Shown: positions 1-64,000 of the stretch, piece after piece
Position numbering within the stretch: position 1 is the stretch's first letter
How the letters are laid out: every line of letters starts with the position of its first letter
NCBI GenBank assembly: GCA_963708305.1
Contig: CAVPSH010000003.1
Coordinates: 319,957-383,956, forward strand
DNA from: an uncultured bacterium
GTDB taxonomy: Bacteria > Verrucomicrobiota > Verrucomicrobiia > Limisphaerales > UBA11358
Direction of reading: 5' to 3'
Length of the DNA stretch: 64,000 nt
Made by a program: the position numbers and the translations under genes
The notes under the pieces: model-generated
What the model was told of the DNA's origin: nothing
Seen by the model: only the letters and a program-made list of their open reading frames with translations
Database searches by the model: none

Positions 1-2
1 GT

Positions 3-152
3 CTGGGCACGGAAGAATTGGCCGAGCCGGAAGTGACCACCACCAGCGGCCGCCAGACCGAGATGCGGGCGACCCAAATCATATCGGTCATCACAGGCTT
101 TAGCTTCCAGCAAGGTTCAGCCAACACTGCCGTCGGCACCGGCACACCTTAA
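3..152 (+). CDS. 3' end of a secretin-family gene (partial; starts upstream of the window)
   Basis: Frame open from the window edge to TAA at 150-152. Translation ...AEPEVTTTSGRQTEMRATQIISVITGFSFQQGS... looks like the first half of a secretin C-domain. Confidence 0.5.
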   Translation: MGTEELAEPEVTTTSGRQTEMRATQIISVITGFSFQQGSANTAVGTGTP

Positions 153-172
153 CGATACTTCTTAAGCAACAA

Positions 173-820
173 ATGAAAGCGAACTCAAAAAATAAAATTC
201 TCCAACAGGTGTTGGGAATTTTTCTTGCCGTCAGCATTGCTGAAACAGCCTGCGCGCAGACGGTTGTTTCTCAACCCAACGTCTCCGCGATTACACCGAA
301 TACCCAACTGCTGGAAACCGGGCCTTTGTTGGATGTGGTGCCGTATGTTTTGGCGGATGGATACACCATCAACCTGACCCTGATTCCGTCGCTGACTGAA
401 TTTAACGGGTATGGCATCGTGCCAAACATTGCCAATGTTACCGGCGGGCTTAATGTGGTGCAATTGCCCGTCATTTTGCCGCAGTTTACCGTGCGGCAGG
501 TCCTGACCACGGTAAATGTCTGGGACGGCCAGACAGTGGTTCTGGGCGGATTGATCACTTCCACGACCCAGACCGAAAAGGACAAGGTTCCGGTGATAGG
601 CGATTTACCGATCCTCGGCCGTCTTTTTCAAAGTCAAACCAAGTCTGCCGTGAAAAGGAACCTGATGATTTTTGTTACCTCCACAATTGTGGATCCTGCC
701 GGCAATCGCGTTCATTCAGATGATGAACTGCCGTTTGCGCAAAGCAGCATTCCGCTGCAGCCGCAGGGAGCCGGGCAGATGACCGAAACCGACAAAAAAA
801 TAATACTGCCCCAGCAATAA
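173..820 (+). CDS. Secretin C-terminal-half protein with its own signal peptide
   Basis: 215 aa. N-terminus MKANSKNKILQQVLGIFLAVSIAETACA|Q is signal-peptide-like. Secretin signature VWDGQTVVLGGL...DKVPVIGDLPILGRLF...RNLMIFVT. Confidence 0.75.
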   Translation: MKANSKNKILQQVLGIFLAVSIAETACAQTVVSQPNVSAITPNTQLLETGPLLDVVPYVLADGYTINLTLIPSLTEFNGYGIVPNIANVTGGLNVVQLPVILPQFTVRQVLTTVNVWDGQTVVLGGLITSTTQTEKDKVPVIGDLPILGRLFQSQTKSAVKRNLMIFVTSTIVDPAGNRVHSDDELPFAQSSIPLQPQGAGQMTETDKKIILPQQ

Positions 821-903
821 TCTTGATTCGGCTCAAGATCGACGCCACCCGTTTGGAGAATGCCTTTGGAAACAAGGGGTAAACCTTGAAAGCCAGATGA
901 TTT

Positions 904-1788
904 ATGGATCGGTTGCTGATTATTGACGGACACGCTTACGCCTATCGCGCCTTTCACGCGATTCGCGATTTGCGTTCGCCGACGGGTCAGCCAACCAATG
1001 CCATTTACGGTTTTGTCAAAATGCTGGCGAAGATGCGCGCCACCGTTGAACCCACGCATTTAATCGTGGTTTGGGACGGGGGCCTGAGCGCTGAACGCAT
1101 GGCGGCGCTGCCGGAATACAAGGCCCAACGTCCGGAGATGCCGGAAGATTTAAGACCGCAACTTGATGAAATCGTCAGTTATTTGAAGTCGGCGGGGATT
1201 GCCTCGTTTTGCCGTGAAGGCGTGGAGGCGGACGATTACATTGCCTGCCTGGCGCGGCGGGCGGCGGCGGCGGGCATGGCGGTGGTCATTGCCAGCTCCG
1301 ACAAGGATTTCATGCAATTGGTGTCCCGGCAAATCGGGTTGTTGAACCCGAACGACAAGACCGAAACCATTTGGACCGATGAACAGGTTCGCATGAAAGC
1401 GGGCGTGAAACCGTCGCAAGTGGTGGACTGGTTGAGCCTGATGGGTGACAGTGTGGACAACATCCCCGGCGTGTCCGGGATTGGCCCCAAAACCGCCGCC
1501 GAGTTGCTGAACCAGTTTGGGTCGGTGGGTGTCTTGTATGAACGGTTGGGTGAAGTGAAATCGGAAAAGCTTCGCGCGAACTTGCGTGCCGCCGAGGACG
1601 CGGTGCGGCGCAACCGGGAGTTGGTGCGGTTGCGTGACGATTTGCCCTGCACATTTTCGCCGGTGACACTGGCGGAAAAGCCGGCGGAGGCCGGCCGCTT
1701 GCGTGAACTGTATCGGCGCTGGGGATTCAAGACGCTGCTGGCGGCGCTGGGGGAAGAGGCGCATGAATGTCAGGCGGTTTTGATTTAG
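904..1788 (+). CDS. Stand-alone 5'-3' exonuclease / flap endonuclease (Pol I N-terminal-domain-like)
   Basis: LLIIDGHAYAYRAFHA, EADDYIA, ASSDKDFMQL and the H3TH motif NIPGVSGIGPKTAAELL. 294 aa, no polymerase domain. Confidence 0.9.
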   Translation: MDRLLIIDGHAYAYRAFHAIRDLRSPTGQPTNAIYGFVKMLAKMRATVEPTHLIVVWDGGLSAERMAALPEYKAQRPEMPEDLRPQLDEIVSYLKSAGIASFCREGVEADDYIACLARRAAAAGMAVVIASSDKDFMQLVSRQIGLLNPNDKTETIWTDEQVRMKAGVKPSQVVDWLSLMGDSVDNIPGVSGIGPKTAAELLNQFGSVGVLYERLGEVKSEKLRANLRAAEDAVRRNRELVRLRDDLPCTFSPVTLAEKPAEAGRLRELYRRWGFKTLLAALGEEAHECQAVLI

Positions 1789-2030
1789 GAAAAAATGAAG
1801 TTGCGAAGCAGGCTTGAAAATTTGTTTCCGGTGGCCGGGTCCGGACCACGCCGCACTGGTTTTGCCGAAGTAATTTTTGGACAAAAACACCGCACGTGTT
1901 TAGAATGGGAAAAATTGATTATGCCATTGTTGTTCAGCGGGCAGACTGCCTTTTGTAGTGTCAAACACTATAAGAACAGTCGTATCCCAACTGACAGACA
2001 AATAGTGCTGGCACGCAATAGATTCATGCT

Positions 2031-4019
2031 ATGAGTACGGCCATCCAATCGGGATTTTTCAGCCGCCAGGCCGGCGTTTGCCTTTGCTGGGGGTGGATAC
2101 TCGCGCTTCCGGCCGTCGTTTGGGGCCAGACGAACTATTATGCCACCAATGGAACTGAATACACCATCGTTGGCGCCCTGCCCGGTGATCAGGTTCATCC
2201 CGATGTGGCCGTGACGACCAGTGGCGGTTTTACCGTCTGGCAGGACAACATCACTGATGGCGATGGCTGGGGGGTGAGTGCGATGCAGCTCAACGGCGCC
2301 CTCTCCGGCTCAGGCAGCTCCTTCCGCGTCAACGTACAAGCCACGGGTGATCAGGAAAATCCGCGGGTGACGTTGTTGAAAGGCGGCGGCGCGGCTTTTG
2401 TGTGGCAGGGTGGGCAAAATGGATTCCAGCACATTTACGCCCGGTTTCTCTCTTCCAGTAATACGTGGGTGACGGGTGACGTGATGGTCAATGCCTCCAC
2501 GAATTATTTTCAAGTGAACCCCGCCATCGCCACCCTGACCAATGGCAATGTTCTCGTGGTTTGGGCCAGTTTTAATGAAGCCGCCTCCGGCAGCATGCAG
2601 GATGTCTATGGCCGGATTTTTTCGCCGTCCGGCGCGCCGGTCACCGGCGAATTTTTGATCAATCAGTTCACGTCTTACAACCAACGTTCGCCGGCGGTGG
2701 CGGCGCTGGCCAACGGCGGGTCCGTCGTTGCCTGGGTGTCCGAACAGCAGCGAACGTCCGCGCCTAATCCCGGTTCAGGTTCATTCAACGTCATCAACAC
2801 GGCGCCTGTTCCCAGCGTGGACATTTACGCGCAGCTTTACGACGGCAATGGGGTGGCACAAGGAACGAATCAATTGGTCAATTCGGATTCCAATCCTTGC
2901 GCCGATCCGGCCGTGGCCGCGGGCTCGGATGGCGGTTTTGTTGTGACTTGGGACGCGCGCGACATGACCAACCCCATTGGCAACGGTCTGGATATTTATT
3001 CCCGTTCTTTTTCCGGCGCCGGCGTGGGCGGCACTGTCCTGCGCGTTAATTCGCATCTTTACGGTGATCAATACGGACCGCGCATCAGTGCCTTGGGAAC
3101 CGATTATCTGATGGTGTGGACGAGCCTGGCGCAGGACGGTTCGCAGCAAGGGGTTTATGGACAATTTGTACGCGGCAATGGTTCGGTCGTGGGCGGTGAA
3201 TTTCGGGTAAACACCACGACGGCAAATTCGCAAATTCAGCCGGTCGTCGCGTCGGATGGGGTCGGCCAATTTCTGGCGATTTGGACCAGCTTCAGCGGTT
3301 TGCCGTATGGATTCGATCTGTACGCGCAACGTTATATCAACACCCAACAACCACTGGCCCCGCTGCCGGCGCCGTTTGTCTATGCGCCGTTTGTGGTGAG
3401 CAACAATATTTACCAACCGCAATTGCAGGTTTCCTGGCCGCCCGTGACCGGCCTTTCCCTTTCCAATTACGAAGTTTACGTGGACGGCGCGTCAACGCCG
3501 ACAGTGGTGACCACCAACAATGTGTGGACGATGACGTCGGCCAACGGGTTGGCCGCCAGCAGCACGCATTCATTCCGGGTGGCTTATGCTACGACGGATG
3601 GCCGCCAGTCACCGTTGTCACCCTCGACCAGCGGCACGACCTGGAGCGGTGCCAACTATTACGGCATTCCGTTTGAATGGATGGAGCAATATTACGGTTA
3701 CAACTTTGTCAACTGGCCAACCAACGTGAATGCGCCGCTGGCCCCCGGCGGGTTGAGTTTGATGCAGGTGTTCCTGAGCGGCGGTAATCCGTTGGACCCC
3801 GGCACGTGGTTGCGAACAACTTTGAGCAACACGCCGCAAGGCTTGTTCCTGAGTTGGAACCCCCAGCCGGGATTCACTTATCAGGTGCAATCTACTGCAT
3901 CGATTGGCGGTGTCTGGACCAATCTGAGCTCGCCGCGATTTGCGGCGGGCAGCGGTGATTCAATTTTTGTCGGCAAGAGTTCCGTGGGCTATTACCGCGT
4001 GCTGCTCCTGCGCCAGTAA
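2031..4019 (+). CDS. Secreted repeat protein: seven propeller-like repeats, an FN3-like region and a shared C-terminal module
   Basis: Hydrophobic N-terminus. Seven ~55-aa repeats (Q..P.VA...GGF.V.W......D.Y.R.F...G...G.EF.VN) at nt 2184-3341. C-terminus LSWNPQPGFTYQVQ...YYRV. Confidence 0.7.
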   Translation: MSTAIQSGFFSRQAGVCLCWGWILALPAVVWGQTNYYATNGTEYTIVGALPGDQVHPDVAVTTSGGFTVWQDNITDGDGWGVSAMQLNGALSGSGSSFRVNVQATGDQENPRVTLLKGGGAAFVWQGGQNGFQHIYARFLSSSNTWVTGDVMVNASTNYFQVNPAIATLTNGNVLVVWASFNEAASGSMQDVYGRIFSPSGAPVTGEFLINQFTSYNQRSPAVAALANGGSVVAWVSEQQRTSAPNPGSGSFNVINTAPVPSVDIYAQLYDGNGVAQGTNQLVNSDSNPCADPAVAAGSDGGFVVTWDARDMTNPIGNGLDIYSRSFSGAGVGGTVLRVNSHLYGDQYGPRISALGTDYLMVWTSLAQDGSQQGVYGQFVRGNGSVVGGEFRVNTTTANSQIQPVVASDGVGQFLAIWTSFSGLPYGFDLYAQRYINTQQPLAPLPAPFVYAPFVVSNNIYQPQLQVSWPPVTGLSLSNYEVYVDGASTPTVVTTNNVWTMTSANGLAASSTHSFRVAYATTDGRQSPLSPSTSGTTWSGANYYGIPFEWMEQYYGYNFVNWPTNVNAPLAPGGLSLMQVFLSGGNPLDPGTWLRTTLSNTPQGLFLSWNPQPGFTYQVQSTASIGGVWTNLSSPRFAAGSGDSIFVGKSSVGYYRVLLLRQ

Positions 4020-4025
4020 ATCTGT

Positions 4026-6410
4026 ATGAGGCAATTGAAAAAAACAATTTTGTGGATTGGCTGTCTGGCCCTTGGTCTTCAGACCGCGGGGGCATTTTCA
4101 TTGTTGGGTCCAATCACCGGAACGCCGGATGCGACCTGGCAGATTACTTTAATCGGATACAATCCGCTGACAACCGGCGCGGCGCCTCCCGGTTTCATTG
4201 ATTCCCTTGTCACAGGGCCTAAAAATCTCGGCGAGGGCTACCGCCGCAATACGCCTGGAATGTATTACGCGTTTGATGTGAGTTTTGGCGATTACTTTGG
4301 TTCAAATGGCGAGTTTGCCGTGCAACAGGCCTTTGATCTTCTCAATGGCGTGATGAACGGCCAGGCGAACAATCCCCTCTATTTGTACAGTCCGACCAAC
4401 GGCATTCTGGGTGACACCAATGGTGCTCCCGGCATTACCCTGTTTCCGACCAACAGCGTTGACAATTATAGCGCGAATTTGGCGGAATTCCCTTTCAACT
4501 CACGGGGTGAAAATTACACGGCGAGTGCTTTGGGACTGCTCGATTTAAAATCGGTGACGCTGTCCTTGCTTGTGGAACAGTTGGGGCTGGCTGATTCGGT
4601 TCGTTACATTTGGGCTTTGCGCAATCGGTACACCGGTGTGATCGGGGAATCCTGCAACCCGCCCGGGCCTGGTTTCCTTATCGAATATAATGTGATTCAA
4701 AGAAATTTTGACATTGTTCCGAGCGCGCTCAATCAGCTTCAGTATTCGGCTTACGTCAACGGCGAGCTTTATTCCTATTGGATTGATGAAAACTGCGGCG
4801 CTGTTGCTGCCTCGCCGCCGGACGTGGATGCGTTGGAAATTCCTGCGGATACCGTGAATAATGTTCCCCCGGTTGCTTCAGCCAACGGAGAGTTTCCCCT
4901 GCTCACCGGCTTTTTTTATACCGGATTGACGCGGGACGATGTGGGTGGACTGCGCTTCTTATATAGCACCAACAATTATGACACCCCCAGTCCGGGTTAT
5001 CTCGAATCGGCGGCGGCCGGGAGCACATTGTTGAGCTTCGGTCAACCTCAGTTGCTTTTCACTTCCAATTTCAACGTGTTGGCTTCTGCCTCATTGACCA
5101 ATAATCCGGCCACGCTCCAGGCATTATTCCCGGGATTGATCGTTGGGAACAACCCGGTCACTTATTTCAGCAACGTGGTTTCGCCGAATGTCATCGCCTT
5201 TTTCACCAATTATATCGGCAGTCCGGCGGGCGCACCGGCATCGCTGGTGGTGGTGACCAATCTGGCGACCAACATTGTGCAGTTTTTCCAAAACTCCTTC
5301 GGCAATGTGGTCACCAACAAGACTTACACCAATGCCACCTTTGCCCTCCAAACCATCACCGTGGGCCCGATGGTCGGTTCGCCGGCCGGTTCCCCGTTTG
5401 TGACCAACGTCACCTTTCAAACGTTCCAAACCAATGTGCCCTCGGGAGACTACTTCATCATTACGAACGGGACCTGTGGACCCAACATTATTCAGACCCT
5501 GCAGACCAATGTGAACATCGTAACGAATCTGGTCGTAGGGACGACCAATGTGAATGGTCAAAGTTTTGTCGAAAACCTGATTTCCTACTTCACGAATTAC
5601 GCCTTTGTGGTGCTGCCCTGTACCTTGGCGACCAATGGACCCGCCGACTATCAGGGCATTGGCAACATGCAATTCATTCGCGTATCAGATGTGAGCGATC
5701 CCTATGATTACCAAAGCGGACAATTCATCACGCCCATTACGAACCAATACACCATGGTGGTCTTTACCAATGGCCAGTACATAACTCAGAAGTTCCAGCG
5801 GATAGTGACCGCACCTGATTTCCTGATTGCCGCAGTAGATCAATTAAATGGTCCGGATGCGCTTCCTACCGAGGTGCCTGATACCCGGAATATCAGTTTT
5901 AATCAGGCGAACATACAGACCAGTCTCTCCGGTCCTGGTACGATCAATCCTCCAACCCTTTTTACCTTTAACAAGGTTGGGCCGGTTTTTGAGAACGAAT
6001 CTCCCGCTTCGATAATCGGACCGAGTGGTGCCGGTCGGGGTTTTGTATGGGGATCGTTCGATGGCACAACCAACGCGCCAGTGGTTTACCCTAATGGCAC
6101 CAGCCTGGCAAACCTGGCCAATGAGGCGGTGACTCAGATATCTCCGCCGCCGCCAGTCTTGCCAACTGGCACCAATGGGGTAGCTTATAATGTGGCGTTT
6201 ACGGCAAATGGCACAAGCGGAACTGTCACTTGGACCTTGGCGAGCTTTTCGGCGGGACTCCCGCCGGGGCTGAATCCTCTGTCACCCAATGGTGTGTTGT
6301 CGGGGACCCCGACCCGGAGCGGAACCTTTGACAATATTGTGGTTCAGATGACGGATTCCAGCACGCCGCCGCATGTCGTGCAGACCATTTATTCGTTGAC
6401 GATCAATTAA
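4026..6410 (+). CDS. Large secreted Asn/Thr-rich protein with a C-terminal putative Ig (He_PIG/cadherin-like) domain
   Basis: Signal peptide MRQLKKTILWIGCLALGLQTAGA. C-terminus LPTGTNGVAYNVAFTANG...GLPPGLNPLSPNGVLSGTPTRSGTF matches the 'putative Ig' pattern. Starts 7 nt after the upstream stop. Confidence 0.65.
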   Translation: MRQLKKTILWIGCLALGLQTAGAFSLLGPITGTPDATWQITLIGYNPLTTGAAPPGFIDSLVTGPKNLGEGYRRNTPGMYYAFDVSFGDYFGSNGEFAVQQAFDLLNGVMNGQANNPLYLYSPTNGILGDTNGAPGITLFPTNSVDNYSANLAEFPFNSRGENYTASALGLLDLKSVTLSLLVEQLGLADSVRYIWALRNRYTGVIGESCNPPGPGFLIEYNVIQRNFDIVPSALNQLQYSAYVNGELYSYWIDENCGAVAASPPDVDALEIPADTVNNVPPVASANGEFPLLTGFFYTGLTRDDVGGLRFLYSTNNYDTPSPGYLESAAAGSTLLSFGQPQLLFTSNFNVLASASLTNNPATLQALFPGLIVGNNPVTYFSNVVSPNVIAFFTNYIGSPAGAPASLVVVTNLATNIVQFFQNSFGNVVTNKTYTNATFALQTITVGPMVGSPAGSPFVTNVTFQTFQTNVPSGDYFIITNGTCGPNIIQTLQTNVNIVTNLVVGTTNVNGQSFVENLISYFTNYAFVVLPCTLATNGPADYQGIGNMQFIRVSDVSDPYDYQSGQFITPITNQYTMVVFTNGQYITQKFQRIVTAPDFLIAAVDQLNGPDALPTEVPDTRNISFNQANIQTSLSGPGTINPPTLFTFNKVGPVFENESPASIIGPSGAGRGFVWGSFDGTTNAPVVYPNGTSLANLANEAVTQISPPPPVLPTGTNGVAYNVAFTANGTSGTVTWTLASFSAGLPPGLNPLSPNGVLSGTPTRSGTFDNIVVQMTDSSTPPHVVQTIYSLTIN

Positions 6411-6424
6411 CCAGCGAAACCCAG

Positions 6425-9307
6425 ATGAAATTGACTTTTTCCAAATTCGAGGGCCAGGTTCGGTCAGGATTCCTGTTCTTATTGGTCGGCTTGTGCTTGG
6501 GTCCGGTGGCGGGAATGGCCACGGATTTGAACTATATCAATACCGGTACCATCAATGGAGTTCCACCTCAGGTCGATGCCATAAACTTTTTCAACTCCGG
6601 CACGTGGTTTATTTCCACCAGCGCTCCTTATGAGACGGCCAACACGCTGACTTACACCAACAAGGGCCTGATGTTCGGCACGCCCGGCTGGGAATTTGAT
6701 TTAGGGCCTTCAACCACCGGATCACGCCCCAATCTATCCTCCATTTTCTACAATGACAACGGGGCGACCATTCAAGCGAGTGATGGCACTGTTATCAACA
6801 TGCAGGAAATAACCAGCGGAGGCAGTTTTTTGCTGATCCAGGCCACGAATATCATCAATCGAGGCCAATTGATTGCTACTCCCTTCGGCCAGATCAAATT
6901 GGTCGGTTCGACCGTCGCCCTGAACCGCAGCACACTGAATATCCCGCCCATCCAAGGAGCCGGCAGCGCCAATAATTTCGGTCAGACGAATTTTACCTCG
7001 GACACAGCCATCTATGACGAATATTGGGGAGAAAGCGCGACGAACGTGTTCACTCCGGACATTTGGGATGGAACGAATGCGGCCGCTGCTGCCGGGCCAA
7101 ATGTCGCTGTCGTTGACCCTTGCAATGTCACCAATGCCGCTACCTATTTAGGTTCCAACCCGGGGCCTTTCAGTGGTTTTACTCCCAGTTTTTACGCCTG
7201 GACCAATGTCCCGGATCCCAATTCGATAACGAATATCTCAACCAATGGGGTCGCGCTGGTGACCAATCGCATCTTCCGGCAAGCCGTGTTTGTTACGGTC
7301 AGCGATCCCAATATTGTTACCAATAACCCGAGCACCAATGCACTCATTCGTTTTACACCCACCGGCAGCGCCTCAAACCTGTTTCAGACGGTCAGTGTCT
7401 GGCTGCATTCTACCAACGCTACCGATTTGTATGTTCAGGATACTTTGGGGTCTCTGACCAATCGTGGGACGCTTAAAAATAACAGCGGCCAGGTTCCCGG
7501 CGCCAATCCGCGGACTCCTTGCACCGGTCCAGTCTTTCGCCCGGCCAATTATCTTGTGGAGCGCGTGGACAGTTCGTTTACCAATGGCGTTTCGGGCAAC
7601 GTTACGCCTCCACCCAACAACTTTTTGTTCGATCCGAGTTTCAGCAATATCGTTGTTACCGCTGATGTTGCCGCTTATCAGGCGTTCGTGGATGATTTGG
7701 GCTATAATCCCTCATGGGCCAGTGTGACCAATTTGCCCGGGCGGATTATCATCAATGCCAACAATTTGGATCTCACCCGGACGGTGATTTCCAATTCCGG
7801 GCCTCAGGTTGTCATTCAGGCCAACAACATCATTGGCAGCTCCGGCGCCGTCATTTCCTGCCAAAATGTGAGTTTTAACCTCAACTCTTCGAACGGTAAT
7901 GTGAATGTGCTCGATCTTGCCACCAACGGGTCGCTTCCCGCGTTGAATGGGACAGTTTCGCTCTGGAGCGCCGATTGGACCAATTTCCAGACTGTGTTCG
8001 TTCCGGCCGCGGCAACTAATAATACCACTGAAATTCATTTTCATGTGCTGCTGGTGGATGCCACCGGGCTGCTTACGACGGTTCCGGTCAAGGTTCAGGA
8101 TTTGATTTTGGAAACCAACACGGTGATCAGCGATTCCATGAACGTGGCAAACTCGTTTTTGTTCAAGGGTTCGAGTTTGACTCTGCAAGGGAACCTTGCC
8201 CTTTTCAACCATATTCAGAATTGGAACGGCTCCCTCGCCCCGTCCTTGCTCTATTTTACGAATAATGGCTCTCTTTCTGTCCCTAACGATGCTCATTTCG
8301 GAGATGATACGGCGGTTTCCTATGCCGCTTTTGTCAACAACGGATCCATCGGTGTGGGTGGCGGTGAGACCATCAATAGCACTTACTACCAGGAAAACGG
8401 GGGGGTTGAAGACGCGCCCCAGGGCTTCTTTGTGAGCGCCGCGACCGGCTTGCTGCAAAACGCCTTTATCATCTCCGGCCAGGACATTGATTTTGCCGTC
8501 GGCACATTGCAACTGCTCAACAACTCCATACTCTTTGCCGGGAATACGTTGGACTTTAGCGTGACCAATTCGTTATCCGACAGCGGCGGGGCCAATGTCC
8601 TCAATTGTGCCAATGGATTTAATTTATTCGTTGCCCCAACCAGTGGAAACCTGGCGGCCAGCACCATCGTCGATACCGCGTCCGGAAATCAGTTGATTGA
8701 CCATGCGTGGGCAGGACAGGACTCGGGATCGGGTGCGCCCGGGACCGTGAACAATGTGGCCATCGGCACACTGTCATTGGACGCCCAGAACCCATCGCAA
8801 TTGCCGACGTTCCACTTTTTCGGTACCAGCGGCAACAATGCCATGTATGTCAACACATTGAATTTGACCGGGCTTGGCGCCACCCCCGCAAACATCACGA
8901 GCTTTATCCAGATCGACCCCGGCATGAAAATTTATTTTGCCAATGTCCAACCTGCCCTCCTGAGTGGACAATCAACGCTGACCGTCCTGCAAAACCAGTT
9001 CCCCGGCCAATTTATCCAGGATGCCAATGCAGGCCTGAGCGTTGGTGGAACATCGACCAATATCGTCATTTCTGGCATTGCGGCCCATCCCGCAGGAATG
9101 TTTGTGCTCACCTGGAACTCGACTGCCGGCGCAACCTACTCGGTGCTCAAGTCCGGGGTTTTGAGCGCTTCGACCAGTTGGCCGGCGATTGTGACAAATT
9201 ATCCCGCTGGCGGAGCCATCGGCGGTCCGCTTTCCTACACGGATACAACCGCCACCGCTGGCCCGGCATTCTACCGGGTAATGGCTGGATCGCGGGTGGC
9301 CCAATAA
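6425..9307 (+). CDS. Very large secreted protein (960 aa, Asn/Ser/Thr-rich, possible beta-helix adhesin-like) with the shared C-terminal module
   Basis: Signal-like N-terminus ...FLFLLVGLCLGPVAGMA. C-terminus FVLTWNSTAGATYSVL...PAFYRV. Starts 15 nt after the upstream stop. Confidence 0.6.
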   Translation: MKLTFSKFEGQVRSGFLFLLVGLCLGPVAGMATDLNYINTGTINGVPPQVDAINFFNSGTWFISTSAPYETANTLTYTNKGLMFGTPGWEFDLGPSTTGSRPNLSSIFYNDNGATIQASDGTVINMQEITSGGSFLLIQATNIINRGQLIATPFGQIKLVGSTVALNRSTLNIPPIQGAGSANNFGQTNFTSDTAIYDEYWGESATNVFTPDIWDGTNAAAAAGPNVAVVDPCNVTNAATYLGSNPGPFSGFTPSFYAWTNVPDPNSITNISTNGVALVTNRIFRQAVFVTVSDPNIVTNNPSTNALIRFTPTGSASNLFQTVSVWLHSTNATDLYVQDTLGSLTNRGTLKNNSGQVPGANPRTPCTGPVFRPANYLVERVDSSFTNGVSGNVTPPPNNFLFDPSFSNIVVTADVAAYQAFVDDLGYNPSWASVTNLPGRIIINANNLDLTRTVISNSGPQVVIQANNIIGSSGAVISCQNVSFNLNSSNGNVNVLDLATNGSLPALNGTVSLWSADWTNFQTVFVPAAATNNTTEIHFHVLLVDATGLLTTVPVKVQDLILETNTVISDSMNVANSFLFKGSSLTLQGNLALFNHIQNWNGSLAPSLLYFTNNGSLSVPNDAHFGDDTAVSYAAFVNNGSIGVGGGETINSTYYQENGGVEDAPQGFFVSAATGLLQNAFIISGQDIDFAVGTLQLLNNSILFAGNTLDFSVTNSLSDSGGANVLNCANGFNLFVAPTSGNLAASTIVDTASGNQLIDHAWAGQDSGSGAPGTVNNVAIGTLSLDAQNPSQLPTFHFFGTSGNNAMYVNTLNLTGLGATPANITSFIQIDPGMKIYFANVQPALLSGQSTLTVLQNQFPGQFIQDANAGLSVGGTSTNIVISGIAAHPAGMFVLTWNSTAGATYSVLKSGVLSASTSWPAIVTNYPAGGAIGGPLSYTDTTATAGPAFYRVMAGSRVAQ

Positions 9308-9390
9308 CGGCTTCGTTGCCTCTCCGATCTCTGTTATCAGGGGTGGCGTGACTTTCGTGTCGCGCAACTAAACCTGCGTTTATCATTACG

Positions 9391-9978
9391 GTGATGAAAC
9401 TTTTAGGATTAACCGGGGGCATTGGCATGGGCAAATCCATGGCCGCCCGGTTTCTCCGCGAACGCGGCGCACAGGTCGTGGATGCCGACGAACTGGCACA
9501 CCAACTGGTTGAACCGGGCCAGCCGGCCTGGGCGGAAATCCAGACGGTTTTTGGCCGGGACGTGGTCCCCCCGGGTGGCCAATTGCGCCGTGATCAACTG
9601 GCGCAAATTGTTTTTGCCGACCCCGCCGCCCGCAAAAAACTTGAAGCCATTTTGCACCCGCGCATTCAAGAGCGCTGGCTGGCGCAAATCGAAACCTGGC
9701 GCCGGGAGGATCGCCCCCTGGCCGTGGCCGTGATTCCATTGCTGTTTGAAACGAAAACCGAATCGCGTTTTGACAAAACCGTCTGTGTCGCCTGTTCGGC
9801 GGCACACCAGCGCAAAAGACTTTTGGAACGCGGCTGGACACCGGAGCAAATCGAGCAGCGCATTGCCGCCCAATGGCCGATGGAGCAGAAAATCGCCCGC
9901 GCCGATTTCGTCGTCTGGACCGACGGCTCGCTCGAGGCGCACGCGCAACAAATCGAACGAATTATTGCCCTCGGGTAA
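9391..9978 (+). CDS. coaE: Dephospho-CoA kinase
   Basis: N-terminal P-loop LGLTGGIGMGKS, size 195 aa, family-typical ...VVDADELAHQL...ILHPRI... Confidence 0.9.
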   Translation: MMKLLGLTGGIGMGKSMAARFLRERGAQVVDADELAHQLVEPGQPAWAEIQTVFGRDVVPPGGQLRRDQLAQIVFADPAARKKLEAILHPRIQERWLAQIETWRREDRPLAVAVIPLLFETKTESRFDKTVCVACSAAHQRKRLLERGWTPEQIEQRIAAQWPMEQKIARADFVVWTDGSLEAHAQQIERIIALG

Positions 9979-10034
9979 CACTCTCCCGGAAGAACATTTC
10001 CTTTTGTCGTCATCTTCTGTTAGCTTGGGTTGGC

Positions 10035-12233
10035 ATGATTCTCACGTCGGACGAATTGCACAGCCTGGTTGAGTTGACCCATCAGTCGCCGCACACGCTG
10101 CTCGGCATGCACCCGCTCGGCGATGGTTCGGGTCTTGTCGTTCGCGCTTTTTTGCCCGATGCCGCCAGGGTTGAAATCCATCCCACGCATGAAAAGGACA
10201 AGCCGAAGTTCGAGCTGAAGCGGCTTCCCAACACGGACATTTTCGAAGGCGTGGCCCGGCCGGTGAACAAGGTTTATGCCTACGATTTGGTCGTCACCAC
10301 GCATCAAGGCCAGCAGCGCCGGACGCGCGACGCATTTTCGTTTCTGCCGACGCTCAGCGAGTCGGATTTGTTTCTCTTTGGCAAGGGTGACGAGCGGCGA
10401 ATTTACGAGAAACTCGGCGCGCAATTGCGCGTCATTGACGGCGTCCACGGCACCAGTTTTGCCGTCTGGGCGCCGAATGCGCAACGCATCAGCGTCGTCG
10501 GCGATTTCAACCATTGGGATGGCCGCTTTCACCCGATGCGGCTGCTCGGCGCGTCCGGCGTCTGGGAAATTTTCGTTCCCGGCGTCGGCGAAGGCGCGCA
10601 TTACAAATTTGAGATTCGCGATGCCCGCGGAAACATCAAGTTGAAGACCGATCCGTACGGTTTTTTCTTTGAAGTGCCGCCGAAAAACGCCGCCATCGTC
10701 TGGAACAACCACAAATTCAAGTGGACGGATGACGCCTGGCTGAAACGCCGCCGGGAACAAGTGCCGCTCCGCTCGCCGATGAGCATTTACGAGGTGCATC
10801 TCGGTTCCTGGCGGAAGAAATCCGTGGGCGAATCGTTCAGCTATCGCGAGCTCGCCGCGCCCCTGGTGGAGTACGTCAAACGCATGGGATTCACGCATGT
10901 CGAATTTATGCCGGCGGCGGAACATGCCTTTTATCCGTCGTGGGGTTATCAGGTGACCGGTTTTTACGCGCCGACCAGCCGTTACGGCACGCCGGACGAT
11001 TTCCAATTTCTCGTCAACGCGCTGCACGAAGCGGGCATCGGCGTCATCATTGACTGGGTGCCGGCGCATTTTCCGCGCGACGATTGGGCGCTGGCGCGTT
11101 TCGACGGCACCGCGCTTTACGAACACGAGGACCCGCGCAAAGGCGCGCACCAGGATTGGGGCACGCTGATTTTCAATTACGGCCGCCATGAGGTGAGCAA
11201 TTTTCTCGTCGCCAACGCGCTGTTCTGGTGCGACCGCTTCCACATGGACGGCTTGCGCGTGGATGCCGTGGCTTCGATGCTTTACCTCGATTATTCGCGC
11301 AAGGAGGGCGAGTGGATTCCGAATCAATTCGGCGGGCGCGAAAATCTCGAGGCGATCGAGTTCCTGAAAAAATTCAACCATCTCACGCACACGGAATTTC
11401 CCGGCGTGATGACCATCGCCGAAGAATCCACCGCCTGGCCGCTGGTCACCCGGCCGCCGTATCTCGGCGGTCTCGGTTTCTCGTTCAAATGGAACATGGG
11501 CTGGATGCACGACACGCTCGGTTATTTCAGCCACGAACCGGTTCACCGCAAATATCATCAGAACGACCTCACCTTCGCGATGCTCTATCATCATCACGAG
11601 AACTTCATCCTGCCGCTCTCGCACGACGAGGTTGTTCACGGCAAAGGTTCGTTGATTGGCCGGATGCCGGGCGACGACTGGCAGAAATTCGCGAACCTCC
11701 GCGCGCTGCTCGCTTATCAATGGTTGTTTCCCGGCAAGAAACTCCTGTTCATGGGCGGTGAATTTGGCCAACGCGCCGAGTGGAATGAAAACGGCCAGCT
11801 CGATTGGTGGCTGCTCGACGCCGGTCCGTATCATCGCGGCCTGCAAAAATTCGTTGAAGACTTGAACCGGTTATACGCGGCGGCCCCTGGCCTCTGGCAA
11901 TCCGATTACGACCACGGCGGTTTTTATTGGATTGATTGCGCGGATCGTGACAACAGCGTTCTGTCTTTCGTCCGCCAGGCCGCCGACGGCTCCCACCCGC
12001 TGGCCGTAATTCTGAATCTGACACCGGTGTTGCGGGAAAAATACCGCGTCGGGCTGCCGCGCGCCGGCCAATGGCGTGAAAGGTTGAACAGCGATGCCGC
12101 CGTTTATGGCGGAGGCAATCAGGGAAATCTCGGTGGCGTCACGGCGGCAAACATTTCGTGCCACAACCTGCCTTGCTCGGCGGAGTTCCGCCTTCCACCG
12201 TTGAGTGCTTTGGTTTTTCAGCCGGAAGCTTAG
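10035..12233 (+). CDS. glgB: 1,4-alpha-glucan branching enzyme
   Basis: GH13 motifs GVIIDWVPAHF, HMDGLRVDAVASMLY, MTIAEESTAWP, LPLSHDEVVHGK. The ATG at 10035 is preferred over the ORF-track start at 9873, which overlaps coaE. Confidence 0.95.
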   Translation: MILTSDELHSLVELTHQSPHTLLGMHPLGDGSGLVVRAFLPDAARVEIHPTHEKDKPKFELKRLPNTDIFEGVARPVNKVYAYDLVVTTHQGQQRRTRDAFSFLPTLSESDLFLFGKGDERRIYEKLGAQLRVIDGVHGTSFAVWAPNAQRISVVGDFNHWDGRFHPMRLLGASGVWEIFVPGVGEGAHYKFEIRDARGNIKLKTDPYGFFFEVPPKNAAIVWNNHKFKWTDDAWLKRRREQVPLRSPMSIYEVHLGSWRKKSVGESFSYRELAAPLVEYVKRMGFTHVEFMPAAEHAFYPSWGYQVTGFYAPTSRYGTPDDFQFLVNALHEAGIGVIIDWVPAHFPRDDWALARFDGTALYEHEDPRKGAHQDWGTLIFNYGRHEVSNFLVANALFWCDRFHMDGLRVDAVASMLYLDYSRKEGEWIPNQFGGRENLEAIEFLKKFNHLTHTEFPGVMTIAEESTAWPLVTRPPYLGGLGFSFKWNMGWMHDTLGYFSHEPVHRKYHQNDLTFAMLYHHHENFILPLSHDEVVHGKGSLIGRMPGDDWQKFANLRALLAYQWLFPGKKLLFMGGEFGQRAEWNENGQLDWWLLDAGPYHRGLQKFVEDLNRLYAAAPGLWQSDYDHGGFYWIDCADRDNSVLSFVRQAADGSHPLAVILNLTPVLREKYRVGLPRAGQWRERLNSDAAVYGGGNQGNLGGVTAANISCHNLPCSAEFRLPPLSALVFQPEA

Positions 12234-12302
12234 AGTGATTTCAGAAATTCTGTAGCCACAACGCGGTTCCGAACTGGTCTGAAGCGCGAACAACGCAATG
12301 TC

Positions 12303-12345
12303 TTCTCCCTCTCCCCCACTTCGTGGCGGAGAGGGTCGGGGTGAG
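12303..12345. repeat. GGGGAGAGGG-type intergenic hairpin repeat
   Basis: CCCTCTCC (12307-14) pairs with GGAGAGGG (12328-35). Same family as 15219-15327 and 33366-33392. Confidence 0.7.
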
Positions 12346-12402
12346 CTGGTGCCAGGACTCAGAGGACGACTGTTTTACCGCGACACTTTTATTTAAACCG
12401 CC

Positions 12403-13092
12403 CTAGGGTGCGCGGAGGTTTTCGATTCCCGGCACGGCGCCGCTGCGCCGGTCAATTTGAAAATCCACTGTCCACCAGTGTACGGTAAAGCTGGTTTTGT
12501 CGGTCAAAGCAATGGCCTCCAGCATTCCCCATTCGGTCACGCCGCAGGCCGCGAAATTGTGGCGGTAAAAATGCCAGGAATCCGGTGTGTCTGAAAATGG
12601 CCGCAACCCAACGCTCAATTTTTTGTTCAAACCCGCCCGGACGTCATCCCAGCCGGCGTCAATGAAAACGACCCGGTCAGCAATGGATTTCATCTGCAAT
12701 TTTGTCGCGGTGGATTTGTTTTTTACAACCGCGATGACATTCGCTGGATCCTCGGTTGTGCGCAGCAACAGCAGAGGCGGCTGGAACGTGGCTTGGATAT
12801 AGGTTTGATTGGTCAACGCTATGACCACGTCCAGCAGCGATGGATTGGCGTTGGTCAGTTTCGCGTGCGCGCGGCGGAAAAAATACAATTCGTCCGTTGC
12901 GCCCGGCAAGAAAATGAGCGCCTTGACGACGGCGTTTGATTGAAACGCATTCAACATCAGCGATACGCAGTTCGACCGGTTCAATTCCGTCGCATTGGTC
13001 CCCAACGGCATCCGGCTCAATGCGTCCGGCCAGGTTTCCTGGGCAAGAACTGTCGTGCTTGCCGCCAGCCACGCGCTGATGGCCAATCGCAT
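12403..13092 (-). CDS. Hypothetical secreted protein
   Basis: ORF 12403-13197. The internal Met at 13092 gives a signal-like MRLAISAWLAASTTVLAQ. No recognisable motif. Confidence 0.5.
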   Translation of the reverse strand: MRLAISAWLAASTTVLAQETWPDALSRMPLGTNATELNRSNCVSLMLNAFQSNAVVKALIFLPGATDELYFFRRAHAKLTNANPSLLDVVIALTNQTYIQATFQPPLLLLRTTEDPANVIAVVKNKSTATKLQMKSIADRVVFIDAGWDDVRAGLNKKLSVGLRPFSDTPDSWHFYRHNFAACGVTEWGMLEAIALTDKTSFTVHWWTVDFQIDRRSGAVPGIENLRAP

Positions 13093-13193
13093 CGCGATTC
13101 TTATGGCAGCGGCGGTCTGTGGCCGCCGCACATTTCCCGGACATCTCAAGGTAATCCGACGCTCACAGAGCGCCGCTACAATATTTTGCCGGC

Positions 13194-13796
13194 TCATAAT
13201 GACAATTGGACGATTCGTTCCTGAACCTGGCCGCTCCAGCGGTTAAAATAGCCGAACAAACGATAAAGCTCCTCGAGCCGGTTCAACAAGACCGTTCGTT
13301 CGCCGGTTGGGGACACCCACGAGGCATCCAGCGATTTCAATTCTTCGATCAAATTGCCCCGCAACCCGGCAAGCGTGGTTTGCAGGGTGCGCAGCGGCTC
13401 GACCCATTCCTGTGCCTGCTCAAACAGTCGGACTTGCAACAGCGGCGATGTCGCCTTGCTTTTTTTAGCCAGAAAATCATCAGCGTTCCGGCAGGCCGCC
13501 GCCACCTCGGTAAAAAGATCAACCAGCTCGGGCGGGATCTGCTGGATGCCTTTGGGCTTCACACCCCATTCCAGTTCCAGCAAATGCAGCAACCGTGATT
13601 TGGGCTCGGCGAGACAATGATAGGCTGTGTTTAACTCTGCATAATGCCGATTGGCCGCGTTTTTTTTAAATTCGTCGGCGTTGTGAACGCGGTCGGGATG
13701 GATGTTTGCCGCCCGCGCCAGAAATTTTTGCTTTAGCGAATCGGGATCAAGCCACGGACGGCGCGGCTCTCCCAGCAAAGTGAAATAGTCAGTCAT
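13194..13796 (-). CDS. J-domain co-chaperone, HscB-like (Fe-S cluster assembly)
   Basis: N-terminal DYFTLLG...L..KF......HPD J-domain pattern, helical C-terminal half. Lies directly downstream of the IscA-family gene. Confidence 0.7.
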   Translation of the reverse strand: MTDYFTLLGEPRRPWLDPDSLKQKFLARAANIHPDRVHNADEFKKNAANRHYAELNTAYHCLAEPKSRLLHLLELEWGVKPKGIQQIPPELVDLFTEVAAACRNADDFLAKKSKATSPLLQVRLFEQAQEWVEPLRTLQTTLAGLRGNLIEELKSLDASWVSPTGERTVLLNRLEELYRLFGYFNRWSGQVQERIVQLSL

Positions 13797-13876
13797 TAAT
13801 TCGGAGGGGCGAGTTCTATAAGCCCCTGATTTTTAACTTTTTGGACTCGCAGAGCTCGTCCCTCCGAAATTTATTT

Positions 13877-14260
13877 TCACGCGCTGAAACTCTCGCCGCA
13901 CGAACAGCTCGTCGCGGCGTTCGGGTTTTTTACCTTGAATCCGCCATCCAGTGCGTCGAGGTAATCCAGTTCGCTGCCGGTGACATAAAGTGCGCTCTTG
14001 GGGTCCACCACCACGCGCACGCCGCCGCTCTCGACGAGGATGTCGCGATTGGCCGGGTTGTCCTGCAAATCCATTTTGTATTGCAGACCGGAGCAACCGC
14101 CGCCGACTACGGCCACGCGCAACACGCCATTGGGCCGGCCTTGCCTGGTCAGCAACGCCGTGACTTTTTGCGCCGCGCTCGGCGTGAGTTTGACCAGCCG
14201 TTCGTCGCCGACGCGGAAGTTCGGCTGGGCGGACTGGGTTTGGGTCGTTCTTGCAATCAT
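13877..14260 (-). CDS. IscA/ErpA (HesB) family iron-sulfur cluster insertion protein
   Basis: LRVAVVGGGCSGLQY... and C-terminal SCSCGESF cysteine motif. 127 aa. Confidence 0.9.
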   Translation of the reverse strand: MIARTTQTQSAQPNFRVGDERLVKLTPSAAQKVTALLTRQGRPNGVLRVAVVGGGCSGLQYKMDLQDNPANRDILVESGGVRVVVDPKSALYVTGSELDYLDALDGGFKVKNPNAATSCSCGESFSA

Positions 14261-14312
14261 TCGTCCTGCGACAAGTTAGCCGTCGCTGGCGTCAGCGTCA
14301 ACGCGTCCGGTC

Positions 14313-14419
14313 TCTTAATCTTGCTCTTAATCATTATCTTAATCTTCCCGGTGATTATTAAGAACAGGATTAAGATTAAGTGGAACAGAAAATCTGTGTT
14401 TCATCTGTGTTCATCTGTG
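14313..14419. repeat. Intergenic oligomer arrays: CTTAATC units facing GATTAAG units, then tandem CATCTGTGTT
   Basis: tctCTTAATCttgctCTTAATCattatCTTAATCtt...aGGATTAAGATTAAG, followed by ctgtgttcatctgtgttcatctgtgg. Confidence 0.7.
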
Positions 14420-14434
14420 GTTTAAAATGTCGGC

Positions 14435-15187
14435 GTGAAACTGATTTCCTGGAACGTCAATGGCCTGCGCGCCGTGTTGAAGAAAAACTTCCTCGATTAT
14501 CTCGATGCCGAGAAGCCCGATGTGCTTTGCTTGCAGGAAACCAAATGTCGTCCGGATGATGTCGAACAACTTTGGCCGGCGACTTATACGACTTATTGGA
14601 ACAGTGCGGAAAAGAAAGGCTATTCCGGGACGGCGATTTTTGCCAAAACCCGCCCGCTGAAGGTCATTCCGCATATTGAGATTGCCGAGCACGACAGGGA
14701 AGGGCGCGTGCTGGCCGCTGAGTTCGCGGATTTTTTTCTGGTAAACGTTTATGTGCCCAACGCCAAACGGGATTTGTCACGGTTGACGTATCGCCAAAAG
14801 TGGGACCGTGACTTTTTGAATTATTTGAAGAAATTGGAGAAGAAAAAGCCGGTGGTTTTCTGTGGCGACCTCAACGTGGCGCACACGGAAATTGATCTGG
14901 CCAATCCGAAGGCCAACATCCACAACCACGGCTTTACACCGGAGGAACGCGCCGGGTTCGAGGCCTTTGTGAAGGCCGGCTTCCTCGACACTTTTCGCGA
15001 ATTTGAGAAAGGCAAGGGACATTACACCTGGTGGAGCCAGATGGGCGGCGCGCGCTCGCGCAATGTCGGCTGGCGCATTGATTATTTTCTGATTTCAAAA
15101 TCACTGCGTCCACGCCTCAAGCGCGCGTTCATTCAGCCGCAAATAGAAGATTCGGATCATTGTCCCGTCGGCATCGAGTTGGCTTGA
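14435..15187 (+). CDS. xth: Exodeoxyribonuclease III
   Basis: MKLISWNVNGLRA...PDVLCLQETK...SDHCPV, the EEP/ExoIII signature. 250 aa. Confidence 0.95.
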   Translation: MKLISWNVNGLRAVLKKNFLDYLDAEKPDVLCLQETKCRPDDVEQLWPATYTTYWNSAEKKGYSGTAIFAKTRPLKVIPHIEIAEHDREGRVLAAEFADFFLVNVYVPNAKRDLSRLTYRQKWDRDFLNYLKKLEKKKPVVFCGDLNVAHTEIDLANPKANIHNHGFTPEERAGFEAFVKAGFLDTFREFEKGKGHYTWWSQMGGARSRNVGWRIDYFLISKSLRPRLKRAFIQPQIEDSDHCPVGIELA

Positions 15188-15218
15188 GAAAGGGTGTGAC
15201 TTGATACTGTTCGTATTT

Positions 15219-15327
15219 TCTCCCTCTCCTCCGGGAAGGGAGGAGACGGCTGGGGGTGAGGAGGTCCATTGTTTCTCGGCTCAAATCCCCTCACCCCGCC
15301 CCTCTCCCCGCTTGGGCGGGGAGGGGG
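15219..15327. repeat. Composite GGGGAGAGGG-type hairpin repeats (2-3 nested hairpins)
   Basis: TCTCCTCC/GGAGGAGA; GGGGTGAGG/CCTCACCCC; CCCCTCTCCCCGC ttgg GCGGGGAGGGGG. The ORF-track 15269-15973 N-terminus LSPLGRGGG is just a translation of this repeat. Confidence 0.75.
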
Positions 15328-15431
15328 AGTCAGGACAGTGTCAGGGGGGCGCCTGGATGAGAAAAATAAAAATAATTTAGCTCGCGCAATCTTTCTGCCG
15401 GACTTATTCTCACAATGGTATCAGCCATTTT

Positions 15432-16925
15432 TTGATGAAAATACTTCTCATCAGCCCGAAGACGCCCGATACGTTCTGGAGTTTCAAGCATGCCTTGCGG
15501 TTCGTTTCTCGAAAGGCCGCCATGGCGCCGCTGGGATTGCTGACGGTGGCGGCGATGCTGCCGCCGGAATGGGAACTCAAGCTGGTGGACCTCAACGTCA
15601 GACGGCTCAAGGACGAGGACCTGCGCTGGGCGGATTACGTGCTGCTGGGCGCGATGATCGTGCAAAAGGAATCCGTCCGCGAAATTATCGCGCGGTGCGC
15701 GGCCTTGAGGAAAACTGTCATTGCCGGCGGGCCGCTGTTTACCACCGGCCACGAAACGTTCCCCGAAATTCAGCACTTCGTTCTCGGCGAAGCCGAGGAA
15801 GTGATGCCGCAGGTCGTGGCCGACATGAAGAACGGCCGGCTGCAGCCCATTTATCGCGCCACCCACCGGCCGGACATCACCCGGACGCCGGCGCCGCGCT
15901 GGGACCTCATCAATTTCCGGCATTACGTGACCATGTCCGTGCAATTCTCGCGCGGCTGCCCGTTCGATTGTGAATTTTGCGACATCATCGTGATGAACGG
16001 GCGCGTGCCCCGCACGAAAACACCGGCCCAGTTGATTGCCGAATTGGACGCGTTGTGCCGGCGCGGCTGGAAGGACATGGTTTTTATCGTGGACGACAAT
16101 TTCATCGGCAACAAACAGCGGACCAAGGAGCTGTTGCACGCACTAATCGAATGGCGGCGGCGCACGCGGCCCCGCATCGGATTTCTCACCGAAGCGTCCA
16201 TGAACCTGGCCGATGATCCGGAATTGTGCGCGCTGATGGTGGAGGCCGGTTTCAAAAAGGTTTTTGTCGGCATCGAGACGCCTTCCGTCGAGGCGCTGGA
16301 GGAATGCCACAAGCTCCAAAACCGGAACCGCGACCTCGTGGCTTCGGTGCAAACGCTCCAACGCGCCGGCTTGGAGGTCATGGCCGGATTCATTGTCGGG
16401 TTCGACAGCGACAAAAGCGACATCTTCAAGCGGCAGTTTGACTTCATCCAGCGTTCCGGCGTGGCGACGGCGATGGTGGGGTTGCTGAACGCGCTGCCGC
16501 AAACGCGATTGTGGCAACGGTTGAAACGCGAAGGACGGCTGGAAACCGAAAGTACCGGCAACAACACCGACGCCGCGTTGAACTTCGAACCCAAATTAAA
16601 CCGCGACTTCCTGCAATCCGGCTACCGCGAACTGGTGAAGAAACTCTACGAGCCGCGCAACTATTACCAGCGCATCCGGACGTTTCTCAAGAGCCATCGT
16701 TCGAAGGGGCCGCGCCTGCGCTTGTCCGGGGCGGACTTGGTGGCGTTTCTGAAATCCTTTTGGGTGCTGGGCGTGTGGCACCGGGGGCGTGTGGGCTATT
16801 GGCGGCTGTTCTGGGGCACGCTCATCCGGCATCCGCGCCAGTTCCCGCAAGCCATCGAACTCGCCATCCTCGGCTACCACTTCCGCCGCGTCGCCAATTC
16901 GCTGCAAGTCCGGGATGATAGATGA
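15432..16925 (+). CDS. B12-binding-domain radical SAM enzyme with a DUF4070-like C-terminus
   Basis: N-terminal cobalamin-binding-like domain (ILLISP...LGLLTVAAMLP). Radical SAM CPFDCEFC (CxxxCxxC) at about aa 176-183. 497 aa. Confidence 0.85.
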   Translation: MMKILLISPKTPDTFWSFKHALRFVSRKAAMAPLGLLTVAAMLPPEWELKLVDLNVRRLKDEDLRWADYVLLGAMIVQKESVREIIARCAALRKTVIAGGPLFTTGHETFPEIQHFVLGEAEEVMPQVVADMKNGRLQPIYRATHRPDITRTPAPRWDLINFRHYVTMSVQFSRGCPFDCEFCDIIVMNGRVPRTKTPAQLIAELDALCRRGWKDMVFIVDDNFIGNKQRTKELLHALIEWRRRTRPRIGFLTEASMNLADDPELCALMVEAGFKKVFVGIETPSVEALEECHKLQNRNRDLVASVQTLQRAGLEVMAGFIVGFDSDKSDIFKRQFDFIQRSGVATAMVGLLNALPQTRLWQRLKREGRLETESTGNNTDAALNFEPKLNRDFLQSGYRELVKKLYEPRNYYQRIRTFLKSHRSKGPRLRLSGADLVAFLKSFWVLGVWHRGRVGYWRLFWGTLIRHPRQFPQAIELAILGYHFRRVANSLQVRDDR

Positions 16926-16951
16926 CGCGGCCAGTGCTCTTCAAAAAATAG

Positions 16952-17027
16952 GTAGCCGCCGACGTCAGTCGGCGCAAATCGAATAATGGCGAATGATGAT
17001 ATGGCGCGAACTGACGTTCGCGGCTAC
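16952..17027. repeat. Long imperfect hairpin between convergent genes (possible bidirectional terminator or repeat element)
   Basis: GTAGCCGCCGACGTCAGTCGGCGC (16952-75) faces GCGCGAACTGACGTTCGCGGCTAC (17004-27). 24-nt arms, 28-nt AT-rich loop. Confidence 0.6.
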
Positions 17028-17075
17028 AGAATTAATTAAATTGTTCTGACTCGTTACGCTTGGCTCATGTGGCAA

Positions 17076-18209
17076 TCATGGTTGTCGCGCTCCGGGAGGT
17101 TGTTCCGGCTTCAGACGGGATGACTCGTAGTGATAACGTTGCATCGCAAATGGACAGGCGGCCTCGACAAGGTCCATCTGGACATAAGCTGGATTGCGGT
17201 GATGGACTTTTCCAATGCGGGCAAATTTTTCGATGAACCGGCTGTTGGAATTCTCGAACGGGGGCAACTCGCAAAAAGCCAGAATGCGGTCGATTTCATT
17301 CCGCGGGTTTTCAAGAATGTCTTCATACCGGACCTCGAGCAGATAGGGAAGCGTGCCTTTGATGGCGTCCATCAGGCGGGCGCTTTCCTCGCACAAGCCC
17401 GCGGTGGTGCGGATGTCATCCGGTCCGAATTGATCCAACAGCACCTTCAGTCCGGGCAGTCGGGGATACGGAACAAAGGGCCTTCCGCCACCGGTTTTCA
17501 GGCCATTGGCTCGAAGCCGGTCAAGTTGCTGCGCACAAAGCCTGTGTAATTTCAGCATGGAATTGGCATTCATGCGTGGATCGCGAACAAGATGAATGAT
17601 GCGAACGTCCGGGAAAAGTTCCACGAGCACCGGCAGGTGAGGAATGAACGCCGGATTCTTGCAGAAGAAGCGTTTGCCTTCCCCGCCAAAGCACCAGAGA
17701 ACGCGTCTTACCGATTCATGCACATGACGGATTTCATCCGGAGAGAAATCGGCCCACGCGCGATGCGTGCAGGTCACTTCGTAGGGATCCTCGCGAAACC
17801 AGTCCGCCCAGATGGCGACGGGGTCGGACGGGCTGGTGGCTTCAACCTCGACACTGTCGCCCAGGAACCGCTCCTCCCGAAAGTTGAGCTTGAAGCGACG
17901 TCTCAGCATCTCCGCCCCGCAAAAACAGGTGCGGAAAATATGCATGGTGTGGGTGATGTAGGCGAGGTCCGGATGTGTGCAAAGCAGGTCTTGCAACATG
18001 GAAGAGCCGGATCGCGGCATTGAGGCAAGGAATATCGGCCGGTCGATGACGATGCCGGAAGTGCTGATTTTCAGAACCGAGCGTTCATACCACGTGAGAA
18101 AACGGTTTATGGCGCGGGATGGTTTTTCGGGAATGACCCATTGATTCCTGGAAAATGCCGCCAAGAAGATGCGGGACAGAAGATTCGGAAACCAGGGCGG
18201 CTCGTTCAT
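17076..18209 (-). CDS. Sulfotransferase family protein
   Basis: PAPS 5'-phosphosulfate loop-like ASMPRSGSSMLQDLL and ...VRYEDILENP. 377 aa. Confidence 0.75.
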   Translation of the reverse strand: MNEPPWFPNLLSRIFLAAFSRNQWVIPEKPSRAINRFLTWYERSVLKISTSGIVIDRPIFLASMPRSGSSMLQDLLCTHPDLAYITHTMHIFRTCFCGAEMLRRRFKLNFREERFLGDSVEVEATSPSDPVAIWADWFREDPYEVTCTHRAWADFSPDEIRHVHESVRRVLWCFGGEGKRFFCKNPAFIPHLPVLVELFPDVRIIHLVRDPRMNANSMLKLHRLCAQQLDRLRANGLKTGGGRPFVPYPRLPGLKVLLDQFGPDDIRTTAGLCEESARLMDAIKGTLPYLLEVRYEDILENPRNEIDRILAFCELPPFENSNSRFIEKFARIGKVHHRNPAYVQMDLVEAACPFAMQRYHYESSRLKPEQPPGARQP

Positions 18210-18346
18210 GCCTTTCTTATAGTCGCTGCGAGTCGGTCCACAAAATTAAAACGGATTGGAATTTGCTTTTGGACGCATCTTGACGCTTGACCGCCGCCCT
18301 GATGGGTCACCCCTCGGTGACAATGTGGACTCGAAATCGGCTGAGA

Positions 18347-19792
<1,446 letters not shown>

Positions 19793-20001
19793 TTTCGCGC
19801 TGCAACATAACGGATTTGGGGCGGACGAACAGTGAATTTTGCAGGCGGATGGTGCTGGGGGGGCGCAACTTGACACTGCCGCTGTGCCATTGCGGTGTCA
19901 GCGGAACGCCGGTCTCCGATCCGGCGTGTTTCCAGACACAATGTCCCTGCCAGCCGGGCTGGAGGCCGGCGCTCCGGCGGCAGCGTTAAATTGTGCCGGC
20001 G

Positions 20002-21663
20002 TCAGGGATTAAGCATCGCGCGATAGAACTGCTGATTGGCCGGCAGGCTGTTCGTGTAGGTCCAACGGCTTGAAGTGAGGGTGTTGGTGGTCAGGGACTG
20101 CCAGTTGAGCAGATCGGGTGAGGATTGAAGCGCAAAGGTCTGGCCGGAAACGCCATTAACGCCAATACAAAATTGTGCGGCGTTTAATGCTGAGATGTCC
20201 AGAACCGGGGGTTGTCGGCTGGAAACAATTTCAACCAATTGCGGTGCATAAAGATAACGCGTATGCACACCGTCGGAAATTTTCCCGTAAATGGCGTAGA
20301 TGCCCGGCGGCACATTAGTGGTGGTCAAACCAAGATTTGAATAATAATACACCGAACCCGCGCCCGTACTTGCCACCTGGTCTTGAAGGATGAGCGTGCT
20401 GTTGGTATTGTATGGGTTGAGATCCTGGTCGAAATAAATCGAGAGCGTCACGTTGGAACTCCCGGCATATTGGTAATACAAGGTGGTGGCGATCAAATTG
20501 CCTGCCGTGATTGTATTGGTGCCCGAGACGTCGAATTTGATGATGTTCGGCCACGTTCCGTTGTTCACCGGCAACGGAGTGCGATTTGCGTTTGTGCCGC
20601 CTCCGAAATCCCACGATTGATTGTAACCATCGCGAATGGCCGGATCGCTGGGAAGACCCAGCGGACGGTCCAGGCTGGTCCGGTCGCCGCCACCGATGAG
20701 GCTGTAATAAAATCCGGCAACGACTCCTTGGGCCTCATAAGGGACATACCAGTTCATTCGCTCGGTTCCGGTCATGGATGCTTCCGTATCGCTGCATGGC
20801 GTGTTGGTATTAATGGTGCCGTGATACCAGAGATGCACATTGGAATGATATTCGTAGGGATCGGAAGAAAGAAAGACAGGCGGGTAACCGCCGCTTAATT
20901 GCGTCAGTTGTCGCCGATAGGCGCCCGCCACCGGTTCGCCATTGGGATCAAGCTCACCAGTAGGAAAGCCGGTGCTCCCCAAATCTTCCCAATAATTATC
21001 GGCAAACAAAACGTTCGCGTAGGTGTTGCTGGCGGATGCATCCACAACGGAGCCTATAATTCTATCATTAAAACCATCGTTATTAAGCGGATGCGGATCC
21101 AAGGTGGTAAGCTGATCCACCCAGATGCCGTTGGTTCCCAGCAGGCGACTGATTTCAGATATCAATGAGCCACCGCGACTATGGCCAATCAAATGAATGG
21201 GAAATTCCACCAACGCATGGCCATTCAGGTCCGAAATGGTGTTTGTTTGCGACAGCACATAGCTTGCGATCCGGGCGACATTGGTAGTGCTGATGTTATA
21301 AGGTGCGGTGCCTCCGGCCATTTGACTCCAATCAAGTTTCACCACCATCTCACCGGTGTCGGTGGTCAACGGCGGGCTGTTGGTGTCGCGTTCCCATTGA
21401 TAATAATAATTGGTGCCGTCCGTGGTGAGGATAATCGTGTAAATTGTTATATTGGTGCTCAACCCCGGATAGCGATTGTGGAAGTAAGTCGGTATTTCGT
21501 CGGCCATGCCCGTTATCCAGCCGGTGACGTCGCCGTTATATCCATGCGTAATAATCGTCACGCCGGCAGCTTTTGTGGAACCCGGGATAAGCGTACTCAG
21601 CAAGAAAAAAAGTACGCTGAACAAGCAGCCTTCCTTTGCGAGACTGATGGACAACTTCCTCAT
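20002..21663 (-). CDS. Secreted alpha/beta-hydrolase (lipase/esterase-like) with the shared C-terminal module
   Basis: Signal-like [39 protein letters not shown] and nucleophile elbow LIGHSRGG. C-terminus ...[15 protein letters not shown]...QQFYRA. The ORF-track extension to 22167 runs antisense into serA and is rejected. Confidence 0.7.
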
Positions 21664-21772
21664 AAGGTCGCTTAAAGAATAACACCAGTTTGGTTTGAGG
21701 GCGACGGAATTTCGCCGGATTCCTTGTTTGACCTTGCCCCGGGCATGACCTAGACTGAAAGTCCTTTTTGAA

Positions 21773-23371
21773 ATGAAAATTGTCGTTTGCGACCCGATCT
21801 CTCCCAAAGGCATCGAACTGCTCCAGCAGCGGCCTGAATTTGAAGTGGTTGTTTTGCCCAAACGGCTGCCCGAGCCGGAATTGCTGCCGGTGGTGGCGGA
21901 CGCCGTCGCGCTGCTGGTGCGTTCCGAAACCAAGGTCACGCGCAAGGTGATCGAAGCCGCCCCGAAATTACGCGTCGTGGGCCGCGCGGGCGTCGGGGTG
22001 GATAATGTGGACATCGCCGCCGCCACACAGCATGGCACGGTGGTGATGAACACGCCCGGCGGCAATACCGTGACCACGGCCGAACTCAGCTTTGCCATGT
22101 TACTGGCGCTCGCGCGCAAGGTGCCGCAGGCGCACACCTCCATGGCAGCGGGCAAATGGGACCGCAAACTGTTTCAAGGCATGGAATTGCTGGGCAAAAC
22201 GCTTGGCATCCTCGGCATGGGCCGCATCGGTTCGGAAGTCGCCAAACGTGCCAAGGCGTTCGGGATGCGGGTTATTGCCTACGATCCTTATCTTACGGAG
22301 GACCGTGCCAAGGCCGTCGGCGCGGAATTCGCCGACAGTGTCGATGATGTTTATCGCGTGGCGGATTTTATCACCGTGCACATGCCGGTCACGCCGGAAA
22401 CCAAACACATGTTAAACGCCGCGGCGTTCAGTAAGATGAAACCCGGTGTCCGTCTGGTAAATTGTGCCCGCGGCGAAATTATTTCCGAGAACGACCTGAT
22501 TGCCGCGCTCGAATCGGGCAAGGTTGCCGGTGCGGCGTTGGATGTTTTTGCCGTGGAACCGCTGCCCGCCGATCACCCGTACCGCAAACAGCCCAATGTG
22601 ATTTTGACGCCGCACCTGGGCGCGAGCACGCAGGAGGCGCAGGAAAAATGCGGCATTGAAGTCGCCGAAGTGGTCACCGCCTATCTGCTGACCGGTGAAG
22701 TCCGCAATGCGGTGAACCTGCCGTATCTTGACGCCAAAACCTATGAGCAGGTGAAGCCTTATCTGCCGCTCGGCGCGGCGCTTGGCAAATTGTTGGCGCA
22801 ACTTTCGCCCGCCAGTGCGGATCGCATCTACATCACCTACGGTGGCCACGCACGGGAATTGCCGAACACGGACCCGGTCACCCGCGCGGTTTTGCAGGGG
22901 TTTCTGGCCAGTAGCGCGATCAAGGACGTGAACAACGTCAATGTCCGTGCGGCGGCCGCCAGCATCGGCATTACCGTCGAGGAAAAGAAATCCGACGAGC
23001 CGGTCACGTTCAATGAATGGCTGCACGTGCAGGTTTTCAACAACGGACAGAAGCTGATTTCGGCGGGCGGCACGTTTTTCGGTTCTCCGAACAATCCGCG
23101 CATCGTACGACTGTACAGCACGCCGGTGGAAATTCCGACCAGCGGTACCTTGTTATTGCTCAACAACAAGGACCGGCCGGGCATGGTCGGTTATCTCGGC
23201 ACGTTGTTAGGGAAACATAAAGTGAACATTGCCAACATGAGCCTGACCCGCGACACTGCGGGCGGGCTGGCACTGACGGTATTGAATCTCGACAGCGCCC
23301 CACCGCCGGCGGTGCTGGAAGAACTCCAAAAAGACGCTGACATCAGCAACGTGAAAGTGATAAAATTGTGA
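21773..23371 (+). CDS. serA: D-3-phosphoglycerate dehydrogenase (long form with ASB and ACT domains)
   Basis: NAD-binding [27 protein letters not shown]. 532 aa with a C-terminal ACT-like region. Confidence 0.95.
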
Positions 23372-23397
23372 CCGTGGTCAGGAAGAACAAACAAAAT

Positions 23398-24528
23398 ATG
23401 AAAATTAAAGCCAAAATAATTTTTTTGATTGCGCTGGGTGCGTTCCTGCTGGTGTTCCCCTCTGCGCGCGCCGCCACGGCCAACGCATCCGCCAGCGCGG
23501 CGTCGGCCGATACCGGCACCAATGTCAACCTGAATGCCACCATGACGGCGTTGTTTGGCAACCCGGTGCTTGCCCGGGGCAAAGGTTTTGAAATCAAGCA
23601 GAGTGATTTGGACGAAGTGATGACCGGCATCAAGTCCGGTGCGGCCATGCGCAACCAGGCCATTCCCGCGGCACAAATGAAACTGATTGAGGGTCAAATG
23701 CTGGACCGGCTCATTCAGGTCCAGTTGTTGTTACAAAAAGCCACGGATGCCGACCGGGCCGCCGGAAAAAAGATGGCTGATTTGCAAATGAAAACACTTT
23801 TGGACAGGGCCGGTTCACAGGAGGCGCTGAATCGTCAGTTCACAGCCCTGGGCATGTCAACGGGCCAGTTAAACGCGCGCCTGATACAGGAAGGCACCGC
23901 GCAAGCGGCGCTGGAGCGTGAATTGAAAATCACCGTGACGGATGCCGAGGCCAGGAAGTTTTACGACGATCATCCGGCGGAATTTGAACAGCCGGAAACG
24001 GTTCGGATCGCGCAGATTTTTTTGAGCACGCATGATCCGCTCACGGGCGCGGAATTATCGGACACGGACAAGGCAGCCAAGAAAAAAGAGATCGAAGATA
24101 TTTTGAAGCACGCCCGGGCCGGCGAGAATTTTAGCAACCTGGTGGAACAATATTCCGAAGATCCCGGTTCCAAGGATAAAGGCGGTGTCTACACCGTTGC
24201 CCGCGGCCAGACGCTGCCGGAATTCGAAGCGGCCGCATTTTCGTTGAACAGCAATCAAATCAGCGATGTGGTGGCGACCGCCAGTGGTTACCACCTCATC
24301 AAATCGCTGGAGAAAATGCCAGCCAAAAAGCTGGATTACGCCACGGTTGCCGATGATCTGAAGCGGGCGCTCATCCAGCAAAAGGCGGCCAAGCTTGCGC
24401 CACCCTACATGTCCACTTTGAGAAAGGGGGCGGGCGTGGAAATTCTCGACCCGGAATTGAATGCCGTGGAGCAGGAAATCCAGTCCGAGGCCGCCACCAA
24501 CGCGCCGGTGGCGCCAGATGGAAAGTAA
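23398..24528 (+). CDS. Periplasmic parvulin-type peptidyl-prolyl isomerase (SurA/PrsA-like)
   Basis: Signal peptide MKIKAKIIFLIALGAFLLVFPSARA. PpiC domain ...ARAGENFSNLVEQYSEDPGSKDKGG...FEAAAFSL...SGYHLIK. Confidence 0.85.
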   Translation: MKIKAKIIFLIALGAFLLVFPSARAATANASASAASADTGTNVNLNATMTALFGNPVLARGKGFEIKQSDLDEVMTGIKSGAAMRNQAIPAAQMKLIEGQMLDRLIQVQLLLQKATDADRAAGKKMADLQMKTLLDRAGSQEALNRQFTALGMSTGQLNARLIQEGTAQAALERELKITVTDAEARKFYDDHPAEFEQPETVRIAQIFLSTHDPLTGAELSDTDKAAKKKEIEDILKHARAGENFSNLVEQYSEDPGSKDKGGVYTVARGQTLPEFEAAAFSLNSNQISDVVATASGYHLIKSLEKMPAKKLDYATVADDLKRALIQQKAAKLAPPYMSTLRKGAGVEILDPELNAVEQEIQSEAATNAPVAPDGK

Positions 24529-24585
24529 CGGCATGTTGAAGTGTGCTTGCCAAACGGGTCGGGTCGCCTCATTTTGGGGAGCAGT

Positions 24586-25347
24586 ATGAAAACGCAGTTG
24601 GGCATAGTCATTCTCGTGGTGGTTTGTGTGGGAATGGTTGTCGCTTTGGTGGCGGAAAAGAAACGCGCGGATACCGAGCAGAAAAAGGACTCGGATACGA
24701 TCCTCGATTTTTCCAACCAGTTGGCCACCGCCGACATCAATCTCGACGGATTGCGTCAGGTCAATTTGATACTGACCAACGATTTCGTGGCCGCCCAACA
24801 AACGCTGACGGTGCTCAGCAACCAGTATGTCGCGGCTTCCGCTTCGCTCTCGAACACCACCGCCGCGCTCAAAACTGCCCAGGACCAGATCGCCGATTTG
24901 GAGGCGCAGAATCAGGCGCTGGATCAGCAAGTCGTGAACATGACCAATACCATTGTCAACTTGTCCACGCAGATTGCCGAGACCCAGATGAAACTGGTCG
25001 AATCCGAAACGAACAATGTGTTTCTCGAAAACGAATTGAAACGTCAGGTGGCCGAAAGGGTCGATCTGGAACGCAAGTTTAATGATTTGTCCCAGGTCCG
25101 CACCCAGGTGAGGAAATTGCGGGACGACTTGCTCATGGCGCGCCGGTTGCAATGGATGCGCGCCGGGACCGATCCCAACCAGCAACGCAAGGGAGCCCAG
25201 GTGCTCATGGCGCGCGGATCCGTGACCAACCGGATGGTCGGGCCGGCGCACTACGACTTGAACGTCGAAGTCAGTTCTGATGGCTCGGTGCAGGTGGTTC
25301 CGGCGATGACCAACGCGCCGGCCACGACCAACCGGTCGTCACCGTGA
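24586..25347 (+). CDS. Membrane-anchored coiled-coil protein, function unknown
   Basis: N-terminal TM MKTQLGIVILVVVCVGMVVALVA, then heptad-like Q/L/N-rich sequence. Confidence 0.55.
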   Translation: MKTQLGIVILVVVCVGMVVALVAEKKRADTEQKKDSDTILDFSNQLATADINLDGLRQVNLILTNDFVAAQQTLTVLSNQYVAASASLSNTTAALKTAQDQIADLEAQNQALDQQVVNMTNTIVNLSTQIAETQMKLVESETNNVFLENELKRQVAERVDLERKFNDLSQVRTQVRKLRDDLLMARRLQWMRAGTDPNQQRKGAQVLMARGSVTNRMVGPAHYDLNVEVSSDGSVQVVPAMTNAPATTNRSSP

Positions 25348-25380
25348 GGCACCCCGAAACGGGTCGCTTTTTGATTGTTC

Positions 25381-25704
25381 ATGCCGACGTACGAATACCT
25401 CTGCCGAAAATGCGGGTGTGAGTTTGAGACGCTTCAATCCATTTCCGCCCAGCCGTTGAAGGTTTGTCCGGAGAACCTCTGTCCGCGAAAAAAATGGGGC
25501 CGTGGCCGGGTAAAACGCAAGATCAGCGCGGGCGCGGGGCTTTTGTTCAAAGGCAGTGGTTTTTATATTACCGACTACCGCAGCGAGGGCTATAAACAGG
25601 CGGCGAAAAAAGATTCCACGCCGGCCAAACCGGCCGGTGGTGACGCCAAACCCGCTGCCGGGGCCGAAAGCAAACCCGCAAAGCCGACGTCGGCCAAAGC
25701 TTGA
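25381..25704 (+). CDS. FmdB-family zinc-ribbon protein
   Basis: MPTYEYLCRKCGCEFE...VCPENLCP (CxxC...CxxxxC) and GFYITDYR, with a Lys/Ala/Pro-rich tail. Confidence 0.85.
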   Translation: MPTYEYLCRKCGCEFETLQSISAQPLKVCPENLCPRKKWGRGRVKRKISAGAGLLFKGSGFYITDYRSEGYKQAAKKDSTPAKPAGGDAKPAAGAESKPAKPTSAKA

Positions 25705-25706
25705 TC

Positions 25707-27071
25707 ATGTTCCGTAAGTGTTGCCTGCGCGACCTTGGTTGCACCGTCGCTTTGTTCGGCGTTTTCTGCGGGAACGCGCCCGCCCAACTTTCGTTGCCGG
25801 ATGTCAATTTAACGCGCAGTGTTTCCGGCCAATTTGTTGTCACCGATGCGGGGCCCGGCCCCCTGGTATCGCCACTGGCCGCGGCGGTGACCAACGCCGA
25901 TTGCGTCCGGCTTGAACCAGCTGTGCTGGCCGTGTCCGCCGAACGAATCAAACAAGCCTTGTGGCGCGAGCTCGGCGTTGATGCGGCAGCGCCGTGGCGC
26001 GGGAAGATTTTCCTCGAACTGCACCCGGCCCGGTCGCTGGACGAAAATGTCACCGTCCTTTCGGAACATTTCATTAATGGCTGGGATTACCACGTCGCCC
26101 TGCCGGATGTCCTGCCCCGCATCCGTTTTGTGCGCGCCTTGATCAGTGTGGTGTTGCTTGAATTCGCCAACCGCGACGCCGGTGCGCGCCCGGCGGAAAT
26201 CCCCGCCTGGCTGACCGATGGCTTGTCACAACAGTTGCTGGCGACGGGCGCGGTCGAAGTTGTCTTGTCCTCGCCCGGCAGGGCCGCGAACGGCCTGGTG
26301 GAAAGCCAGATGATCGCGACCGAACGCGGCATTGACCCGCTGGCCGATGCGCGGGACGTATTGCGGGATCATCCCGGGTTGACGTTTGAGCAATTAAGCT
26401 GGCCGACGGAGGCGCAAGTCTCCGGCGCCGATGGCGGTGTGTATCGCGCCAGCGCGCAGTTGTTTGTAAATGAACTGCTGAAATTGAGACACGGCCCGGC
26501 CCATTTGCGCGTGATGTTGCAGGCAGCGCCCAATTATTTCAACTGGCAGACCGCTTTTCAAAACGCCTTTCGCGCCGATTTTGCGCAGCCACTGGACGTG
26601 GAAAAATGGTGGGCGTTGCAGGTGATAGACTTTGCGGCGCACGATCCCGGCCCAACGTGGACGCCGGCGGTCAGTTGCGAAAAGCTCGACCAGATTCTCA
26701 ACGTGCCGGTGGACTTTCGCACGGCCTCGAATGCCCTGCCCGCGCATGCGGAAGTTTCGCTCCAGGCCGTGATTCGCAACTTTGATTCCGCGCGGCAGGC
26801 GGCGATTCTCCAGACCAAATTGCGCGATCTTGAACTGGCACAACTCCGCATGGCCCGGCCCCTGGCGGCCTTGACCGCGGGTTATCGCGCCGCCCTGGCT
26901 GATTACCTGGGCCAAAGCCAGGAAACGGTGTCCACGCCCCCTTTCGGCAGGCATCCATCGGCCGTGCCGCAAAAAGCCGGCGCCGCTGATACGTTGAAAA
27001 AATTGGATGCGCTCGATGCCCAAAGACGCCCCATCGAATCATCCATCAAACCGGACATCTGGCGACCGTAA
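25707..27071 (+). CDS. Hypothetical secreted protein
   Basis: Signal-like MFRKCCLRDLGCTVALFGVFCGNAPAQ. 454 aa, no recognisable motif. Coding-like composition across the whole ORF. Confidence 0.5.
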   Translation: MFRKCCLRDLGCTVALFGVFCGNAPAQLSLPDVNLTRSVSGQFVVTDAGPGPLVSPLAAAVTNADCVRLEPAVLAVSAERIKQALWRELGVDAAAPWRGKIFLELHPARSLDENVTVLSEHFINGWDYHVALPDVLPRIRFVRALISVVLLEFANRDAGARPAEIPAWLTDGLSQQLLATGAVEVVLSSPGRAANGLVESQMIATERGIDPLADARDVLRDHPGLTFEQLSWPTEAQVSGADGGVYRASAQLFVNELLKLRHGPAHLRVMLQAAPNYFNWQTAFQNAFRADFAQPLDVEKWWALQVIDFAAHDPGPTWTPAVSCEKLDQILNVPVDFRTASNALPAHAEVSLQAVIRNFDSARQAAILQTKLRDLELAQLRMARPLAALTAGYRAALADYLGQSQETVSTPPFGRHPSAVPQKAGAADTLKKLDALDAQRRPIESSIKPDIWRP

Positions 27072-27153
27072 GCCTGGTCTCGTTGAACGGGGTGGCGGGA
27101 AAATGGTCAACTTGACAGGGCGCAATTCAAATCTATAGTTCGCTACCAGGAAA

Positions 27154-28393
27154 ATGAAGGATGACCATTTAACGGCCAACGGCGAGGAACCGCCGTCAGA
27201 CCACCGACTCCAAAGTTTGAAGGAGTTTCGCTCCGCCGGGCGCGGCTTCTGGCGCGACGTTTCGGATGCCGAGTGGAACGACTGGCGCTGGCAGCTCAAA
27301 CACCGCATCACGACGCCGGAACAATTGCAGCGCCTGATGCCCACGCTCACGCCGGAGGAGTTCGCCGGCGCGAAACTCGCAAACCACAAGCTTGCGCTGG
27401 CCATCACGCCGTATTTTTTCAACCTGATCGATCCGGTGGATGAGCACTGTCCCATCCGGCGGCAGGTCATTCCGCGTGTCGAGGAAACACACACTGCGCC
27501 CTGGGAAATGAGCGACCCGTGCGGCGAGGATTCGCACTCGCCCGTGCCCGGTCTGGTGCACCGGTATCCCGACCGCGTGCTGTTTCTGGTCACCGACCGG
27601 TGCGCCTCGTATTGCCGTTATTGCACGCGCTCGCGGCTCGTCAGCAACGCGAACGGCTATGATTTTCATCCCGAATTCGACAAGCAGATCGAATATATCG
27701 CGCAGCACAAGGAAGTCCGTGACGTGTTGCTGAGTGGCGGCGACCCGCTGTTGTTGAGCGATGAAAAACTCGAAAGTCTTTTGGGCCGGCTGCGCGCCAT
27801 TCCGCATGTGGAATTTTTGCGAATCGGCTCGCGGATTCCGACATTCCTGCCGCAGCGCATCACGCCGGAACTCTGCGCGATGTTAAAGAAATTCCATCCG
27901 CTCTTCCTGAGCATTCACTCCAACCATCCGCGCGAGTTGACAACGGAAGTCCGCGACTGCGGTCGGGCGCCTGGCCGACGCCGGCATTCCGCTCGGCAAC
28001 CAGTCCGTGCTGCTCAAGCGTGTCAACGACGACGCGACGGTGATGAAGGCGCTCGTTCAGAAACTGCTCATGTGCCGCGTGAAGCCATATTACCTGTACC
28101 AGTGCGATTTGATTTCCGGTTCGGCGCATCTGCGGGCGAGCGTCGCCAAGGGTCTGGAAATCATGGAACAACTGCGCGGACACACGACCGGCTATGCCGT
28201 GCCGCAATACGTCATTGACGCGCCCGGCGGTGGCGGCAAGGTGCCCATTAATCCTGAATACGTCCTTTGCCGCAATGCCGGCCGGGTGCTCATCCGCAAT
28301 TACGAGGGCAAAGTCTTCGAGTATCCCGAAGCCGAGGATGGCACGCCGCTGTCCACGCCGCCGAAAGAAATCAAACAACCGGAGCTGGTTTAA
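27154..28393 (+). pseudogene. kamA: Lysine 2,3-aminomutase (KamA family radical SAM), interrupted by a +1 frameshift near 27970
   Basis: WNDWRWQLKHRI, CASYCRYCTRS, LLSGGDPLL in frame 1. LADAGIPLGNQSVLLKRVNDD...PYYLYQCD...DAPGGGGK continues in the next frame (ORF 28007-28393). Confidence 0.9.
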
Positions 28394-28594
28394 TCTCCGG
28401 GGCCAACTTCGTTTCCCCAGGAAGTGGCAAGCGCCGAAGGGGTATTCTTTTTCTTTTGTGTTTACTTTCGTTTGTATCTTCTTATAATTAGGACGCTTTA
28501 GTCGTTTAAAAGCGATTTTCAACGTTTCAAATGATAAAATGCGCCGGGGGTAGTTGATGGACCGGGTGGCGTTAAAAAATAGAGAGGACTGAAT

Positions 28595-29110
28595 ATGAAA
28601 ACTAAAATGATTGGTGCTGGTTTTGTGTCGTGTCTGATTATTGTCTCACTCAGTGGATGTGGAAATAAAGAGACCTCAACGCCTTCAACGACGGAGGCCC
28701 CAACAGCTGCTGAAAGTGTAACCACGAATGCGCCAGCCCCCGCCGCGACTAAAGTCGAAACGAATACGGTCATAACGACTACGGCCACGGCAGTCACGGA
28801 AACAACCCAGGCGGTATCGCAAGCGATTGCTCCGGCAACCCAAGCGGTGACGCAGGCGGTTGCGACAGCTTCAACCCAGACGGCAACGGTTGCGACCCAG
28901 GCTCAGAACCTGATTGATCAGGCGAAGAATCTCGTGGGCGAAAAGAAATACCAGGACGCCTTGGATACCTTGAAACAGTTGAGCGGTTTCAATCTGACGC
29001 CGGAACAACAGAAAACGGTGGACGATCTCAAAACGCAGATCCAAAACCTCATGTCGAATCAGACGGTGTCCAACGCGGTGAACGGCGTTGGCAACCTGTT
29101 GGGTAAGTAA
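28595..29110 (+). CDS. Lipoprotein, Thr/Ala/Gln-rich, function unknown
   Basis: Lipobox IIVSLSG|C. Low-complexity TQAV/ATQA middle, helical C-terminus. Local GC is lower than the flanks. Confidence 0.65.
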
Positions 29111-29318
29111 GCGCCGATTTGGCGGTTAACCGTCCGGACAGGAAAAGAAACCTGTTTTTGGGAGTATTCAGGACTTGCAGCGGGAAATACCGGCTGCAAT
29201 CCTTTCTCCTTGAAGGGCGGCAACTCGATGGTACGAGTTCCGGGTTTATTGTGCCGTGGTAAAACCCGCGGATCACGTGGCGTTTGCGTTTGAATCAACA
29301 ATATCATTGAGGTGGTTT

Positions 29319-31635
29319 ATGCGAAATGCGGCATCGTCTTCTCACCGCTGGCGGTTCTTCCGCGCCGGCGGCTTCAACCAGGTCGTTCTCAACTCGGGAG
29401 CGGACCTCCTCAACCTCGACCAGCTCGACCAGAAGCTTTGGGTTGCCCTGGCCTGTCCCACCACGGGCGTCGAGTTTGATAAAACCACGCTCACGCTGAT
29501 TGACACGGACAAGGACGGTCGGATCCGCGCGCCGGAGTTGATTGCCGCAGTCAAATGGGCCAGCAGCTTGCTTAAAAACCCGGATGACTTGCTTAAAGGC
29601 AGCCCGACGCTGCAACCGGCGGCGATCAACGACGCCAATCCGGAGGGCAAACTGATTGCCAGTTTTGCCAGGCAGGTGTTGGGCAAGACGGACAGTGCCG
29701 AAATCACCATTGACGAAGCCGCCGCCGCCGCTCAGACGTTTGCCGCCAAACCATTTAACGGCGACGGCATTATACCGGCGGATTCTGCCGGCGACGACGC
29801 GACCAAAGCCGTCATTGCCGACATCATCAACTGTCTCGGCGCGGACACCGATGCCAGCGGCAAGCCCGGCATCAACCAGGCCAAGGTGGACCGGTTTTTC
29901 GCCGACGCCGCGGCCTATTCTGATTGGTGGAAAAAGGCCGAAGGTGACGCCGCCGTGTTGCCACTGGGCGTGAACACCGAAGCCGCTTCCGGCGCCGTCA
30001 AGGCCGTCAAGGCTAAGGTGGACGACTATTTTGCACGCGGACGGGTGGCTGCCTTCGATCCACGCTCCATCAACGCGCTGAACCGCGACGAGAAGGAATT
30101 CGCCGCGCTGAGCGCCAAAGACCTGACCAACACACACGCCGACATCGCCAGCCTGCCGCTGGCTCAAGTCGGAGCCACCACTCCGCTGCCTTTGACTCAA
30201 GGCATTAATCCGGCGTGGGCCAGCGCCATTGCCGCGTTGCAAACCCATGCCATCGTGCCGCTGCTCGGTGCCCGGACGGTCCTGACCGAGGCGGATTGGA
30301 ACGCGCTGCTCGGCAAACTCGCCGCTTTCGATGCCTGGAACGCGGGCAAGACCGGCGGTTCGGTCGAAAAAATCGGATTGAAGCGCACGCGGGAAATTAT
30401 TGCCACCAAAGCCAAGGACACGTTGACGGCGCTCATCGGCAAGGACAAGGCGGAGGAAGGTCATGCCCAGGCCATCATCGGCCTGCACCGGTTGATACAT
30501 TATCACCGGGATCTCGCCCGGCTCTGCCGCAACTTCGTCAACTTCAGCGATTTTTATGGACGGAAGGACAAAGCCATTTTCCAGGCAGGCACACTTTATC
30601 TCGACCAGCGCAGTTGCGATCTTTGCCTGTCGGTGGATGACGCGGGCAAACACGCCGCCATGGCGGGCATGGCCGGCACCTATCTCGCCTATTGCGATTG
30701 CGTGCGCAAAGGCAGCGGAGAAAAATTGTCCATCGTCGCCGCGATTCACCGGCGGCGATTCCGACAATCTCATCGTTGGTCGCAATGGAATTTTCTATGA
30801 CCGCCAGGGTCGCGACTGGGATGCCACCATCACGAAGATCGTGGACAACCCGATCAGCATCCGGCAGGCGTTCTGGTCACCTTACAAGAAACTGGTGCGC
30901 TTGATTGAGGAACGCGCTGCAAAACAGGCCGCAGCCGCGGACGCCGATGCCAATGCGCAATTGACAAGCGTTGCCAATGCACCCCTTGTCCCGGCCAGCC
31001 CGGCGGCGCCGGCGGCTCCAGCAACTCCGGCCAAACCCGCTTTTGATCCCAGTGTCATTGCCTTGCTGAGTTTGGCTTTGGGCACTTTGGCGGCAGCATT
31101 CGCCGGTCTTCTGGGTTTTCTTAAAGGGTTTGAATCGTGGCAGGTGCCGCTGGTCATCGTCGGAATCATGCTGGTCATTTCCGCCCCGTCCATGGCTATC
31201 GCCTGGTTGAAATTGCGCAAGCGCAACCTCGGTCCGATTCTCGACGCCAACGGCTGGGCGGTGAATGCCAAAGCGAAAATGAATGTGCCGTTCGGCAGCG
31301 CCCTGACCGGCGTGGCGGCTTTGCCGCCGGGTTCCACGTTTAGTGCGGCGGATAAGTATGCCGAAAAACCCTCCGTCTGGCCCAAACTGCTGCTCGTCGC
31401 GTTTGTCGTCTGGTTTATTTGGGCATTTCTCAATGACAGCCAAGGCCGGCTTTACAATTGGACTGATGGCAAACACGGTACGCCGCCGCTGGCGGTTCGG
31501 GAACAAATCGCCAAAGACAGGCTCGACCAGGCCGCGGCTAATAAAGCCAAAGCTGCTGCGGCGACGGGGGCGGTGCCGGCGGCGCCGGTAACACTGGTGG
31601 CTCCGACCAATCCGGCGGCTCCGCCCAAACCATAA
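29319..31635 (+). pseudogene. EF-hand-containing large membrane protein (about 770 aa), function unknown, with a +1 frameshift near 30744
   Basis: EF-hand loop DTDKDGRIRAPEL. ORF 29256-30800 continues as FTGGDSDNLIVGRNGIFYDRQGRDWDATI... in ORF 30556-31635. Three C-terminal TM helices. Confidence 0.65.
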
Positions 31636-31657
31636 TTCATCGGTTAAACTTACGCCC

Positions 31658-32500
31658 ATGAAAGTCACGATACCGGAAGAGTTGAAGAAGGATATTCCTC
31701 AAACCACGTGGGGTAAAATTCTCGCGGCCACGCCCATCGTCATGACCGTCATCGCCACTTTGCTGGCCGGACTCGCCTCCAGCGAGATGACCCGTGCCCA
31801 ATACGACCGCGCCTTTGGCGCGCAACTTCAATCCAAGGCGGGTGACCAATGGGGTTATTTCCAGGCCAAGAAACTGCGCGCCGCCCTGATGCGCAATTCG
31901 TTTGAACTCCTCCAGGCCACCGCCGACGTCCACCCGCTCGAAAATCCGGCACTGGATAAAATTCCATCCGTGGCCGCTCCCGCGCTCGACACAAACCTGC
32001 AAACTGCTCTTGCCGCCGTTGAAACGGAGAAGCCCGAAACCGAAATCGCCGGGGACTTGAAGGGGGTGGACGACAAAGCTCTCGCCGCCGCGCTGCAAGC
32101 CGCCCGCGATCAGGCGCGGGATTTTGATGCCGCGCTCGCCCCGGCCAATCAGGCCATCTCGCAGCTTGAAAAGTCACTGCCCGCCAGAGATAAATCCGCT
32201 GCCCGGGATTTGACCGCCACCAAAATGCGCTATTCCGGCATGCGTTACGATGCCGAAGCCGCCTTGAACCAGAACGTCGGCTACCTGTTGGAACTGCAGG
32301 TCCGCAAGGCAAACCTCTCGGCGGAGCGACACCACCGGCGTAGCCAGGAGTTTTTCTTTGGTATGCTCGCCGCGCAGGCGGGCATCATCGTTTCCACCTT
32401 TGCCATGGCCGCACGGCAACGCAATCTGCTCTGGACCCTCGCGGCGGCCGCCGGCATCGCCGCCGTCATCTTTGCCATTTACGTTTACCTGCGGGTATAG
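31658..32500 (+). CDS. DUF4337-like membrane protein
   Basis: N-terminal TM ILAATPIVMTVIATLLAGLAS, then AGDQWGYFQAKKLR. Two C-terminal TM helices. 280 aa. Confidence 0.6.
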   Translation: MKVTIPEELKKDIPQTTWGKILAATPIVMTVIATLLAGLASSEMTRAQYDRAFGAQLQSKAGDQWGYFQAKKLRAALMRNSFELLQATADVHPLENPALDKIPSVAAPALDTNLQTALAAVETEKPETEIAGDLKGVDDKALAAALQAARDQARDFDAALAPANQAISQLEKSLPARDKSAARDLTATKMRYSGMRYDAEAALNQNVGYLLELQVRKANLSAERHHRRSQEFFFGMLAAQAGIIVSTFAMAARQRNLLWTLAAAAGIAAVIFAIYVYLRV

Positions 32501-32599
32501 CAGCCCTTTAATATAGCAGGAGACGACGTAAGGAGTCTCTAATTTCGGTTTTAAAGTCGGAGAGTATTGAGACTCGTCACCTCGTCTCCTACAGGAAAA
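32499..32599 (+). repeat. About 100-nt structured element, copy A (paired with 36241-36340)
   Basis: gcagcc...AGGAGACGACGTAAGGAGTCTC...GAGACTCGTCACCTCGTCTCCT...ggaaaac. About 83% identical to copy B by eye. Overlaps the stop codon of the upstream gene. Confidence 0.8.
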
Positions 32600-32662
32600 C
32601 GGGGGGTCAGAACAAAGTTTTTCTTCGCGCCTTTATGTCTTCACGGTTAAATTTTGGCGTAA

Positions 32663-33334
32663 ATGCCACGTGAAACGACTGCAGCCAAAGCCAAGCGCCT
32701 GAAGAAAATCATCGCCGCGCTGGATCGGGCCTATCCTGAAGCGCACTGCGAGTTGGATCACAGGAGCCCGCTGGAATTGCTCATCGCTACGATTCTTTCC
32801 GCGCAATGCACGGATAAGCGCGTCAATATCGTTACGCCGGTGTTGTTCAAAAAATATCGCCCGGCGGCGGACTACGCCAACGCACCGCTCGCGGAGTTGG
32901 AGCAGGCCATCAGAACGACCGGCTTCTTCCGCAACAAGGCGCGCAACATCAAAGCGGCCTGCCAGGCCATCGTCGAAAAGCATGGCGGACAGGTCCCACA
33001 AACGATGGAGGAATTGATTCAGCTCGGCGGCGTCGGGCGTAAAACCGCCAACGTTGTTCTGGGCAACGCCTTTGGCATCAATGTCGGTGTGGTGGTGGAC
33101 ACGCATGTTGCGCGATTGTCGCATCGGCTCGGATTGACGAAGCAGAAGACGCCGGAGAAAATCGAGCGTGAATTGATGGCGCTCGTGCCGAAAAAGCAGT
33201 GGACGTTGTTCAGTCACTGGCTCATCTGGCATGGCCGCCGCCGTTGCTTCGCGAGGAAGCCCGATTGCGTTCATTGCGAGGTATTCATGCTTTGTCCGCG
33301 AATTGGAGTTAACGTGAAATCAAACCACGGATGA
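32663..33334 (+). CDS. nth: Endonuclease III
   Basis: HhH LIQLGGVGRKTANVVLG, catalytic DTHV, and C-terminal 4Fe-4S cluster CFARKPDCVHCEVFMLCP. Confidence 0.95.
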   Translation: MPRETTAAKAKRLKKIIAALDRAYPEAHCELDHRSPLELLIATILSAQCTDKRVNIVTPVLFKKYRPAADYANAPLAELEQAIRTTGFFRNKARNIKAACQAIVEKHGGQVPQTMEELIQLGGVGRKTANVVLGNAFGINVGVVVDTHVARLSHRLGLTKQKTPEKIERELMALVPKKQWTLFSHWLIWHGRRRCFARKPDCVHCEVFMLCPRIGVNVKSNHG

Positions 33335-33365
33335 ACACGGGTTTGATAGACACCCCTCGCCCCGT

Positions 33366-33392
33366 CCCTCTCCCCGCTTGGCGGGGAGAGGG
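33366..33392. repeat. GGGGAGAGGG-type perfect hairpin
   Basis: CCCTCTCCCCGC ttg GCGGGGAGAGGG. 12-bp perfect stem. Confidence 0.8.
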
Positions 33393-33452
33393 TGGCCGAA
33401 GGCCTGGAGAGGGGATCTTATGTTCGACCATCCGTGTTAATCCGCGGTTAAA

Positions 33453-34136
33453 ATGAATTCCTGGCTGTTACTCAATTCTGGTAAGTGCGATCCGGCGTTA
33501 AATATGGCGCTCGACGAGGCGTTGCTGGAGGTTGTGGCGTGCTTGGGTCGGCCGGTGCTGCGGTTTTACGGCTGGAATGAACCGGCGGCGACGTTCGGTT
33601 ATTTTCAGAAATTTGCCGAGGTCGAACGCGCGACATTGTTGCGTCCGCTCATCCGCCGGCCCACCGGCGGGGGTATCGTGCCGCACGACGCCGACTGGAC
33701 CTATAGCCTCGCCTTTCCACCGGATCATGATTGGCATTCGCTCAAGGCCGAGGAAAGTTATCGGCGGGTTCACGAATGGATCCGGTTGGCATTTGCGAAA
33801 TTGACGGTCAGCTCTGAACTTGCACCTGCCTGTAAAAAATCCGCGCTCGGCGAATGCTTCGTCGGGCATGTAAAATTCGATTTGCTCCGGCGCGGCAAAA
33901 AAATTGCGGGTGCGGCCCAACGACGCAACAAATTGGGGTTATTGATTCAGGGTTCAGTCCAACCACCGCCGATTTCTTTGGTCCGGACCGATTGGGAGCG
34001 GGCCATGGGCGAAGTTGCGCGCGGGGACTTTGGCGTGTTCTGGGATAATTTTTCACCAGATGCCGAGTTGCGTGAACGGACGGAAGCATTAGTCCGTCAA
34101 AAATATTCCCAACCGGAATTTATAACCATGCGCTGA
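33453..34136 (+). CDS. Lipoate/biotin protein ligase family protein (LplA/LipB/BPL catalytic domain)
   Basis: LNMALDEALLE, RRPTGGGIVPHD, GKKIAGAAQRR. 227 aa. Confidence 0.75.
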   Translation: MNSWLLLNSGKCDPALNMALDEALLEVVACLGRPVLRFYGWNEPAATFGYFQKFAEVERATLLRPLIRRPTGGGIVPHDADWTYSLAFPPDHDWHSLKAEESYRRVHEWIRLAFAKLTVSSELAPACKKSALGECFVGHVKFDLLRRGKKIAGAAQRRNKLGLLIQGSVQPPPISLVRTDWERAMGEVARGDFGVFWDNFSPDAELRERTEALVRQKYSQPEFITMR

Positions 34137-34157
34137 CCGTTTACATTTGGTTGCGAT

Positions 34158-36230
34158 GTGGGAACATGTCCCGCAATCATCGTGAAGAAAGCTGCCTCGG
34201 GACTGGCCGTATTCATGGTTTTCGCCATCACGGCGAAAGCGGTGGTATTGTTCAGCGATTCCTTCGATTATCCCGACGGCCCGTTGGTGACGGAGAGTGC
34301 CAATTTATGGGCGCACCACAGCGGCTCGGTTACCGGCGAAGTCATGGTTGTGTCGGGCCGCGTGTTATTGAGTGAGGCCAATACCGAGGATGTCCATGCA
34401 TTTCTGGCCGGCCAGCCCTATCCTGCTCCCGGCACAACCAATATATTTTATGCCAGTTTCAAGGTGAAATTCACCACGCTGCCGAGCAGTAGCGGAACCT
34501 ACTTCGCTCATTTCAAAGATTCAGGTAATGGTTTTCGGGCGCGCGTCTGGGCGCTGACGGGCGGGGCGGCGCCTGGCAGATTCCGGCTGGGAATTTCGTC
34601 CACCAGCGGCTCGGTCATCAATATTACCAGTCCCATGGATTTGCGCCTCAACACGGATTACATCGTGGTGGCCCGCCTGGTGAACAGTAATTCGGTCAGC
34701 ACGCTTTGGATCAATCCGACGGCGGAAACGGATACCAATGTTTCGACCAGTGAAGGGGTTTCAACTTTTATTGTGGCCGGCTACGCCTTTCGCGAAAACA
34801 CCGGAGAAGGTGTGTTGAGCGTGGATAATCTAAAAATCGGCACCACCTTTGCCGATGTCATTGGCAACGGGCCGGCTGCTGAGCCGCCGACCATCGTCTC
34901 CGGGCCGCAGCATCAAACCGTCACGAATGGTGCCGAGGTTGTTTTCCGTGTGATGGCCACCGGCACACCACCGCTGGCCTATCAGTGGCAGTTGAACGGC
35001 ACCAATCTGCCCGAGGCGATCAGTTCCAATCTCACCCTGGCCGGAGTGGCTTTTGCCCAGTCCGGTTTTTATACTGTTTCCGTCACCAACACCGCCGGTT
35101 CAACCATCAGCGATACGGCGGCCTTGAGTGTTTGGTGCACCGCTCCGCCGGCTTTTTCGTATCTGACTTACAACGTGCATGGCAATGGTCTGACCAATTG
35201 GAGCACGAACATGTGGCACGTACAGGCCATCGGCCGCCAGATGCAATACCTCGACCCGGACATTATCACTTTCAACGAAATTCCAGTTACTAACAACTGC
35301 ACGGCGCAGATGGCGGATTTCGTCACAGCGTTCCGACCGGGCTATTATCTGGCTACCAATTCCATGGACGACGGATTTATCCGGAGCGTCATCCTCAGCC
35401 GGTATCCAATCGTTGCGTCGCGCAGTTGGTTGCACGGCGCTGACCTCGCACCGTTTGGTTACACCAATACCAGTCCCGCCCCCGGTTTCACCCGGGATTT
35501 GTTCGAGGCGCAGATTGCTCTCCCGGGCTTTCCCCGGCCATTACACGTTTTTGTCGTCCATTTAAAATCGAGCCAGGACGCCGATTCGGTGTCAAAACGC
35601 GCGGCGGAGGCGGGCGCCGTTTCCAACTTTTTCGCCACTGTTTATCGACCGGCCAACGGCGATGAACCCTGTGTCTTAAGCGGCGACATGAACGAAGACA
35701 TTCTCCGGCCGCCGGCGAGCAACCCACAGTCGGTCCAGCGTCTGATTGGCACGCCGACCGGGTTGCAGATGACGACAGCAGTCAATTCGTTCACCGACAC
35801 CGAAGTGACCTGGTCCATCCAGGACACCAACAACGGGCCCACCGTGCGTTACGATTACATCCTGCCGTGCGCGGCGCTGTTCTCGAACGTCGTCAGCAGC
35901 CAGATGTTCCGCACGGATTTGCTGAACCCGCTGCCCTCCAACCTGTATAGCAACGACGACAAGATAGCCTCCGACCATCTCCCGGTGTTCATGGTATTTG
36001 CCAATCCATTCAATGTGCCATTCCGGCTGCTTTCCTTAAGGTTGACGAATCAAATCGTTTCCTTGACGTGGGAATCGCAAAGCAACCGGTCGTATAACAT
36101 CGAAGTTTCGTCGGATCTGATTTCATGGACGCCGCTGGCCATGCATCTGGTGGCAACCGGGACTGATTGCACTCTTCAAACCAATACCTCCGATGCGTCT
36201 CGATTTTTCCGGGTCTCTCGCGTGCCGTGA
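34158..36230 (+). CDS. Secreted multidomain protein: N-terminal domain, Ig-like domain, endonuclease/exonuclease/phosphatase (EEP) domain and the shared C-terminal module
   Basis: Ig-like PPTIVSGPQHQTV...PLAYQWQLNG...GFYTVSVTN. EEP LTYNVHGNG...ITFNEI...SDHLPVFMVF. C-terminus VSLTWESQSNRSYNIE...RFFRV. GTG start is uncertain. Confidence 0.75.
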   Translation: MGTCPAIIVKKAASGLAVFMVFAITAKAVVLFSDSFDYPDGPLVTESANLWAHHSGSVTGEVMVVSGRVLLSEANTEDVHAFLAGQPYPAPGTTNIFYASFKVKFTTLPSSSGTYFAHFKDSGNGFRARVWALTGGAAPGRFRLGISSTSGSVINITSPMDLRLNTDYIVVARLVNSNSVSTLWINPTAETDTNVSTSEGVSTFIVAGYAFRENTGEGVLSVDNLKIGTTFADVIGNGPAAEPPTIVSGPQHQTVTNGAEVVFRVMATGTPPLAYQWQLNGTNLPEAISSNLTLAGVAFAQSGFYTVSVTNTAGSTISDTAALSVWCTAPPAFSYLTYNVHGNGLTNWSTNMWHVQAIGRQMQYLDPDIITFNEIPVTNNCTAQMADFVTAFRPGYYLATNSMDDGFIRSVILSRYPIVASRSWLHGADLAPFGYTNTSPAPGFTRDLFEAQIALPGFPRPLHVFVVHLKSSQDADSVSKRAAEAGAVSNFFATVYRPANGDEPCVLSGDMNEDILRPPASNPQSVQRLIGTPTGLQMTTAVNSFTDTEVTWSIQDTNNGPTVRYDYILPCAALFSNVVSSQMFRTDLLNPLPSNLYSNDDKIASDHLPVFMVFANPFNVPFRLLSLRLTNQIVSLTWESQSNRSYNIEVSSDLISWTPLAMHLVATGTDCTLQTNTSDASRFFRVSRVP

Positions 36231-36240
36231 AGCTTGTTTC

Positions 36241-36340
36241 GCAGCCTGTTAATAAAGTAGGAGACGATGTGAGGAGTCTCTAACTTCGGTTTCAGAATCG
36301 AAATAAATTGAGACTCGTCACCTCGTCTCCTGCGGAAAAC
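36241..36340 (+). repeat. About 100-nt structured element, copy B (paired with 32499-32599)
   Basis: Same ends and same 3' arm GAGACTCGTCACCTCGTCTCCT as copy A. Begins 11 nt after the upstream stop codon. Confidence 0.8.
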
Positions 36341-36356
36341 CGGTTTTTAACGGCTT

Positions 36357-37028
36357 TCAGGGGATCCAGACCAGTTTCGGATTGTTGGTAATACATTTAT
36401 TTTTTTTGGAATCCCAGTACGCCGTATTCTTGAACGAGGCCACATGACCGTCGAGGAAAACAAACTGCGCACCGTGTTGATGCAAATCACGGTGAACGAA
36501 AGTCCAGCCACCCAGCGCAGGTTGATTTTTGCTGTCGAACAACCAGATGACAGCATCCGGTCGCGAAATTGAGACCAGTCGTATCGGATAATTATTCGAG
36601 CCTGTGCCGTTGACATATTCGTTGAGGCAATAATGAAAAAGCTCCGTCCCGTTGCTGCGTCGAGGATTATTGGGACAAATCCAGATCGAATGACCCAGAT
36701 TGGCGTGGGAGTTGGAACGCCAGGGCATTTCATAATACGACGGCAATCCAATCGTCTGAGGGAGCAAGACGTACCAACTGTTGGTATGTACCGACTGGGT
36801 GGGTACCAGCGGAGGATTGGCCCAACCTTCGGGCGGCAAACGATCACCGTGATCTGCCGCGTAAAATTGAGTCGCCGTTCCCCATTGCCTGAGATTATTC
36901 CGGCAGGTGACCGCCTGCGCCGAGGCTTTGGCGTGGCCGATGACGGACAACAACAGCGCGGCCAGGATGGCAATAATCCCCATTACCATCAGCAGTTCGA
37001 TGAGCGTGAATGCCCGGGTTCGTGGCAT
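36357..37028 (-). CDS. Prepilin-type N-terminal cleavage/methylation-domain protein (DUF1559-like)
   Basis: MPRTRAFTLIELLMVMGIIAILAALLL and C-terminal HQHGAQFVFLDGHV (H-x9-DG-like motif). Confidence 0.85.
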   Translation of the reverse strand: MPRTRAFTLIELLMVMGIIAILAALLLSVIGHAKASAQAVTCRNNLRQWGTATQFYAADHGDRLPPEGWANPPLVPTQSVHTNSWYVLLPQTIGLPSYYEMPWRSNSHANLGHSIWICPNNPRRSNGTELFHYCLNEYVNGTGSNNYPIRLVSISRPDAVIWLFDSKNQPALGGWTFVHRDLHQHGAQFVFLDGHVASFKNTAYWDSKKNKCITNNPKLVWIP

Positions 37029-37157
37029 GGTTCTTCATCCAATACCCCTGGATTAATCAGTTCGATAAAACAAATGTCGGACATCTGTCCAGTAAAACTT
37101 ATTCACCACTGACACCGTTGCGTTGCCTGTCGGCGCGGCAACGGTTAGCTTCTTTGC

Positions 37158-37850
37158 ATGGTGCGGCTTGTATTATTCGACATTGACGGCACGCTCGTTC
37201 ACACCGGCGGCGCGGGCATTAAAGCGTTTGCCCGGACCTTCGCGACCGAATTCAACGCCCTCGACGGCGTGGAAAAAATCAGTTTTGCCGGAAGGACGGA
37301 TGTGAATCTCGTGCGCGAATTCTTCGGCCTCCACCGGATTGCGGCGACGCCGGAAAATTTCCAGCGGTTCTTCGAGCGTTATGTTTTCTGGCTCGACCAA
37401 ACCGTCGCCCAAAGCAATGGCGGGACCTGCCGCGGAGTATTGGAGTTCATCAACGGTCTGCGAACCCTGACGAATCCGCCGATGCTGGGTTTGCTCACCG
37501 GCAACATCCGCCTGGGCGCGGAAATCAAGTTACGCCGCTACCATCTTTGGGAGGTTTTTGAGACCGGTGGCTTTGCCGACGACAGCGAGGATCGCAATCA
37601 AATTGCCGCCGCCGCCCTCGAACGCGGCGGTCGCCTGCTGGGCCGGCAATTGCGCGGCGAGGAAATCGTTGTGGTCGGTGACACGCCGCACGACATCCGT
37701 TGCGGACGATTCATTGGCGCGAAAACGCTGGCTGTCGCCACCGGCGGCGCGAAACTGGACGAGTTGAGAAAGCATCAACCCGATTGGGCGGTGGAAAACT
37801 TAGCTCAAATTGGCGTGCGTGAAGTTTGCTCGACCGAAAGTTTACGGTAG
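37158..37850 (+). CDS. HAD-superfamily hydrolase (phosphoglycolate-phosphatase-like)
   Basis: Motif I LVLFDIDGTLV, motif II LLTGN, motif IV VVGDTPHDI. Confidence 0.85.
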   Translation: MVRLVLFDIDGTLVHTGGAGIKAFARTFATEFNALDGVEKISFAGRTDVNLVREFFGLHRIAATPENFQRFFERYVFWLDQTVAQSNGGTCRGVLEFINGLRTLTNPPMLGLLTGNIRLGAEIKLRRYHLWEVFETGGFADDSEDRNQIAAAALERGGRLLGRQLRGEEIVVVGDTPHDIRCGRFIGAKTLAVATGGAKLDELRKHQPDWAVENLAQIGVREVCSTESLR

Positions 37851-38016
37851 CACCCGTGTCCCGCGGGTGGTTTCGGGCGTCACGCCCGAAATTCACAGGA
37901 TAGGGACCCGACTGCACTTTATTTCCAACCCTTGTCGTTTCATATCACTCGCCATTCGCAATTTGGCGGGACGCCAAATTAAACCCGCCGGAGGCGGGTG
38001 CTACCACAGCTTTTTT
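37846..38016. terminator. Multi-hairpin convergent intergenic region, probably bidirectional terminators, enclosed by a long-range stem
   Basis: Perfect hairpins TTTCGGGCGtcaCGCCCGAAA (37871-91), AATTTGGCGggaCGCCAAATT (37960-80) and CCCGCCggaGGCGGG (37984-98). Outer pair GGTAGCACCCG (37846-56) / CGGGTGCTACC (37995-38005), followed by T6. Confidence 0.55.
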
Positions 38017-38236
38017 AATGTCCGTGACAATGTCCGCCGCAACAGCCGCCGCCCTGTCCGCCGCCCAACGAAGGCGTGGCAGGACCTTCACCCCCAGCGG
38101 AAGCGAAGACTGAAAGCTTTTTGGTCAATTTGGTGGAGCCGCAATGGGGACAGGCACTGCCTTTCCAATCGCTGGAACGGACGAGGATTTCGCTGTCGTG
38201 CTCGCATTTCTCGCAATGAAATTCGTAAATCGGCAT
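38015..38236 (-). CDS. FmdB-family zinc-ribbon protein with a Gly/Cys/His-rich tail
   Basis: MPIYEFHCEKCEH...CPHCGS. Tail GGGQGGGCCGGHCHGH. Confidence 0.85.
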   Translation of the reverse strand: MPIYEFHCEKCEHDSEILVRSSDWKGSACPHCGSTKLTKKLSVFASAGGEGPATPSLGGGQGGGCCGGHCHGH

Positions 38237-38510
38237 GAACCAAAGATAACTTTTTATTGCAAAAGAACAAGCTGGATCAAATCCAAGAGTGTGCCCGAAA
38301 ATTCAACTTTTCCAGTAGGAGCCAAGGTGACGGGGCTCAAACCTCTCGAAAATCGGGTACCGTCGAGGAAAGAATGAGCTTCCTCACGTCGGCTCCTACA
38401 TTTTCCAGACGCGCCCCAACAGAAGGAAACGAAGTTAACGAAGTCTCTTTGTTATCCAAGCCATATTCATTTCGCCTTTTCTTTCAACGGCCAACCATTA
38501 ACTTTGCCAC

Positions 38511-39077
38511 ATGACTCTTTTGCAACGGGCGATTGAAGACTCCATAAAAACCTGCCGTGGGCTTGCGGATTTAGAAGAGCCGCTGAATCGTGCCGCGCAG
38601 ATGGTTTCGCGTTGTCTGACCTCCGGCCACAAGGTGCTCACCTGCGGCAATGGTGGCAGCGCGTCAGACGCGACGCATCTGGCCTCGGAATTCCTCTGCC
38701 GCTTTGTGGAAGATCGCCGGCCGTATCCGGCCATTTCACTCACCGCCGACGGCGGGTTCCTGACCGCCGTCTGCAACGATTACAGCGTTGACGAAATGTT
38801 CGCTCGACAGGTTCGGGGTTTGGCCGAAAAAGGCGACGTGCTCATCGCACTTACGACCAGCGGTAAATCCAAAAACGTGTTGCGGGCGCTGGAAGAGGCC
38901 AAACGCAAGGGCGTCGAAAGCATCTGTTTTCTGGGCCGTGACGGCGGTTTCACCAAAGGCGTGGCCACGCTGGATTTACTGGTGCCGGGTGATAAAACAG
39001 CAAGGATTCAGGAAGGCCATAAGCTGCTCATGCACGTCCTGTGCGAAATAGTGGAAGAAAAACTGCCAAAACAGTAA
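38511..39077 (+). CDS. gmhA: SIS-domain phosphoheptose isomerase (GmhA/DiaA family)
   Basis: KVLTCGNGGSASDATHLASEF, ALTTSGKSKNV. 188 aa. Confidence 0.85.
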   Translation: MTLLQRAIEDSIKTCRGLADLEEPLNRAAQMVSRCLTSGHKVLTCGNGGSASDATHLASEFLCRFVEDRRPYPAISLTADGGFLTAVCNDYSVDEMFARQVRGLAEKGDVLIALTTSGKSKNVLRALEEAKRKGVESICFLGRDGGFTKGVATLDLLVPGDKTARIQEGHKLLMHVLCEIVEEKLPKQ

Positions 39078-39150
39078 GACACAGATTTCACGGATTCACA
39101 CGGAATTGTTTTCCATGTTTTTATCTGTGAAAATCCGAGTAATCCGTGTC
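39078..39150. repeat. Inverted oligomer-array element (CACAGAT / CACGGAT units) between convergent genes
   Basis: gACACAGATttCACGGATtCACACGGa ... ATCTGTGaaaATCCGagtaATCCGTGTc. Confidence 0.65.
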
Positions 39151-39169
39151 TAAAAAATCCGGTGCGCAT

Positions 39170-39421
39170 TCAGCGGTTGGAAGCAGCGGGATTCAGCAGG
39201 GTGAAGAGGATCAAAATCCAGGCCGCGCCCCATAGCACAATCCCCAGAGAGCCACATACAACTCCCCAAAACCAGTAAGGCTTGGCCGCATTCCAGTATT
39301 TCTTCTGTCGGACGCGGACATTTCCAGAAATCACCAGGGCGGCAACTGCAAAAGGAAATCCAATCAGCGGTAATAATCCCACCAGTCCGCATACAAAACA
39401 TTCCAGCGAGCTTTTGAGCAT
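39170..39421 (-). CDS. Small two-TM membrane protein, last gene of the pilus/T2SS-like operon
   Basis: MLKSSLECFVCGLVGLLPLIGFPFAVAALVISG...YWFWGVVCGSLGIVLWGAAWILILF. 83 aa. Starts 26 nt after the upstream stop. Confidence 0.5.
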   Translation of the reverse strand: MLKSSLECFVCGLVGLLPLIGFPFAVAALVISGNVRVRQKKYWNAAKPYWFWGVVCGSLGIVLWGAAWILILFTLLNPAASNR

Positions 39422-39447
39422 CTGGATTCTGGCTTCGATATCGGCGT

Positions 39448-39684
39448 TCACTTTAATTCCAGTTTTACCCGCGATTCTGCTACAGAAGTGGCGTTGGTTT
39501 GCGAGGCGTTCAGGCGGGCAACCTGCCGGCTCTCCAATAATTTGATTTCCCGATGTAGATGGAAAAGGGCTTTGCTGTTGGCGATGGCCAACATCACCAT
39601 GATCACCAGCAACGTGATTAAAACCAGGACGGTGGAGCCGTTCTGCCGGCGGTGTTTGGAAAAATCTGCAAAGGTAGTTTTCAT
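39448..39684 (-). CDS. Short pilin-like / GspK-N-terminus-like membrane protein
   Basis: ...HRRQNG|STVLVLITLLVIMVMLAI has no Glu at +5, as in GspK-type minor pseudopilins. ATGA overlap with the upstream gene. Confidence 0.5.
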   Translation of the reverse strand: MKTTFADFSKHRRQNGSTVLVLITLLVIMVMLAIANSKALFHLHREIKLLESRQVARLNASQTNATSVAESRVKLELK

Positions 39685-40187
39685 GGTGCGGTTTTTGCCG
39701 CCGCCTCAAATGTAAATTGCAGCGGCAAATGCGTTACCTTGCGGTGTGGTTTCAATTCCAGTTCCCAGCGCCACGCAGTGACGGTCCCACGCGTGTCCAT
39801 GACCATTTGCGAGGCCTCGACGGCGGTCAGTATTGACTCGGCAAAACCCGATGACGCCAATTGGCGGCGGATTTTACCGGCGGTGAAACGGTAAACGATC
39901 TCGTTTGTCCCACAAGGAATGCGCAGAAGCTCGCCGGCTGCGTTGGTCTCAACGGTGATTTTTCCAGTCGTACCGCGGATGTCTGCACGCCAGCGCTCAC
40001 CGGCACGCAAGGCGGTGGCAACGTCGTCCGTGGTAAGGCGCAACGCCTTCGAGTTATCCCAGCACAGATAGAATGTCGCCAGACCCAACCCGGTGATGAC
40101 AGCGAATACAACAATGTAAACCAGGCACTCCAGCAACAGATAACCGGCTCGAGCACGCGCACCAGAGATGGGAGATGAGAGTTTCAT
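39681..40187 (-). CDS. Pseudopilin-like protein with a class III signal
   Basis: MKLSSPISGARARAG|YLLLECLVYIVVFAVITGL (Gly-1, Tyr+1, Glu+5). 168 aa. The start overlaps the upstream stop as ATGA. Confidence 0.7.
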   Translation of the reverse strand: MKLSSPISGARARAGYLLLECLVYIVVFAVITGLGLATFYLCWDNSKALRLTTDDVATALRAGERWRADIRGTTGKITVETNAAGELLRIPCGTNEIVYRFTAGKIRRQLASSGFAESILTAVEASQMVMDTRGTVTAWRWELELKPHRKVTHLPLQFTFEAAAKTAP

Positions 40188-40577
40188 TTGACGGTGATTT
40201 CGCGGACAACCACCCCGATGCCGCGCGGTTCGTCCGATTTCCATTCGAGGCGCAAATGTTTTCCGGTCCTGGTCAACTGAAAACGGCCGGGCGGCAGGGT
40301 GGTGGCGGCCTGAGCATGAACTGTATAAATCTGTTGCCCATCCGGAAAGTCCCGCCATTCGCCCGCGGCCAGGATCTCCATTTCGCCATCCACAATTTCC
40401 ACGGCGACGGCGCGCGAAGTATTCGGCGCGGAGTGATTTTCGTTCGTGCACAAATGAATAGGCCAGGGGCATGATCGCCACCGTGAGAATCGCCATACCG
40501 ACAGCCAAATCCACCATTAAGAACCCGCGCCGGCAATGATATCCAGCGTTGGATAATTCTAACTTTTCAGTTCTCAT
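40184..40577 (-). pseudogene. Pilin-like protein, in frame with the upstream GspF-like ORF and carrying a +1 frameshift near 40442
   Basis: MRTEKLELSNAGYHCRRG|FLMVDLAVGMAILTVAIMPLAYSFVHE in the 716-aa ORF frame. Protein-like continuation NHSAPNTSRAVAVEIVDGEMEILAAGEW...REITVK* in ORF 40184-40453. Confidence 0.55.
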
Positions 40578-41795
40578 AATGTTGACAACATTCGCTTTCA
40601 AAATCGCCACCAAAATCCCGAACATGGCCGTTGTAATCAATCCGACGGCCAGCCCATTCAAAATCACCAGACTGCTGGTAATGACATGAGCGGTGGCTTC
40701 CTCCTGCTGAAAGGCTTTCGCGTCGAGTGCTTCATGCCAGCCGCGTAAAGCCTCCAAGAATCCGCCGCGCGTGTGCGTCGCGTTAGTCAACCGCCAATGA
40801 AATTCGCCGCTTTCGTCGAACGCTCGGACGGCCTCATCGAGTTTTACTCCTTGTTCAATCGCGATAATAATGCGTGCAGCGCGTCGTCGTCCGATTTCAT
40901 TGGCGGTACAATCGCCCGCCAAGCGGACCGCTTCAGTTTCCGGCACGCCGCCATCGAGCAGCACGGCCAGCATGGCCGAAAACGTCCGTTGCAATCGTTT
41001 ATGTTTCCACGGAATTGTCCATGCAACCCAGTCCACAAAGGGCCATCCCGGAAATTGAAACCGCCGGGCAAGCTGCGGGCCGCCGACGTAAAGCAACGTC
41101 GCAACAGCCAGAAATAGAAAGAGGATGACTTCAAAATCAATCAGCCAGGCCGTGTGGGCAAAGACGAACTGTGTCAATGGCCACAGCCGGATGTTTGATC
41201 CCTCAGCGACGCCCTTGAACCGCGGTACGACAAAAGTCATCGTTATCGTCGCCACACCAACAAAGACCGGTGAGAAAAAGAGTATGACCAAAATCATATA
41301 ATGCACGGCGCTGCGAACGGCGGCCGGACGATCCTGCAGGATTTCGCGACAGGCGGGCAACACGCGCCGCAGGTCGCCAAGTTTTTCACCGGCGCGGAGC
41401 ATGGCGGAAATTTGCGGCGGCACAAAGCGCGGGACTTTTTCCAATGCCGCAATAAAACGCAGTCCGCTTTCGATGTGCGCCGCCAGCAAATGAAATCGCA
41501 CGCCAACGGTTCGGTCGCGGCTTTGTGCAAGGGAGAGGATCATTTGTTCAGCCGTCTGGCCACGATTGAGTGCGCTTTCAAGCAAATCTAGAAACAATCG
41601 TGCGCGCTCCATGCGGCGCATGGGCACGGTGAGGGAAAGGTGAATCAGGAAAATTATGCCCGCCAGGCTGCCCGCCCAAAAAAGAAAGGCCATCGCCCCC
41701 ACTGCCAGTCTGGCCGGCAGGTCGCCGCCGGAAGCAAAGATGGCGGAGTTGAAAGCCAGACCCGGCAGCGGCTGAAAAATTGTTTCAACATTCAT
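40578..41795 (-). CDS. Second GspF/PilC-like platform protein (two T2SSF-like domains, extra N-terminal TM); no stop codon before the pilin-like segment
   Basis: Two repeats of the helical-bundle-plus-TM pattern (...AEQMILSLAQS...ISAMLRAGEKLGDL... and ...LAVLLDGGVPETEAVRLAG...FLEALRG...). Start at 41795 is preceded by GGAG. Confidence 0.65.
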
Positions 41796-41805
41796 TGTCA
41801 CTCCG

Positions 41806-42792
41806 TCATTCTCCGGAACCGCCCAGCGCATTGAGAAAAGCGACTAGCGCGGCGAACACGGGCTGAATTTGGGACATAATCATTACTGCCAGGGCCAGAA
41901 TGGAACACGGCAGCGCCGAGTAAAGCAGCAGTTCAGAACGATAAAGGGAACGGGAATGGAATAGTTCGGCGGCGCGCCGAAAACCGGCAGTTAAATCCTC
42001 GCCGGATTGCGCGACTGTCCAGGTAAAGAGGGCTGGAAACGTTTTACCCACGGTTGCCATTTCAGAAAATTTTCCGTGGCCGGAAGCCAGGCGCTGCCGC
42101 CATTGCCCAATTTCCTTCTCCGCGCCAGTTCCTTTTTCGAGTTCTTCCACGAGTGCCAGCGCATCGTCGAGCGGCACGCCGTTCTTCAGCATCAGCCACA
42201 TGGCAGAGGCAACCTGGGCCAAGCTTGCTTCCCGGAAGGCGGGCAACCGCCAGCGCAACAGCCGGCGCGCCGGCGAAATGACGATGCCAACCAGAGTCGC
42301 AACCAGCGCCAGTCCGATGAATACCGGTGACATCCACAAACCAGCCGAAACCGCTGGAATGGCCGGGCGGCCGACGAGTGATTGAAGATTATTCCAGATA
42401 AAAGCGCCGAGGATGAAGGATAGAAAACAAGAAAGTAGAAATGCGATCGACAGAACAATGAGAGGATAAACCATCAAACCTTTCAATCTCGCCCACAGGC
42501 TGCTCTGACGTTGAAAATAATCCGCCAGCATCGTCAACGCGCCGGGCAGGTCGCCGCTTTTGACGCCGACGTGCACCATGCATTTGTAGAGTTCGGGAAG
42601 CCGTCGGTTTTTCAACGCCTCGGCCAGCGGCACGCCTTTGGCGAGGTCGGCTTCGAGCGCCTGCAATTCATCGCGTAAAGCGCCGCGCCGCATTTCCTCG
42701 CAAAGCCGCCGCAAGGCGCCTTCGAGTGGGATGCCGTCGCGCAACATCGCGGCAAGCTGTTGGTTGAAAAAGGCGAATTCGTCGTATTTCAT
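41806..42792 (-). CDS. gspF: Type II secretion / type IV pilus platform protein (GspF/PilC family)
   Basis: FFNQQLAAMLRDGIPLEGAL...VHVGVKSGDLPGAL and a second domain MLKNGVPLDDAL...AQSGEDLTAGF. 328 aa. ATGA overlap with gspE. Confidence 0.8.
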   Translation of the reverse strand: MKYDEFAFFNQQLAAMLRDGIPLEGALRRLCEEMRRGALRDELQALEADLAKGVPLAEALKNRRLPELYKCMVHVGVKSGDLPGALTMLADYFQRQSSLWARLKGLMVYPLIVLSIAFLLSCFLSFILGAFIWNNLQSLVGRPAIPAVSAGLWMSPVFIGLALVATLVGIVISPARRLLRWRLPAFREASLAQVASAMWLMLKNGVPLDDALALVEELEKGTGAEKEIGQWRQRLASGHGKFSEMATVGKTFPALFTWTVAQSGEDLTAGFRRAAELFHSRSLYRSELLLYSALPCSILALAVMIMSQIQPVFAALVAFLNALGGSGE

Positions 42793-43883
42793 AAGCCGAA
42801 AATCCGTTTGAACTCCGCTTCGTTCGTCACACCCTGTTCCACCAACGCGCGTGCCGAGGCTTCCAGGGTTTGCGCCGGGATGAGCGAGGACAGTTCGCGC
42901 CGGCGGATTTGTTCGCGCATTTTTTCGTTCACGCGCAGCCACTCGACCAGCGGTACCCGGCCCTGATAGCCGGTTTGTAAACAGGTTTCGCAACCCGCGC
43001 CGCGGCAAGCGGCGCAGAGTTTGCGGATGAGCCGCTGGTTCAAGACCAATTCCACTGCGCTCGCCACGGCGGAATGGTCGGCACACATCACGAGCAAACG
43101 CTCAAAAACGCCGCGGCACGAACCGGCGTGCAGCGTGGAAATCACGAGATGGCCGGTCAGCCCGGCGCGGACGGCGAGTTGCGCCGTGGCTTCATCGCGA
43201 ATCTCGCCGATGATGAGCGCCTGCGGGTCCTGTCGCAGCAGATGCCGCGCAGCACGGGCGAAATCGAGGCCAATAGCTTCATTGACCTCGGTCTGCATCG
43301 CACCGGGGATGATTTGCTCCACCGGATCCTCGACGGTGATGATGTGGCGTCCGCCGAGTTCAGTAAGGTGGCGGAGGCAGGCGTAAATGGTTGTCGTCTT
43401 GCCGCTGCCTGCCGGACCGGTGAGCAACAGCAGGCCGGCAGATTGGCGGAGAAAATGTTCGAGTTCGGTTCCGGCGGCGGCGGGCAGGGACAATTCGCGG
43501 AGCGACTGGGCCGACGAGGAATTGAACAGACGGAGAACGATTTTTTCGCCGGTGACGGTCGGATAGGTGGCAACCCGGATGTCGTTCTGGATGCCGAGTT
43601 CGTCATGCGCAATCCGGCCATCCTGCGGCAACGATTCCTGATACGTCTTCAGCCGCGCCAGAAACTTGATCCGGCCAAACACGCGTTCGGCCACGTCGTT
43701 GGTCAGTTCGCGTCCGGGAACAATGACGCCGTCGAGCCGGAAGCCGACCTCGGCGGTCTTGCTGCGCATTTGCAGGTGGATGTCGCTGGCCCCGGCGCGT
43801 TCGGCCTGCCGAACCAGTTGCTCCAGAATTTCCGGCGCGGAAGTTTTTCTCCCGCCGTTTACCTGTGCCGCTTCTGACATCAT
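42789..43883 (-). CDS. gspE: GspE/PilB-family secretion ATPase (short form)
   Basis: SDIHLQ, Walker A LLLTGPAGSGKTTT, IITVEDPVE, LRQDPQALIIGEIRD, TGHLVISTLH, CAACRGAGCETC. Confidence 0.9.
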   Translation of the reverse strand: MMSEAAQVNGGRKTSAPEILEQLVRQAERAGASDIHLQMRSKTAEVGFRLDGVIVPGRELTNDVAERVFGRIKFLARLKTYQESLPQDGRIAHDELGIQNDIRVATYPTVTGEKIVLRLFNSSSAQSLRELSLPAAAGTELEHFLRQSAGLLLLTGPAGSGKTTTIYACLRHLTELGGRHIITVEDPVEQIIPGAMQTEVNEAIGLDFARAARHLLRQDPQALIIGEIRDEATAQLAVRAGLTGHLVISTLHAGSCRGVFERLLVMCADHSAVASAVELVLNQRLIRKLCAACRGAGCETCLQTGYQGRVPLVEWLRVNEKMREQIRRRELSSLIPAQTLEASARALVEQGVTNEAEFKRIFGL

Positions 43884-43959
43884 AAATAAATTCTTTCCAT
43901 CGTCACGCCACCCCGCCAAGCCATCGACTTTGCCGTCAAAGCTCCGGCTTTCCGCCGGA

Positions 43960-44289
43960 TTACTTATCAGCAATCAAATAGCGCAGGCCATGCTCGTCCG
44001 CCATGAGCACGCGGAGATGACCGGGCAGTTGCACCAATTCACGCCGGAACATGCGTGCGTCCTTTACCATGACCTCAACCGTCGGCCAGAGCGCCAGCGC
44101 AAAAATCAAACAGGCTAAAGCGGCGGCGCTGCTCCAGGTCAACCGGCAGGCGAAGGACGTTCGCGGCCGCGCCACCAAAACCCAGGGCAATTGCGAGCGC
44201 ACGCGCGGCGGGAACTGTTCCCAATACTCGTCCGACCGCGTCGGCAGCGGGATGGCTTTCAATCGCGATTCAAGTTCAGAGTCATTCAT
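43960..44289 (-). CDS. Anti-sigma factor (single TM), putative
   Basis: 109 aa with one TM (WSSAAALACLIFALALW). Overlaps the ECF sigma stop by 8 nt. Confidence 0.55.
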   Translation of the reverse strand: MNDSELESRLKAIPLPTRSDEYWEQFPPRVRSQLPWVLVARPRTSFACRLTWSSAAALACLIFALALWPTVEVMVKDARMFRRELVQLPGHLRVLMADEHGLRYLIADK

Positions 44290-44836
44290 GGTTCCGGTCG
44301 CCGCCTGCGAGCCAGCGTTTCAATTTTTTCTTCGCGGAAAAAACGCGCCACGAAACAGTCGTTTCCGAGCAACGCAGCACTTTTGCCGCTTCCGCGTGAG
44401 TCAAACCGTCGTAAATTGTGAGCACAACTGCCGCGCGTTGCTTGGCCGGCAATTTCAGCAGCGCCGCCTGTGCGCGTTGTGCCATTTCAGCTTCGGCCGG
44501 CGCAGGTTCGGCGGCGATTCGTTGCACTGAAAATTCGTTCGCGCAATTGACATAAGCCTGAGAACGGCGTGCCTCATTCCGCCGCCAGTTCAAGCACGTG
44601 TGAACAGCGATGCTGTAAAGCCACGTGGAAAACTTCGCCCGTCCGTTGAACGAGCCGATCTGCTCGTAGGCGCGCAGGAACGTCTGCTGCGCCAAATCTT
44701 CGGCGTCGGCGGGCGAGCCAGTCATCCGAAATGTCAGAGCATGAACCATTTGTTGATGTTTTCGCACAAGCTCCTCAAAGGCCGACTTGCTGCCATTTTG
44801 ACTTTGCAACACCAAATCATCATCGGCGTCGGCCAT
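44282..44836 (-). CDS. ECF (sigma-70 family group IV) RNA polymerase sigma factor
   Basis: Region 2 AFEELVRKHQQMVHALTFRMTG...AEDLAQQTFLRAYE...FSTWLY. Region 4 LPAKQRAAVVLTIYDGLTHAEAAKVLRCSETTVSWRVF. Confidence 0.9.
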   Translation of the reverse strand: MADADDDLVLQSQNGSKSAFEELVRKHQQMVHALTFRMTGSPADAEDLAQQTFLRAYEQIGSFNGRAKFSTWLYSIAVHTCLNWRRNEARRSQAYVNCANEFSVQRIAAEPAPAEAEMAQRAQAALLKLPAKQRAAVVLTIYDGLTHAEAAKVLRCSETTVSWRVFSAKKKLKRWLAGGDRNHE

Positions 44837-44964
44837 GGAGGTTGCTTTTGAAAACTTTGAACCCGTCGCCGCCGGAATCCTTTGAATTTTTTTTCCGCCG
44901 CTGACCGGGCGGGGAATGGCGACACCGCCACCCTCGGCAAGGGGCAACGCAGAAGTGGTCATCT

Positions 44965-45047
44965 GATTTACGATTTGCGATGGGCGACTGACGCGCTGCT
45001 CCCAACCGCGAGTTGGGTGATCAATCGCAAATCGTAAATCGTAAATT
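44965..45047. repeat. Inverted heptamer-array element (GATTTAC units facing GTAAATC units), copy 1
   Basis: GATTTACGATTTGCGAT ...center with hairpin CCCAACcgcgaGTTGGG... ATCGCAAATCGTAAATCGTAAAT. Confidence 0.8.
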
Positions 45048-45049
45048 CC

Positions 45050-45625
45050 TCAAAAATACTCCGGTTCGTTACCGGATTTCCACTTGATGTTGCAGCCGAT
45101 GCTGGCTTTTTGGTTCGGCGAAACGGGCTTGCCGGCCAGCACGGCGTCCAGCGCGGCGCGCAAATCCTTTCCGGTTACGGGAAGGCCGTTACCAGGACGG
45201 CTGTCGTCAAATTGGCCGCGATAGACGAGCTTGCAGTCTTTGTCGAAGAGATAAATGTCCGGCGTGCAGGCGGCCCGGTAGGCTTGGGCGACGGCTTGCA
45301 ATTCGTCGTAAAGATACGGAAAAGTATAACCCGCGGATTTCACTTCTTCCTTCATCTTTGCGGGGCTGTCTTCGGGATAATTCTCCACGTCATTGGAGTT
45401 GATGCCGACAATGGCAACGCCGCGAGGCAGGTAATCGCGGGCGAGTTGCGCCAGGCTGGTGCGGATGTGCTTCACATAGGGGCAATGGTTGCAGATGAAC
45501 AGAACCAGCAGCGCGGACTTGCCTTTGAAATCCGCCAGCGAAACAATTTTCCCGTTGGTATCCGGCAATTTGAAATCGGGTGCGGCCGTGCCGAGCGGCA
45601 GCATGGTTGAAGGTGTCAGTGCCAT
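45050..45625 (-). CDS. Thioredoxin-fold thiol-disulfide oxidoreductase (AhpC/TSA-like family)
   Basis: APDFKLPDTNGKIVSLADFKGKSALLVLFICNHCPYV (CxxC). 191 aa from the Met at 45625. Confidence 0.8.
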   Translation of the reverse strand: MALTPSTMLPLGTAAPDFKLPDTNGKIVSLADFKGKSALLVLFICNHCPYVKHIRTSLAQLARDYLPRGVAIVGINSNDVENYPEDSPAKMKEEVKSAGYTFPYLYDELQAVAQAYRAACTPDIYLFDKDCKLVYRGQFDDSRPGNGLPVTGKDLRAALDAVLAGKPVSPNQKASIGCNIKWKSGNEPEYF

Positions 45626-45686
45626 GTGGGGAATATAAGTCCAAGGTGCAAAGTTCAAAGACCAAATTTTCCAGGTTTAGGGTGTT

Positions 45687-45756
45687 CGATTTACGAATTA
45701 CGCGACCTGGACGAGTTGTGAAAAAGCTCGTAAATCGTAAATCGTAAATCGTAAAT
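45687..45756. repeat. Inverted heptamer-array element, copy 2
   Basis: CGATTTACGAATTACG ...ACGAGttgtgaaaaagCTCGT... AAATCGTAAATCGTAAATCGTAAAT. Antisense ORFs here translate as IYDLRFTIY. Confidence 0.8.
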
Positions 45757-46302
45757 TTGAAAGCTGTGCCGAAGAACATTGTTTATTTTGATCTGGAAAC
45801 GCAGAAATCCGCCGAGGAAGTCGGTGGCTGGAACCACATCTCCAAAATGGGCATGAGCATTGGCGTGACGTTCAGCACGGGGCGCGGCGATTACAAGATT
45901 TATGGCGAGAAGCAGGTGAACGACCTCATCGCAGATTTGCAACGCGCTGACCTCGTGGTGGGTTTCAATGTTTTGCGTTTTGATTACGAGGTATTGCACG
46001 GTTACACGACGTTCGACCTGCGCCAGTTGCCGACACTGGACATGATGGTGGAGTTGCAAAACGAACTGCAGCACCGCCTTTCGCTCGATTCGATTGCGAC
46101 GGCGACGTTTGGCGTGGAAAAAACGGCGGAGGGCATGCAGGCCATCCGCTGGTTCAAGGACGGCAAGCTCGCGGAAATCGCGGAGTACTGCTGTTACGAC
46201 GTGAAGCTGACGAAGCTCGTCCACGAATACGGCCAGAAACACCGCCAGTTGCATTACCACAATCGTTTCGGCAAAAAAATGACGGTGCCGGTGAGTTGGT
46301 AG
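45757..46302 (+). CDS. RNase H-like / DEDD-type 3'-5' exonuclease domain protein
   Basis: IVYFDLET...VGFNVLRFDYEVL...YCCYDVKLT acidic-residue pattern. 181 aa. TTG/GTG start is uncertain. Confidence 0.6.
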   Translation: MKAVPKNIVYFDLETQKSAEEVGGWNHISKMGMSIGVTFSTGRGDYKIYGEKQVNDLIADLQRADLVVGFNVLRFDYEVLHGYTTFDLRQLPTLDMMVELQNELQHRLSLDSIATATFGVEKTAEGMQAIRWFKDGKLAEIAEYCCYDVKLTKLVHEYGQKHRQLHYHNRFGKKMTVPVSW

Positions 46303-46590
46303 AGTTGGATTCCGACGACAAGTCCAGTAATGTGCTGATTTAAGGAGCGCGGCATTTATGCCGCTTCACGGTCTGTTGCCATTGGTGCGCCGAAGCGGGC
46401 TGAAGCCCGCGCTCCGGAGGCAAACGAAGACAGAGCTACAAGTTCCCGTTGCTTTCACGGAAGCACGATTTAATCTGATGACGTGCTTAAGCAACGGTTT
46501 CAAATCTGCTTTGCCGCGGAGAAGGCGAATGGATTTTGCCTGTGTCCTTCAGGCTGTCTCCGATGAACCTCTTTTCCAAGGCGGGAATCG

Positions 46591-48412
46591 GTGTGGGCGG
46601 CTGGCAGTTGGTCTCCGCCCAAGGTTCGCCTCCCGTTTGTATCGGAACTGCGACATTATTCCTGGGACAAGTTCCGTCATGACGCGATTGCCGGCGCGAC
46701 TTTGACGCTGGTTTCCATCCCTCAGGCGATTGGTTTCGCGCTGATTCTCGGCCTGCCGCCGATGCCGGTGATTCTTTCCGTGGTGGTCGGAGGATTTTTC
46801 AGCGCGTTGTTTTTTTCCTCGCACCATCACGTCTTCGGGCCGACCACGTCCGTTTGCCTCATCACGGCGGCGACGCTGGCGGCCAACACCGATCTCGGCC
46901 TGCACCCGCTGCAGTTGGCCGCCTACCTGGCGTTTATGATCGGCGTCGTCCAGTTCGTCGCCGGGCTGTTCAATTTCGGCGAAGTCACGAAATTCATCTC
47001 GCGTTCGGTGGTGGTGGGCTACACGACGGCCATCGGTGTGCTGTTGATCTTCAGCCAACTGCACAACGGGATGGGATTTTCCAGCCCGGCGGGCGACGAT
47101 TTCCTGAGCACACTTGAAGAAGTGGGGGTGGCCATCGGCGTGGGTAATTTTTCATGGTGGTCCGTCGGTATTGTCGCACTGACGCTCCTGATTTTTGAAG
47201 GCATCAAACGCTGCGCGCCCGGCCTGGCCGGAGCCATTATTGGGGCTGGCTTTTCTGGCGATGGCCGCGCGCGTTTTCGCCCATTTTTATCATGAAGTGC
47301 CTTTTCATCTGGTCAAGGACGAGGGTGCCCTGGCTGCGGCGTTGCCGACGCTCAAACATCTTCCCACCTTGCAGGATCAACTGCCCATCGTTCGCCAGTT
47401 GGCCGGCAGCGCTCTCGCCATCGCCATCATCGGGATGCTCGAAGCCACGGCCATCACCAAGACGCTGGCTGCCCGCAGCGGCCAGCATCTGGATCCCAAC
47501 CAGGAACTACTGGGCATGGGCGCAGGCAATATCGCCGCTGCACTGTTCGGGCTGACACCCGGCTCCTCCTCCTTCACCCGTTCGGCGGTCAATTATCAGA
47601 GCGGCGCCGCTTCGCAGCTTTCGTCCATGCTGAGCAGCGTTACCGTGCTGCTCATCCTGCTGTTCCTGACTCCGCTCTTCAACTATATCCCCGTGCCCGC
47701 GCTGGCTGCCCATCTCATGCGGGTCGGCTATAAACTGATTAACCGCTCGCAAATCCGGGTCTCGACCCGGTCCACCCGCTCGGACGCCGTCGTTTTTTTC
47801 TCGACACTGGGAGCCGCACTTTTTCTCAGGCTCGACACCGCCATTTACGTGGGCATTGGTGTGGCGCTGGCGTTATTTCTGCAAAAAACCAGCACGCCGA
47901 CGCTGGCGGAATATACCTTCAATGAAAGCGGGCAACTGGCCGAACTGCGTGATCGGAAACAACGTCCCAATCCCCAAATTTCCATTATTCATGTCGAAGG
48001 CGAGCTGTTTTTCGGCGCCGCGGATCTGTTCCAGGACCAAATTCGCCGCCAGGCCGAGGACGAAAACATCCGCGTTTTCATTCTCCGCATGAAAAATGCG
48101 CGGCATCTCGATGCCTCCACCGTCATGGCGTTGGAATCACTTCACGATTACCTGCGCAAGACGGGCCGTTATCTGCTGATCAGCGGCAGCAGTCCTGATG
48201 TTACCCGCGTTCTGCGCAACAGCGGTCTGCTGAAACAAATCGGCGAGGAGAACATCTTTCCGGCTGAGATCAATCCGACGATTGCCACCAAACGGGCACT
48301 GGTACGCGCCCGGGAACTGTTGCCGCAGAAGGCCGATGTCCGGTTGTTTTACGGCCGTCCGCTGGACAACGACTCCGGAGTTCTCAAAGAAATCAGTGAT
48401 TACGAAATTTGA
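46591..48412 (+). pseudogene. SulP-family anion permease with a C-terminal STAS domain, frameshifted (+1) within 47195-47250
   Basis: DAIAGATLTLVSIPQAIGFALILGLPP in ORF 46591-47295. Continues as GLAFLAMAARV...EATAITKTLA...STAS (IIHVEGELFFGAAD) in ORF 47195-48412. Confidence 0.85.
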
Positions 48413-48510
48413 GGTCGTTACGTTCCTGCTTCGAGCCAGCCGTTTCGGGTTGCTCAGTCTTCAAAAATGAATTGTTCCCCGATTCATTTCACGGCAAGCT
48501 ATGCGCTCCT

Positions 48511-49880
48511 ATGCAGCAGGTAAACCTGGGAATGATTGGCGGCGGCACGGTGGGCAGCGGCGTGTTTCACGCGCTTCAGCTCAACGGCGGGCTCATGGCT
48601 TCGCGCATCGGGGTCAAGGTCGCCGTCCGCAAAATCGCGGTCAAAGCGTTCGACGAGCCGCGACCGTATCCCATTCCGCGTTCGCTGATGACGACGGACT
48701 GGCAAGGAAGTCGTCAATGATCCGGGCATTCACATCGTTTCAGAACTCGTCGGCGGCACGACCCTCGCTCGCGAAATTATTTTGTACTGCGCTGAAACTC
48801 GGCAAGCCGGTCATCACGGCAAACAAGGCGTTGCTGTCCGCGCACGGCGAGGAGCTTTTTGCCGCGGCCAAAAAATACGGCACCAATCTTTATTACGAGG
48901 CCAGTGTTTGCGGTGGCATTCCCATCATCAAATCGTTGCGCGAAGGTTTTGTCGGCAACCGCATCAACGCGCTTTACGGCATCGTCAACGGCACCTGCAA
49001 TTACATCCTCACCCGGATGAAGCTGGAAGGCGCGGATTTCGCCACGGTGCTGGCGGACGCGCAAAAGCAGGGTTACGCCGAAACGCCGCCGGACCTCGAC
49101 ATTGACGGCTGGGACGCCCAGCACAAGATCGGCATTCTCGCCTCGCTGGCGCACGGTTTCTGGGTGAATCCAAAAGAAATTCACGTCGAAGGCATCCGCC
49201 ACATTTCAGCGATGGACATCAAATTTGCCAGTGAACTTGGTTACACCATCAAACTGCTCGGAATCATCAAACAGATTGACGATATACGATTTACGATTGA
49301 CGCCTCAAATGAAAAACCGGCGTGTAAATCGTCAATCGAAAATCGCAAATGCAGAGTGCAGGTTTCGGTGTATCCCACCCTGATACCGAACTCGCATGTT
49401 TTGGCGGGCGTAAATCATGTTTTCAACGCCGTCTTTGTCCGCGGTGACATTGTCGGCGACACGCTGTTTTACGGGCGCGGCGCGGGCAAAGACGCCACGG
49501 CCAGCGCGGTCTTGAGCGATCTGGCGGACGCGGCGCTCGACCTGAAATTCGGCACCAAACACCGCGTGCCGCCGTTTGTGCCGCACGAATGCGCCGGCGC
49601 CGTCGTGCCGATTGAAGACGTCGTTTCGCAATATTTTGTACGTCTGGATGTCGTGGATCGGCCGGGCGTGCTGGCAAAAATCGCGGCCATTTTCGGCCAG
49701 TCGAAAATCGGCATTTCGTCGGTGATTCAACCCGAAGGCCACGAAGGCAAAAGCGTGCCGCTGATTTTCATGCTGCACTATGCGACCAACGGCGCGGTGA
49801 CAAAGGCGTTGGCCAGAATCGGCAAATTGTCGGTGGTCAAAAGCAAGCCGGTGATGATTCGGGTGGAGAGTTTCGAATAA
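48511..49880 (+). pseudogene. hom: Homoserine dehydrogenase with two +1 frameshifts (48706, 48785) and an in-frame repeat-element insertion
   Basis: MQQVNLGMIGGGTVGSGV (frame a), EVVNDPGIHIVSELVGGTTLAREIIL (frame b), ALKLGKPVITANKALL...C-terminal ACT domain (frame c). Confidence 0.9.
49278..49350 (+). repeat. Inverted heptamer-array element, copy 3, embedded in-frame in hom
   Basis: gaCGATATACGATTTACGATTgacgcc tcaaatgaaaaacc ggcgtGTAAATCGTCAATCGAAAATCGCAAAT. Translates as DDIRFTIDASNEKPACKSSIENRKC. Confidence 0.75.
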
Positions 49881-49908
49881 TTCCGCGCTCTGCGCGCGAC
49901 CTCAGAAC

Positions 49909-51261
49909 ATGATTCTTTTCCGCAGCACCAACGGCCAGGCGCCCGCCGTCAATTTGCGCGGGGCATTTCATGCCGGACTGGCCCCGGACCGCGGGCTTTA
50001 TTTGCCCGAGAAATTTCCGCAACTGGCGCCGGACGAAATCGCGGCGTTTGCCCAATTGCCCTATCACGAAATCGCCTTTGGCGTTCTGTCAAAATTTACC
50101 GAGGGGATCATTTCCAACCGTGATTTGGCCATCCTGTGCCGCGACGCGTACCATTTCCCGATTCCGCTGGAAAAAATTCACGACCGCGTATTCCTGATGC
50201 GGCTGGACCAGGGCCCGACGGCATCGTTCAAGGATTTCGCCGCACAAATGATGGCGCGGATGTTCGGGCACTTTCTGCGCGACGACGGCCGGCAGGTGAC
50301 CATCCTCACCGCCACCAGCGGCGATACCGGCTCAGCGGTGGCGCACGCCTTTCACGGAGTACCGGGAGTGCGGGTGATCGTGTTGTTTCCCATCGCCGAA
50401 GTCAGCGAGAGCCAGCGCAAGTTGATGACCACGCTGCGCGACAACATCCGCACCGTTGCGATTGACGGGAAATTTGACGATTGCCAGGCGATGGTGAAAC
50501 GCGCCTTTGCCGATCCCGATTTGAAGCACATTCCGTTGTCTTCCGCCAATTCCATCAACATTGGCCGGCTCCTGCCGCAGAGCGTTTATTATTTTTACGC
50601 CGCTTCCCGGCTGGCAAAACCCGGCGAACCCACGGTCTTTTCCATTCCCAGCGGCAATTTTGGCGATGCCATGGGTGCCGTCGTCGCGCGGGAGATGGGT
50701 TTGCCGGTGAAAAAGTTGATTGTGCCGGTGAATGACAACGACGCCTTTCCCACATTTCTTGCGAGCGGCCATTACGACAAAGTCGTGCCCTCGCGCAACT
50801 CGCTCTCCAATGCGATGAACGTCGGCCACCCGAGCAACCTCGCCCGGCTCGTGGCGATTTACGGCGGGCAGATGGACGAGACCGGCAAAATCCACAAGCA
50901 GCCCGACCTTGCCGCGATGCGCCGTGACGTATTCTCCACTTCGGTTTCCGACGAGCGCACGCGGGCGGCGATCCGGGATTTCTGGACGAAATATCAATTG
51001 CTGCTTGAGCCGCACGGCGCAGTGGCGTGGCAGGGCTTTCTCGACTGGCTCGCCGTCGAACCGCTTGGCGACGCGCCGGCCGTGATTATCGAAACCGCAA
51101 ATCCGGCGAAATTCCCGGAAGAAGTCGAAAAAGTTGTCGGCTGGCCTCCCGACGTTCCGCCGGCGATGGCCGCCGCCATCAACCTGCCGGAGGATTTCGA
51201 CCGGATGGACGCGGATTACGGGAAATTTCGCGAGTACCTGGTGCAGCGTCACGCGGCTTGA
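49909..51261 (+). CDS. thrC: Threonine synthase
   Basis: PLP lysine motif [42 protein letters not shown]. 450 aa, intact. Confidence 0.9.
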
Positions 51262-51304
51262 TTGCCGGCGCGTTTCTGGCATCCTTTCCGTTCCAAAAAC
51301 TGCC

Positions 51305-52527
51305 ATGGCTTTGATCGTCCAAAAATACGGCGGCACCTCGGTCGGCAACACCGACCGCATCAAAAACGTCGCGGCGCGCGTGGCCAAATATCGCGCGCAA
51401 GGCGATCAGATTGTCGTGGTGGTTTCGGCCATGAGCGGCGTGACGGATGGCCTGATCAAATTGGCCAAGGACATTGCGCCGTTGCCGAGCGAACGCGAGA
51501 TGGACATGTTGCTGGCGACCGGCGAACAACAAACCATCGCGCTCACGGCGATTGCGCTGCACGCGCTTGAACGTTCCCGCCGTTTCACTCACCGGGGCGC
51601 AGGCGGGCATCGTGACCGACGGCGTCCATACCAAGGCGAAGATTCACAACATCACCCCGAAGAAAGTCCGTGACCTTTTGAAACAAGGCAACGTCGTCAT
51701 TGTCGCCGGTTTTCAGGGTGAAACCCCGGAAGGGCCAGATCACCACGCTGGGCCGCGGCGGTTCGGACTTGACCGCGATTGCGCTGGCGGCCGCGCTCAA
51801 GGCCGATCTTTGCCAGATCTACACGGACGTGGACGGCGTTTACACCGCCGACCCGCGCATCGTAAAAGATGCGAAGAAACTGGAGGAAATTTCCTATGAC
51901 GAAATGCTCGAACTGGCCAGTCTCGGCGCCAAGGTGATGCAGTCCGCTCGGTGGAATTCGCGAAAAAATTTGGACGTCGTATTTGAAGTCCGTTCCAGTT
52001 TGAATGACAACCCCGGAACCATTGTGAAAGAAGAAACCAAAAGCATGGAAGACGTCGTCGTGCGCGGCGTTTCACTCGACAAGAATCAGGCGAAGGTCAC
52101 GCTCGTCGGCGTGCCTGACAAACCCGGCGTGGCGGCGCGCATCTTCAAGGCGCTCGGCGACGCAACCGTTAACGTGGACATGATCGTCCAAAACATCAGT
52201 CATGGCAGCGGCGTGCCGGCCACCGACCTCTCATTCACCGTGGACAAGCCGGACTTGCTGAAAGCGCAAAAGGTGATTGACGGCCTGAAAAAAGAGCTCG
52301 GTTTCCGCGACGTGATTGCTACGGAAAAGATCGGCAAACTCTCCATCGTCGGCGTGGGCATGCAAAGCCATACGGGCGTGGCCGCAAAGCTGTTTGAGAC
52401 ACTGGCCAACGAAGGTGTGAACATTGACATGATTTCCACCAGCGAAATCAAAATTTCCGTGGTGATTGATCTGGCCAAGGGCGAAGCGGCGATGAAAGCC
52501 GTCCACGCGGCGTTTATCGAGAATTAA
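51305..52527 (+). pseudogene. lysC: Aspartate kinase with two +1 frameshifts (~51567, ~51733) and a short compensated out-of-frame stretch (51944-51975)
   Basis: [14 protein letters not shown]...[12 protein letters not shown] (frame a), [17 protein letters not shown] (frame b), [14 protein letters not shown]...two ACT domains (frame c). Confidence 0.9.
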
Positions 52528-52529
52528 AG

Positions 52530-52898
52530 TCAGTCGTTTTTGAAATAGCCGGCAAACGGCTTGAGGATTTCCGATTTGACCAGGGCGATGATGACGACGG
52601 TGTAAACCAACGAGACAATCACGTCCGTCAACAATTCCCGGCGCAAGTCCGGCGGCGGTTTTTCCGAAAAAATCTGCCGTGTGCCCTTGTGCAGGAGCAC
52701 AAGGCCGAGCACGTTCGTCAGCCAGTAGCCGATGATTAAACTCGCCGCGAACGCCGGCTTGTAAAACAGACTCACCAGCCAGGCGAAGGCCAGCGCGAGG
52801 GGAATGTTCACGAATGCGTCATTCCACCAGGAGAGCGGCGAGAGCAGGTAACCAATCGTCGCCAGAGCGCCGCCGGAGATTTTGCGTTTCCAAGCCAT
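52530..52898 (-). CDS. Small integral membrane protein, function unknown
   Basis: MAWKRKISGGALATIGYLLSPLSWWNDAFVNIPLALAFAWLVSLF... has 3-4 TM segments. Confidence 0.5.
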   Translation of the reverse strand: MAWKRKISGGALATIGYLLSPLSWWNDAFVNIPLALAFAWLVSLFYKPAFAASLIIGYWLTNVLGLVLLHKGTRQIFSEKPPPDLRRELLTDVIVSLVYTVVIIALVKSEILKPFAGYFKND

Positions 52899-53085
52899 AG
52901 ACACGCCAGTCTCCCGGCGACGGCGGAGAAGAAGCAAGTGCGAATTTGAAAACGTCGCCGAAATGACAAAAGCAATTCAACTGCTCGCCACGCTTTTAGA
53001 TTCCACCTTGCGTGTGAACGTGTTATGGGACGGAGAAAAGCAGCATTCTGACCGGAAGAAAAAGGATTTGACCTGCTGAACCCAA

Positions 53086-53178
53086 ATGGCTATGATTCTT
53101 GCAGTGAATCGCAATTTGAATCTGAACCTGCTGCTGAACGCGCTGCTGCTGTTGTGCCGCGCGGCGGTTGGGTTCTGA
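53086..53178 (+). CDS. Leucine-rich leader peptide of a leuA attenuator (30 codons, 10 Leu)
   Basis: [30 protein letters not shown]. Leu codons at 53098, 53116, 53122, 53128-53136 and 53143-53154. The stop lies 2 nt after the antiterminator arm. Confidence 0.6.
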
Positions 53179-53198
53179 TTCGTTCATCAATTTTATCG

Positions 53199-53235
53199 AA
53201 CCCCACTGCCAAACCGGCGGTGGGGTTTTTGTTTT
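53199..53235 (+). terminator. Intrinsic terminator (attenuator) between the leader peptide and leuA
   Basis: CCCCACTGCC (53201-10) aaacc GGCGGTGGGG (53216-25), a 10-bp stem followed by TTTTTGTTTT. Confidence 0.75.
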
Positions 53236-53273
53236 GCCAAACGGAAGCGCCGCCGCCACAACTAAAGACGAAC

Positions 53274-54933
53274 ATGCACAAAAATCCGTCGAAAGAAATA
53301 CCGTCCGTTCCCGCCGGTCAGCTTGCCCGACCGGCAGTGGCCCAACCGCGTCCTCACCCGTGCGCCGCAGCTGGTGCAGCGTGGATTTGCGCGACGGCAA
53401 CCAGGCGCTCGCCGTGCCGATGAACGTCAGCCAGAAGCTCGAACTCTTCCAGACGCTCGTGAAAATCGGCTTCAAGGAAATCGAAGTCGGCTTTCCGTCC
53501 GCGTCGAACACGGAGTTCGCGTTCAACCGCCGGCTCATCGAGGAAAACCGCGCGCCGGACGACGTGTGGCTCCAGGTGCTCGTGCAGGCGCGCGAGGATT
53601 TGATCGAGCGCACCGTGGAATCGCTCATCGGCGCGAAGAAGGCCATCATTCACCTTTACAATTCCACCTCGCCGGCGCAACGCCGCGTCGTCTTCGGCAA
53701 ATCGAAGCAGGAAATCATCGAAGTGGCCGTGCGCGGCGCGCAATGGATCAAGGACCGTTTGCCCCGGCTCAAGGGCACGGAAGTCGATGCTCCAGTATTC
53801 GCCGGAAAGTTTCAGCGCCACGGAAGTGGAATTTGCGAAGGAAATTTCCGAAGCCGTCATGGAGATCTGGCAACCGACGCCGAAACGGAAGATGATTTTG
53901 AATTTGCCGGACACGGTGGAAGTGGCGATGCCGAACGTTTATGCCGACCAAATCGAATGGATTTGCCGCAACATCAAAAATCGCGATTCGCTCATCATCA
54001 GTCTGCACACGCACAACGACCGTTGCACCGGCGTGGCGGCGACCGAATTGGGCTTGCTCGCCGGAGCGGACCGCGTCGAAGGCACGCTCTTCGGCAATGG
54101 CGAGCGAACGGGGAATTTGGACATCGTCACCGTGGCCTTGAATCTTTACCAGCACGGGATTGATCCGAAGCTGGATTTTCCGGACCTCAATTCGATTATC
54201 GAGGTCTACGAACGTTGCACGGGCATGACGGTTCCGCCGCGCCAGCCTTACGCGGGCGAACTGGTTTTCACCGCGTTCAGCGGTTCGCACCAGGACGCCA
54301 TTCGCAAGGGGCTGAATGAATGGAAAGAGGACGGACGCACGCACTGGGATGTGCCGTATCTCACGATTGACCCGGCGGACATCGGCCGTGAATACCGCGA
54401 GGTCATCCGTGTCAACAGCCAGTCCGGCAAGGGCGGTGTGGCCTATTTGCTGGAAAGCCAGTTCGGCATCGAATTGCCCAAGGACATGCAGCGCGAGTTC
54501 GGTCCGATCGCGAATGATGAAGTGGACAAGCTGGGCCGCGAAGTGAGCGCCGCCGAATTAAAACAGATGTTCTGGAAGTGAATACATCGAGCGCACGACA
54601 CCCTGGCAGCTTAAGAAATTTGAAACGGAGAGCAAAAACGGCATCGTCAAATGCCGCGCGAAATTGTTGCATGACGGGAAGATGGTGGAACTGGCCGGCC
54701 AGGGCAATGGTCCGTTGGCCGCACTCGTTCATGGTTTCAGCAAGGCCGGCGGGCCCCGTTTTGAAATCACGGCTTACAGCGAGCACGCCTTGAGTTCCGG
54801 CGAGGCGGCGGCGGCGATTGCCTACATTCAAATCAAGCAGGGTGACGGCAGAACCCGCTGGGGCGCCGGCGTGGATACGAATATTGAGCTGGCGTCCGTG
54901 CGCGCCGTCTTGAGCGCGCTAAACCGGTTGTGA
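53274..54933 (+). pseudogene. leuA: 2-isopropylmalate synthase (long LeuA form with a C-terminal regulatory domain) with four +1 frameshifts
   Basis: MHKNPSK|[25 protein letters not shown]|[13 protein letters not shown]...LYNSTS...|MLQYSPESF...[11 protein letters not shown]...FSGSHQDAI...MFWK|EYIERTTPWQL...; shifts at 53295, 53371, 53786 and 54579. Confidence 0.9.
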
Positions 54934-55000
54934 TTGTGTTGAGGTTCAATCATTTCCTGCTCGTCAAAAGAATGCGGACTTTCTAGCATTCGGCGTCGTT

Positions 55001-55993
55001 ATGAAATTAGGTCGTCATTTTCTTTTTGGGATTGCGGGCGTCATTTTCGCCGGCGCCAGCCTTCTGGCGGCTGACGTCAGGTCATCCAACACCACGGTGG
55101 CCACCCCGCCGGTTTATGTCCCGAACTTGTCGGGCGCGTCGGGGCCGTTGCCTGACGGGATACTGGCGTGGGACGCGACGACCAAAGAAACCAATGTCAT
55201 CGCGAATACCGGCCCGGCGCATTTCGTCTTCAATTTCACCAACGTGGCAACCCAGGTTAATCTTGGCCTGGCAACCAATATTACCAGCATCACCAACTTC
55301 GCGACGGTCACCAATGCGAGTTTTTGGGCGCGATTATTTGGAAGAAAAATTACCCAGGTTGCCCGCGTTGCCAGCAACACCAACATCGTCACCGTCACAA
55401 ATTCCATTACGCCGGCGCCAGTCACCATTTTGAGTGTGCGTCCGTCCTGCGGTTGCACCACGACAAAATTGCCGCCGTTGCCCTGGACACTCGTACCCGG
55501 CACCAACGGCCAGATCGAAGCCACGGTAAATTTATATGTTGCGACTGGCACATTGTACAAGACGTTGATGGTCTATACTGATAAAGGCTCCAAGACTTTG
55601 ATGATGAAAATCACCATTCTGCCTTTCCAGATGCCCAAAATGTCGGAAGCCGAGCGTGAAGCAAACAGGAAGCTGGCTGTGGCGGATCGGCAGTTGGTCT
55701 TTAAGGGAGAATGTGCGACGTGCCATGTCCGGCAGGGTGAAGGCAAATACGGCCAGGCGCTTTACGACGCTGATTGCGCCATTTGTCATGAAGGTGAACA
55801 TCGCGCGACCATGGTGCCGGATTTGCACGCGCTCAAAACGCCCACCAATTTCGAATTCTGGCGCATTTGGGTCGCCCATGGCAAACCCGGCTCGCTGATG
55901 CCGGCGTTTTCAGGTACTGACGGCGGTCCGTTGTCAGATATGCAAATTGATTCGCTGGCTACGTATCTTAATGAGTCGATAAAGGCTCATTAA
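55001..55993 (+). CDS. DUF1573-like domain fused to a c-type cytochrome domain (two CxxCH)
   Basis: Signal-like N-terminus. ILSVRPSCGCTTTKLP (DUF1573 hallmark). CATCH and CAICH heme-binding motifs, with a distal ...SLMPAF. Confidence 0.75.
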   Translation: MKLGRHFLFGIAGVIFAGASLLAADVRSSNTTVATPPVYVPNLSGASGPLPDGILAWDATTKETNVIANTGPAHFVFNFTNVATQVNLGLATNITSITNFATVTNASFWARLFGRKITQVARVASNTNIVTVTNSITPAPVTILSVRPSCGCTTTKLPPLPWTLVPGTNGQIEATVNLYVATGTLYKTLMVYTDKGSKTLMMKITILPFQMPKMSEAEREANRKLAVADRQLVFKGECATCHVRQGEGKYGQALYDADCAICHEGEHRATMVPDLHALKTPTNFEFWRIWVAHGKPGSLMPAFSGTDGGPLSDMQIDSLATYLNESIKAH

Positions 55994-56145
55994 TTGCGAA
56001 GAGTCACCTTGATGACCGGCATCTATTACAGGATTCTTTTTAGATTTTATCGTTAAGGGTTAAGGAGGTTTATGTGCGATTTTTGGGCAATTCCGCTGTT
56101 TTGTGCTTGCAAAAATGTATCAATTTGGTACAGTTAAGCGTGGAC

Positions 56146-56714
56146 ATGACGTACCTTGCCTTTAAGAAGTTCTCGGAGGTTTTGCTGCTTCATTTGAAAG
56201 TTTGGCGTTTGCGAATTTCATGGCCATGGTTTTTGCGTCATTGTGGCAGTCTGGCAATGATTTTGAGCATTGTCGGGGCTTAGTTATCTGCTGATCAGCC
56301 GGTTTGTTATTCAATCGGTCCAGGTCGTTGGTGACAGCATGTATCCCACGCTCATAAATTCGGGACATTATTGGCTGGATCGGTATAGCTATTTGGTAGG
56401 CGAGCCGCAACGTGACGATATTGTTGCCGTCAGGGATCCAGAAGATAACGTACTGTTGGTCAAGCGTATCATTGCCACGCCCGGTGAATCCGTTTGTTTC
56501 AAGAACGGCAAGGTCTATGTCGAATGGCCAGTTGTTGCGCGAACCCTATCTTTTGCCCGACACACCAACCTATGCTTACGATAGAAATGGGAACGAATTC
56601 ATCAGTTTCGGCGACAAATATTTTGTCATGGGCGACAACCGCAACAACAGCATGGACAGCCGCGTATTCGGAGCGGTCTCGCGCCAGGACATCCTCGGTA
56701 AGTTGATCGAGTAA
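56146..56714 (+). pseudogene. lepB: Signal peptidase I with two +1 frameshifts (56281, 56522); start uncertain
   Basis: ...SLAMILSIVGA|SYLLISRFVIQSVQVVGDSMYPTL...IVAVRDPE...LVKRIIATPGE...KVYV|NGQLLREPY...YFVMGDNRNNSMDSR. Confidence 0.85.
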
Positions 56715-56784
56715 GGGCTCAAAGCCTTGGTGATTTCAACAATCCCCGCTTGCGTTCGTTGCTTCAGGCGCTACGCTGTCAACC

Positions 56785-57889
56785 ATGACAGTTGAATTGG
56801 TTGACGCAACCAACCACTCCCGAATCGCCGGACTGGGCCGGCACGTGCTCGACGGGACGAACATCACCCGGGACGAAGCGTTGTGGCTCTTCCAGCCTGG
56901 AAAACACCGCCGACATTTTTGATTTGCTGTCCTGGGCGAACCGGATTCGCGAACATTTCAAGGGCAACAAGATCCACCTTTGCTCCATCGTCAACGCCAA
57001 GGCCGGCGCGTGCTCGGAGAATTGCAGTTTTTGCGCGCAATCGTCCTTTTACCAGACCGGTTCGCCCCGATACGGTTTTGTTGATCCCGAACCGGTTCAG
57101 GAGGCCGCTGAAGAAGCGAATAAAAACGGCGTCACCGCCGTCGGCCTGGTCGCTGCGTGGAAAGGTTTGAACGAAGGCCCGATGCTGGACGAGGTCTGTG
57201 ACCGCATCCGGGAATTGAAGGCCGGCGGCAAAACCCGGCCCGATGTCTCGCTCGGCATCATCAAGAGCCAGCGGGTCGCCGACCGTTTGAAGGAAGCGGG
57301 GGTGGAATGCTACGGCCACAACCTGGAAAGTTCGCGCCGCTTTTTCCCCAGAACCTGCACCACCCATACCTACGATGACCGGCTCGAAACCATCGGCTAT
57401 TTGAAAAAAGCCGGCATCAAGATTTGTTCCGGCGGCATCATCGGCATGGGCGAGACGCGCGAAGACCGTTGCGACCTCGCGTTTGCGCTCAAGGAAATCG
57501 GCGCGAACGTCGTGCCCATCAATATTCTCAATCCCATCAAAGGCACGCCGTTTGAAAACAATCCCCCGCTGCCGGTCATGGAAATTTTGAAGACCATCGC
57601 CTGCTTCCGGTTCATCCTGCCGCGGCAGGAAATCATGATTGCCGGCGGTCGCACGGTGAATCTGCGTGACGCGCAAAGCATGATTTTCATGGCCGGCGCC
57701 AGCGCCCTCATGGTCGGCAACTATCTCACCACGCTGAACCAGCCGGTCGAAAAGGATTTGCAGATGCTCAAGGACCTCGGCCTCGACCCGAGCTGGGACA
57801 AACACGGATTCAGCGATCAGGGCGAAACCGGTTGCGGCTGTGAAAAGGAAAGTTGCGAACCGGAAGCCGAATTAGCGACCACGAAGTAA
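56785..57889 (+). pseudogene. bioB: Biotin synthase with a +1 frameshift at 56896
   Basis: MTVELVDATNHSRIAGLGRHVLDGTNITRDEALWLFQ|LENTADIFDLLSWANRIRE...AGACSENCSFCAQS (CxxxCxxC)...GGIIGMGET. Confidence 0.9.
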
Positions 57890-57978
57890 TTGTCCCTCAC
57901 GTCGCCAAATGGAGAGCAGGAAGGAATCGCCGCAAGAATCGGGTGGGAGCGATCGTTGTCTCGTGGCAACTTGGGAGC

Positions 57979-58835
57979 ATGAATGATTACGAACGCATTG
58001 CTCAAATCATCCGGTTTCTGGACGAGTGTCACGTCGAGCAGCCGGAGCTGACTGCTTTGGCTGAACGCGCGGGTTTGAGCCAGTTCCATTTTCACCGTCT
58101 GTTCACGACGTGGGCGGGGGTGACGCCCAAGGATTTTCTCCAATGCCTCACGTTCGCACACGCAAAGGAATTGTTGCGCGCAGGTGAAAGCATTTTGGAT
58201 GCAGCGCTGGAATCCGGCCTGTCCGGACCGGGCCGGCTCCACGATCTGTGCGTGAATCTGGAAGCCGCGTCACCCGGCGAATGGAAATCCGGCGGCGCGG
58301 GCTGGACGATTTCCTTCGGCTGCGTCGACAGTCCGTTTGGAGAATGTCTCATTGCCGAAAGTCCGCGTGGCATCTGCCATTTGTCGTTTGTTGAAAATGA
58401 AAAGCGGCCCTGGCCGAACTTCAAAACCATTGGCCGCAGGCAAAATTGAAACAGGTTGATTCCGCCGCCGCCCGGCTCATCGCAAAGATTTTCGCGCGAC
58501 CAAACGGTTCACCCGCACGACCGGTGCTGCATGCGTTTGTACGCGGCACGCCGTTTCAAGTGCGCGTCTGGCGGGCGTTGTTGCAGGTTCCGCCGGGTTC
58601 GCTGACCAGTTATGGCCGTTTGGCGGCGGCGATTGGGCAACCCGCCGCCTCGCGGGCCGTGGGCGCCGCCGTGGGTCAAAATCCGCTGGGGTATCTCATC
58701 CCCTGCCATCGCGTCATTCGCGAGACGGGCGTGATTGGGGATTATCACTGGGGACAAATTCGCAAGCGCGCCATGGTTGCCTGGGAAAGTTCGCCACGCC
58801 TTCAGCAGGACAATCTGATTTCGCAAACACCGTAA
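57979..58835 (+). pseudogene. AraC-HTH / methylated-DNA-protein-cysteine methyltransferase fusion (Ada/Ogt-like) with a -1 frameshift near 58401
   Basis: HTH AERAGLSQFHFHRLFTTWAGVTPKDF in ORF 57853-58449. AALAELQNHWPQAKLKQVD...TYGRLAAAIG...IPCHRVI in ORF 58446-58835. Confidence 0.85.
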
Positions 58836-58866
58836 AAAGATAAAATTTGTTTGCGTCTTCGCGTGT

Positions 58867-59676
58867 TTGCGTGAAATTCTCCGCGTGGAACGACTTGGAA
58901 AAAATCACTGTGGCTACCACGGCGAGACGATTGAGGTCCGTGCCGTGTTGCGCGACATTGAATTCGCAGCGCAGCAACAGGGTTGGACCGTTGAAACCTT
59001 CGGCCGGCAAGGCGAGTTCAATTTGATCGCCCTGCATCGTGCGCCGGTTTCATTCCCCAACCCGCCATCCCCCATCCGCCTTTACCTTTCCACGGGCATT
59101 CATGGCGACGAACCTGCGGGACCGCTGGCCGCGTTGCGGTTGCTGCGAGAGAATCATTGGCCGCCGAACGCGGAACTTTGGTTCTGCCCGTGTTTGAATC
59201 CAATGGGCTTCATGCTGAACCGACGTGAGAATCCCGCCGGCAAGGATTTAAACCGTGATTACCGGCATCCGGAGACTGCGGAAGTCCGTGCCCACATTGC
59301 GTGGCTGGAGCCCCAGCCGCGATTTGACGTGTATCTCTGCCTACATGAGGATTGGGAATCACACGGTTTTTATCTTTACGAACAAAATCCTGACGGCAAG
59401 CCTTCGCTCGCGGAAACCATTATTGAAGCCGTGCAAAAGATCTGTCCCATTGACGCGTCGGAAGTCATCGAGGACCGCCCGGCGAAAGGCGGCGTCATCC
59501 GACCGAATCTCGATCCGAACACGCGCCCGCAATGGGCCGAGGCGTTTTACTTGATTTTGAACAAATCACGGTTGGGCTGTACGCTGGAGGCGCCGTCGGA
59601 TTTCCCGTTGCCGGTTCGCGTGAATGCGCTGGTCACAGGTGTGAACGCGGCGTTAAAATCGTTCGATCCGGTTTGA
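58867..59676 (+). CDS. M14-type zinc carboxypeptidase / succinylglutamate-desuccinylase-like protein
   Basis: STGIHGDEPAG (HxxE zinc site), NPMGF...RENPAGKDLNRDY, LHEDW. TTG start is uncertain. Confidence 0.7.
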   Translation: MREILRVERLGKNHCGYHGETIEVRAVLRDIEFAAQQQGWTVETFGRQGEFNLIALHRAPVSFPNPPSPIRLYLSTGIHGDEPAGPLAALRLLRENHWPPNAELWFCPCLNPMGFMLNRRENPAGKDLNRDYRHPETAEVRAHIAWLEPQPRFDVYLCLHEDWESHGFYLYEQNPDGKPSLAETIIEAVQKICPIDASEVIEDRPAKGGVIRPNLDPNTRPQWAEAFYLILNKSRLGCTLEAPSDFPLPVRVNALVTGVNAALKSFDPV

Positions 59677-59811
59677 CCGTGAATGGGTTCAAGGGAATTG
59701 CCTGGGCGGAAACGAGGTTGATTTCGCGGCCAAAAAAATTATCATTACGGATAAGTCGGATGCGGCTGCCGAAATCCTGAAACCAAGTGTGCGGTTGATC
59801 CGGTTGTGCAA

Positions 59812-59886
59812 GCCAATGTAGCTCAGCGGTAGAGCAACGGTTTCGTAAACCGTCGGTCGCCGGTTCAATCCCGGCCATTGGCTCCA
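59812..59886 (+). tRNA. tRNA-Thr (anticodon CGT), CCA encoded
   Basis: Cloverleaf read by eye: acceptor GCCAATG/CATTGGC, D stem GCTC/GAGC, anticodon stem ACGGT/ACCGT with loop TTCGTAA, T stem GCCGG/CCGGC with loop TTCAATC, 3' TCCA. Confidence 0.9.
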
Positions 59887-59950
59887 ACTGTTTTTCAATC
59901 AATAACTTAAGTAACTTACTGACGTCTGATTTCAGGCGTTTTTCTTTCGT

Positions 59951-60931
59951 TCAGCCAATGGATGGAAGCCGGTCATTGGCATTCCGCTTCTCAGTCCGCG
60001 AATTGAAATTTGTGTTCAATGCAATCTTCCCGCGCATTTTGCCTTGCTGCGCACGCTGATAAGCTTCGCGGGCTTGGGCTAGTGGAAAGGTTCGTTCGAT
60101 GAAAACACGAAGTTCGCCGGCATCAATCAGTTTTGCAATCTGTCCCAACTCTACTCCATCGGCCCGGACGAGCATGAACGCATCGCGGACGCGTTGCGCG
60201 ACAGCGCCTGTACTTTGCGCCGCGATGGTCACCAGCTTGCCGCCGGTATTGAGCACGCCCCAGGAACGTTCCAGGGTCCCGCCGCCTACGGTATCGAATA
60301 CGACATCAATATCGCGGACCACGTCTTCAAACCGGGTGTTTCGGTAGTCAATCACCTGTTCGGCTCCCAACATCCGGACGAAATCCAGGTTTGCGTCGGA
60401 AGCGGTCGCAATCACATGCGCCCCGCGCCACCGGGCCAGTTGCACGGCGAAGACTCCCACGCCTCCGGCGGCGCCGTGAATCAAGACGCGTTGCCCGCGT
60501 TGCACGTTGGTTTTACGCAATAGTCCCTGCCAGGCGGTCAGCGCCGAGATGGGCACAACGGCCGACTGCGCGGGGTCGAGCAGCCGTGGTTTCAGGGCCA
60601 GGGCGGTGGCCGGTGCAACGCAGTATTCGGCTTGTGCGCCGTTGGCGAACCAGTCATTGAGCCCAAAAACAGCGTGGCCAACTTTGAAATTTTCGACACC
60701 TGAGCCGAGCGCTTCAACCACACCGGAAAATTCGTGGCTTAACACGATGGGAAACGGACGCGGTTCACCCGAGGGTGTGTTGAAGGTGGGATACCACTGA
60801 AACTCGGTAGGGGTGACAGCAGCTGCAAAGACCTTGATCAGTACCTCGCCTTCCTGGGGAGCCGGCTGCGGGAGGTCACCCAAAACGAGCGATTCCGGCC
60901 CACCCCTTTTACCCAGATAAACCGCTTTCAT
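59951..60931 (-). CDS. NADPH:quinone oxidoreductase / zinc-type alcohol dehydrogenase superfamily (MDR)
   Basis: MKAVYL...GEVLIKVFAAAVTPTE... and the nucleotide-binding motif VLIHGAAGGVGVFAVQLA. 326 aa. Confidence 0.85.
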   Translation of the reverse strand: MKAVYLGKRGGPESLVLGDLPQPAPQEGEVLIKVFAAAVTPTEFQWYPTFNTPSGEPRPFPIVLSHEFSGVVEALGSGVENFKVGHAVFGLNDWFANGAQAEYCVAPATALALKPRLLDPAQSAVVPISALTAWQGLLRKTNVQRGQRVLIHGAAGGVGVFAVQLARWRGAHVIATASDANLDFVRMLGAEQVIDYRNTRFEDVVRDIDVVFDTVGGGTLERSWGVLNTGGKLVTIAAQSTGAVAQRVRDAFMLVRADGVELGQIAKLIDAGELRVFIERTFPLAQAREAYQRAQQGKMRGKIALNTNFNSRTEKRNANDRLPSIG

Positions 60932-60946
60932 GATTTGCCTTGCCGT

Positions 60947-62422
60947 TTAATTGGATGATGGCGTGGTTTCCGCAATTGAAAGCGACGTGTGTTTCCCCGC
61001 AGTCTCCCATCCGCCGCCGAGCGATTTGTAGAGGGCGACGACGTCCGTGGAAACCATCCGATCGCTTTGGACGAGCGCATCCTGTGCCTGATAGAGCGAA
61101 CGTTCGGCTTCCAGTACGTTGACAAAATCCGTCAGACCATTGGAATAAAGCTTTTTGGCCAATTCCAGGGATTGCCGACTGGACGCCACCGCATTTTCCA
61201 GCGACTGGCGGCGAAGCTGTTCATTCGCGTAGGCGACCAGGCTGTTTTCGACGTCTTCGAAGGCGGTCAACACAGTTTTTTCATAAGCGGCCAGCGCCTG
61301 TTCCTGCCGCGCATTCTGGACCTTGATATTGGCGCGAATCCGGCCGGCATCAAAAATCTTCCATTGCACTGTCGGCCCGACCGACCAGAACCGGCTCCCG
61401 ACGGTGAACCAGTCGCTCGCGCTGACGCTTTCAAATCCTCCCAGTCCGGTGAGATAAAATTTCGGGAACAAATCGGCCCGGGCGACGCCGATGTTGGCGG
61501 TCGCGGCGGCCAACTGCCGTTCGGCCTGCTGCACGTCGGGCCGGCGCCACAGCAGTTCCGAAGGCAAGCCCACGGGAACCTTTGGCGGCGCGCCCGGAAT
61601 GGGCGCGGACTTCGACAGTTCGGTCAGCAACATGCCGGGCGGCTGGCCGAGCAGGACCCCAAGGCGATGAATTGAAGCCTGGAGCGCAGTTTCCAGGGAG
61701 GGAACTTCTGCCTTGGTGGTGGCCAGCAATGTGGCGGCCTGTTGCACGTCGAGGTCGCTGGTCAGGCCGTTGGTGAACCGGTCGTGGGTGATGGCCAGGG
61801 CTTCTGCCTGTGCCTTGATGTTTTCTTTGGTAATCGCCAGTTGTCGTTGATAACCGCGCACGTCGATGTAATCACGCACCACATCTCCCAACAACGTGAT
61901 CAGTGTGGCTCGGCGGCCGTATTCAAAAGCGGCGACCTCGTCCCTGGCCGCTTCCGTTGCCCGGCGTTTGCCGCCGAACACATCAATTTCCCACGAAGCA
62001 TCAAAGCCTGCCTGATAAACATCGTTTTCAAAAGGGACACCCGGCGGAATTGGCAGCGAACCGAGCACGGGCTGGTGATGGCTGGTTCCGGCGCGGGCAT
62101 AGGAACCGGAAACCTCGGCGGACGGCCAGAGGTCCCCGGCGGCGATTCCATATTGGGCGCGTGCTTCCCGCACGCGCGCCTGGGCGATGCGCAAATCGAG
62201 GTTGGATTGCACCGCCCGGTCAATCAGCGAGTTTAGTTCGGGGTCTTTAAAATTCTTCCACCACCCGGTCAGCGAGGCCGGCGCATTCGTTTCGCCGCCG
62301 GCCGGCGGTTCGCTCCAGCGCGCGGGCGTGTTGACGACGGGGCGTTGATAGTCGGGGCCGACGGCACATCCTCCGGTTAAAACCGCCAGAAACGCCAGAA
62401 GTAACAGATGGTTTGGTTTCAT
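60947..62422 (-). CDS. Efflux-system outer membrane lipoprotein (NodT/OprM family)
   Basis: Lipobox LAVLTGG|CAVGPDYQRP. Two OEP repeats. 491 aa. Confidence 0.9.
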   Translation of the reverse strand: MKPNHLLLLAFLAVLTGGCAVGPDYQRPVVNTPARWSEPPAGGETNAPASLTGWWKNFKDPELNSLIDRAVQSNLDLRIAQARVREARAQYGIAAGDLWPSAEVSGSYARAGTSHHQPVLGSLPIPPGVPFENDVYQAGFDASWEIDVFGGKRRATEAARDEVAAFEYGRRATLITLLGDVVRDYIDVRGYQRQLAITKENIKAQAEALAITHDRFTNGLTSDLDVQQAATLLATTKAEVPSLETALQASIHRLGVLLGQPPGMLLTELSKSAPIPGAPPKVPVGLPSELLWRRPDVQQAERQLAAATANIGVARADLFPKFYLTGLGGFESVSASDWFTVGSRFWSVGPTVQWKIFDAGRIRANIKVQNARQEQALAAYEKTVLTAFEDVENSLVAYANEQLRRQSLENAVASSRQSLELAKKLYSNGLTDFVNVLEAERSLYQAQDALVQSDRMVSTDVVALYKSLGGGWETAGKHTSLSIAETTPSSN

Positions 62423-62435
62423 AATTGATTTCCTT

Positions 62436-63996
62436 TCAATGGGCCGCCATCGGGCCAGGAACTTTTACGTTTTTCAACAACAACGCTCCCACGAGGCACG
62501 CGAAGCACAGCAGCGTGAACCAGCGGAAGTTGTCGAGGTATGCGAGCAAATTGGCCTGCGTCAGCAGCGTGTGATACATCGAACCCACGGCCTGTTGATG
62601 GGCGGTGACCAGGGCGTCGCCGCGCGCGGCCAACGCCGTCGTCATGGACTGGAGGCTGGATTGATAGGCGGGGTCGTAAGGCGTCAGGTCCGCGACCAGC
62701 GTGGTTTGGTGCGACTGCGCCATCCGCGCCACGAGCGTGGTGACCATGGAAATGCCGACGCTGCCGCCCACGTTGCGCATCAGATTGAAAATGCCGCTGG
62801 CGTTGCCGATTTGTTCGGGCTTGAGTGCGCCGAGCGCCAGGGTGTTCAACGGTACAAACATGAACGCGATCGAGACGCCGCTGAAGAACAGAGGCCAGAA
62901 CAAAATCCACGGCGTGAGGTTGAGCGACAGGTGCGCGAGCGCCCAGGTCCCGAGTCCGAACGACAGGAAACCGGCGGCGACGAGGTAACGTCCCTGAATT
63001 TTGCCGACCAATCTTCCGGCGAGCGGCATCGCGACCAGCGCGCCGAGACCGCGGGGAATCATGGCCAGCCCGCTTTGCCAACGCGGTATAGCCCATCAGC
63101 GTTTGCAGGAACAGCGGGATGATGGCTGTCAGGCTGTACAGCGTCACCCCGGCAAAGAACATGAGCACCGAGCCGAGGCTGAAGTTGTAATTCTTCAAGA
63201 CGCGCAAGTCCACAAACGGTTTCTCCGCTGAAAGTTCGCGCAGGACGAACACCACCAGACCGGCGACCGCCAGCACCGCCATGAGAACGATGAAGTGCGA
63301 GCCGAACCAATCCTCTTCCTGTCCCTTGTCGAGCAGCACTTCCTGGCAGCCGAGCCAGAGCGACATGAAGCCGAAGCCAATGACATCCAGCCGTGCGGGA
63401 CGGGCGTTGCGAATCCAGTGCGGGTCGTAAATGAAACGCTGAATCAGCCACATCGCCAAAAAGTCCGCCGGGAGTTTGATGAAGAAGATCCAGCGCCAGC
63501 TATAATTGTCCGTGATCCAGCCGCCCAGCACCGGGCCGAGAATCGGCGCCGTCACCACGCCGATGCCATAAACGCCCATCGCCACGCCGTGCTTTTCCTT
63601 CGGAAAACTTTCGAGCAGGATGGATTGGGCAATCGGTTGGAACGCCCCGCCGCCCGCGCCCTGGATGACGCGCAAGGCAAGCAACATCGGCAGACTCGTG
63701 GCCAACCCGCAGAGAAACGATGCCACGGTGAACACGGTTATGCAAAACAGCAGAAAATTTTTCCGGCCAAACCGCTGTCCCAGCCACGCGCTGCTGGGAA
63801 TGACGATGGCATTGGAAATCAGGTAACTGGTCAGCACCCACGTGGCTTCATCAGCGGAGACCGAGAGGCTCCCGGCGATGTGGGTGAGCGAAACGTTGGC
63901 GATGGTGGTGTCGAGCACTTCCATGAACGTCGGCAGCATCACCGTCACTGCGATCAGCCACGGGTTTACTTTGGGTTGGGAATCGCCGGTGTTCAT
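62436..63996 (-). pseudogene. MFS drug:H+ antiporter (EmrB/QacA, DHA2 family) with a +1 frameshift at 63078
   Basis: MLPTFMEVLDTTIANVSL...LGQRFGRKN...RVIQGAGGG in ORF 62419-63996 up to LMGYTAL. Continues QSGLAMIPRGLGALVAMPLAG... in ORF 62436-63062. Confidence 0.85.
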
Positions 63997-64000
63997 GGGT

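Follow-up and report, generated by a model that had tools for sequence, protein, structure and literature searches.

The gene cluster described here is conserved and found in soil Verrucomicrobia, and we interpret it, with a probability of about 0.6, as the inner-membrane core of a lineage-specific type IV filament (T4F) machine of Verrucomicrobiota, in this case of Limisphaerales. It encodes two different full-length platform proteins where one is usual, a feature relevant to the construction of such motors.

Gene content and reading frames

The DNA comes from an uncultured bacterium (Verrucomicrobiota; Limisphaerales; UBA11358; assembly GCA_963708305.1, contig CAVPSH010000003.1), and the window, meaning the whole stretch analysed, is 64,000 nt long (positions 319,957-383,956, forward strand). 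On its minus strand, genes for an ECF sigma factor, a small membrane protein, an ATPase (E), two platform proteins (F and F′), three pilin-like proteins and a two-TM protein follow one another:

44855-44896, minus strand: ECF-type promoter-like motif, AAAAAAAATTCAAAGGATT-N11-GGGTTCAAAG, ~20 nt 5′ of the sigma ATG at 44836
44282-44962, minus strand: ECF sigma factor; 184-aa short form from 44836, 226-aa long form from an in-frame ATG at 44962
43960-44289, minus strand: putative anti-sigma factor, 109 aa, with ~45 cytoplasmic residues, one TM (50-68) and ~40 periplasmic residues; 8-nt overlap with the sigma stop
43943-43959, minus strand: GC-rich hairpin, TCCGGCGGAAAGCCGGA, directly 3′ of the anti-sigma stop, no T run
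42789-43883, minus strand: E, GspE/PilB-type assembly ATPase, 364 aa, N2 and C-terminal domains only
41806-42792, minus strand: F, platform protein, 328 aa, two T2SSF domains, three TMs; ATGA overlap with E
40574-41795, minus strand: F′, second platform protein, 406 aa after correction, two T2SSF domains, four TMs
40184-40577, minus strand: pil1, prepilin-like, 130 aa after correction; RRG/FLMVD, Asp at +5
39681-40187, minus strand: pil2, prepilin-like, 168 aa; RAG/YLLLE, invariant Glu at +5
39448-39684, minus strand: pil3, bitopic, 78 aa; NG/STVLV, no acidic residue at +5, one TM
39170-39451, minus strand: tm2, two-TM protein, 93 aa from GTG 39451 (GTGA overlap with pil3) or 83 aa from ATG 39421

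This arrangement is far beyond chance. The same gene order recurs in 84 related loci. All 84 of these Limisphaerales loci contain F′ and pil1, with F present in 83, pil2 in 82 and E in 77. Both there and in four distant relatives (L085, L087, L091 and L092), gene order is kept in the core F-F′-pil1-pil2-pil3, usually with E in front; in the distant relatives, F and F′ are followed by proteins of ~130, ~170 and ~60-100 aa. Among 1.84 billion representatives, 333 clusters (50% identity) belong to the F′ family at E<=1e-30. A preliminary description of this DNA had proposed an ECF-sigma-headed operon; conservation across relatives holds for the F-F′-pilin core, usually with E, but not for the sigma/anti-sigma pair, which occurs in only 42 of the 84 loci and is missing from the distant relatives, and which is therefore no defining trait.

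The genes are tightly packed in a manner suited to translational coupling. ATGA overlaps join E to F (42789-42792), pil1 to pil2 (40184-40187) and pil2 to pil3 (39681-39684), and the 10-nt gap between F and F′, CGGAGTGACA, contains GGAG, all as previously described. Relatives have kept this packing, with 4-nt overlaps at the E/F (50/66), pil1/pil2 (70/77), pil2/pil3 (65/69) and pil3/tm2 (61/64) junctions.

Without correction, the F′ frame of the window is not closed by a stop codon: the open reading frame at 39681-41831 runs to 716 aa, and pilin 1 falls into two frames. Two 1-nt insertions became evident when the window was aligned with L001, a short-read contig that is nearly identical to it, and with a second locus (L002): a minus-strand C at 40594, which loses the F′ stop, and a minus-strand T at 40421, which shifts pil1. 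With both removed, F′ is 406 aa long and passes through a TTATGA overlap into the 130-aa pilin 1. The preliminary description overlooked both frameshifts; the sigma factor, the 109-aa ORF, E, F and the start of F′ were confirmed at their coordinates, whereas F′ and pilin 1 differ from its account in the uncorrected window. Relative to L002, frameshifts occur in the homoserine dehydrogenase (two), the SulP transporter, F′ and pil1 (one each), and because neighbouring housekeeping genes are frameshifted too, both shifts in the cluster are most likely assembly errors. Two frameshifts within 175 nt might instead mark a decaying pseudogene cluster that yields no machine, with a broken pilin 1 and a fusion of F′ to it. 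We consider this highly unlikely: the short-read contig, whose F′ protein is identical to that of the window, carries neither shift, the part of pil1 that is out of frame retains 100% protein identity to that contig, three further shifts fall in the nearby homoserine dehydrogenase and SulP genes, and the closest species representatives are long-read MAGs with similar breaks (L025, P0047).

The ATPase and the two platform proteins

E can be assigned to the GspE/PilB-type ATPases, as it matches Pfam T2SSE (8.9e-92, 308 bits), contains the Walker A motif GPAGSGKTT and scores higher on NCBIfam against GspE (313 bits) and PilB (282) than against PilT (147). It aligns only to GspE model positions 112-387 and thus lacks the N1 domain. 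Its best PDB matches are GspE (9e-65) and PilF/PilB (about 1e-63), with PilT at 1e-26. These results bear out the earlier annotation of a short GspE-type ATPase without a long N-terminal domain.

Both F and F′ contain two copies of the T2SSF domain (PF00482), each followed by a TM. Tested singly, every half exceeded the gathering cut-off of 25.2 bits (F, 89.9 and 36.3; F′, 41.2 and 31.3), in agreement with the earlier view that both tandem genes encode genuine two-domain platform proteins. Compared with canonical GspF, F is missing the first ~60 residues; its TMs are at 111-129, 154-172 and 288-306, and those of F′ are at 33-51 (the extra one), 167-185, 217-235 and 369-387. BLASTP yielded no significant match between the two proteins, and hhalign aligned them colinearly with a probability of 96% at 22% identity; judged by such sequence comparison, F and F′ are distant homologues. 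The structure model of F′ is of low confidence (pLDDT 64), and its best Foldseek match is PilC of M. xanthus (3jc8_Ca, E 3e-4).

Three observations point to F and F′ acting as an obligate hetero-oligomer. Across 62 loci, their pairwise identities are strongly correlated (r=0.86), compared with 0.32 for F/E and 0.37 for F/pil2. The two genes are also exchanged together as a cassette: three loci (L039, L054 and L055) are 86-96% identical to the window in E and 70-88% in pil2, but carry the other F/F′ cassette type at 53-59% identity. One relative (L089) has the order E-F-F′-F-F′, in which the F copies are 44% and the F′ copies 37% identical to each other. The co-variation could partly come from physical linkage rather than from protein contact.

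Current platform models describe a ring of six cytoplasmic domains built from a homotrimer (PMC10191384, PMC10790770). Such a ring does not readily accommodate a pair of different two-domain proteins.

Small proteins, parts encoded elsewhere and known systems

The prepilin-like N-termini of pil1 and pil2 recognized in the preliminary description are supported, with all relatives, close or remote, retaining Gly(-1) and Asp/Glu(+5), even where identity falls to about 35%; in the pil2 alignment, G15 is nearly invariant and E20 invariant. Its third pilin-like ORF, pil3, has no acidic +5 residue. A conserved helix (LHRExKLLEQQQIKRLN) follows the TM of pil3, which may be a bitopic accessory protein and not a pilin. 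The last gene, tm2, encodes two TMs as described, but its product is more likely 93 aa (GTG 39451, as called in relatives) than 83 aa; it is present only in Limisphaerales loci and absent from L085-L092.

Might the small proteins instead be bitopic accessory parts of the platform, in the role of GspL/M/C or PilN/O, leaving a motor and scaffold locus with all pilins encoded elsewhere? None of pil1-3 matches a pilin family above cut-off (Pfam, NCBIfam), all three have one TM after a short cytoplasmic N-terminus, and pil3 consists of just a TM and a helix. However, the glycine and acidic residue of pil1 and pil2 lie at the exact spacing of a class III signal peptide, and N_methyl (PF07963) is the most frequent of the weak Pfam matches to pil2 (14/78 members, best E 0.037). 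The AF2 model of pil2 (pLDDT 85) has one long N-terminal helix (residues 6-71, 66 residues) and then an all-beta domain of eight strands, unlike PilN, PilO and GspM, whose fold is alpha-beta ferredoxin-like; neither the pil2 profile nor the model matched a PDB entry. We regard the scaffold explanation as improbable.

No gene for a major pilin or mini-prepilin was found within the 64-kb window. Near some related loci, mini-prepilins of 44-47 aa (mature form 37-39 residues) are encoded, and in L041 and L051 their genes lie inside the operon. If the cluster is the core of a T4F machine, a hexamer of the N1-less ATPase E would drive a platform in which F and F′ form a matched, obligate pair. Cleavage of pil1 and pil2 at the conserved Gly would fall to a prepilin peptidase whose gene lies elsewhere, and the two may join pil3 in a priming or tip complex. 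The filament body would consist of a major subunit whose gene also lies elsewhere; in some relatives, this subunit is perhaps the 44-47-aa prepilin with its mature form of 37-39 residues.

As noted in the preliminary description, secretin, prepilin peptidase and GspC/L/M genes are absent from the locus, and gene calls revealed none in any of about 90 loci. About 39 kb away, the secretin gene at 173-820 closes a PilM-like/320-aa/277-aa/TPR/secretin operon. The 215-aa secretin-domain gene of relatives follows genes for a PilM_2-domain protein of 616 aa, two proteins without assignment and a TPR protein of 754 aa. No E, F or F′ homologue was identified in 80 PilM-like/secretin loci (730 kb), so this operon needs a motor from elsewhere and, lacking an ATPase or platform of its own, could be the partner of the E-F-F′ cluster. 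This leaves uncertain the earlier idea that the machine is reduced and has no equivalents of PilM-O or of a secretin.

The cluster may then be the motor and minor-pilin locus of an envelope-spanning T4aP- or T2SS-like apparatus that is spread over several loci and is not self-contained, with the operon ending at 173-820 supplying the alignment and outer-membrane parts of a surface pilus, or of a secretion pseudopilus acting through the secretin. Against this, E lacks the N-terminal domain, which in T2SS is the part of GspE that binds GspL; the two operons are linked in no locus examined, and another ATPase/platform pair may exist elsewhere in the genome. In favour of such an apparatus, besides the PilM_2 and TPR genes before the secretin-domain gene and the motorless secretin loci, T4aP genes are normally scattered across several loci (PMC6668835). 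We consider this arrangement possible, although we would not call it probable; it overlaps with, and does not exclude, the interpretation as a T4F core.

No named system with this gene layout was found, in line with the earlier description, which assigned the machine no function. The Com pilus (ComGA, ComGB, ComGC-GG) is similar in being a minimal one-operon T4F with a short N1-less ATPase, a platform protein and several small pilin-like genes, and its operon likewise contains neither PilMNOP nor GspCLM genes. Among the NCBIfam matches of E, ComGA ranks fifth; ComGB matches both F proteins and ComGF weakly matches pil2. The scores nevertheless fall below the equivalog cut-offs (E, 234 vs 300 for ComGA; F and F′, 59 and 35 vs 240 for ComGB; pil2, 16.5 vs 80 for ComGF), and these values and the two platform genes led us to reject identity with ComG. 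The Com pilus is a monoderm system with one platform gene and five small proteins, whereas the host of the window is a diderm verrucomicrobium whose cluster has two platforms, three small proteins and no major pilin in the operon, and would be under ECF sigma control.

Two tandem platform genes are also found in the Tad/Flp pilus (T4cP), and its very short Flp pilins resemble the mini-prepilins near some related loci, which mature at 37-39 aa. TadB and TadC have one T2SSF domain each and arose by fission (PMC6668835, PMC10191384), whereas F and F′ are two-domain proteins. E belongs to the GspE/PilB group rather than to TadA/CpaF (TadA-family model, E=2.9e-7, 30 bits vs a cut-off of 373), and the cluster has no TadZ, TadG, RcpA or TadV genes. 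A Tad identity was rejected on the TadA score and the two-domain platforms.

With T2SS (Gsp), the cluster shares the best family matches (GspE for E, GspF for both F proteins) and pseudopilin-like N-termini on the small proteins. The scores are nonetheless far below the equivalog cut-offs (GspE, 313 vs 630; GspF, 102 and 56 vs 424), and the cluster has two platform proteins, no N1E domain and no matches to GspC/D/L/M/O or G-K. A canonical T2SS was rejected since N1 is missing, GspC/L/M/D/O are absent both here and from about 90 related loci, and no pseudopilin matches were obtained. The T2SS of Chlamydiae, which are PVC relatives, also lacks GspL/M and recognizable minor pilins and has been classed as 'generic' (PMC6668835). 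Features shared with type IVa pili are a PilB/GspE-clade assembly ATPase, the PilC of M. xanthus as best structural match of F′, and a PilM-like/secretin operon elsewhere in the genome of the window; unlike these pili, the cluster has no PilT, no PilB N-terminal domains, two platform proteins and small proteins that match no FimU/PilVWX family.

The sigma/anti-sigma pair and its control region

The ORF at 44282-44836 matches Sigma70_r2 (1e-21), r4_2 (5e-13) and TIGR02937 (104.7 bits vs a cut-off of 42.9) and contains regions 2 and 4 only, which confirms the ECF sigma factor proposed earlier. The frame upstream of it is open, with a conserved ATG, in 35/36 loci. For the adjacent ORF, the single TM and the 8-nt overlap were described correctly, but it has no Pfam or NCBIfam match, so the label 'anti-sigma' derives from position and architecture only. 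This gene was always found with the sigma gene (41 and 42 of 84 loci), the two overlap in 32/34 loci, and motifs at both termini of its product are conserved. We take its short cytoplasmic domain of ~45 residues to be reminiscent of CnrY-type factors.

A search for an ECF-type promoter at 43884-43960 had been suggested. A promoter-like motif does exist, but upstream of the sigma gene, at about 44855-44888, where the sigma ORF would include it if translated in its long form. It is nearly invariant in 35/36 sigma-containing loci and recurs in non-coding DNA 5′ of mini-prepilin genes in L020, L038 and L074. We presume it to be an ECF promoter from its resemblance to the general ECF consensus. The whole run here would be read from this autoregulated promoter before the sigma/anti-sigma pair, so that the machine may be switched on by an envelope signal. 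Tentatively, we further propose a Verrucomicrobiota-restricted class in which an obligate F/F′ hetero-oligomer replaces the homotrimeric platform, polymerizes helix-only mini-pilins of 37-39 residues on a pil1-pil2-pil3 primer and is governed by a dedicated ECF sigma/anti-sigma switch.

The GC-rich hairpin sits in the 76-nt spacer between the anti-sigma gene and E, is kept in the close relative L039 and might act as an attenuator of read-through; in 31/37 loci this gap is 0-30 nt. Among sigma-less loci, 15/30 carry an ECF-like block, TAACGAAyC-N9-10-yTGTCCAA, ~30 nt 5′ of E, compared with 0/37 sigma-containing loci and 4/3350 shuffles.

Gene cluster and protein identities

Nine closely spaced genes were identified on the minus strand of the window, from 44962 down to 39170, with a redoxin gene on the upstream and a SIS-domain gene on the downstream flank.

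Genes of the cluster and its flanks (window coordinates)
45050-45658, same strand as the cluster: redoxin gene, thioredoxin-fold (upstream flank)
44282-44836, minus: ECF sigma factor; reading frame open up to an in-frame ATG at 44962
43960-44289, minus: single-TM protein of 109 aa (putative anti-sigma factor); 8-nt overlap with the sigma stop
42789-43883, minus: E, 364 aa
41806-42792, minus: F, 328 aa; ATGA overlap with E
start 41795, minus: F′; 10-nt gap after F, containing GGAG
minus: pil1, 130 aa, motif RRG/FLMVD
minus: pil2, 168 aa, motif RAG/YLLLE
minus: pil3, 78 aa, motif NG/STVLV
minus: tm2, small two-TM protein
38511-39077, convergent: SIS-domain gene (downstream flank)

The run of genes reported in the preliminary description is real, but two of its members are frameshifted in the window, which had been overlooked. 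The uncorrected F′ lacks a stop codon, and its ORF (39681-41831, 716 aa) crosses the start of pil1, continues through out-of-frame sequence and then enters pil2. Alignment with a near-identical short-read contig (L001) and a related MAG (L002) located two 1-nt insertions, C at 40594 and T at 40421 as read on the minus strand; with both removed, F′ is 406 aa long, ends in ...ILKGMLSTL and shares a TTATGA overlap with the 130-aa pil1. The F′ protein of L001 equals that of the window except for the shifted C-terminus. Compared with their L002 orthologues, a homoserine dehydrogenase gene (two shifts, spread over three frames) and a SulP transporter gene (one shift, split into 46591-47295 and 47195-48412) are likewise broken, so that F′, pil1, SulP and homoserine dehydrogenase together carry five shifts within about 16 kb (40594, 40421, about 47216-47253, about 48705 and about 48780). 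Since neighbouring housekeeping genes carry frameshifts as well, decay of the cluster into pseudogenes was discarded as the main reading. Comparable breaks occur in the nearest species representatives, which are long-read MAGs; the frameshifts are most likely indel errors of long-read assembly rather than gene decay, and the window probably derives from an error-prone assembly of this kind. Elsewhere in the window, three successive large plus-strand ORFs (2031-9307; 662, 794 and 960 aa) have no Pfam match at E<=0.001.

The E protein is a T2SSE ATPase (8.9e-92; Walker A GPAGSGKTT) whose alignment is confined to positions 112-387 of the GspE model, and the N1 domain is therefore missing. Among solved structures, it matches GspE (9e-65) and PilF/PilB (about 1e-63) well ahead of PilT (1e-26). 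Both F and F′ match T2SSF, and when the proteins were halved, all four halves scored above the Pfam gathering cut-off (89.9, 36.3, 41.2 and 31.3 bits versus 25.2), which indicates that both are two-domain platform proteins, different from the single-domain TadB and TadC. F has the usual three TMs and lacks the first ~60 residues of GspF, and F′ has an additional TM at residues 33-51. The AF2 model of F′ is of moderate confidence only (pLDDT 64), and its best Foldseek matches are PilC, OutF, EpsF and TcpE. F and F′ show no significant similarity to each other by BLASTP and are linked only by profile comparison (probability 96%, identity 22%, colinear across 269 columns), and an origin of F′ by recent duplication was rejected accordingly.

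Each of the three small proteins has a single N-terminal hydrophobic segment. The Gly of their motif is conserved across about 80 orthologues, in which the acidic residue five positions later is also retained (Asp in pil1, >90% conserved; Glu in pil2, invariant), and the motif persists in relatives as distant as about 35% F′ identity. A pil2 model built from 78 sequences (pLDDT 85) predicts a helix at residues 6-71 followed by eight strands, as pilins in general are laid out. In the PDB, no match was obtained with the profile or the model of pil2, and no pilin family scores above cut-off for the small proteins, N_methyl being the commonest weak match for pil2 (14 of 78 members); the assignment of these proteins as pilins is based, therefore, on a motif like that of signal peptides, on layout prediction and on genomic context. 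In pil3 the acidic residue is missing and a conserved helix is all that follows the TM; the protein could be a minor subunit of cap-like type, or else have an accessory role.

Conservation and pairing of F and F′

A search of a 5.8-billion protein collection returned 1938 matches to F′ at E<=1e-5, none annotated more specifically than 'type II secretion system F family', and 835 matches to pil2, almost all labelled 'hypothetical'. Scanning one genome per species yielded 80 loci, every one from Limisphaerales or 'subdivision 3' MAGs, which were compared together with four loci fetched earlier. Across these 84 loci the gene order is constant, and the genes are present as follows: F′ and pil1 in 84, F in 83, pil2 in 82, E in 77, tm2 in 75 and pil3 in 73. 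Junctions are mostly 4-nt overlaps, with the exception of F/F′ (gap 8-24 nt). When 1.84 billion cluster representatives were searched with a profile, 333 clusters of the F′ family appeared at E<=1e-30, and the module is retained in four distant members.

Module in four distant members of the F′ family
L085: E-F-F′-125-170-87 aa
L087: F-F′-126-172-79 aa
L091: F-F′-139-171-102 aa
L092: E-F-F′-131-191-75 aa

The core is F-F′-pil1-pil2-pil3, usually with E in front; tm2, the redoxin gene and the sigma pair have been added in particular lineages.

Within this core, F and F′ behave as a unit. Their pairwise-identity matrices correlate at r=0.86 over 62 loci, compared with r=0.32 for F versus E and r=0.37 for F versus pil2; E, pil1 and pil2 correlate among themselves at r 0.68-0.78 in the same loci. 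Two types of F-F′ cassette (type one, F 325-346 aa and F′ 391-411 aa; type two, F 331-341 aa and F′ mostly 383-388 aa) have a distribution at odds with how similar E and the pilins are, and have been swapped between lineages with near-identical E and pilin genes. The locus L039, for example, shares 96% (E) and 88% (pil2) identity with the window, yet only 55% (F) and 59% (F′); L054 and L055 give the same picture. In another relative (L089, 1344-6583) the pair is duplicated in tandem to give E-F-F′-F-F′-pil1-pil2-pil3, the two F being 44% and the two F′ 37% identical, and both F′ copies (510 and 523 aa) carry long multi-TM N-terminal extensions. These patterns are as expected of proteins needing a mutual fit, and provide indirect evidence for a hetero-oligomeric platform. 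The proposal of two full platform paralogues in a type IV filament (T4F)-type machine holds, strengthened by their conservation and pairwise behavior.

In reviews and in the PulF study, the platform is modeled as a ring of six cytoplasmic domains, formed by a homotrimer or, in Tad, by three TadB/TadC heterodimers (PMC10191384, PMC10790770). Superfamily surveys report paired platform genes only in Tad/Epd (single-domain TadB and TadC, by fission) and in some archaeal systems, and place minimal or odd clusters in a 'generic' class (PMC6668835). By the membership tests for T2SS, Com pilus and Tad, the present cluster belongs to none of the three, although it shares a minimal layout with the Com pilus, an ATPase of the GspE/PilB type and, in some relatives, short Tad-like pilins; it is a variant within the known T4F superfamily. 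No named system with two full-length platform genes, and no mention of this cluster in Verrucomicrobia, was found in the literature searched (subscription journals were outside its coverage); this is no more than absence of evidence. A symmetric homotrimer cannot be formed by two different two-domain proteins that are inherited, exchanged and duplicated together, and this widespread natural system therefore offers a direct test of platform stoichiometry and of how the six ATPase subunits share the platform domains; its interest lies mainly in this natural test.

Sigma pair, promoter motifs and mini-prepilins

The sigma pair had been regarded as the head of the operon; it is found in only 42 of 84 loci, and is better described as an accessory, lineage-variable regulator, in the absence of which the redoxin gene directly precedes E. 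A motif ahead of sigma, AAAATAATTCAAAGGATT-N11-13-(GGGTTCAAA or TTTGTCAGA), with the short form TTCAAAGGATT-N11-TTGTC/GGTTC, is nearly invariant (35 of 36 loci) and ends about 20 nt ahead of the annotated sigma ATG (about 44855-44896 in the window). Its two blocks are similar to the elements of ECF promoters in general, with an AAC/GGAAT-like -35 and a -10 that includes GTC. The frame 5′ of the annotated start is also open in 35 of 36 loci (window 44837-44962, minus strand), and an in-frame ATG is conserved 42 codons before that start (MTxxALP...KIIQRI...). The motif falls within a possible N-terminal extension of sigma and is conserved at third codon positions; two promoters giving long and short sigma forms are possible.

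In 31 of 37 loci, anti-sigma and E are separated by a gap of 0-30 nt, and read-through from the sigma promoter into E is therefore the simplest reading. In the window this gap is 76 nt and contains a GC-rich hairpin without a T run (43943-43959), immediately 3′ of the anti-sigma stop and kept in the close relative L039, which may act as an attenuator or RNA stability element between the regulator genes and E. A promoter suggested at 43884-43960 was not borne out: this interval has no ECF-like motif, and a sigma-70 scan gave one 9/12 match, overlapping the E start codon and no better than shuffles. Half of the sigma-less loci (15 of 30) have another ECF-like block, TAACGAAyC-N9-10-yTGTCCAA, about 30 nt 5′ of E; counted with a fuzzy pattern and a shuffle control, it is absent from all 37 sigma-containing loci and occurs in 4 of 3350 shuffles. 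Given ECF-like motifs in both layouts, the operon seems to be under ECF-type control with or without the sigma pair.

In three relatives (L020, L038 and L074), a second copy of the pre-sigma-type motif lies about 400 nt farther upstream, before a tiny gene for a 44-47 aa prepilin, e.g., MKPQNWG/LSLIELLCVVAIISILVAIYLGVIAKALGHVKKVLGN. In-frame stop codons between motif and tiny gene in L020 and L038 indicate that the motif is non-coding there. Judged from these motif positions, sigma appears directly tied to filament genes, a clear promoter motif being the connection. A comparable mini-prepilin gene lies between E and F in L041 and L051, the only two with one among 14 loci whose E-F gaps were checked.

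Mini-prepilin genes in relatives
L020, about 4590-4735: behind motif copy
L038, about 4595-4740: behind motif copy
L074, about 4465-4610: behind motif copy
L041, about 6720-6870: between E and F
L051, about 6725-6870: between E and F

The products of the five loci (44-48 aa, mature 37-39 aa, G/LSLIELLCV...) would be among the shortest type IV pilins. A further locus, L034, has a second copy of the motif (about 451-700) with no recognisable mini-prepilin gene behind it, which may be the remnant of a lost one.

Possible partners and substrates

At 173-820 the window has a complete gene for a 215-aa protein with a Secretin domain and a signal peptide. This stand-alone secretin-domain protein is much shorter than usual secretins. 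In relatives it is the last gene of an operon encoding, upstream of it, a 616-aa PilM_2-domain fusion protein, proteins of 320 and 277 aa without family matches, and a 754-aa TPR protein (L094, a related locus, 4065-10648). No homologues of E, F, F′ or the small proteins were detected in 80 PilM/secretin loci (730 kb), and the operon, with neither an ATPase nor a platform gene, thus lacks a motor of its own. The E-F-F′ cluster may be its working partner; if so, the two would form a multi-locus, envelope-spanning machine and not a reduced one.

No mini-prepilin or other short pilin gene was found in the 64-kb window, its sole other prepilin-like gene being that at 36357-37028 (minus strand). 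The 223-aa product, MPRTRA/FTLIELL..., has Ala in place of Gly at -1 and belongs to the N_methyl/SBP_bac_10 (DUF1559-like) group, which is plentiful in Verrucomicrobia and Planctomycetes. It is a possible substrate of the E-F-F′ machine, and the cluster is a candidate assembly motor for many prepilin-like proteins in soil Verrucomicrobia.

Follow-up and report, generated by a model that had tools for sequence, protein, structure and literature searches.

Rickettsia palindromic elements (RPE) are short palindromic repeats that occur between genes and, in frame, within unrelated housekeeping genes, where they add an extra peptide at positions that the protein fold tolerates (PMC10969869 and PMC3733652, both summarising Ogata et al. 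2000). The commonest long simple sequence repeats (SSRs) of most genomes, in turn, are those with heptanucleotide units, which have been ascribed to slippage of the polymerase (PMC4679880, citing Mrazek 2007; PMC4692102). Described examples include the cyanobacterial STRR, the TAACTGA repeats of Beggiatoaceae, Cyanobacteria and Bacteroidetes (PMC4679880), and the GGGAATC/GGGGAYT repeats of Xanthomonas and Nostoc (PMC4692102). Two further classes of small repeats are relevant for comparison: REP/REPIN sequences, i.e., GTAG- or CGTC-tagged single stem-loops of 20–40 bp, and MITEs, which are short, non-coding, dispersed sequences with inverted ends.

The repeat analysed here lies in the homoserine dehydrogenase gene (hom) of an uncultured member of the Verrucomicrobiota and shares some properties with each of these classes. 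Like RPE, it exists both as intergenic copies and as in-frame, apparently translated copies in housekeeping genes, and no dedicated transposase is known for either. Like heptanucleotide SSRs, it consists of tandem 7-nt units, typically in 2–6 copies with four preferred and with variable copy number; in both cases the arrays are mostly intergenic near gene starts, form unit-specific families across distant phyla, and have forward units that stop all three reading frames. Like REP/REPIN sequences, the elements are small palindromes, often arranged as inverted dimers, capable of forming hairpins or cruciforms and occasionally located inside ORFs; intragenic REPs are found in, among others, the verrucomicrobium Opitutus terrae (PMC3733652). 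Like MITEs, the heptamer elements are short, dispersed and non-coding with inverted ends, and in-frame fusions are possible.

The differences are equally specific. The published heptanucleotide SSRs are direct repeats (MacGregor reported one indirect repeat among 170 sets), and the intragenic cases described in PMC4679880 and PMC4692102 are found at protein termini or peripheries or in hypothetical proteins; the element in hom, by contrast, is not a plain direct-repeat array but a hairpin made of two inverted arrays around a G+C-rich core, located in the middle of an enzyme and with arms conserved clade-wide. In place of a tagged stem-loop it has 28-nt tandem-array arms without GTAG, and unlike MITEs it shows no target-site duplication and no internal sequence conserved across copies. 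We conclude that the hom element is one copy, inserted in frame, of a dispersed family of hairpin repeats with heptamer arms; it resembles RPE in its behaviour and is built from heptanucleotide simple-sequence repeats.

Three inverted heptamer-array elements and their relatives

The window, i.e., the whole 64-kb stretch of DNA that was analysed, contains exactly three inverted heptamer-array elements, two of them between genes (44965-45047 and 45687-45756) and one inside hom (49274-49351). The initial annotation had proposed three such elements from the letters alone, and its coordinates for the two intergenic copies stand; for the third, which it had correctly placed within hom with the reading frame kept, the boundaries are now 49274-49351 rather than 49278-49350. 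The general plan of the family comprises approximately four GATTnAC heptamers, a short G+C-rich centre with a small stem of its own, and approximately four GTnAATC heptamers. The copy in hom is a palindrome of 78 bases composed of 7-base units. Its left arm (49274-49301, + strand) consists of GATTGAC, GATATAC, GATTTAC and GATTGAC and reads I-D-D-I-R-F-T-I-D in the protein; the 22-nt centre (49302-49323, + strand) is GCCTCAAATGAAAAACCGGCGT, encodes A-S-N-E-K-P-A, and has outer bases ACGCC and GGCGT that form the inner stem in the predicted fold; and the right arm (49324-49351, + strand) consists of GTAAATC, GTCAATC, GAAAATC and GCAAATG, with the second unit altered and its in-frame TAA gone.

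Several lines of evidence distinguish these elements from the sequence background. The 14-mer CGTAAATCGTAAAT, allowing at most two mismatches, has 13 matches in the window, all inside the three elements, compared with a mean of 0.34 in the shuffled window, and 13 or more matches were reached in none of 100 shuffles; the heptamer similarity noted at the outset therefore holds against background. An nhmmer profile of the inserts of 25 hom orthologues likewise detects three places only in the 64 kb, with scores of 74.7, 44.8 and 37.6 bits. Tandem Repeats Finder reports period 7 with 3.4–4.1 copies at all three elements, i.e., at least three tandem 7-nt units above chance, as in heptanucleotide long SSRs. 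The inverted arms, which take the place of the terminal inverted repeats of MITEs, span 21–26 nt and are 81–86% complementary (the copy at 44965-45047 includes a 17-nt stretch at 100%), and all three elements fold better than their dinucleotide shuffles (z of -3.1 to -6.4). The arms alone are common to the three copies; their centres are unrelated.

None of the three elements was called as an intrinsic terminator (a G+C-rich stem-loop with a U-tract after it) by the terminator/promoter scan, and on either strand the T-rich arm comes first and the A-rich arm second. The GTAG tag is absent from the heptamer element, and CGTC is present only within CGTCAAT units. GTAG-tagged hairpins of a different family occur elsewhere in the window, at 16952-17027 and 38315-38399. 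Six other inverted repeats of the window (I6-I9, I11 and I23) were considered as in-frame insertions and rejected; none is convincingly inside a real gene, and the stop-free frames that cross them look spurious.

The first intergenic copy (44965-45047) fills the whole gap between the stop codon of an AhpC/TSA-family gene (45050) and the start of an ECF sigma factor gene (44962). Its arms are GATTTAC GATTTGC GAT... and ...ATCGCAAATCGTAAATCGTAAAT, its folding z is -6.4 / -4.2, its profile score is the 44.8 bits mentioned above, and orthologous copies of equal length are found in related loci L003, L169 and L182. The second (45687-45756) has the divergent AhpC/TSA-family gene on one side and an RNase H-like gene on the other, and its right arm of four CGTAAAT units stops approximately 10 nt short of a likely GTG start; syntenic variants are present in L003, L160, L169, L173 and L174, and the copy is absent in L182 and L200. 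Both copies thus adjoin gene starts, the start-oriented intergenic placement seen among heptanucleotide SSRs.

Hairpins of the same design are found in several Verrucomicrobiota MAGs, with the inner junction GATTGACGCG...CGCGTAAATCG in common and with G+C-rich centres that are unique in nearly all copies. Across the 716 kb of related loci, heptamer arrays occur roughly once every 50 kb, a figure from which genomic copy number is an extrapolation. An exact-pattern search for the hom centre returned hom copies alone, and a profile search then revealed an intergenic copy in L096 (positions 239-318, MAG SPRUCE 400). Its score of 72 bits is similar to those of the hom copies, and it has both arms and the centre TCGAAAGGC...CCGGCGCG in common with them. 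This copy is located directly upstream of a PyrD-like start codon, so that at least one whole element is found at two unrelated loci. These comparisons place the hom element in a dispersed family of heptamer-armed hairpin repeats of Verrucomicrobiota, specifically of Limisphaerales-like soil and peat bacteria. The organism itself is assigned to the Verrucomicrobiota, as Limisphaerales-like, by the names of proteins with 93–94% identity.

The insertion site in homoserine dehydrogenase

The hom gene extends from 48511 to 49880 on the + strand, and encodes NAD-binding, catalytic and ACT domains. Compared with its orthologues, it has a +1 indel near 48708 and another near 48784, both upstream of the repeat. 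The latter keeps the frame at both its ends and forms the bulk of a 28-codon variable loop (49272-49355, + strand; QIDDIRFTIDASNEKPACKSSIENRKCR) that takes the place of the 7-codon turn K-L-E-G-G-C-R of empty orthologues. Empty orthologues, exemplified by L003, which is syntenic with the window, have seven residues of the form K-[LI]-x-G-G-C-R, and the net gain in the window protein is consequently 21 aa (63 nt; a 28-aa loop compared with a 7-aa loop), which corrects the initial estimate of about 23 added residues. At the DNA level, the empty allele AAG ATT GGC GGC GGC TGC corresponds to ...ATTG(71 nt)TGC in the filled allele, i.e., 8 nt are exchanged for 71 nt, with GCGGCGGC replaced between ATTG and TGC. 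No target-site duplication of the kind that defines MITEs is found in this comparison of empty and filled alleles.

The expectation in the initial annotation that Hom proteins normally have only a short linker at this position agrees with the 7-residue turn of the orthologues, and in the ortholog alignment those lacking the repeat have no segment of equal length in its place. Sequence alignment to solved Hom structures gives two unaligned residues at the insert site in 3MTJ and a loop longer by approximately 10 residues in 6DZS. An AlphaFold2 model (P0002, based on 76 close homologues) places strands on either side of the insert, namely TIKLLGIIK and VQVSVYPTLIP, at low confidence; with a mean pLDDT of 54.7, and less than 50 in the catalytic domain, the model is too poor for a fold search or for judging the exposure of the loop, and the alignments to 3MTJ and 6DZS were used instead. 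In the explanation favoured below, the repeat would sit at the tip of a beta-hairpin of Hom and the loop would be merely tolerated by the enzyme.

The indels in hom raise the question of sequence quality. The SulP transporter and aspartate kinase genes of the window are also split, both being intact in the syntenic L003, which means that the assembly is error-prone or that these genes are broken or decaying. Such frameshifts could be taken to indicate that the insert itself is an artefact of error-prone long-read assembly or sequencing. This interpretation is refuted because several projects have independently produced metagenome assemblies, at least 27 in all, that contain the 84-nt loop region with the same element, length and frame, and because 70 out of 117 clusters of close Hom proteins have the 28-residue loop. 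The hom element is a true insertion into Hom.

What occupies the site in other genomes is informative about the process. The hom sample comprised 81 loci (the window and 80 orthologues); 79 loci were classified first, five loci recovered later were added, and the duplicate loci L002, L004 and L006 were left out of the site counts. The site is empty in 28 loci and carries the GATTTAC-type element in 32. It carries GATTGCC-type arrays, the right arm of which is non-complementary, in 11 loci, GTCGAGG arrays in another 11 (accompanied in some loci by a further array, of ACTCCGC or GAACTCC, that is not complementary), and GCGGAAA arrays in two. Perfect arrays of four GATTGCC or four GTCGAGG units are found at this position, and the GTCGAGG and GCGGAAA arrays occur at the hom site alone in the 716 kb of related loci. 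The hom loop site is therefore a hot spot for heptamer arrays, and the presence of unrelated arrays at one site in different lineages points to the dynamics of simple-sequence repeats, a possibility absent from the initial annotation.

Differences in the number of units between close relatives, another hallmark of heptanucleotide long SSRs, are also found. At a flank divergence of 4.4%, the GTCGAGG array numbers four units in L173 but a single one in L176; between L137 and L156 it is the left arm that differs, with four units against one, and the hom loops of close relatives differ by exactly three units, i.e., 21 nt. Loops of 7, 13, 19, 21 and 23–28 aa were seen. All 76 loops are in frame and free of stop codons, and repeat-number changes that switch the frame, as in phase-variable contingency loci, were not found among them.

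Constraint on the arms and placement of the heptamers

Diversity by codon position was computed among 27 hom loci with the full insert. In the flanking parts of hom, it is 0.39 at codon position 3 and 0.075 at positions 1 and 2 combined, compared with 0.14 and 0.11 in the heptamer arms and 0.47 and 0.32 in the centre. In the left arm the third-codon diversity is 0.11 as opposed to the 0.39 of the flanks, and the constraint on the arms is significant (permutation p<1e-5; the lowest 9-codon window in the flanks has 0.19). The mean diversity of the centre over all codon positions, 0.37, is near the neutral level. In 25 orthologues, the left-arm units are ATTGACG, ATTTACG, ATTTACG or ATTGACG, and ATTGACG, in this order. 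The arms are thus conserved alike at positions 1, 2 and 3 while the centre drifts, which argues for a constraint at the nucleotide level and against protein-level selection on the peptide; the divergence of the centre at the neutral rate further indicates an old age for the hom copy.

If the canonical right-arm unit CGTAAAT occurred as the second unit, it would place a TAA in frame. The second unit is canonical in none of the 25 orthologues, compared with 16 of 25 for the first unit and 20 of 25 for the fourth, and it is the most variable codon of the arms. Together with the lack of stop codons in the 76 loops, this provides good, though indirect, evidence for translation of the insert. A protein-level adaptation of Hom, in which the loop would serve regulation or interaction and the DNA repeat would be incidental, could account for a loop of identical length in the 70 clusters and for the consistent avoidance of stops. 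We nevertheless consider it highly improbable: its expected codon-position pattern is opposite to the one observed, with arms equally conserved at all three positions and the centre unconstrained, and relatives only 6–9% diverged differ in loop state, carrying wholly different peptides (VEGRGSRVEG..., IADCRLPIAD..., KAEGGKRKAEN) or no loop at all. With its arms kept as DNA rather than as protein, the insert resembles 'selfish' or structural DNA that is tolerated inside a gene.

Conservation at the nucleotide level could alternatively mean that the repeat is a functional cis-element read as RNA or DNA, for example an array to which an RNA-binding protein attaches or a leader that terminates translation in each of the three frames, with the hom copy kept by selection. 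The equal conservation of the arms at all codon positions beside a drifting centre would be expected under this hypothesis, and so would the placement of the heptamers outside hom. At least 120 loci, distributed over many phyla, contain arrays of three CGTAAAT units, often beside other heptamer arrays. Among the matches listed, four units is the modal size, 16 of 117 arrays have an upstream inverted partner, and a long ORF starts within 45 nt downstream in 49 of 117 compared with 21 of 117 on the other side, with a peak at 3–5 nt; in addition, many right arms in Verrucomicrobiota finish in ...CGTAAATG at the start codon. Forward CGTAAAT-type units contain TAA in every frame, which implies that only one orientation can be coding, and a translational role has been proposed for the TAACTGA repeats (PMC4679880). 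In viral contigs, three CGTAAAT units are found at 43 loci as opposed to 0 and 1 loci for two composition-matched control heptamers; a third control, CAGTAAT, is found at 39 viral loci and appears to be another abundant heptamer repeat family. These controls indicate that specific heptamers, not arbitrary ones, form arrays.

Other observations are difficult to reconcile with a cis-acting function in hom, where the element has no downstream start to serve. Other lineages have non-complementary, unrelated or no heptamers at the site without visible cost, and the GATTGCC- and GTCGAGG-type inserts fold no better than shuffles. Covariance models of Rfam gave no matches up to E=1 in the region 44000-50500. 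In an RNAalifold analysis of 25 inserts, the pairs are nearly invariant: one of the 20 is compensatory, and the covariation term is +0.35. The analysis thus provides no evidence for a selected RNA structure. Overall, we regard a selected cis-element as unlikely.

Origin and spread of the repeats

The plan of the element recurs in other genes and with other heptamers. A SuhB-like gene of the relative L155 has an insertion of approximately 24 aa, in which a centre separates four GAYGAGT units from four ACTCATC units; the insertion coincides with a beta-hairpin of E. coli SuhB. An RdgB-like gene of L155 has four GTCACTC units and 9 extra aa, and its ValS has approximately 29 extra aa that include an array. 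In the window, an M14 peptidase ORF (58867-59676) contains a degenerate heptamer array at 59051-59080, and its orthologues have 7-residue periodic peptides in the same loop, derived from ACTCCGC, AATCCGC, TCAACCC or GCCAGAC arrays.

In-frame insertions in unrelated conserved proteins, namely Hom in the window and the SuhB-like, RdgB-like and ValS proteins of L155, are what is expected of RPE, and the likeness to RPE proposed in the initial annotation is therefore a fair description of behaviour. It does not extend to the sequences: RPE are approximately 100–150 bp long, show similarity over the full length of the family, encode a conserved peptide, are CGTC-tagged, and reside in obligate intracellular alphaproteobacteria. 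The heptamer elements, on the contrary, have tandem heptamer arms and centres that are mostly unique, their peptides vary by lineage, the unit type varies at one site, sizes change in steps of 7-nt units, and the hosts are free-living Verrucomicrobiota; the distinction drawn here is one of design and host. The hom element consequently falls outside the definition of RPE for want of full-length similarity and outside that of MITEs for want of a target-site duplication, and its dynamics are those of heptanucleotide SSRs.

The initial annotation had also suggested a small mobile or recombinogenic element. A true non-autonomous mobile element related to MITEs, REPINs or RPE, with arms and centre copied as a unit by a transposase from another locus and with one or several insertions into hom, would explain the dispersal of the family and its terminal inverted arms, the similarity of the L096 copy to the hom inserts in the centre as well as the arms, the recurrence of the 4+centre+4 plan with another heptamer in the SuhB-like gene, and the scatter of loop states over the hom tree. 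REPs within ORFs are, moreover, known in the verrucomicrobium O. terrae and in Rickettsia (PMC3733652). The details of the insertion speak against it, since 8 nt of the old turn were replaced rather than cleanly interrupted or flanked by a duplication, and the elements have no GTAG tag. The centres differ in nearly all copies, the three in the window share only arms, and intergenic copies are orthologous and of equal length in several relatives; the hom allele, judged by its centre, is likewise old. Arrays of GTCGAGG and GCGGAAA, which are found nowhere else in the 716 kb, can occupy the same site, and the mosaic flank described below fits allele transfer by homologous recombination. Of the original suggestion, the dispersed palindromic family and recombination of the allele are consistent with the data. 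Transposon-type mobility is not supported, and we regard it as unlikely, though, like the selected cis-element, as a live rival.

The history of the hom allele is consistent with exchange between lineages. A neighbour-joining tree of the hom loci is star-like and poorly resolved, with loop states interleaved, and counting gains and losses on the tree was given up for a test of association between loop state and flank similarity. Loop state is almost uncoupled from flank similarity, the only significant association being within approximately 60–150 nt upstream. The hom gene of the window is mostly closest to the empty, syntenic L169 and L182, but the 134 nt adjoining the insert resemble more closely those of L127-L129, which bear the insert. 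Such a mosaic flank fits short-patch homologous recombination of the allele, and the hom copy seems to move between lineages in this way.

The explanation that we favour, with about an even chance of being correct, is that the elements are hairpins of heptanucleotide simple-sequence repeats that are not driven by a transposase, shaped by slippage or template switching together with conversion or recognition and recombination. The arrays would arise and resize by replication slippage or by template switching at the hairpin. Preservation of the frame would reflect a selective filter, where only changes by multiples of three units survive in coding DNA. The arms would be held near the family consensus either through conversion against the many other copies or through recognition of the repeat by some factor, and the hom allele would then have spread among related lineages by short-patch homologous recombination. 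Some observations fit this explanation less well. A single step between one and four units is hard for simple slippage, expansion and contraction being indistinguishable in these comparisons; conservation of the arms over lineages approximately 20% diverged needs conversion or selection in addition to slippage; and the centre common to the hom insert and L096 suggests copying of a whole element, as a mobile element would do.

A bolder proposal, and a rather improbable one at present, is that the GATTnAC/GTnAATC arrays are recognized or propagated by sequence-specific machinery, such as a hairpin-copying enzyme or a repeat-binding protein. They could then represent a new class of self-propagating or host-domesticated element that colonizes the beta-hairpin tips of housekeeping proteins across a clade of Verrucomicrobiota and is kept inside genes by selection at the nucleic-acid level, and the stop-bearing arrays found across phyla could be the same system acting as translation insulators or leaders in all frames.

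The finding links two phenomena that are usually treated apart, namely heptanucleotide SSRs, whose unexplained abundance in bacteria is well known, and palindromic 'selfish' DNA that is inserted in frame as in Rickettsia, and the link is found in free-living soil Verrucomicrobiota. There is also a practical consequence for annotation, as such loops inflate protein-family alignments and their 7-residue periodic peptides are not protein features. The hom loop provides a natural experiment in which an empty site, a hairpin and other heptamer arrays are found at one codon-defined position in dozens of related genomes, and its comparison allows slippage, conversion and selection at the DNA level to be told from selection on the protein.

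Reading frames of hom and its neighbours

The homoserine dehydrogenase gene hom, which carries the in-frame heptamer-armed hairpin, is broken into three frames by single-base indels at short homopolymers (48705-48710 and ~48784). Indels of the same kind leave the SulP transporter gene (46591-48412) as two ORFs and divide the aspartate kinase gene (51134-52527) into three. Each of these three genes is unbroken in the syntenic locus L003, which points to either an uncorrected long-read assembly or gene decay.

Heptamer arrays between and within genes

An intergenic element in the Verrucomicrobiota MAG SPRUCE 400 (L096, 239-318) has both arms and the centre in common with the hom insert, and its right arm retains the canonical TAA-containing units. 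The ATG of a PyrD-like ORF lies one base after the end of this element. In the related genome L155, three housekeeping genes contain internal heptamer arrays (3000-3070, 4023-4051 and 1710-1741): the SuhB-like gene has an inverted element of four heptamers, a centre and four heptamers (~24 aa), GTCACTC x4 lies within the RdgB-like gene (9 aa), and ValS is longer by ~29 aa.

Within the window, ORF 58867-59676 encodes an M14-family metallocarboxypeptidase and carries, at 59051-59080, a degenerate array of CATCCCC-like heptamers that falls in one of the protein's loops. At this loop the M14 orthologues have 7-residue periodic peptides encoded by different heptamers: LRTPHSALR (ACTCCGC), SIRNPQSAIR (AATCCGC), STLSSQPST (TCAACCC) and IRCQTPDARI (GCCAGAC). 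The length of the loop varies between 12 and 27 aa.

CAGTAAT x3, intended as a composition-matched control for counts of CGTAAAT x3 in viral contigs, is an abundant repeat in its own right (L250-L288); ~25 viral contigs carry it, with many arrays in each and on both strands.

Other hairpin families

The long, REP-like intergenic hairpins tagged GTAG...CTAC (16952-17027 and 38315-38399) belong to a different family than the heptamer elements. A 73-nt hairpin repeat, AGGAGACGAYGTRAGGAGTCTC ... GAGACTCGTCACCTCGTCTCCT, is found in two copies (32518-32590 and 36259-36331); most of its frames contain stops, and it appears to be non-coding. Two G+C-rich hairpins are also intergenic, namely GGAGCGCGGC...GCCCGCGCTCC at 46344-46415 and TTCGGAGGGGCGAG...CTCGTCCCTCCGAA at 13800-13868.

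At 14311-14419, TCTTAAT/ATTAAGA-like units form inverted arrays, after which a 10-nt unit is repeated three times in tandem (ATCTGTGTTTC). Related to these inverted arrays are inverted pairs of CACAGAT/ATCTGTG arrays located downstream of the AhpC-family gene in three of the compared loci (L174, L180 and L200). Taken together, these two sets of arrays suggest the existence of additional hairpin families with tandem-repeat arms.

Follow-up and report, generated by a model that had tools for sequence, protein, structure and literature searches.

A candidate leucine-responsive leader-peptide attenuator upstream of leuA in Verrucomicrobiia

The window analysed here is the whole 64,000-nucleotide stretch of contig CAVPSH010000003.1 (GCA_963708305.1) from an uncultured bacterium of the Verrucomicrobiia (Limisphaerales, UBA11358). 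It carries a leuA gene whose fragments match the NCBIfam models PRK03739 and TIGR00970 and the Pfam domains HMGL-like, IPMS_D2 and LeuA_dimer. Compared with three relatives (L007, L009 and L010) the gene has four extra single bases, at 53295, 53369, 53786 and 54579. None of these lies in a long homopolymer, and the frames between the insertions are 94-96% identical to the relatives at the protein level. The adjoining aspartate kinase gene is also split, over three frames.

Upstream of leuA lies a compact element with promoter hexamers, a short leucine-rich open reading frame (ORF) and an intrinsic terminator (Table 1). The leader is undamaged, with a family-model score of 145 bits; scanning the window with that model gave no second copy, and homologs carry one copy per locus. 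Compared with chance, the fold of the element has z = -5.3 for the region and z = -4.8 for the predicted transcript. An initial annotation of 53068-53276 had interpreted this DNA as a leu-type attenuator, and its coordinates and sequence statements were all correct when the sequence was read again.

Table 1. Features of the leuA leader region (window coordinates).
Feature	Position	Strand	Evidence and remarks
Leader attenuator candidate	within 53055-53235, upstream of leuA (53275)	+	Sequence elements and homolog comparison
A-rich tract GAAGAAAAAGGA, possible UP-like element	53055..53066	+	Consensus AAAAAC.A directly before TTGAC (75 homologs)
-35 hexamer TTGACC of leader promoter	53068..53073	+	Promoter scan, 10/12 matches; TTGAC at least 90% conserved
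-10 hexamer TATGAT	53091..53096	+	TAnnnT 17 nt past the -35 hexamer in 50/62 scored homologs
Leader peptide ORF, GTG start, 24 codons, TGA stop	53104..53178	+	9 Leu; stop codon 53176-53178
Putative regulatory Leu codons L5, L7, L9-L11, L14-L17 (TTG, CTG x7, TTG)	53116..53154	+	Conservation of Leu columns
Region 1, 5' arm of 1:2 hairpin (anti-antiterminator)	53118..53143	+	Leu and Asn codons; minimum-energy and centroid folds
Region 2, pairs with region 1 or region 3	53159..53181	+	Holds the last six sense codons and the stop codon
Region 3, antiterminator 3' arm (with 53163-53179) and terminator 5' arm	53195..53210	+	Folds, alignment
Region 4, terminator 3' arm	53216-53228	+	Pairs with region 3
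Intrinsic terminator hairpin 3:4, 13 pairs (8 G-C), loop AAACC	53198..53228	+	Terminator scan
Terminator T-tract TTTTTGTTTT	53226..53235	+	Read from sequence
leuA, long-type 2-isopropylmalate synthase, putative regulated gene	53275..54933	+	Three fragments match PRK03739, TIGR00970 and Pfam domains

The two hexamers of the leader promoter are the fixed points of the upstream region. The spacer between them is 17 nt long in most scored homologs and 16 or 18 nt in the remainder, and its sequence varies freely. Such a constant distance between hexamers across a freely varying spacer is what marks a promoter. Between the -10 hexamer and the start codon there are 6 nt in 41 sequences and 7 nt in 19 (60 of the 62 scored), which would put +1 at the G of the GTG or beside it. 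Transcription is therefore predicted, from promoter geometry alone, to start at 53104 or 1 nt before it, and the leader mRNA apparently begins at its own GUG. TTGAC is also kept in distant members linked to type-1 leuA, in which the gap from -10 to start is 8-10 nt. The A-rich tract directly before it may have an UP-like role. No conserved Shine-Dalgarno sequence was found before the leader GTG in the homolog alignment, distant set included, and in the fold the predicted RNA is single-stranded over its first 14 nt. The initial annotation had proposed an ORF at 53086-53178 with 10 Leu, eight of them within 53122-53154, with the caveat that a promoter TTGACC-17-TATGAT (53068-53096) would force a later start. 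The sequence and the leucine counts stand; the ATG at 53086 does not, being unconserved and within the -10 region. The caveat proved well placed: the promoter is conserved, and the leader starts at GTG 53104.

With GTG 53104 as the conserved start, the leader has 24 codons of which 9 encode leucine. At the 9.7% leucine usage of the window, at least 9 Leu in 24 codons would arise by chance with a probability of approximately 3e-4. At the start position 69 sequences have GTG and 2 have ATG, and the frame is open in 74 of 75. Leader ORF lengths take seven values from 60 to 78 nt (105 nt in L012), each divisible by 3. The same holds for all 12 distinct gap runs within the ORF; past the stop codon the gaps are 1-5 nt. 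At one fixed position the stop codon is TGA in 62 sequences, TAG in 8 and TAA in 1. Each Leu column contains leucine in 31-38 of the 38 equal-length leaders, with the exception of codon 15 (Leu:Arg 21:16), and uses 3-4 different synonymous codons. Leaders of the homologs contain 5-9 Leu in total. The interchange of start and stop codons, the frame-preserving indels and the synonymous Leu codons indicate that the leader ORF is translated, and this coding signature is found in at least 74 species. The C-terminal RAAVGF is conserved as well. Across the wide family the Leu positions alone are conserved and the Asn positions are not. Asn sensing was considered because 5 of the 24 codons are Asn, but these codons are lost in the set linked to type-1 leuA; they are more likely to be structural, as the AAY complement of region 2.

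Between the leader ORF and leuA stands the terminator. The stem CCCCACTGCC/GGCGGTGGGG at 53201-53225, followed by T5GT4, was described in the initial annotation and is extended by the terminator scan to the 13 pairs of 53198-53228. It is by far the strongest terminator-like hairpin in positions 1-60000 of the window; no other there exceeds 10 pairs, and these weaker hairpins are as numerous as shuffled sequence would predict. Among homologs the 10 nt after the 13-pair stem (53229-53238 in the window) contain at least 5 U. The antiterminator described earlier is also present: of the 12 positions at which GGCGGTTGGGTT (53163-53174) faces AACCCCACTGCC (53199-53210), 11 pair, including one G-U. 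Region 2, which is conserved more strongly than any other part of the element, includes the leader stop codon, and in every sequence 17-21 nt separate that stop from the terminator.

A further hairpin, overlooked in the initial annotation, pairs the Leu codons of region 1 with region 2. It forms in the unconstrained fold and probably serves as the pause hairpin as well. The 2:3 helix, at -20.9 kcal/mol, takes over as the minimum-energy fold once region 1 is masked and region 4 left out. The 1:2 helix and the antiterminator compete for region 2, and antiterminator and terminator share region 3. Mean energies over 74 homologs are -30.5 kcal/mol from the start to region 2, -19.8 for 2:3 and -23.3 for the terminator. 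The register of 1:2 differs with the method: RNAalifold pairs codons 12-15 with region 2 and single-sequence folds pair codons 5-11, and both are possible.

Over 82 sequences the 1:2, 2:3 and 3:4 helices are 85%, 89% and 99% paired, and sliding the partners by 1-3 columns lowers pairing to 25-56%. Both-sided changes occur at 7 pairs of 1:2 and at 6 pairs of the terminator. Covariation in the terminator and antiterminator, which the initial annotation had named as a check, is therefore evident in the former and thin in the latter. In 2:3 a both-sided change affects one pair in one sequence and is equalled by 173 of 500 shuffles, and the other changes are one-sided or wobble. The single variable pair of that helix is G-U in 35 sequences, A-U in 27 and G-C in 20 with no mismatch, and an internal mismatch is conserved in all sequences. 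Covariation has little power here because regions 2-4 are so conserved. In addition, the metagenome loci were chosen by a DNA pattern that fixes regions 2 and 3, so that this set is no test of those helices.

Approximately 165 related Verrucomicrobia sequences share the whole arrangement. Among species-level Verrucomicrobiia genomes with upstream DNA, the element precedes leuA in 74 of 75; it is absent upstream of leuA in L040. It was present in all 80 metagenome loci retrieved by the DNA pattern, with leuA downstream in 66 of 79. In 11 of the other 13 there is less than 150 nt of DNA past the element, and the remaining two, L114 and L133 (217-301 nt past the element), gave no leuA match. With the LeuA fragment of the window as query, the relatives among the matches listed were all at least 86% identical. 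The range was widened by a second protein search with the type-1 LeuA of a metagenome locus. The element was present in 11 of 11 loci picked by LeuA similarity only, without reference to the leader, and all of these belong to the short bacterial type (TIGR00973). Both the Leu run and the alternative helices are retained upstream of leuA in relatives, as the initial annotation had proposed to check.

The link to leuA is exclusive. In most loci the first LeuA residue in the alignment lies 26-60 nt past the element, on the same strand. No promoter-like site was found between the terminator and leuA in a promoter scan of the window, and no obvious Shine-Dalgarno sequence precedes leuA itself. Regulation appears to extend to leuA alone and not to leuABCD. 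The gene behind the leader encodes 2-isopropylmalate synthase, an enzyme of the leucine pathway, in some loci of the long type (TIGR00970/PRK03739) and in others of the short bacterial type (TIGR00973, 707 bits), and the two types are approximately 30% identical. A regulatory RNA can therefore outlast the genes it controls or move between them. Replacement of leuA in situ behind the leader was considered and rejected: the gene neighbourhoods differ among the loci, and gene displacement and leader mobility are for that reason indistinguishable.

The Leu-rich leader ORF, the terminator and the overlapping antiterminator are conserved jointly, which bears out the earlier attenuator interpretation. 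We consider it very likely that the element is a classical ribosome-mediated transcription attenuator that ties leuA output to charged tRNA-Leu. From sequence we infer the transcription start, the leaderless initiation, the ribosome footprints and the response to leucine, and they would combine as follows. RNA would start from the strong sigma-70-type promoter at or within 1 nt of the GTG, giving a leader RNA with essentially no 5' untranslated region, and the leaderless ORF with its 9 Leu codons would be translated by a ribosome. When leucine is plentiful the ribosome would reach the stop codon and cover region 2. Region 3 would then pair with region 4, and RNA polymerase would halt at the T-tract of the resulting terminator. 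When charged tRNA-Leu is scarce the ribosome would stall in the Leu codons; because these make up region 1, the stalled ribosome would block the 1:2 hairpin. Region 2, free approximately 10-30 nt downstream, would pair with region 3 once that is made, no terminator would form and leuA would be transcribed. Without translation both the 1:2 and 3:4 hairpins would form and transcription would terminate. The placement argument uses the size of the ribosome footprint, and the coordinates agree with it, the Leu codons supplying region 1 as well as the hairpin's top: a ribosome at the stop codon would mask region 2 and one stalled in the Leu codons would free it.

Other readings of the same features differ in how much of this they retain. 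The attenuator could be as described with a leader that is not leaderless. Transcription would then start further upstream from another promoter, ribosomes would initiate at the GTG independently of a Shine-Dalgarno sequence, on an A/U-rich stretch, and TTGAC/TAnnnT would be kept for another reason. The leader start is a prediction from promoter geometry, leuA too lacks an obvious Shine-Dalgarno sequence and the clade may initiate without one in general, and the -10-to-start gap widens in distant members. In addition, a strict search for TTGAC-N17-TAnnnT against long-ORF starts over 0.9 Mb turned up no other leaderless genes (79 matches, of which approximately 62 are the leader promoter itself). 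GUG is moreover a poor leaderless start in E. coli. Nevertheless, the promoter signature of the hexamers, their conservation as far as the distant set and the near-constant gap that puts +1 at or beside the G of the GTG make this reading unlikely. More radical is the proposal that the ORF is an independent gene for a small hydrophobic protein of 23-24 residues, with leuA transcribed separately and adjacent by coincidence or for another purpose. The unit is complete with its own promoter and terminator, and the peptide is conserved up to its C-terminus. However, the conserved C-terminal codons are exactly region 2, and RNA pairing accounts for their conservation; the wide family keeps the Leu positions and not the Asn positions. 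Since the element also lies directly upstream of leuA on the same strand, before two leuA types in unrelated neighbourhoods and with no promoter-like site intervening, we regard a separate gene as very improbable.

Terminator and antiterminator logic would fit any sensor, and covariation by itself is no proof of translation, so the terminator might be governed by an untranslated RNA switch for a protein, tRNA or ligand over an incidental open frame. Such a switch is extremely improbable given the coding signature, in which indels keep to multiples of 3 within the ORF but not beyond it, the three stop codons replace one another at a single site, ATG and GTG alternate at the start and Leu codons are exchanged synonymously. 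T-box and riboswitch models do not match even at E-values up to 10, the T-box covariance model having been run on the window and 20 relatives. A last concern is particular to this genome. If the four frameshifts in leuA are real, the attenuator here controls a dead gene and would be a relic. That the extra bases are set against three relatives and avoid long homopolymers, and that the aspartate kinase next door is broken as well, is in keeping with this. On the other hand, scattered single-base indels in two adjacent core biosynthetic genes look like assembly error. Among the closest relatives, which are long-read MAGs, L001 likewise gives a broken leuA match. The high identity of the leuA frames between the insertions and the intact leader further argue against decay, and a relic is improbable. 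The translated leucine attenuator therefore remains our preferred reading.

The initial annotation knew of no such attenuator in Verrucomicrobia, and none was found in the literature searched, which excluded Lopatovskaya et al. 2010, reportedly the broadest attenuator survey. Leader-peptide attenuation was known in 2010 mainly from Proteobacteria, Actinobacteria and some Firmicutes (PMC2965389). Quite possibly, although we put this forward tentatively, the element represents an undescribed RNA family: a leaderless, GUG-initiated, leucine-sensing attenuator present across much of the class Verrucomicrobiia, which stays with leuA while long (yeast/actinobacterial-type) and short (bacterial-type) synthases replace each other. 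If so, it would be the first case in the PVC group both of classical attenuation and of functionally important leaderless translation, and this deeply conserved example would widen the textbook range of attenuation to that group. It also predicts that these bacteria translate 5'-GUG leaderless mRNAs. The family would provide a new covariance model for annotating MAGs from soil and peat. Few concrete regulatory elements are known in these poorly studied genomes, and this one would unite a well-defined sigma-70-type promoter, a probable leaderless start and a canonical intrinsic terminator. The understanding of the attenuation mechanism itself is unaltered.

The closest parallel is the enterobacterial leu leader (leuL; RF00512, Leu_leader), which likewise has a leader ORF with a Leu run, alternative 1:2, 2:3 and 3:4 hairpins, an intrinsic terminator, and leuA first among the regulated genes. 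Of all Rfam families RF00512 ranks highest for the window, with an alignment that covers the CUGCUGCUG-AACGC segment and the terminator. The score is 19.2 bits (E = 0.24), below the gathering score of 50 bits. Among 20 relatives two score 24.7 and 27.6 bits and the rest do not match, so that 3 of 21 sequences match overall. With scores of 19-28 bits and only sporadic matches in relatives, the element is not a member by Rfam's criterion, and the resemblance is what any Leu attenuator would share. Other Rfam matches (rnk leader, NsiR1) were set aside, involving the terminator portion only. In contrast to the enterobacterial leader, the element has a GTG start without room for a Shine-Dalgarno sequence, uses mostly common CTG Leu codons and belongs to a different phylum. 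The Leu codon of the E. coli leader is the rare CUA, and E. coli LeuL also reads ...LLLLNA....

The C. glutamicum leaders of ilvBNC, leuA and trp are alike in placing leader-peptide attenuation before branched-chain amino acid genes, and leuA of that species is of the same long type. The Verrucomicrobia leader differs in having two Leu runs and a conserved GTG start, as well as in phylum, and no sequence relationship to the C. glutamicum leaders was detected. According to Morbach 2000 (as cited in PMC4046766), the ilvB leader is translated from a leaderless transcript and has no ribosome-binding site. The leuA leader contains four consecutive Leu codons (PMC4046766). In mycobacteria, polycysteine LL-sORFs are leaderless AUG/GUG mRNAs in which codon-specific stalling remodels the downstream RNA (bioRxiv 10.1101/834739; PMC4633059). 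The output of the Verrucomicrobia element differs from theirs in being an intrinsic terminator, and its signal would be leucine. The leaderless attenuator ORFs of Corynebacterium and mycobacteria are a precedent for a leaderless leader here. The actinobacterial LEU element also has a uORF with a Leu run before long-type leuA (Seliverstov et al. 2005, PMC1262725). That element is described as a pseudoknot with a base stem formed between its Leu codons and the leuA Shine-Dalgarno box, and as having no obvious terminator (PMC1262725). By inspection, no CAGCAG-type complement to the Leu run occurs in 53239-53275 of the window. Compared on base stem and terminator, the Verrucomicrobia element falls outside the LEU class, since its Leu codons fold onto region 2 and it has a canonical terminator with a T-tract. 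Judged by these sequence features, the kind of system is a known one, classical ribosome-mediated attenuation, and it is the phylum that is new.

The Leu-codon-rich leader and the terminator/antiterminator that precede leuA are best classified as a classical Leu attenuator, forming a sequence family of its own in the Verrucomicrobiia. Comparative sequence analysis makes it very likely that the element works as an attenuator, and its leader is predicted to be translated, probably, from a leaderless GUG. The coordinates in the initial annotation were all correct when re-read from the sequence and in ORF, scan and pairing checks. According to Pfam and NCBIfam searches, the leuA product is a long-type 2-isopropylmalate synthase with an allosteric LeuA_dimer domain.

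Features of the leuA leader locus in the window
Feature	Position	Strand	Remarks
Small membrane-protein gene	52530-52937	minus	No match in Pfam or NCBIfam
Promoter-like site TTGACC-17-TATGAT	53068-53096		Between small membrane-protein gene and leuA
Conserved leader start GTG	53104
Region 1	53118-53143		Leu and Asn codons
Region 2	53159-53181
Leader ORF stop TGA	53176-53178		Ends Leu-codon-rich ORF, 3' of promoter-like site
Terminator hairpin, 13 pairs	53198-53228	+	53198-53210 paired with 53216-53228; then TTTTTGTTTT
leuA	53275-54933
Gene 3' of leuA	55001-55993		DUF1573 domain, C-terminal cytochrome c domain, two CxxCH motifs

In a scan of window positions 1-60000 no other terminator-like site comes close to the leader hairpin in strength, and hits elsewhere number what is expected from shuffled sequence. 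A role as terminator of an upstream gene was ruled out, because the hairpin lies on the plus strand 3' of a divergent gene. Outside the leader, canonical intrinsic terminators are very rare in this clade (window 1-60000 and comparison loci L001-L080), and terminator-like hits equal the shuffle expectation. Strict TTGAC-N17-TAnnnT promoters are also very rare: 0.9 Mb holds 79 matches, of which approximately 62 belong to the leader promoter. The scan shows no terminator separating leuA from the DUF1573/cytochrome c gene, so the two may be co-transcribed.

Eighty loci around close LeuA relatives were fetched from species-representative genomes, all of them Verrucomicrobiia, Limisphaerales or 'subdivision 3' MAGs. 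The element was found in 74. Five of the others end before the upstream region, and one (L040) has different upstream DNA. L040 (3900-4600) is the only close relative (LeuA 91% identical) without the leader; its unrelated upstream DNA carries a long inverted repeat, and its leuA is presumably outside attenuator control.

The Leu-rich ORF was initially annotated from an ATG at 53086. Its end was confirmed, while the ATG falls within the -10 region and for that reason is not conserved. The start codon that is conserved is the GTG (GTG in 69 and ATG in 2 aligned sequences). Read from this codon, 74 of 75 sequences have an open frame of 19 to 34 codons that runs to one fixed end point, where the stop is TGA (62), TAG (8) or TAA (1). 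Homologous ORFs are 60, 63, 66, 69, 72, 75 or 78 nt long, and 105 nt in locus L012. All 12 distinct gap runs within the ORF are multiples of 3; just 3' of the stop, gaps are 1 to 5 nt. Every Leu column retains Leu with three or four synonymous codons, such as TTG, TTA and CTG at codon 5 and CTG, TTG, CTC and CTA at codon 10. The in-frame indels, the fixed but interchangeable stop and the synonymous Leu codons are a coding signature, beyond RNA conservation alone. The window peptide has 9 Leu in 24 codons, against 9.7% Leu codons in the long ORFs of the window. Five of the 24 codons are Asn and alternate with Leu (53107-53141); these AAY codons are the complement of region 2. The longer L012 leader (4292-4455) has an in-frame 33-nt insertion inside the Leu region, itself a small hairpin (CCTCCGCAGTATTGCTACGGAGG).

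The promoter is conserved along with the leader. TTGAC is at least 90% conserved, and a spacer of 17 nt with no sequence constraint separates it from a TAnnnT hexamer. The gap from the -10 hexamer to the start codon is 6 nt in 41 sequences and 7 nt in 19, and its bases are unconserved with no Shine-Dalgarno motif in the alignment. Distant members retain the -35 hexamer, with gaps of 6 to 10 nt. At the usual -10/+1 spacing, transcription is predicted to start on or beside the G of GUG, and the leader mRNA is likely leaderless or nearly so. The caveat that use of this promoter would move the translation start to the GTG was thus borne out.

Folding of the predicted transcript (53104-53238) gave two hairpins, a z-score of -4.8 and 14 unpaired nucleotides at the 5' end. 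The long first hairpin (1:2, the anti-antiterminator) pairs region 1 with region 2, and the second is the terminator (3:4). When region 1 is masked and region 4 is absent, the antiterminator (2:3; 53163-53179 with 53195-53210, -20.9 kcal/mol) becomes the minimum-energy fold. Mean energies over 74 homologs are -30.5 (1:2), -19.8 (2:3) and -23.3 kcal/mol (3:4). In an alignment of 82 sequences picked independently of the leader sequence, the terminator is 99% paired with both-side changes at 6 pairs, and the 1:2 helix 85% paired with both-side changes at 7. In the antiterminator 89% of positions pair. As a control, shifting the 3' partner of the helices by 1 to 3 columns lowers pairing to 25-56%. 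This pairing supports the strong terminator and the alternative antiterminator of the initial annotation.

The antiterminator is the weakest link in the structural case. Its variable pair is G-U in 35 sequences, A-U in 27 and G-C in 20 with no mismatch, and a Fisher test on an earlier 75-sequence set gave p = 0.002, uncorrected for phylogeny. Support comes chiefly from consistent one-sided changes, and true compensatory changes are nearly absent, as expected when region 3 has two partners to match (regions 2 and 4) and region 2 encodes peptide as well. The expected conservation of the Leu run and covariation of the terminator were observed. One internal 2:3 mismatch is kept in every sequence and leaves the antiterminator weaker than the terminator.

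The stop codon is located within region 2, and 17 to 21 nt separate it from the terminator stem in 73 of 73 sequences. A ribosome footprint is approximately 28-30 nt. A ribosome paused at the stop would mask region 2 and leave 3:4 free to form, while one that stalls when L9-L11 or L14 is in its A site would sit on region 1 and free region 2. This masking and freeing is our inference from the geometry and the footprint size. Overall the analysis supports the attenuator initially envisaged, now with GTG as the leader start.

A covariance model of the element matched exactly once in each locus and gave no further hit in the 64-kb window. A scan of metagenome contigs with a DNA pattern that fixed regions 2 and 3 returned 80 loci, all with the element. 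leuA lies downstream in 66 of the 79 analysed. Eleven of the other 13 have less than 150 nt of DNA 3' of the element, and two (L114 and L133, 217-301 nt) gave no leuA match. Among the more divergent loci, 14 have a downstream gene whose product shares only about 30% identity with the window LeuA and belongs to the short bacterial type of 2-isopropylmalate synthase (TIGR00973, 707 bits; cut-off 599). Ten relatives of this protein, named by NCBI as Verrucomicrobiae, Limisphaerales or Verrucomicrobiales MAGs, were chosen by similarity alone, and the leader is immediately upstream in all 11 loci fetched (63-109 bits, E-values at most 3e-13). The same leader before both leuA types ties the family to the first enzyme of leucine synthesis and not to one gene lineage, and is strong evidence of functional association. 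Gene neighbourhoods vary among loci, and the two types under one leader may reflect either in-place replacement of leuA or movement of the leader. The wider set keeps the Leu runs (LLL ... ALLL), start, stop and terminator, and not the alternating Asn codons of the window subgroup. Loss of the Leu run or alternative helices in relatives, named at the outset as evidence against attenuation, is not what the relatives show, L040 apart.

In the distant set linked to the short (type-1) leuA, the lost Asn codons give way to Ile codons (e.g. VNGIGNIRLLLSALLL). At type-1 loci (L208:1370-1503, L210:1343-1475) 0-25 nt separate the end of the T-tract from the called start codon of leuA, the sequence being GGGGTTTTTGCTTTATG in L208, so the terminator hairpin may also occlude the leuA translation start. 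About 20 related genomes carry a 140-200 bp palindromic element exactly between the T-tract and the leuA start (L002:4340-4480, L004:4329-4470, L050:4273-4466), which is absent from the window. It has terminal inverted repeats (AACCACGAATGAACACGAAT... and ...ATTCGTGTCCATTCGTGGTT), resembles a MITE or REP element and gives rise to spurious ORFs (e.g. MNTDKHG...IRVHPWFNS).

Compared with loci L007, L009 and L010, the window leuA carries four single-base insertions (53295, 53369, 53786 and 54579), none within a long homopolymer. The gene for aspartate kinase (51134-52527) is spread across three frames, and thrC (49909-51261) is intact. These breaks are probably long-read assembly errors and not pseudogenes, since the closest relatives are long-read MAGs, one with a similar break.

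The family should be useful for annotation and gene-expression studies in a poorly known phylum, and is mechanistically unsurprising to specialists. According to a 2010 survey, Proteobacteria and Actinobacteria were the only groups with known leader-peptide systems, a range that it extended to Firmicutes (PMC2965389). A full-text literature search found no description of such an element in Verrucomicrobia, as initially supposed; an earlier mention is possible, for example in the survey of Lopatovskaya et al. 2010. The best-ranked Rfam family is RF00512, to which membership was rejected because scores of 19-28 bits fall below the gathering score of 50 and matches are sporadic (3 of 21 sequences). 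The shared CUG-run/AACGC segment and terminator could be convergence open to any Leu attenuator. Leaderless leader ORFs have precedents in the Corynebacterium ilvB leader, for which work cited in PMC4046766 describes no ribosome-binding site, and in mycobacterial polycysteine ORFs with a 5' AUG or GUG (bioRxiv 10.1101/834739; PMC4633059). The Corynebacterium leuA leader has four Leu (PMC4046766). The actinobacterial LEU element is described as a pseudoknot in which Leu codons pair with the leuA ribosome-binding site, with no clear terminator (PMC1262725), and the canonical terminator sets the Verrucomicrobiia element apart from that description. The design of the Verrucomicrobiia element is that of the enterobacterial leu leader.
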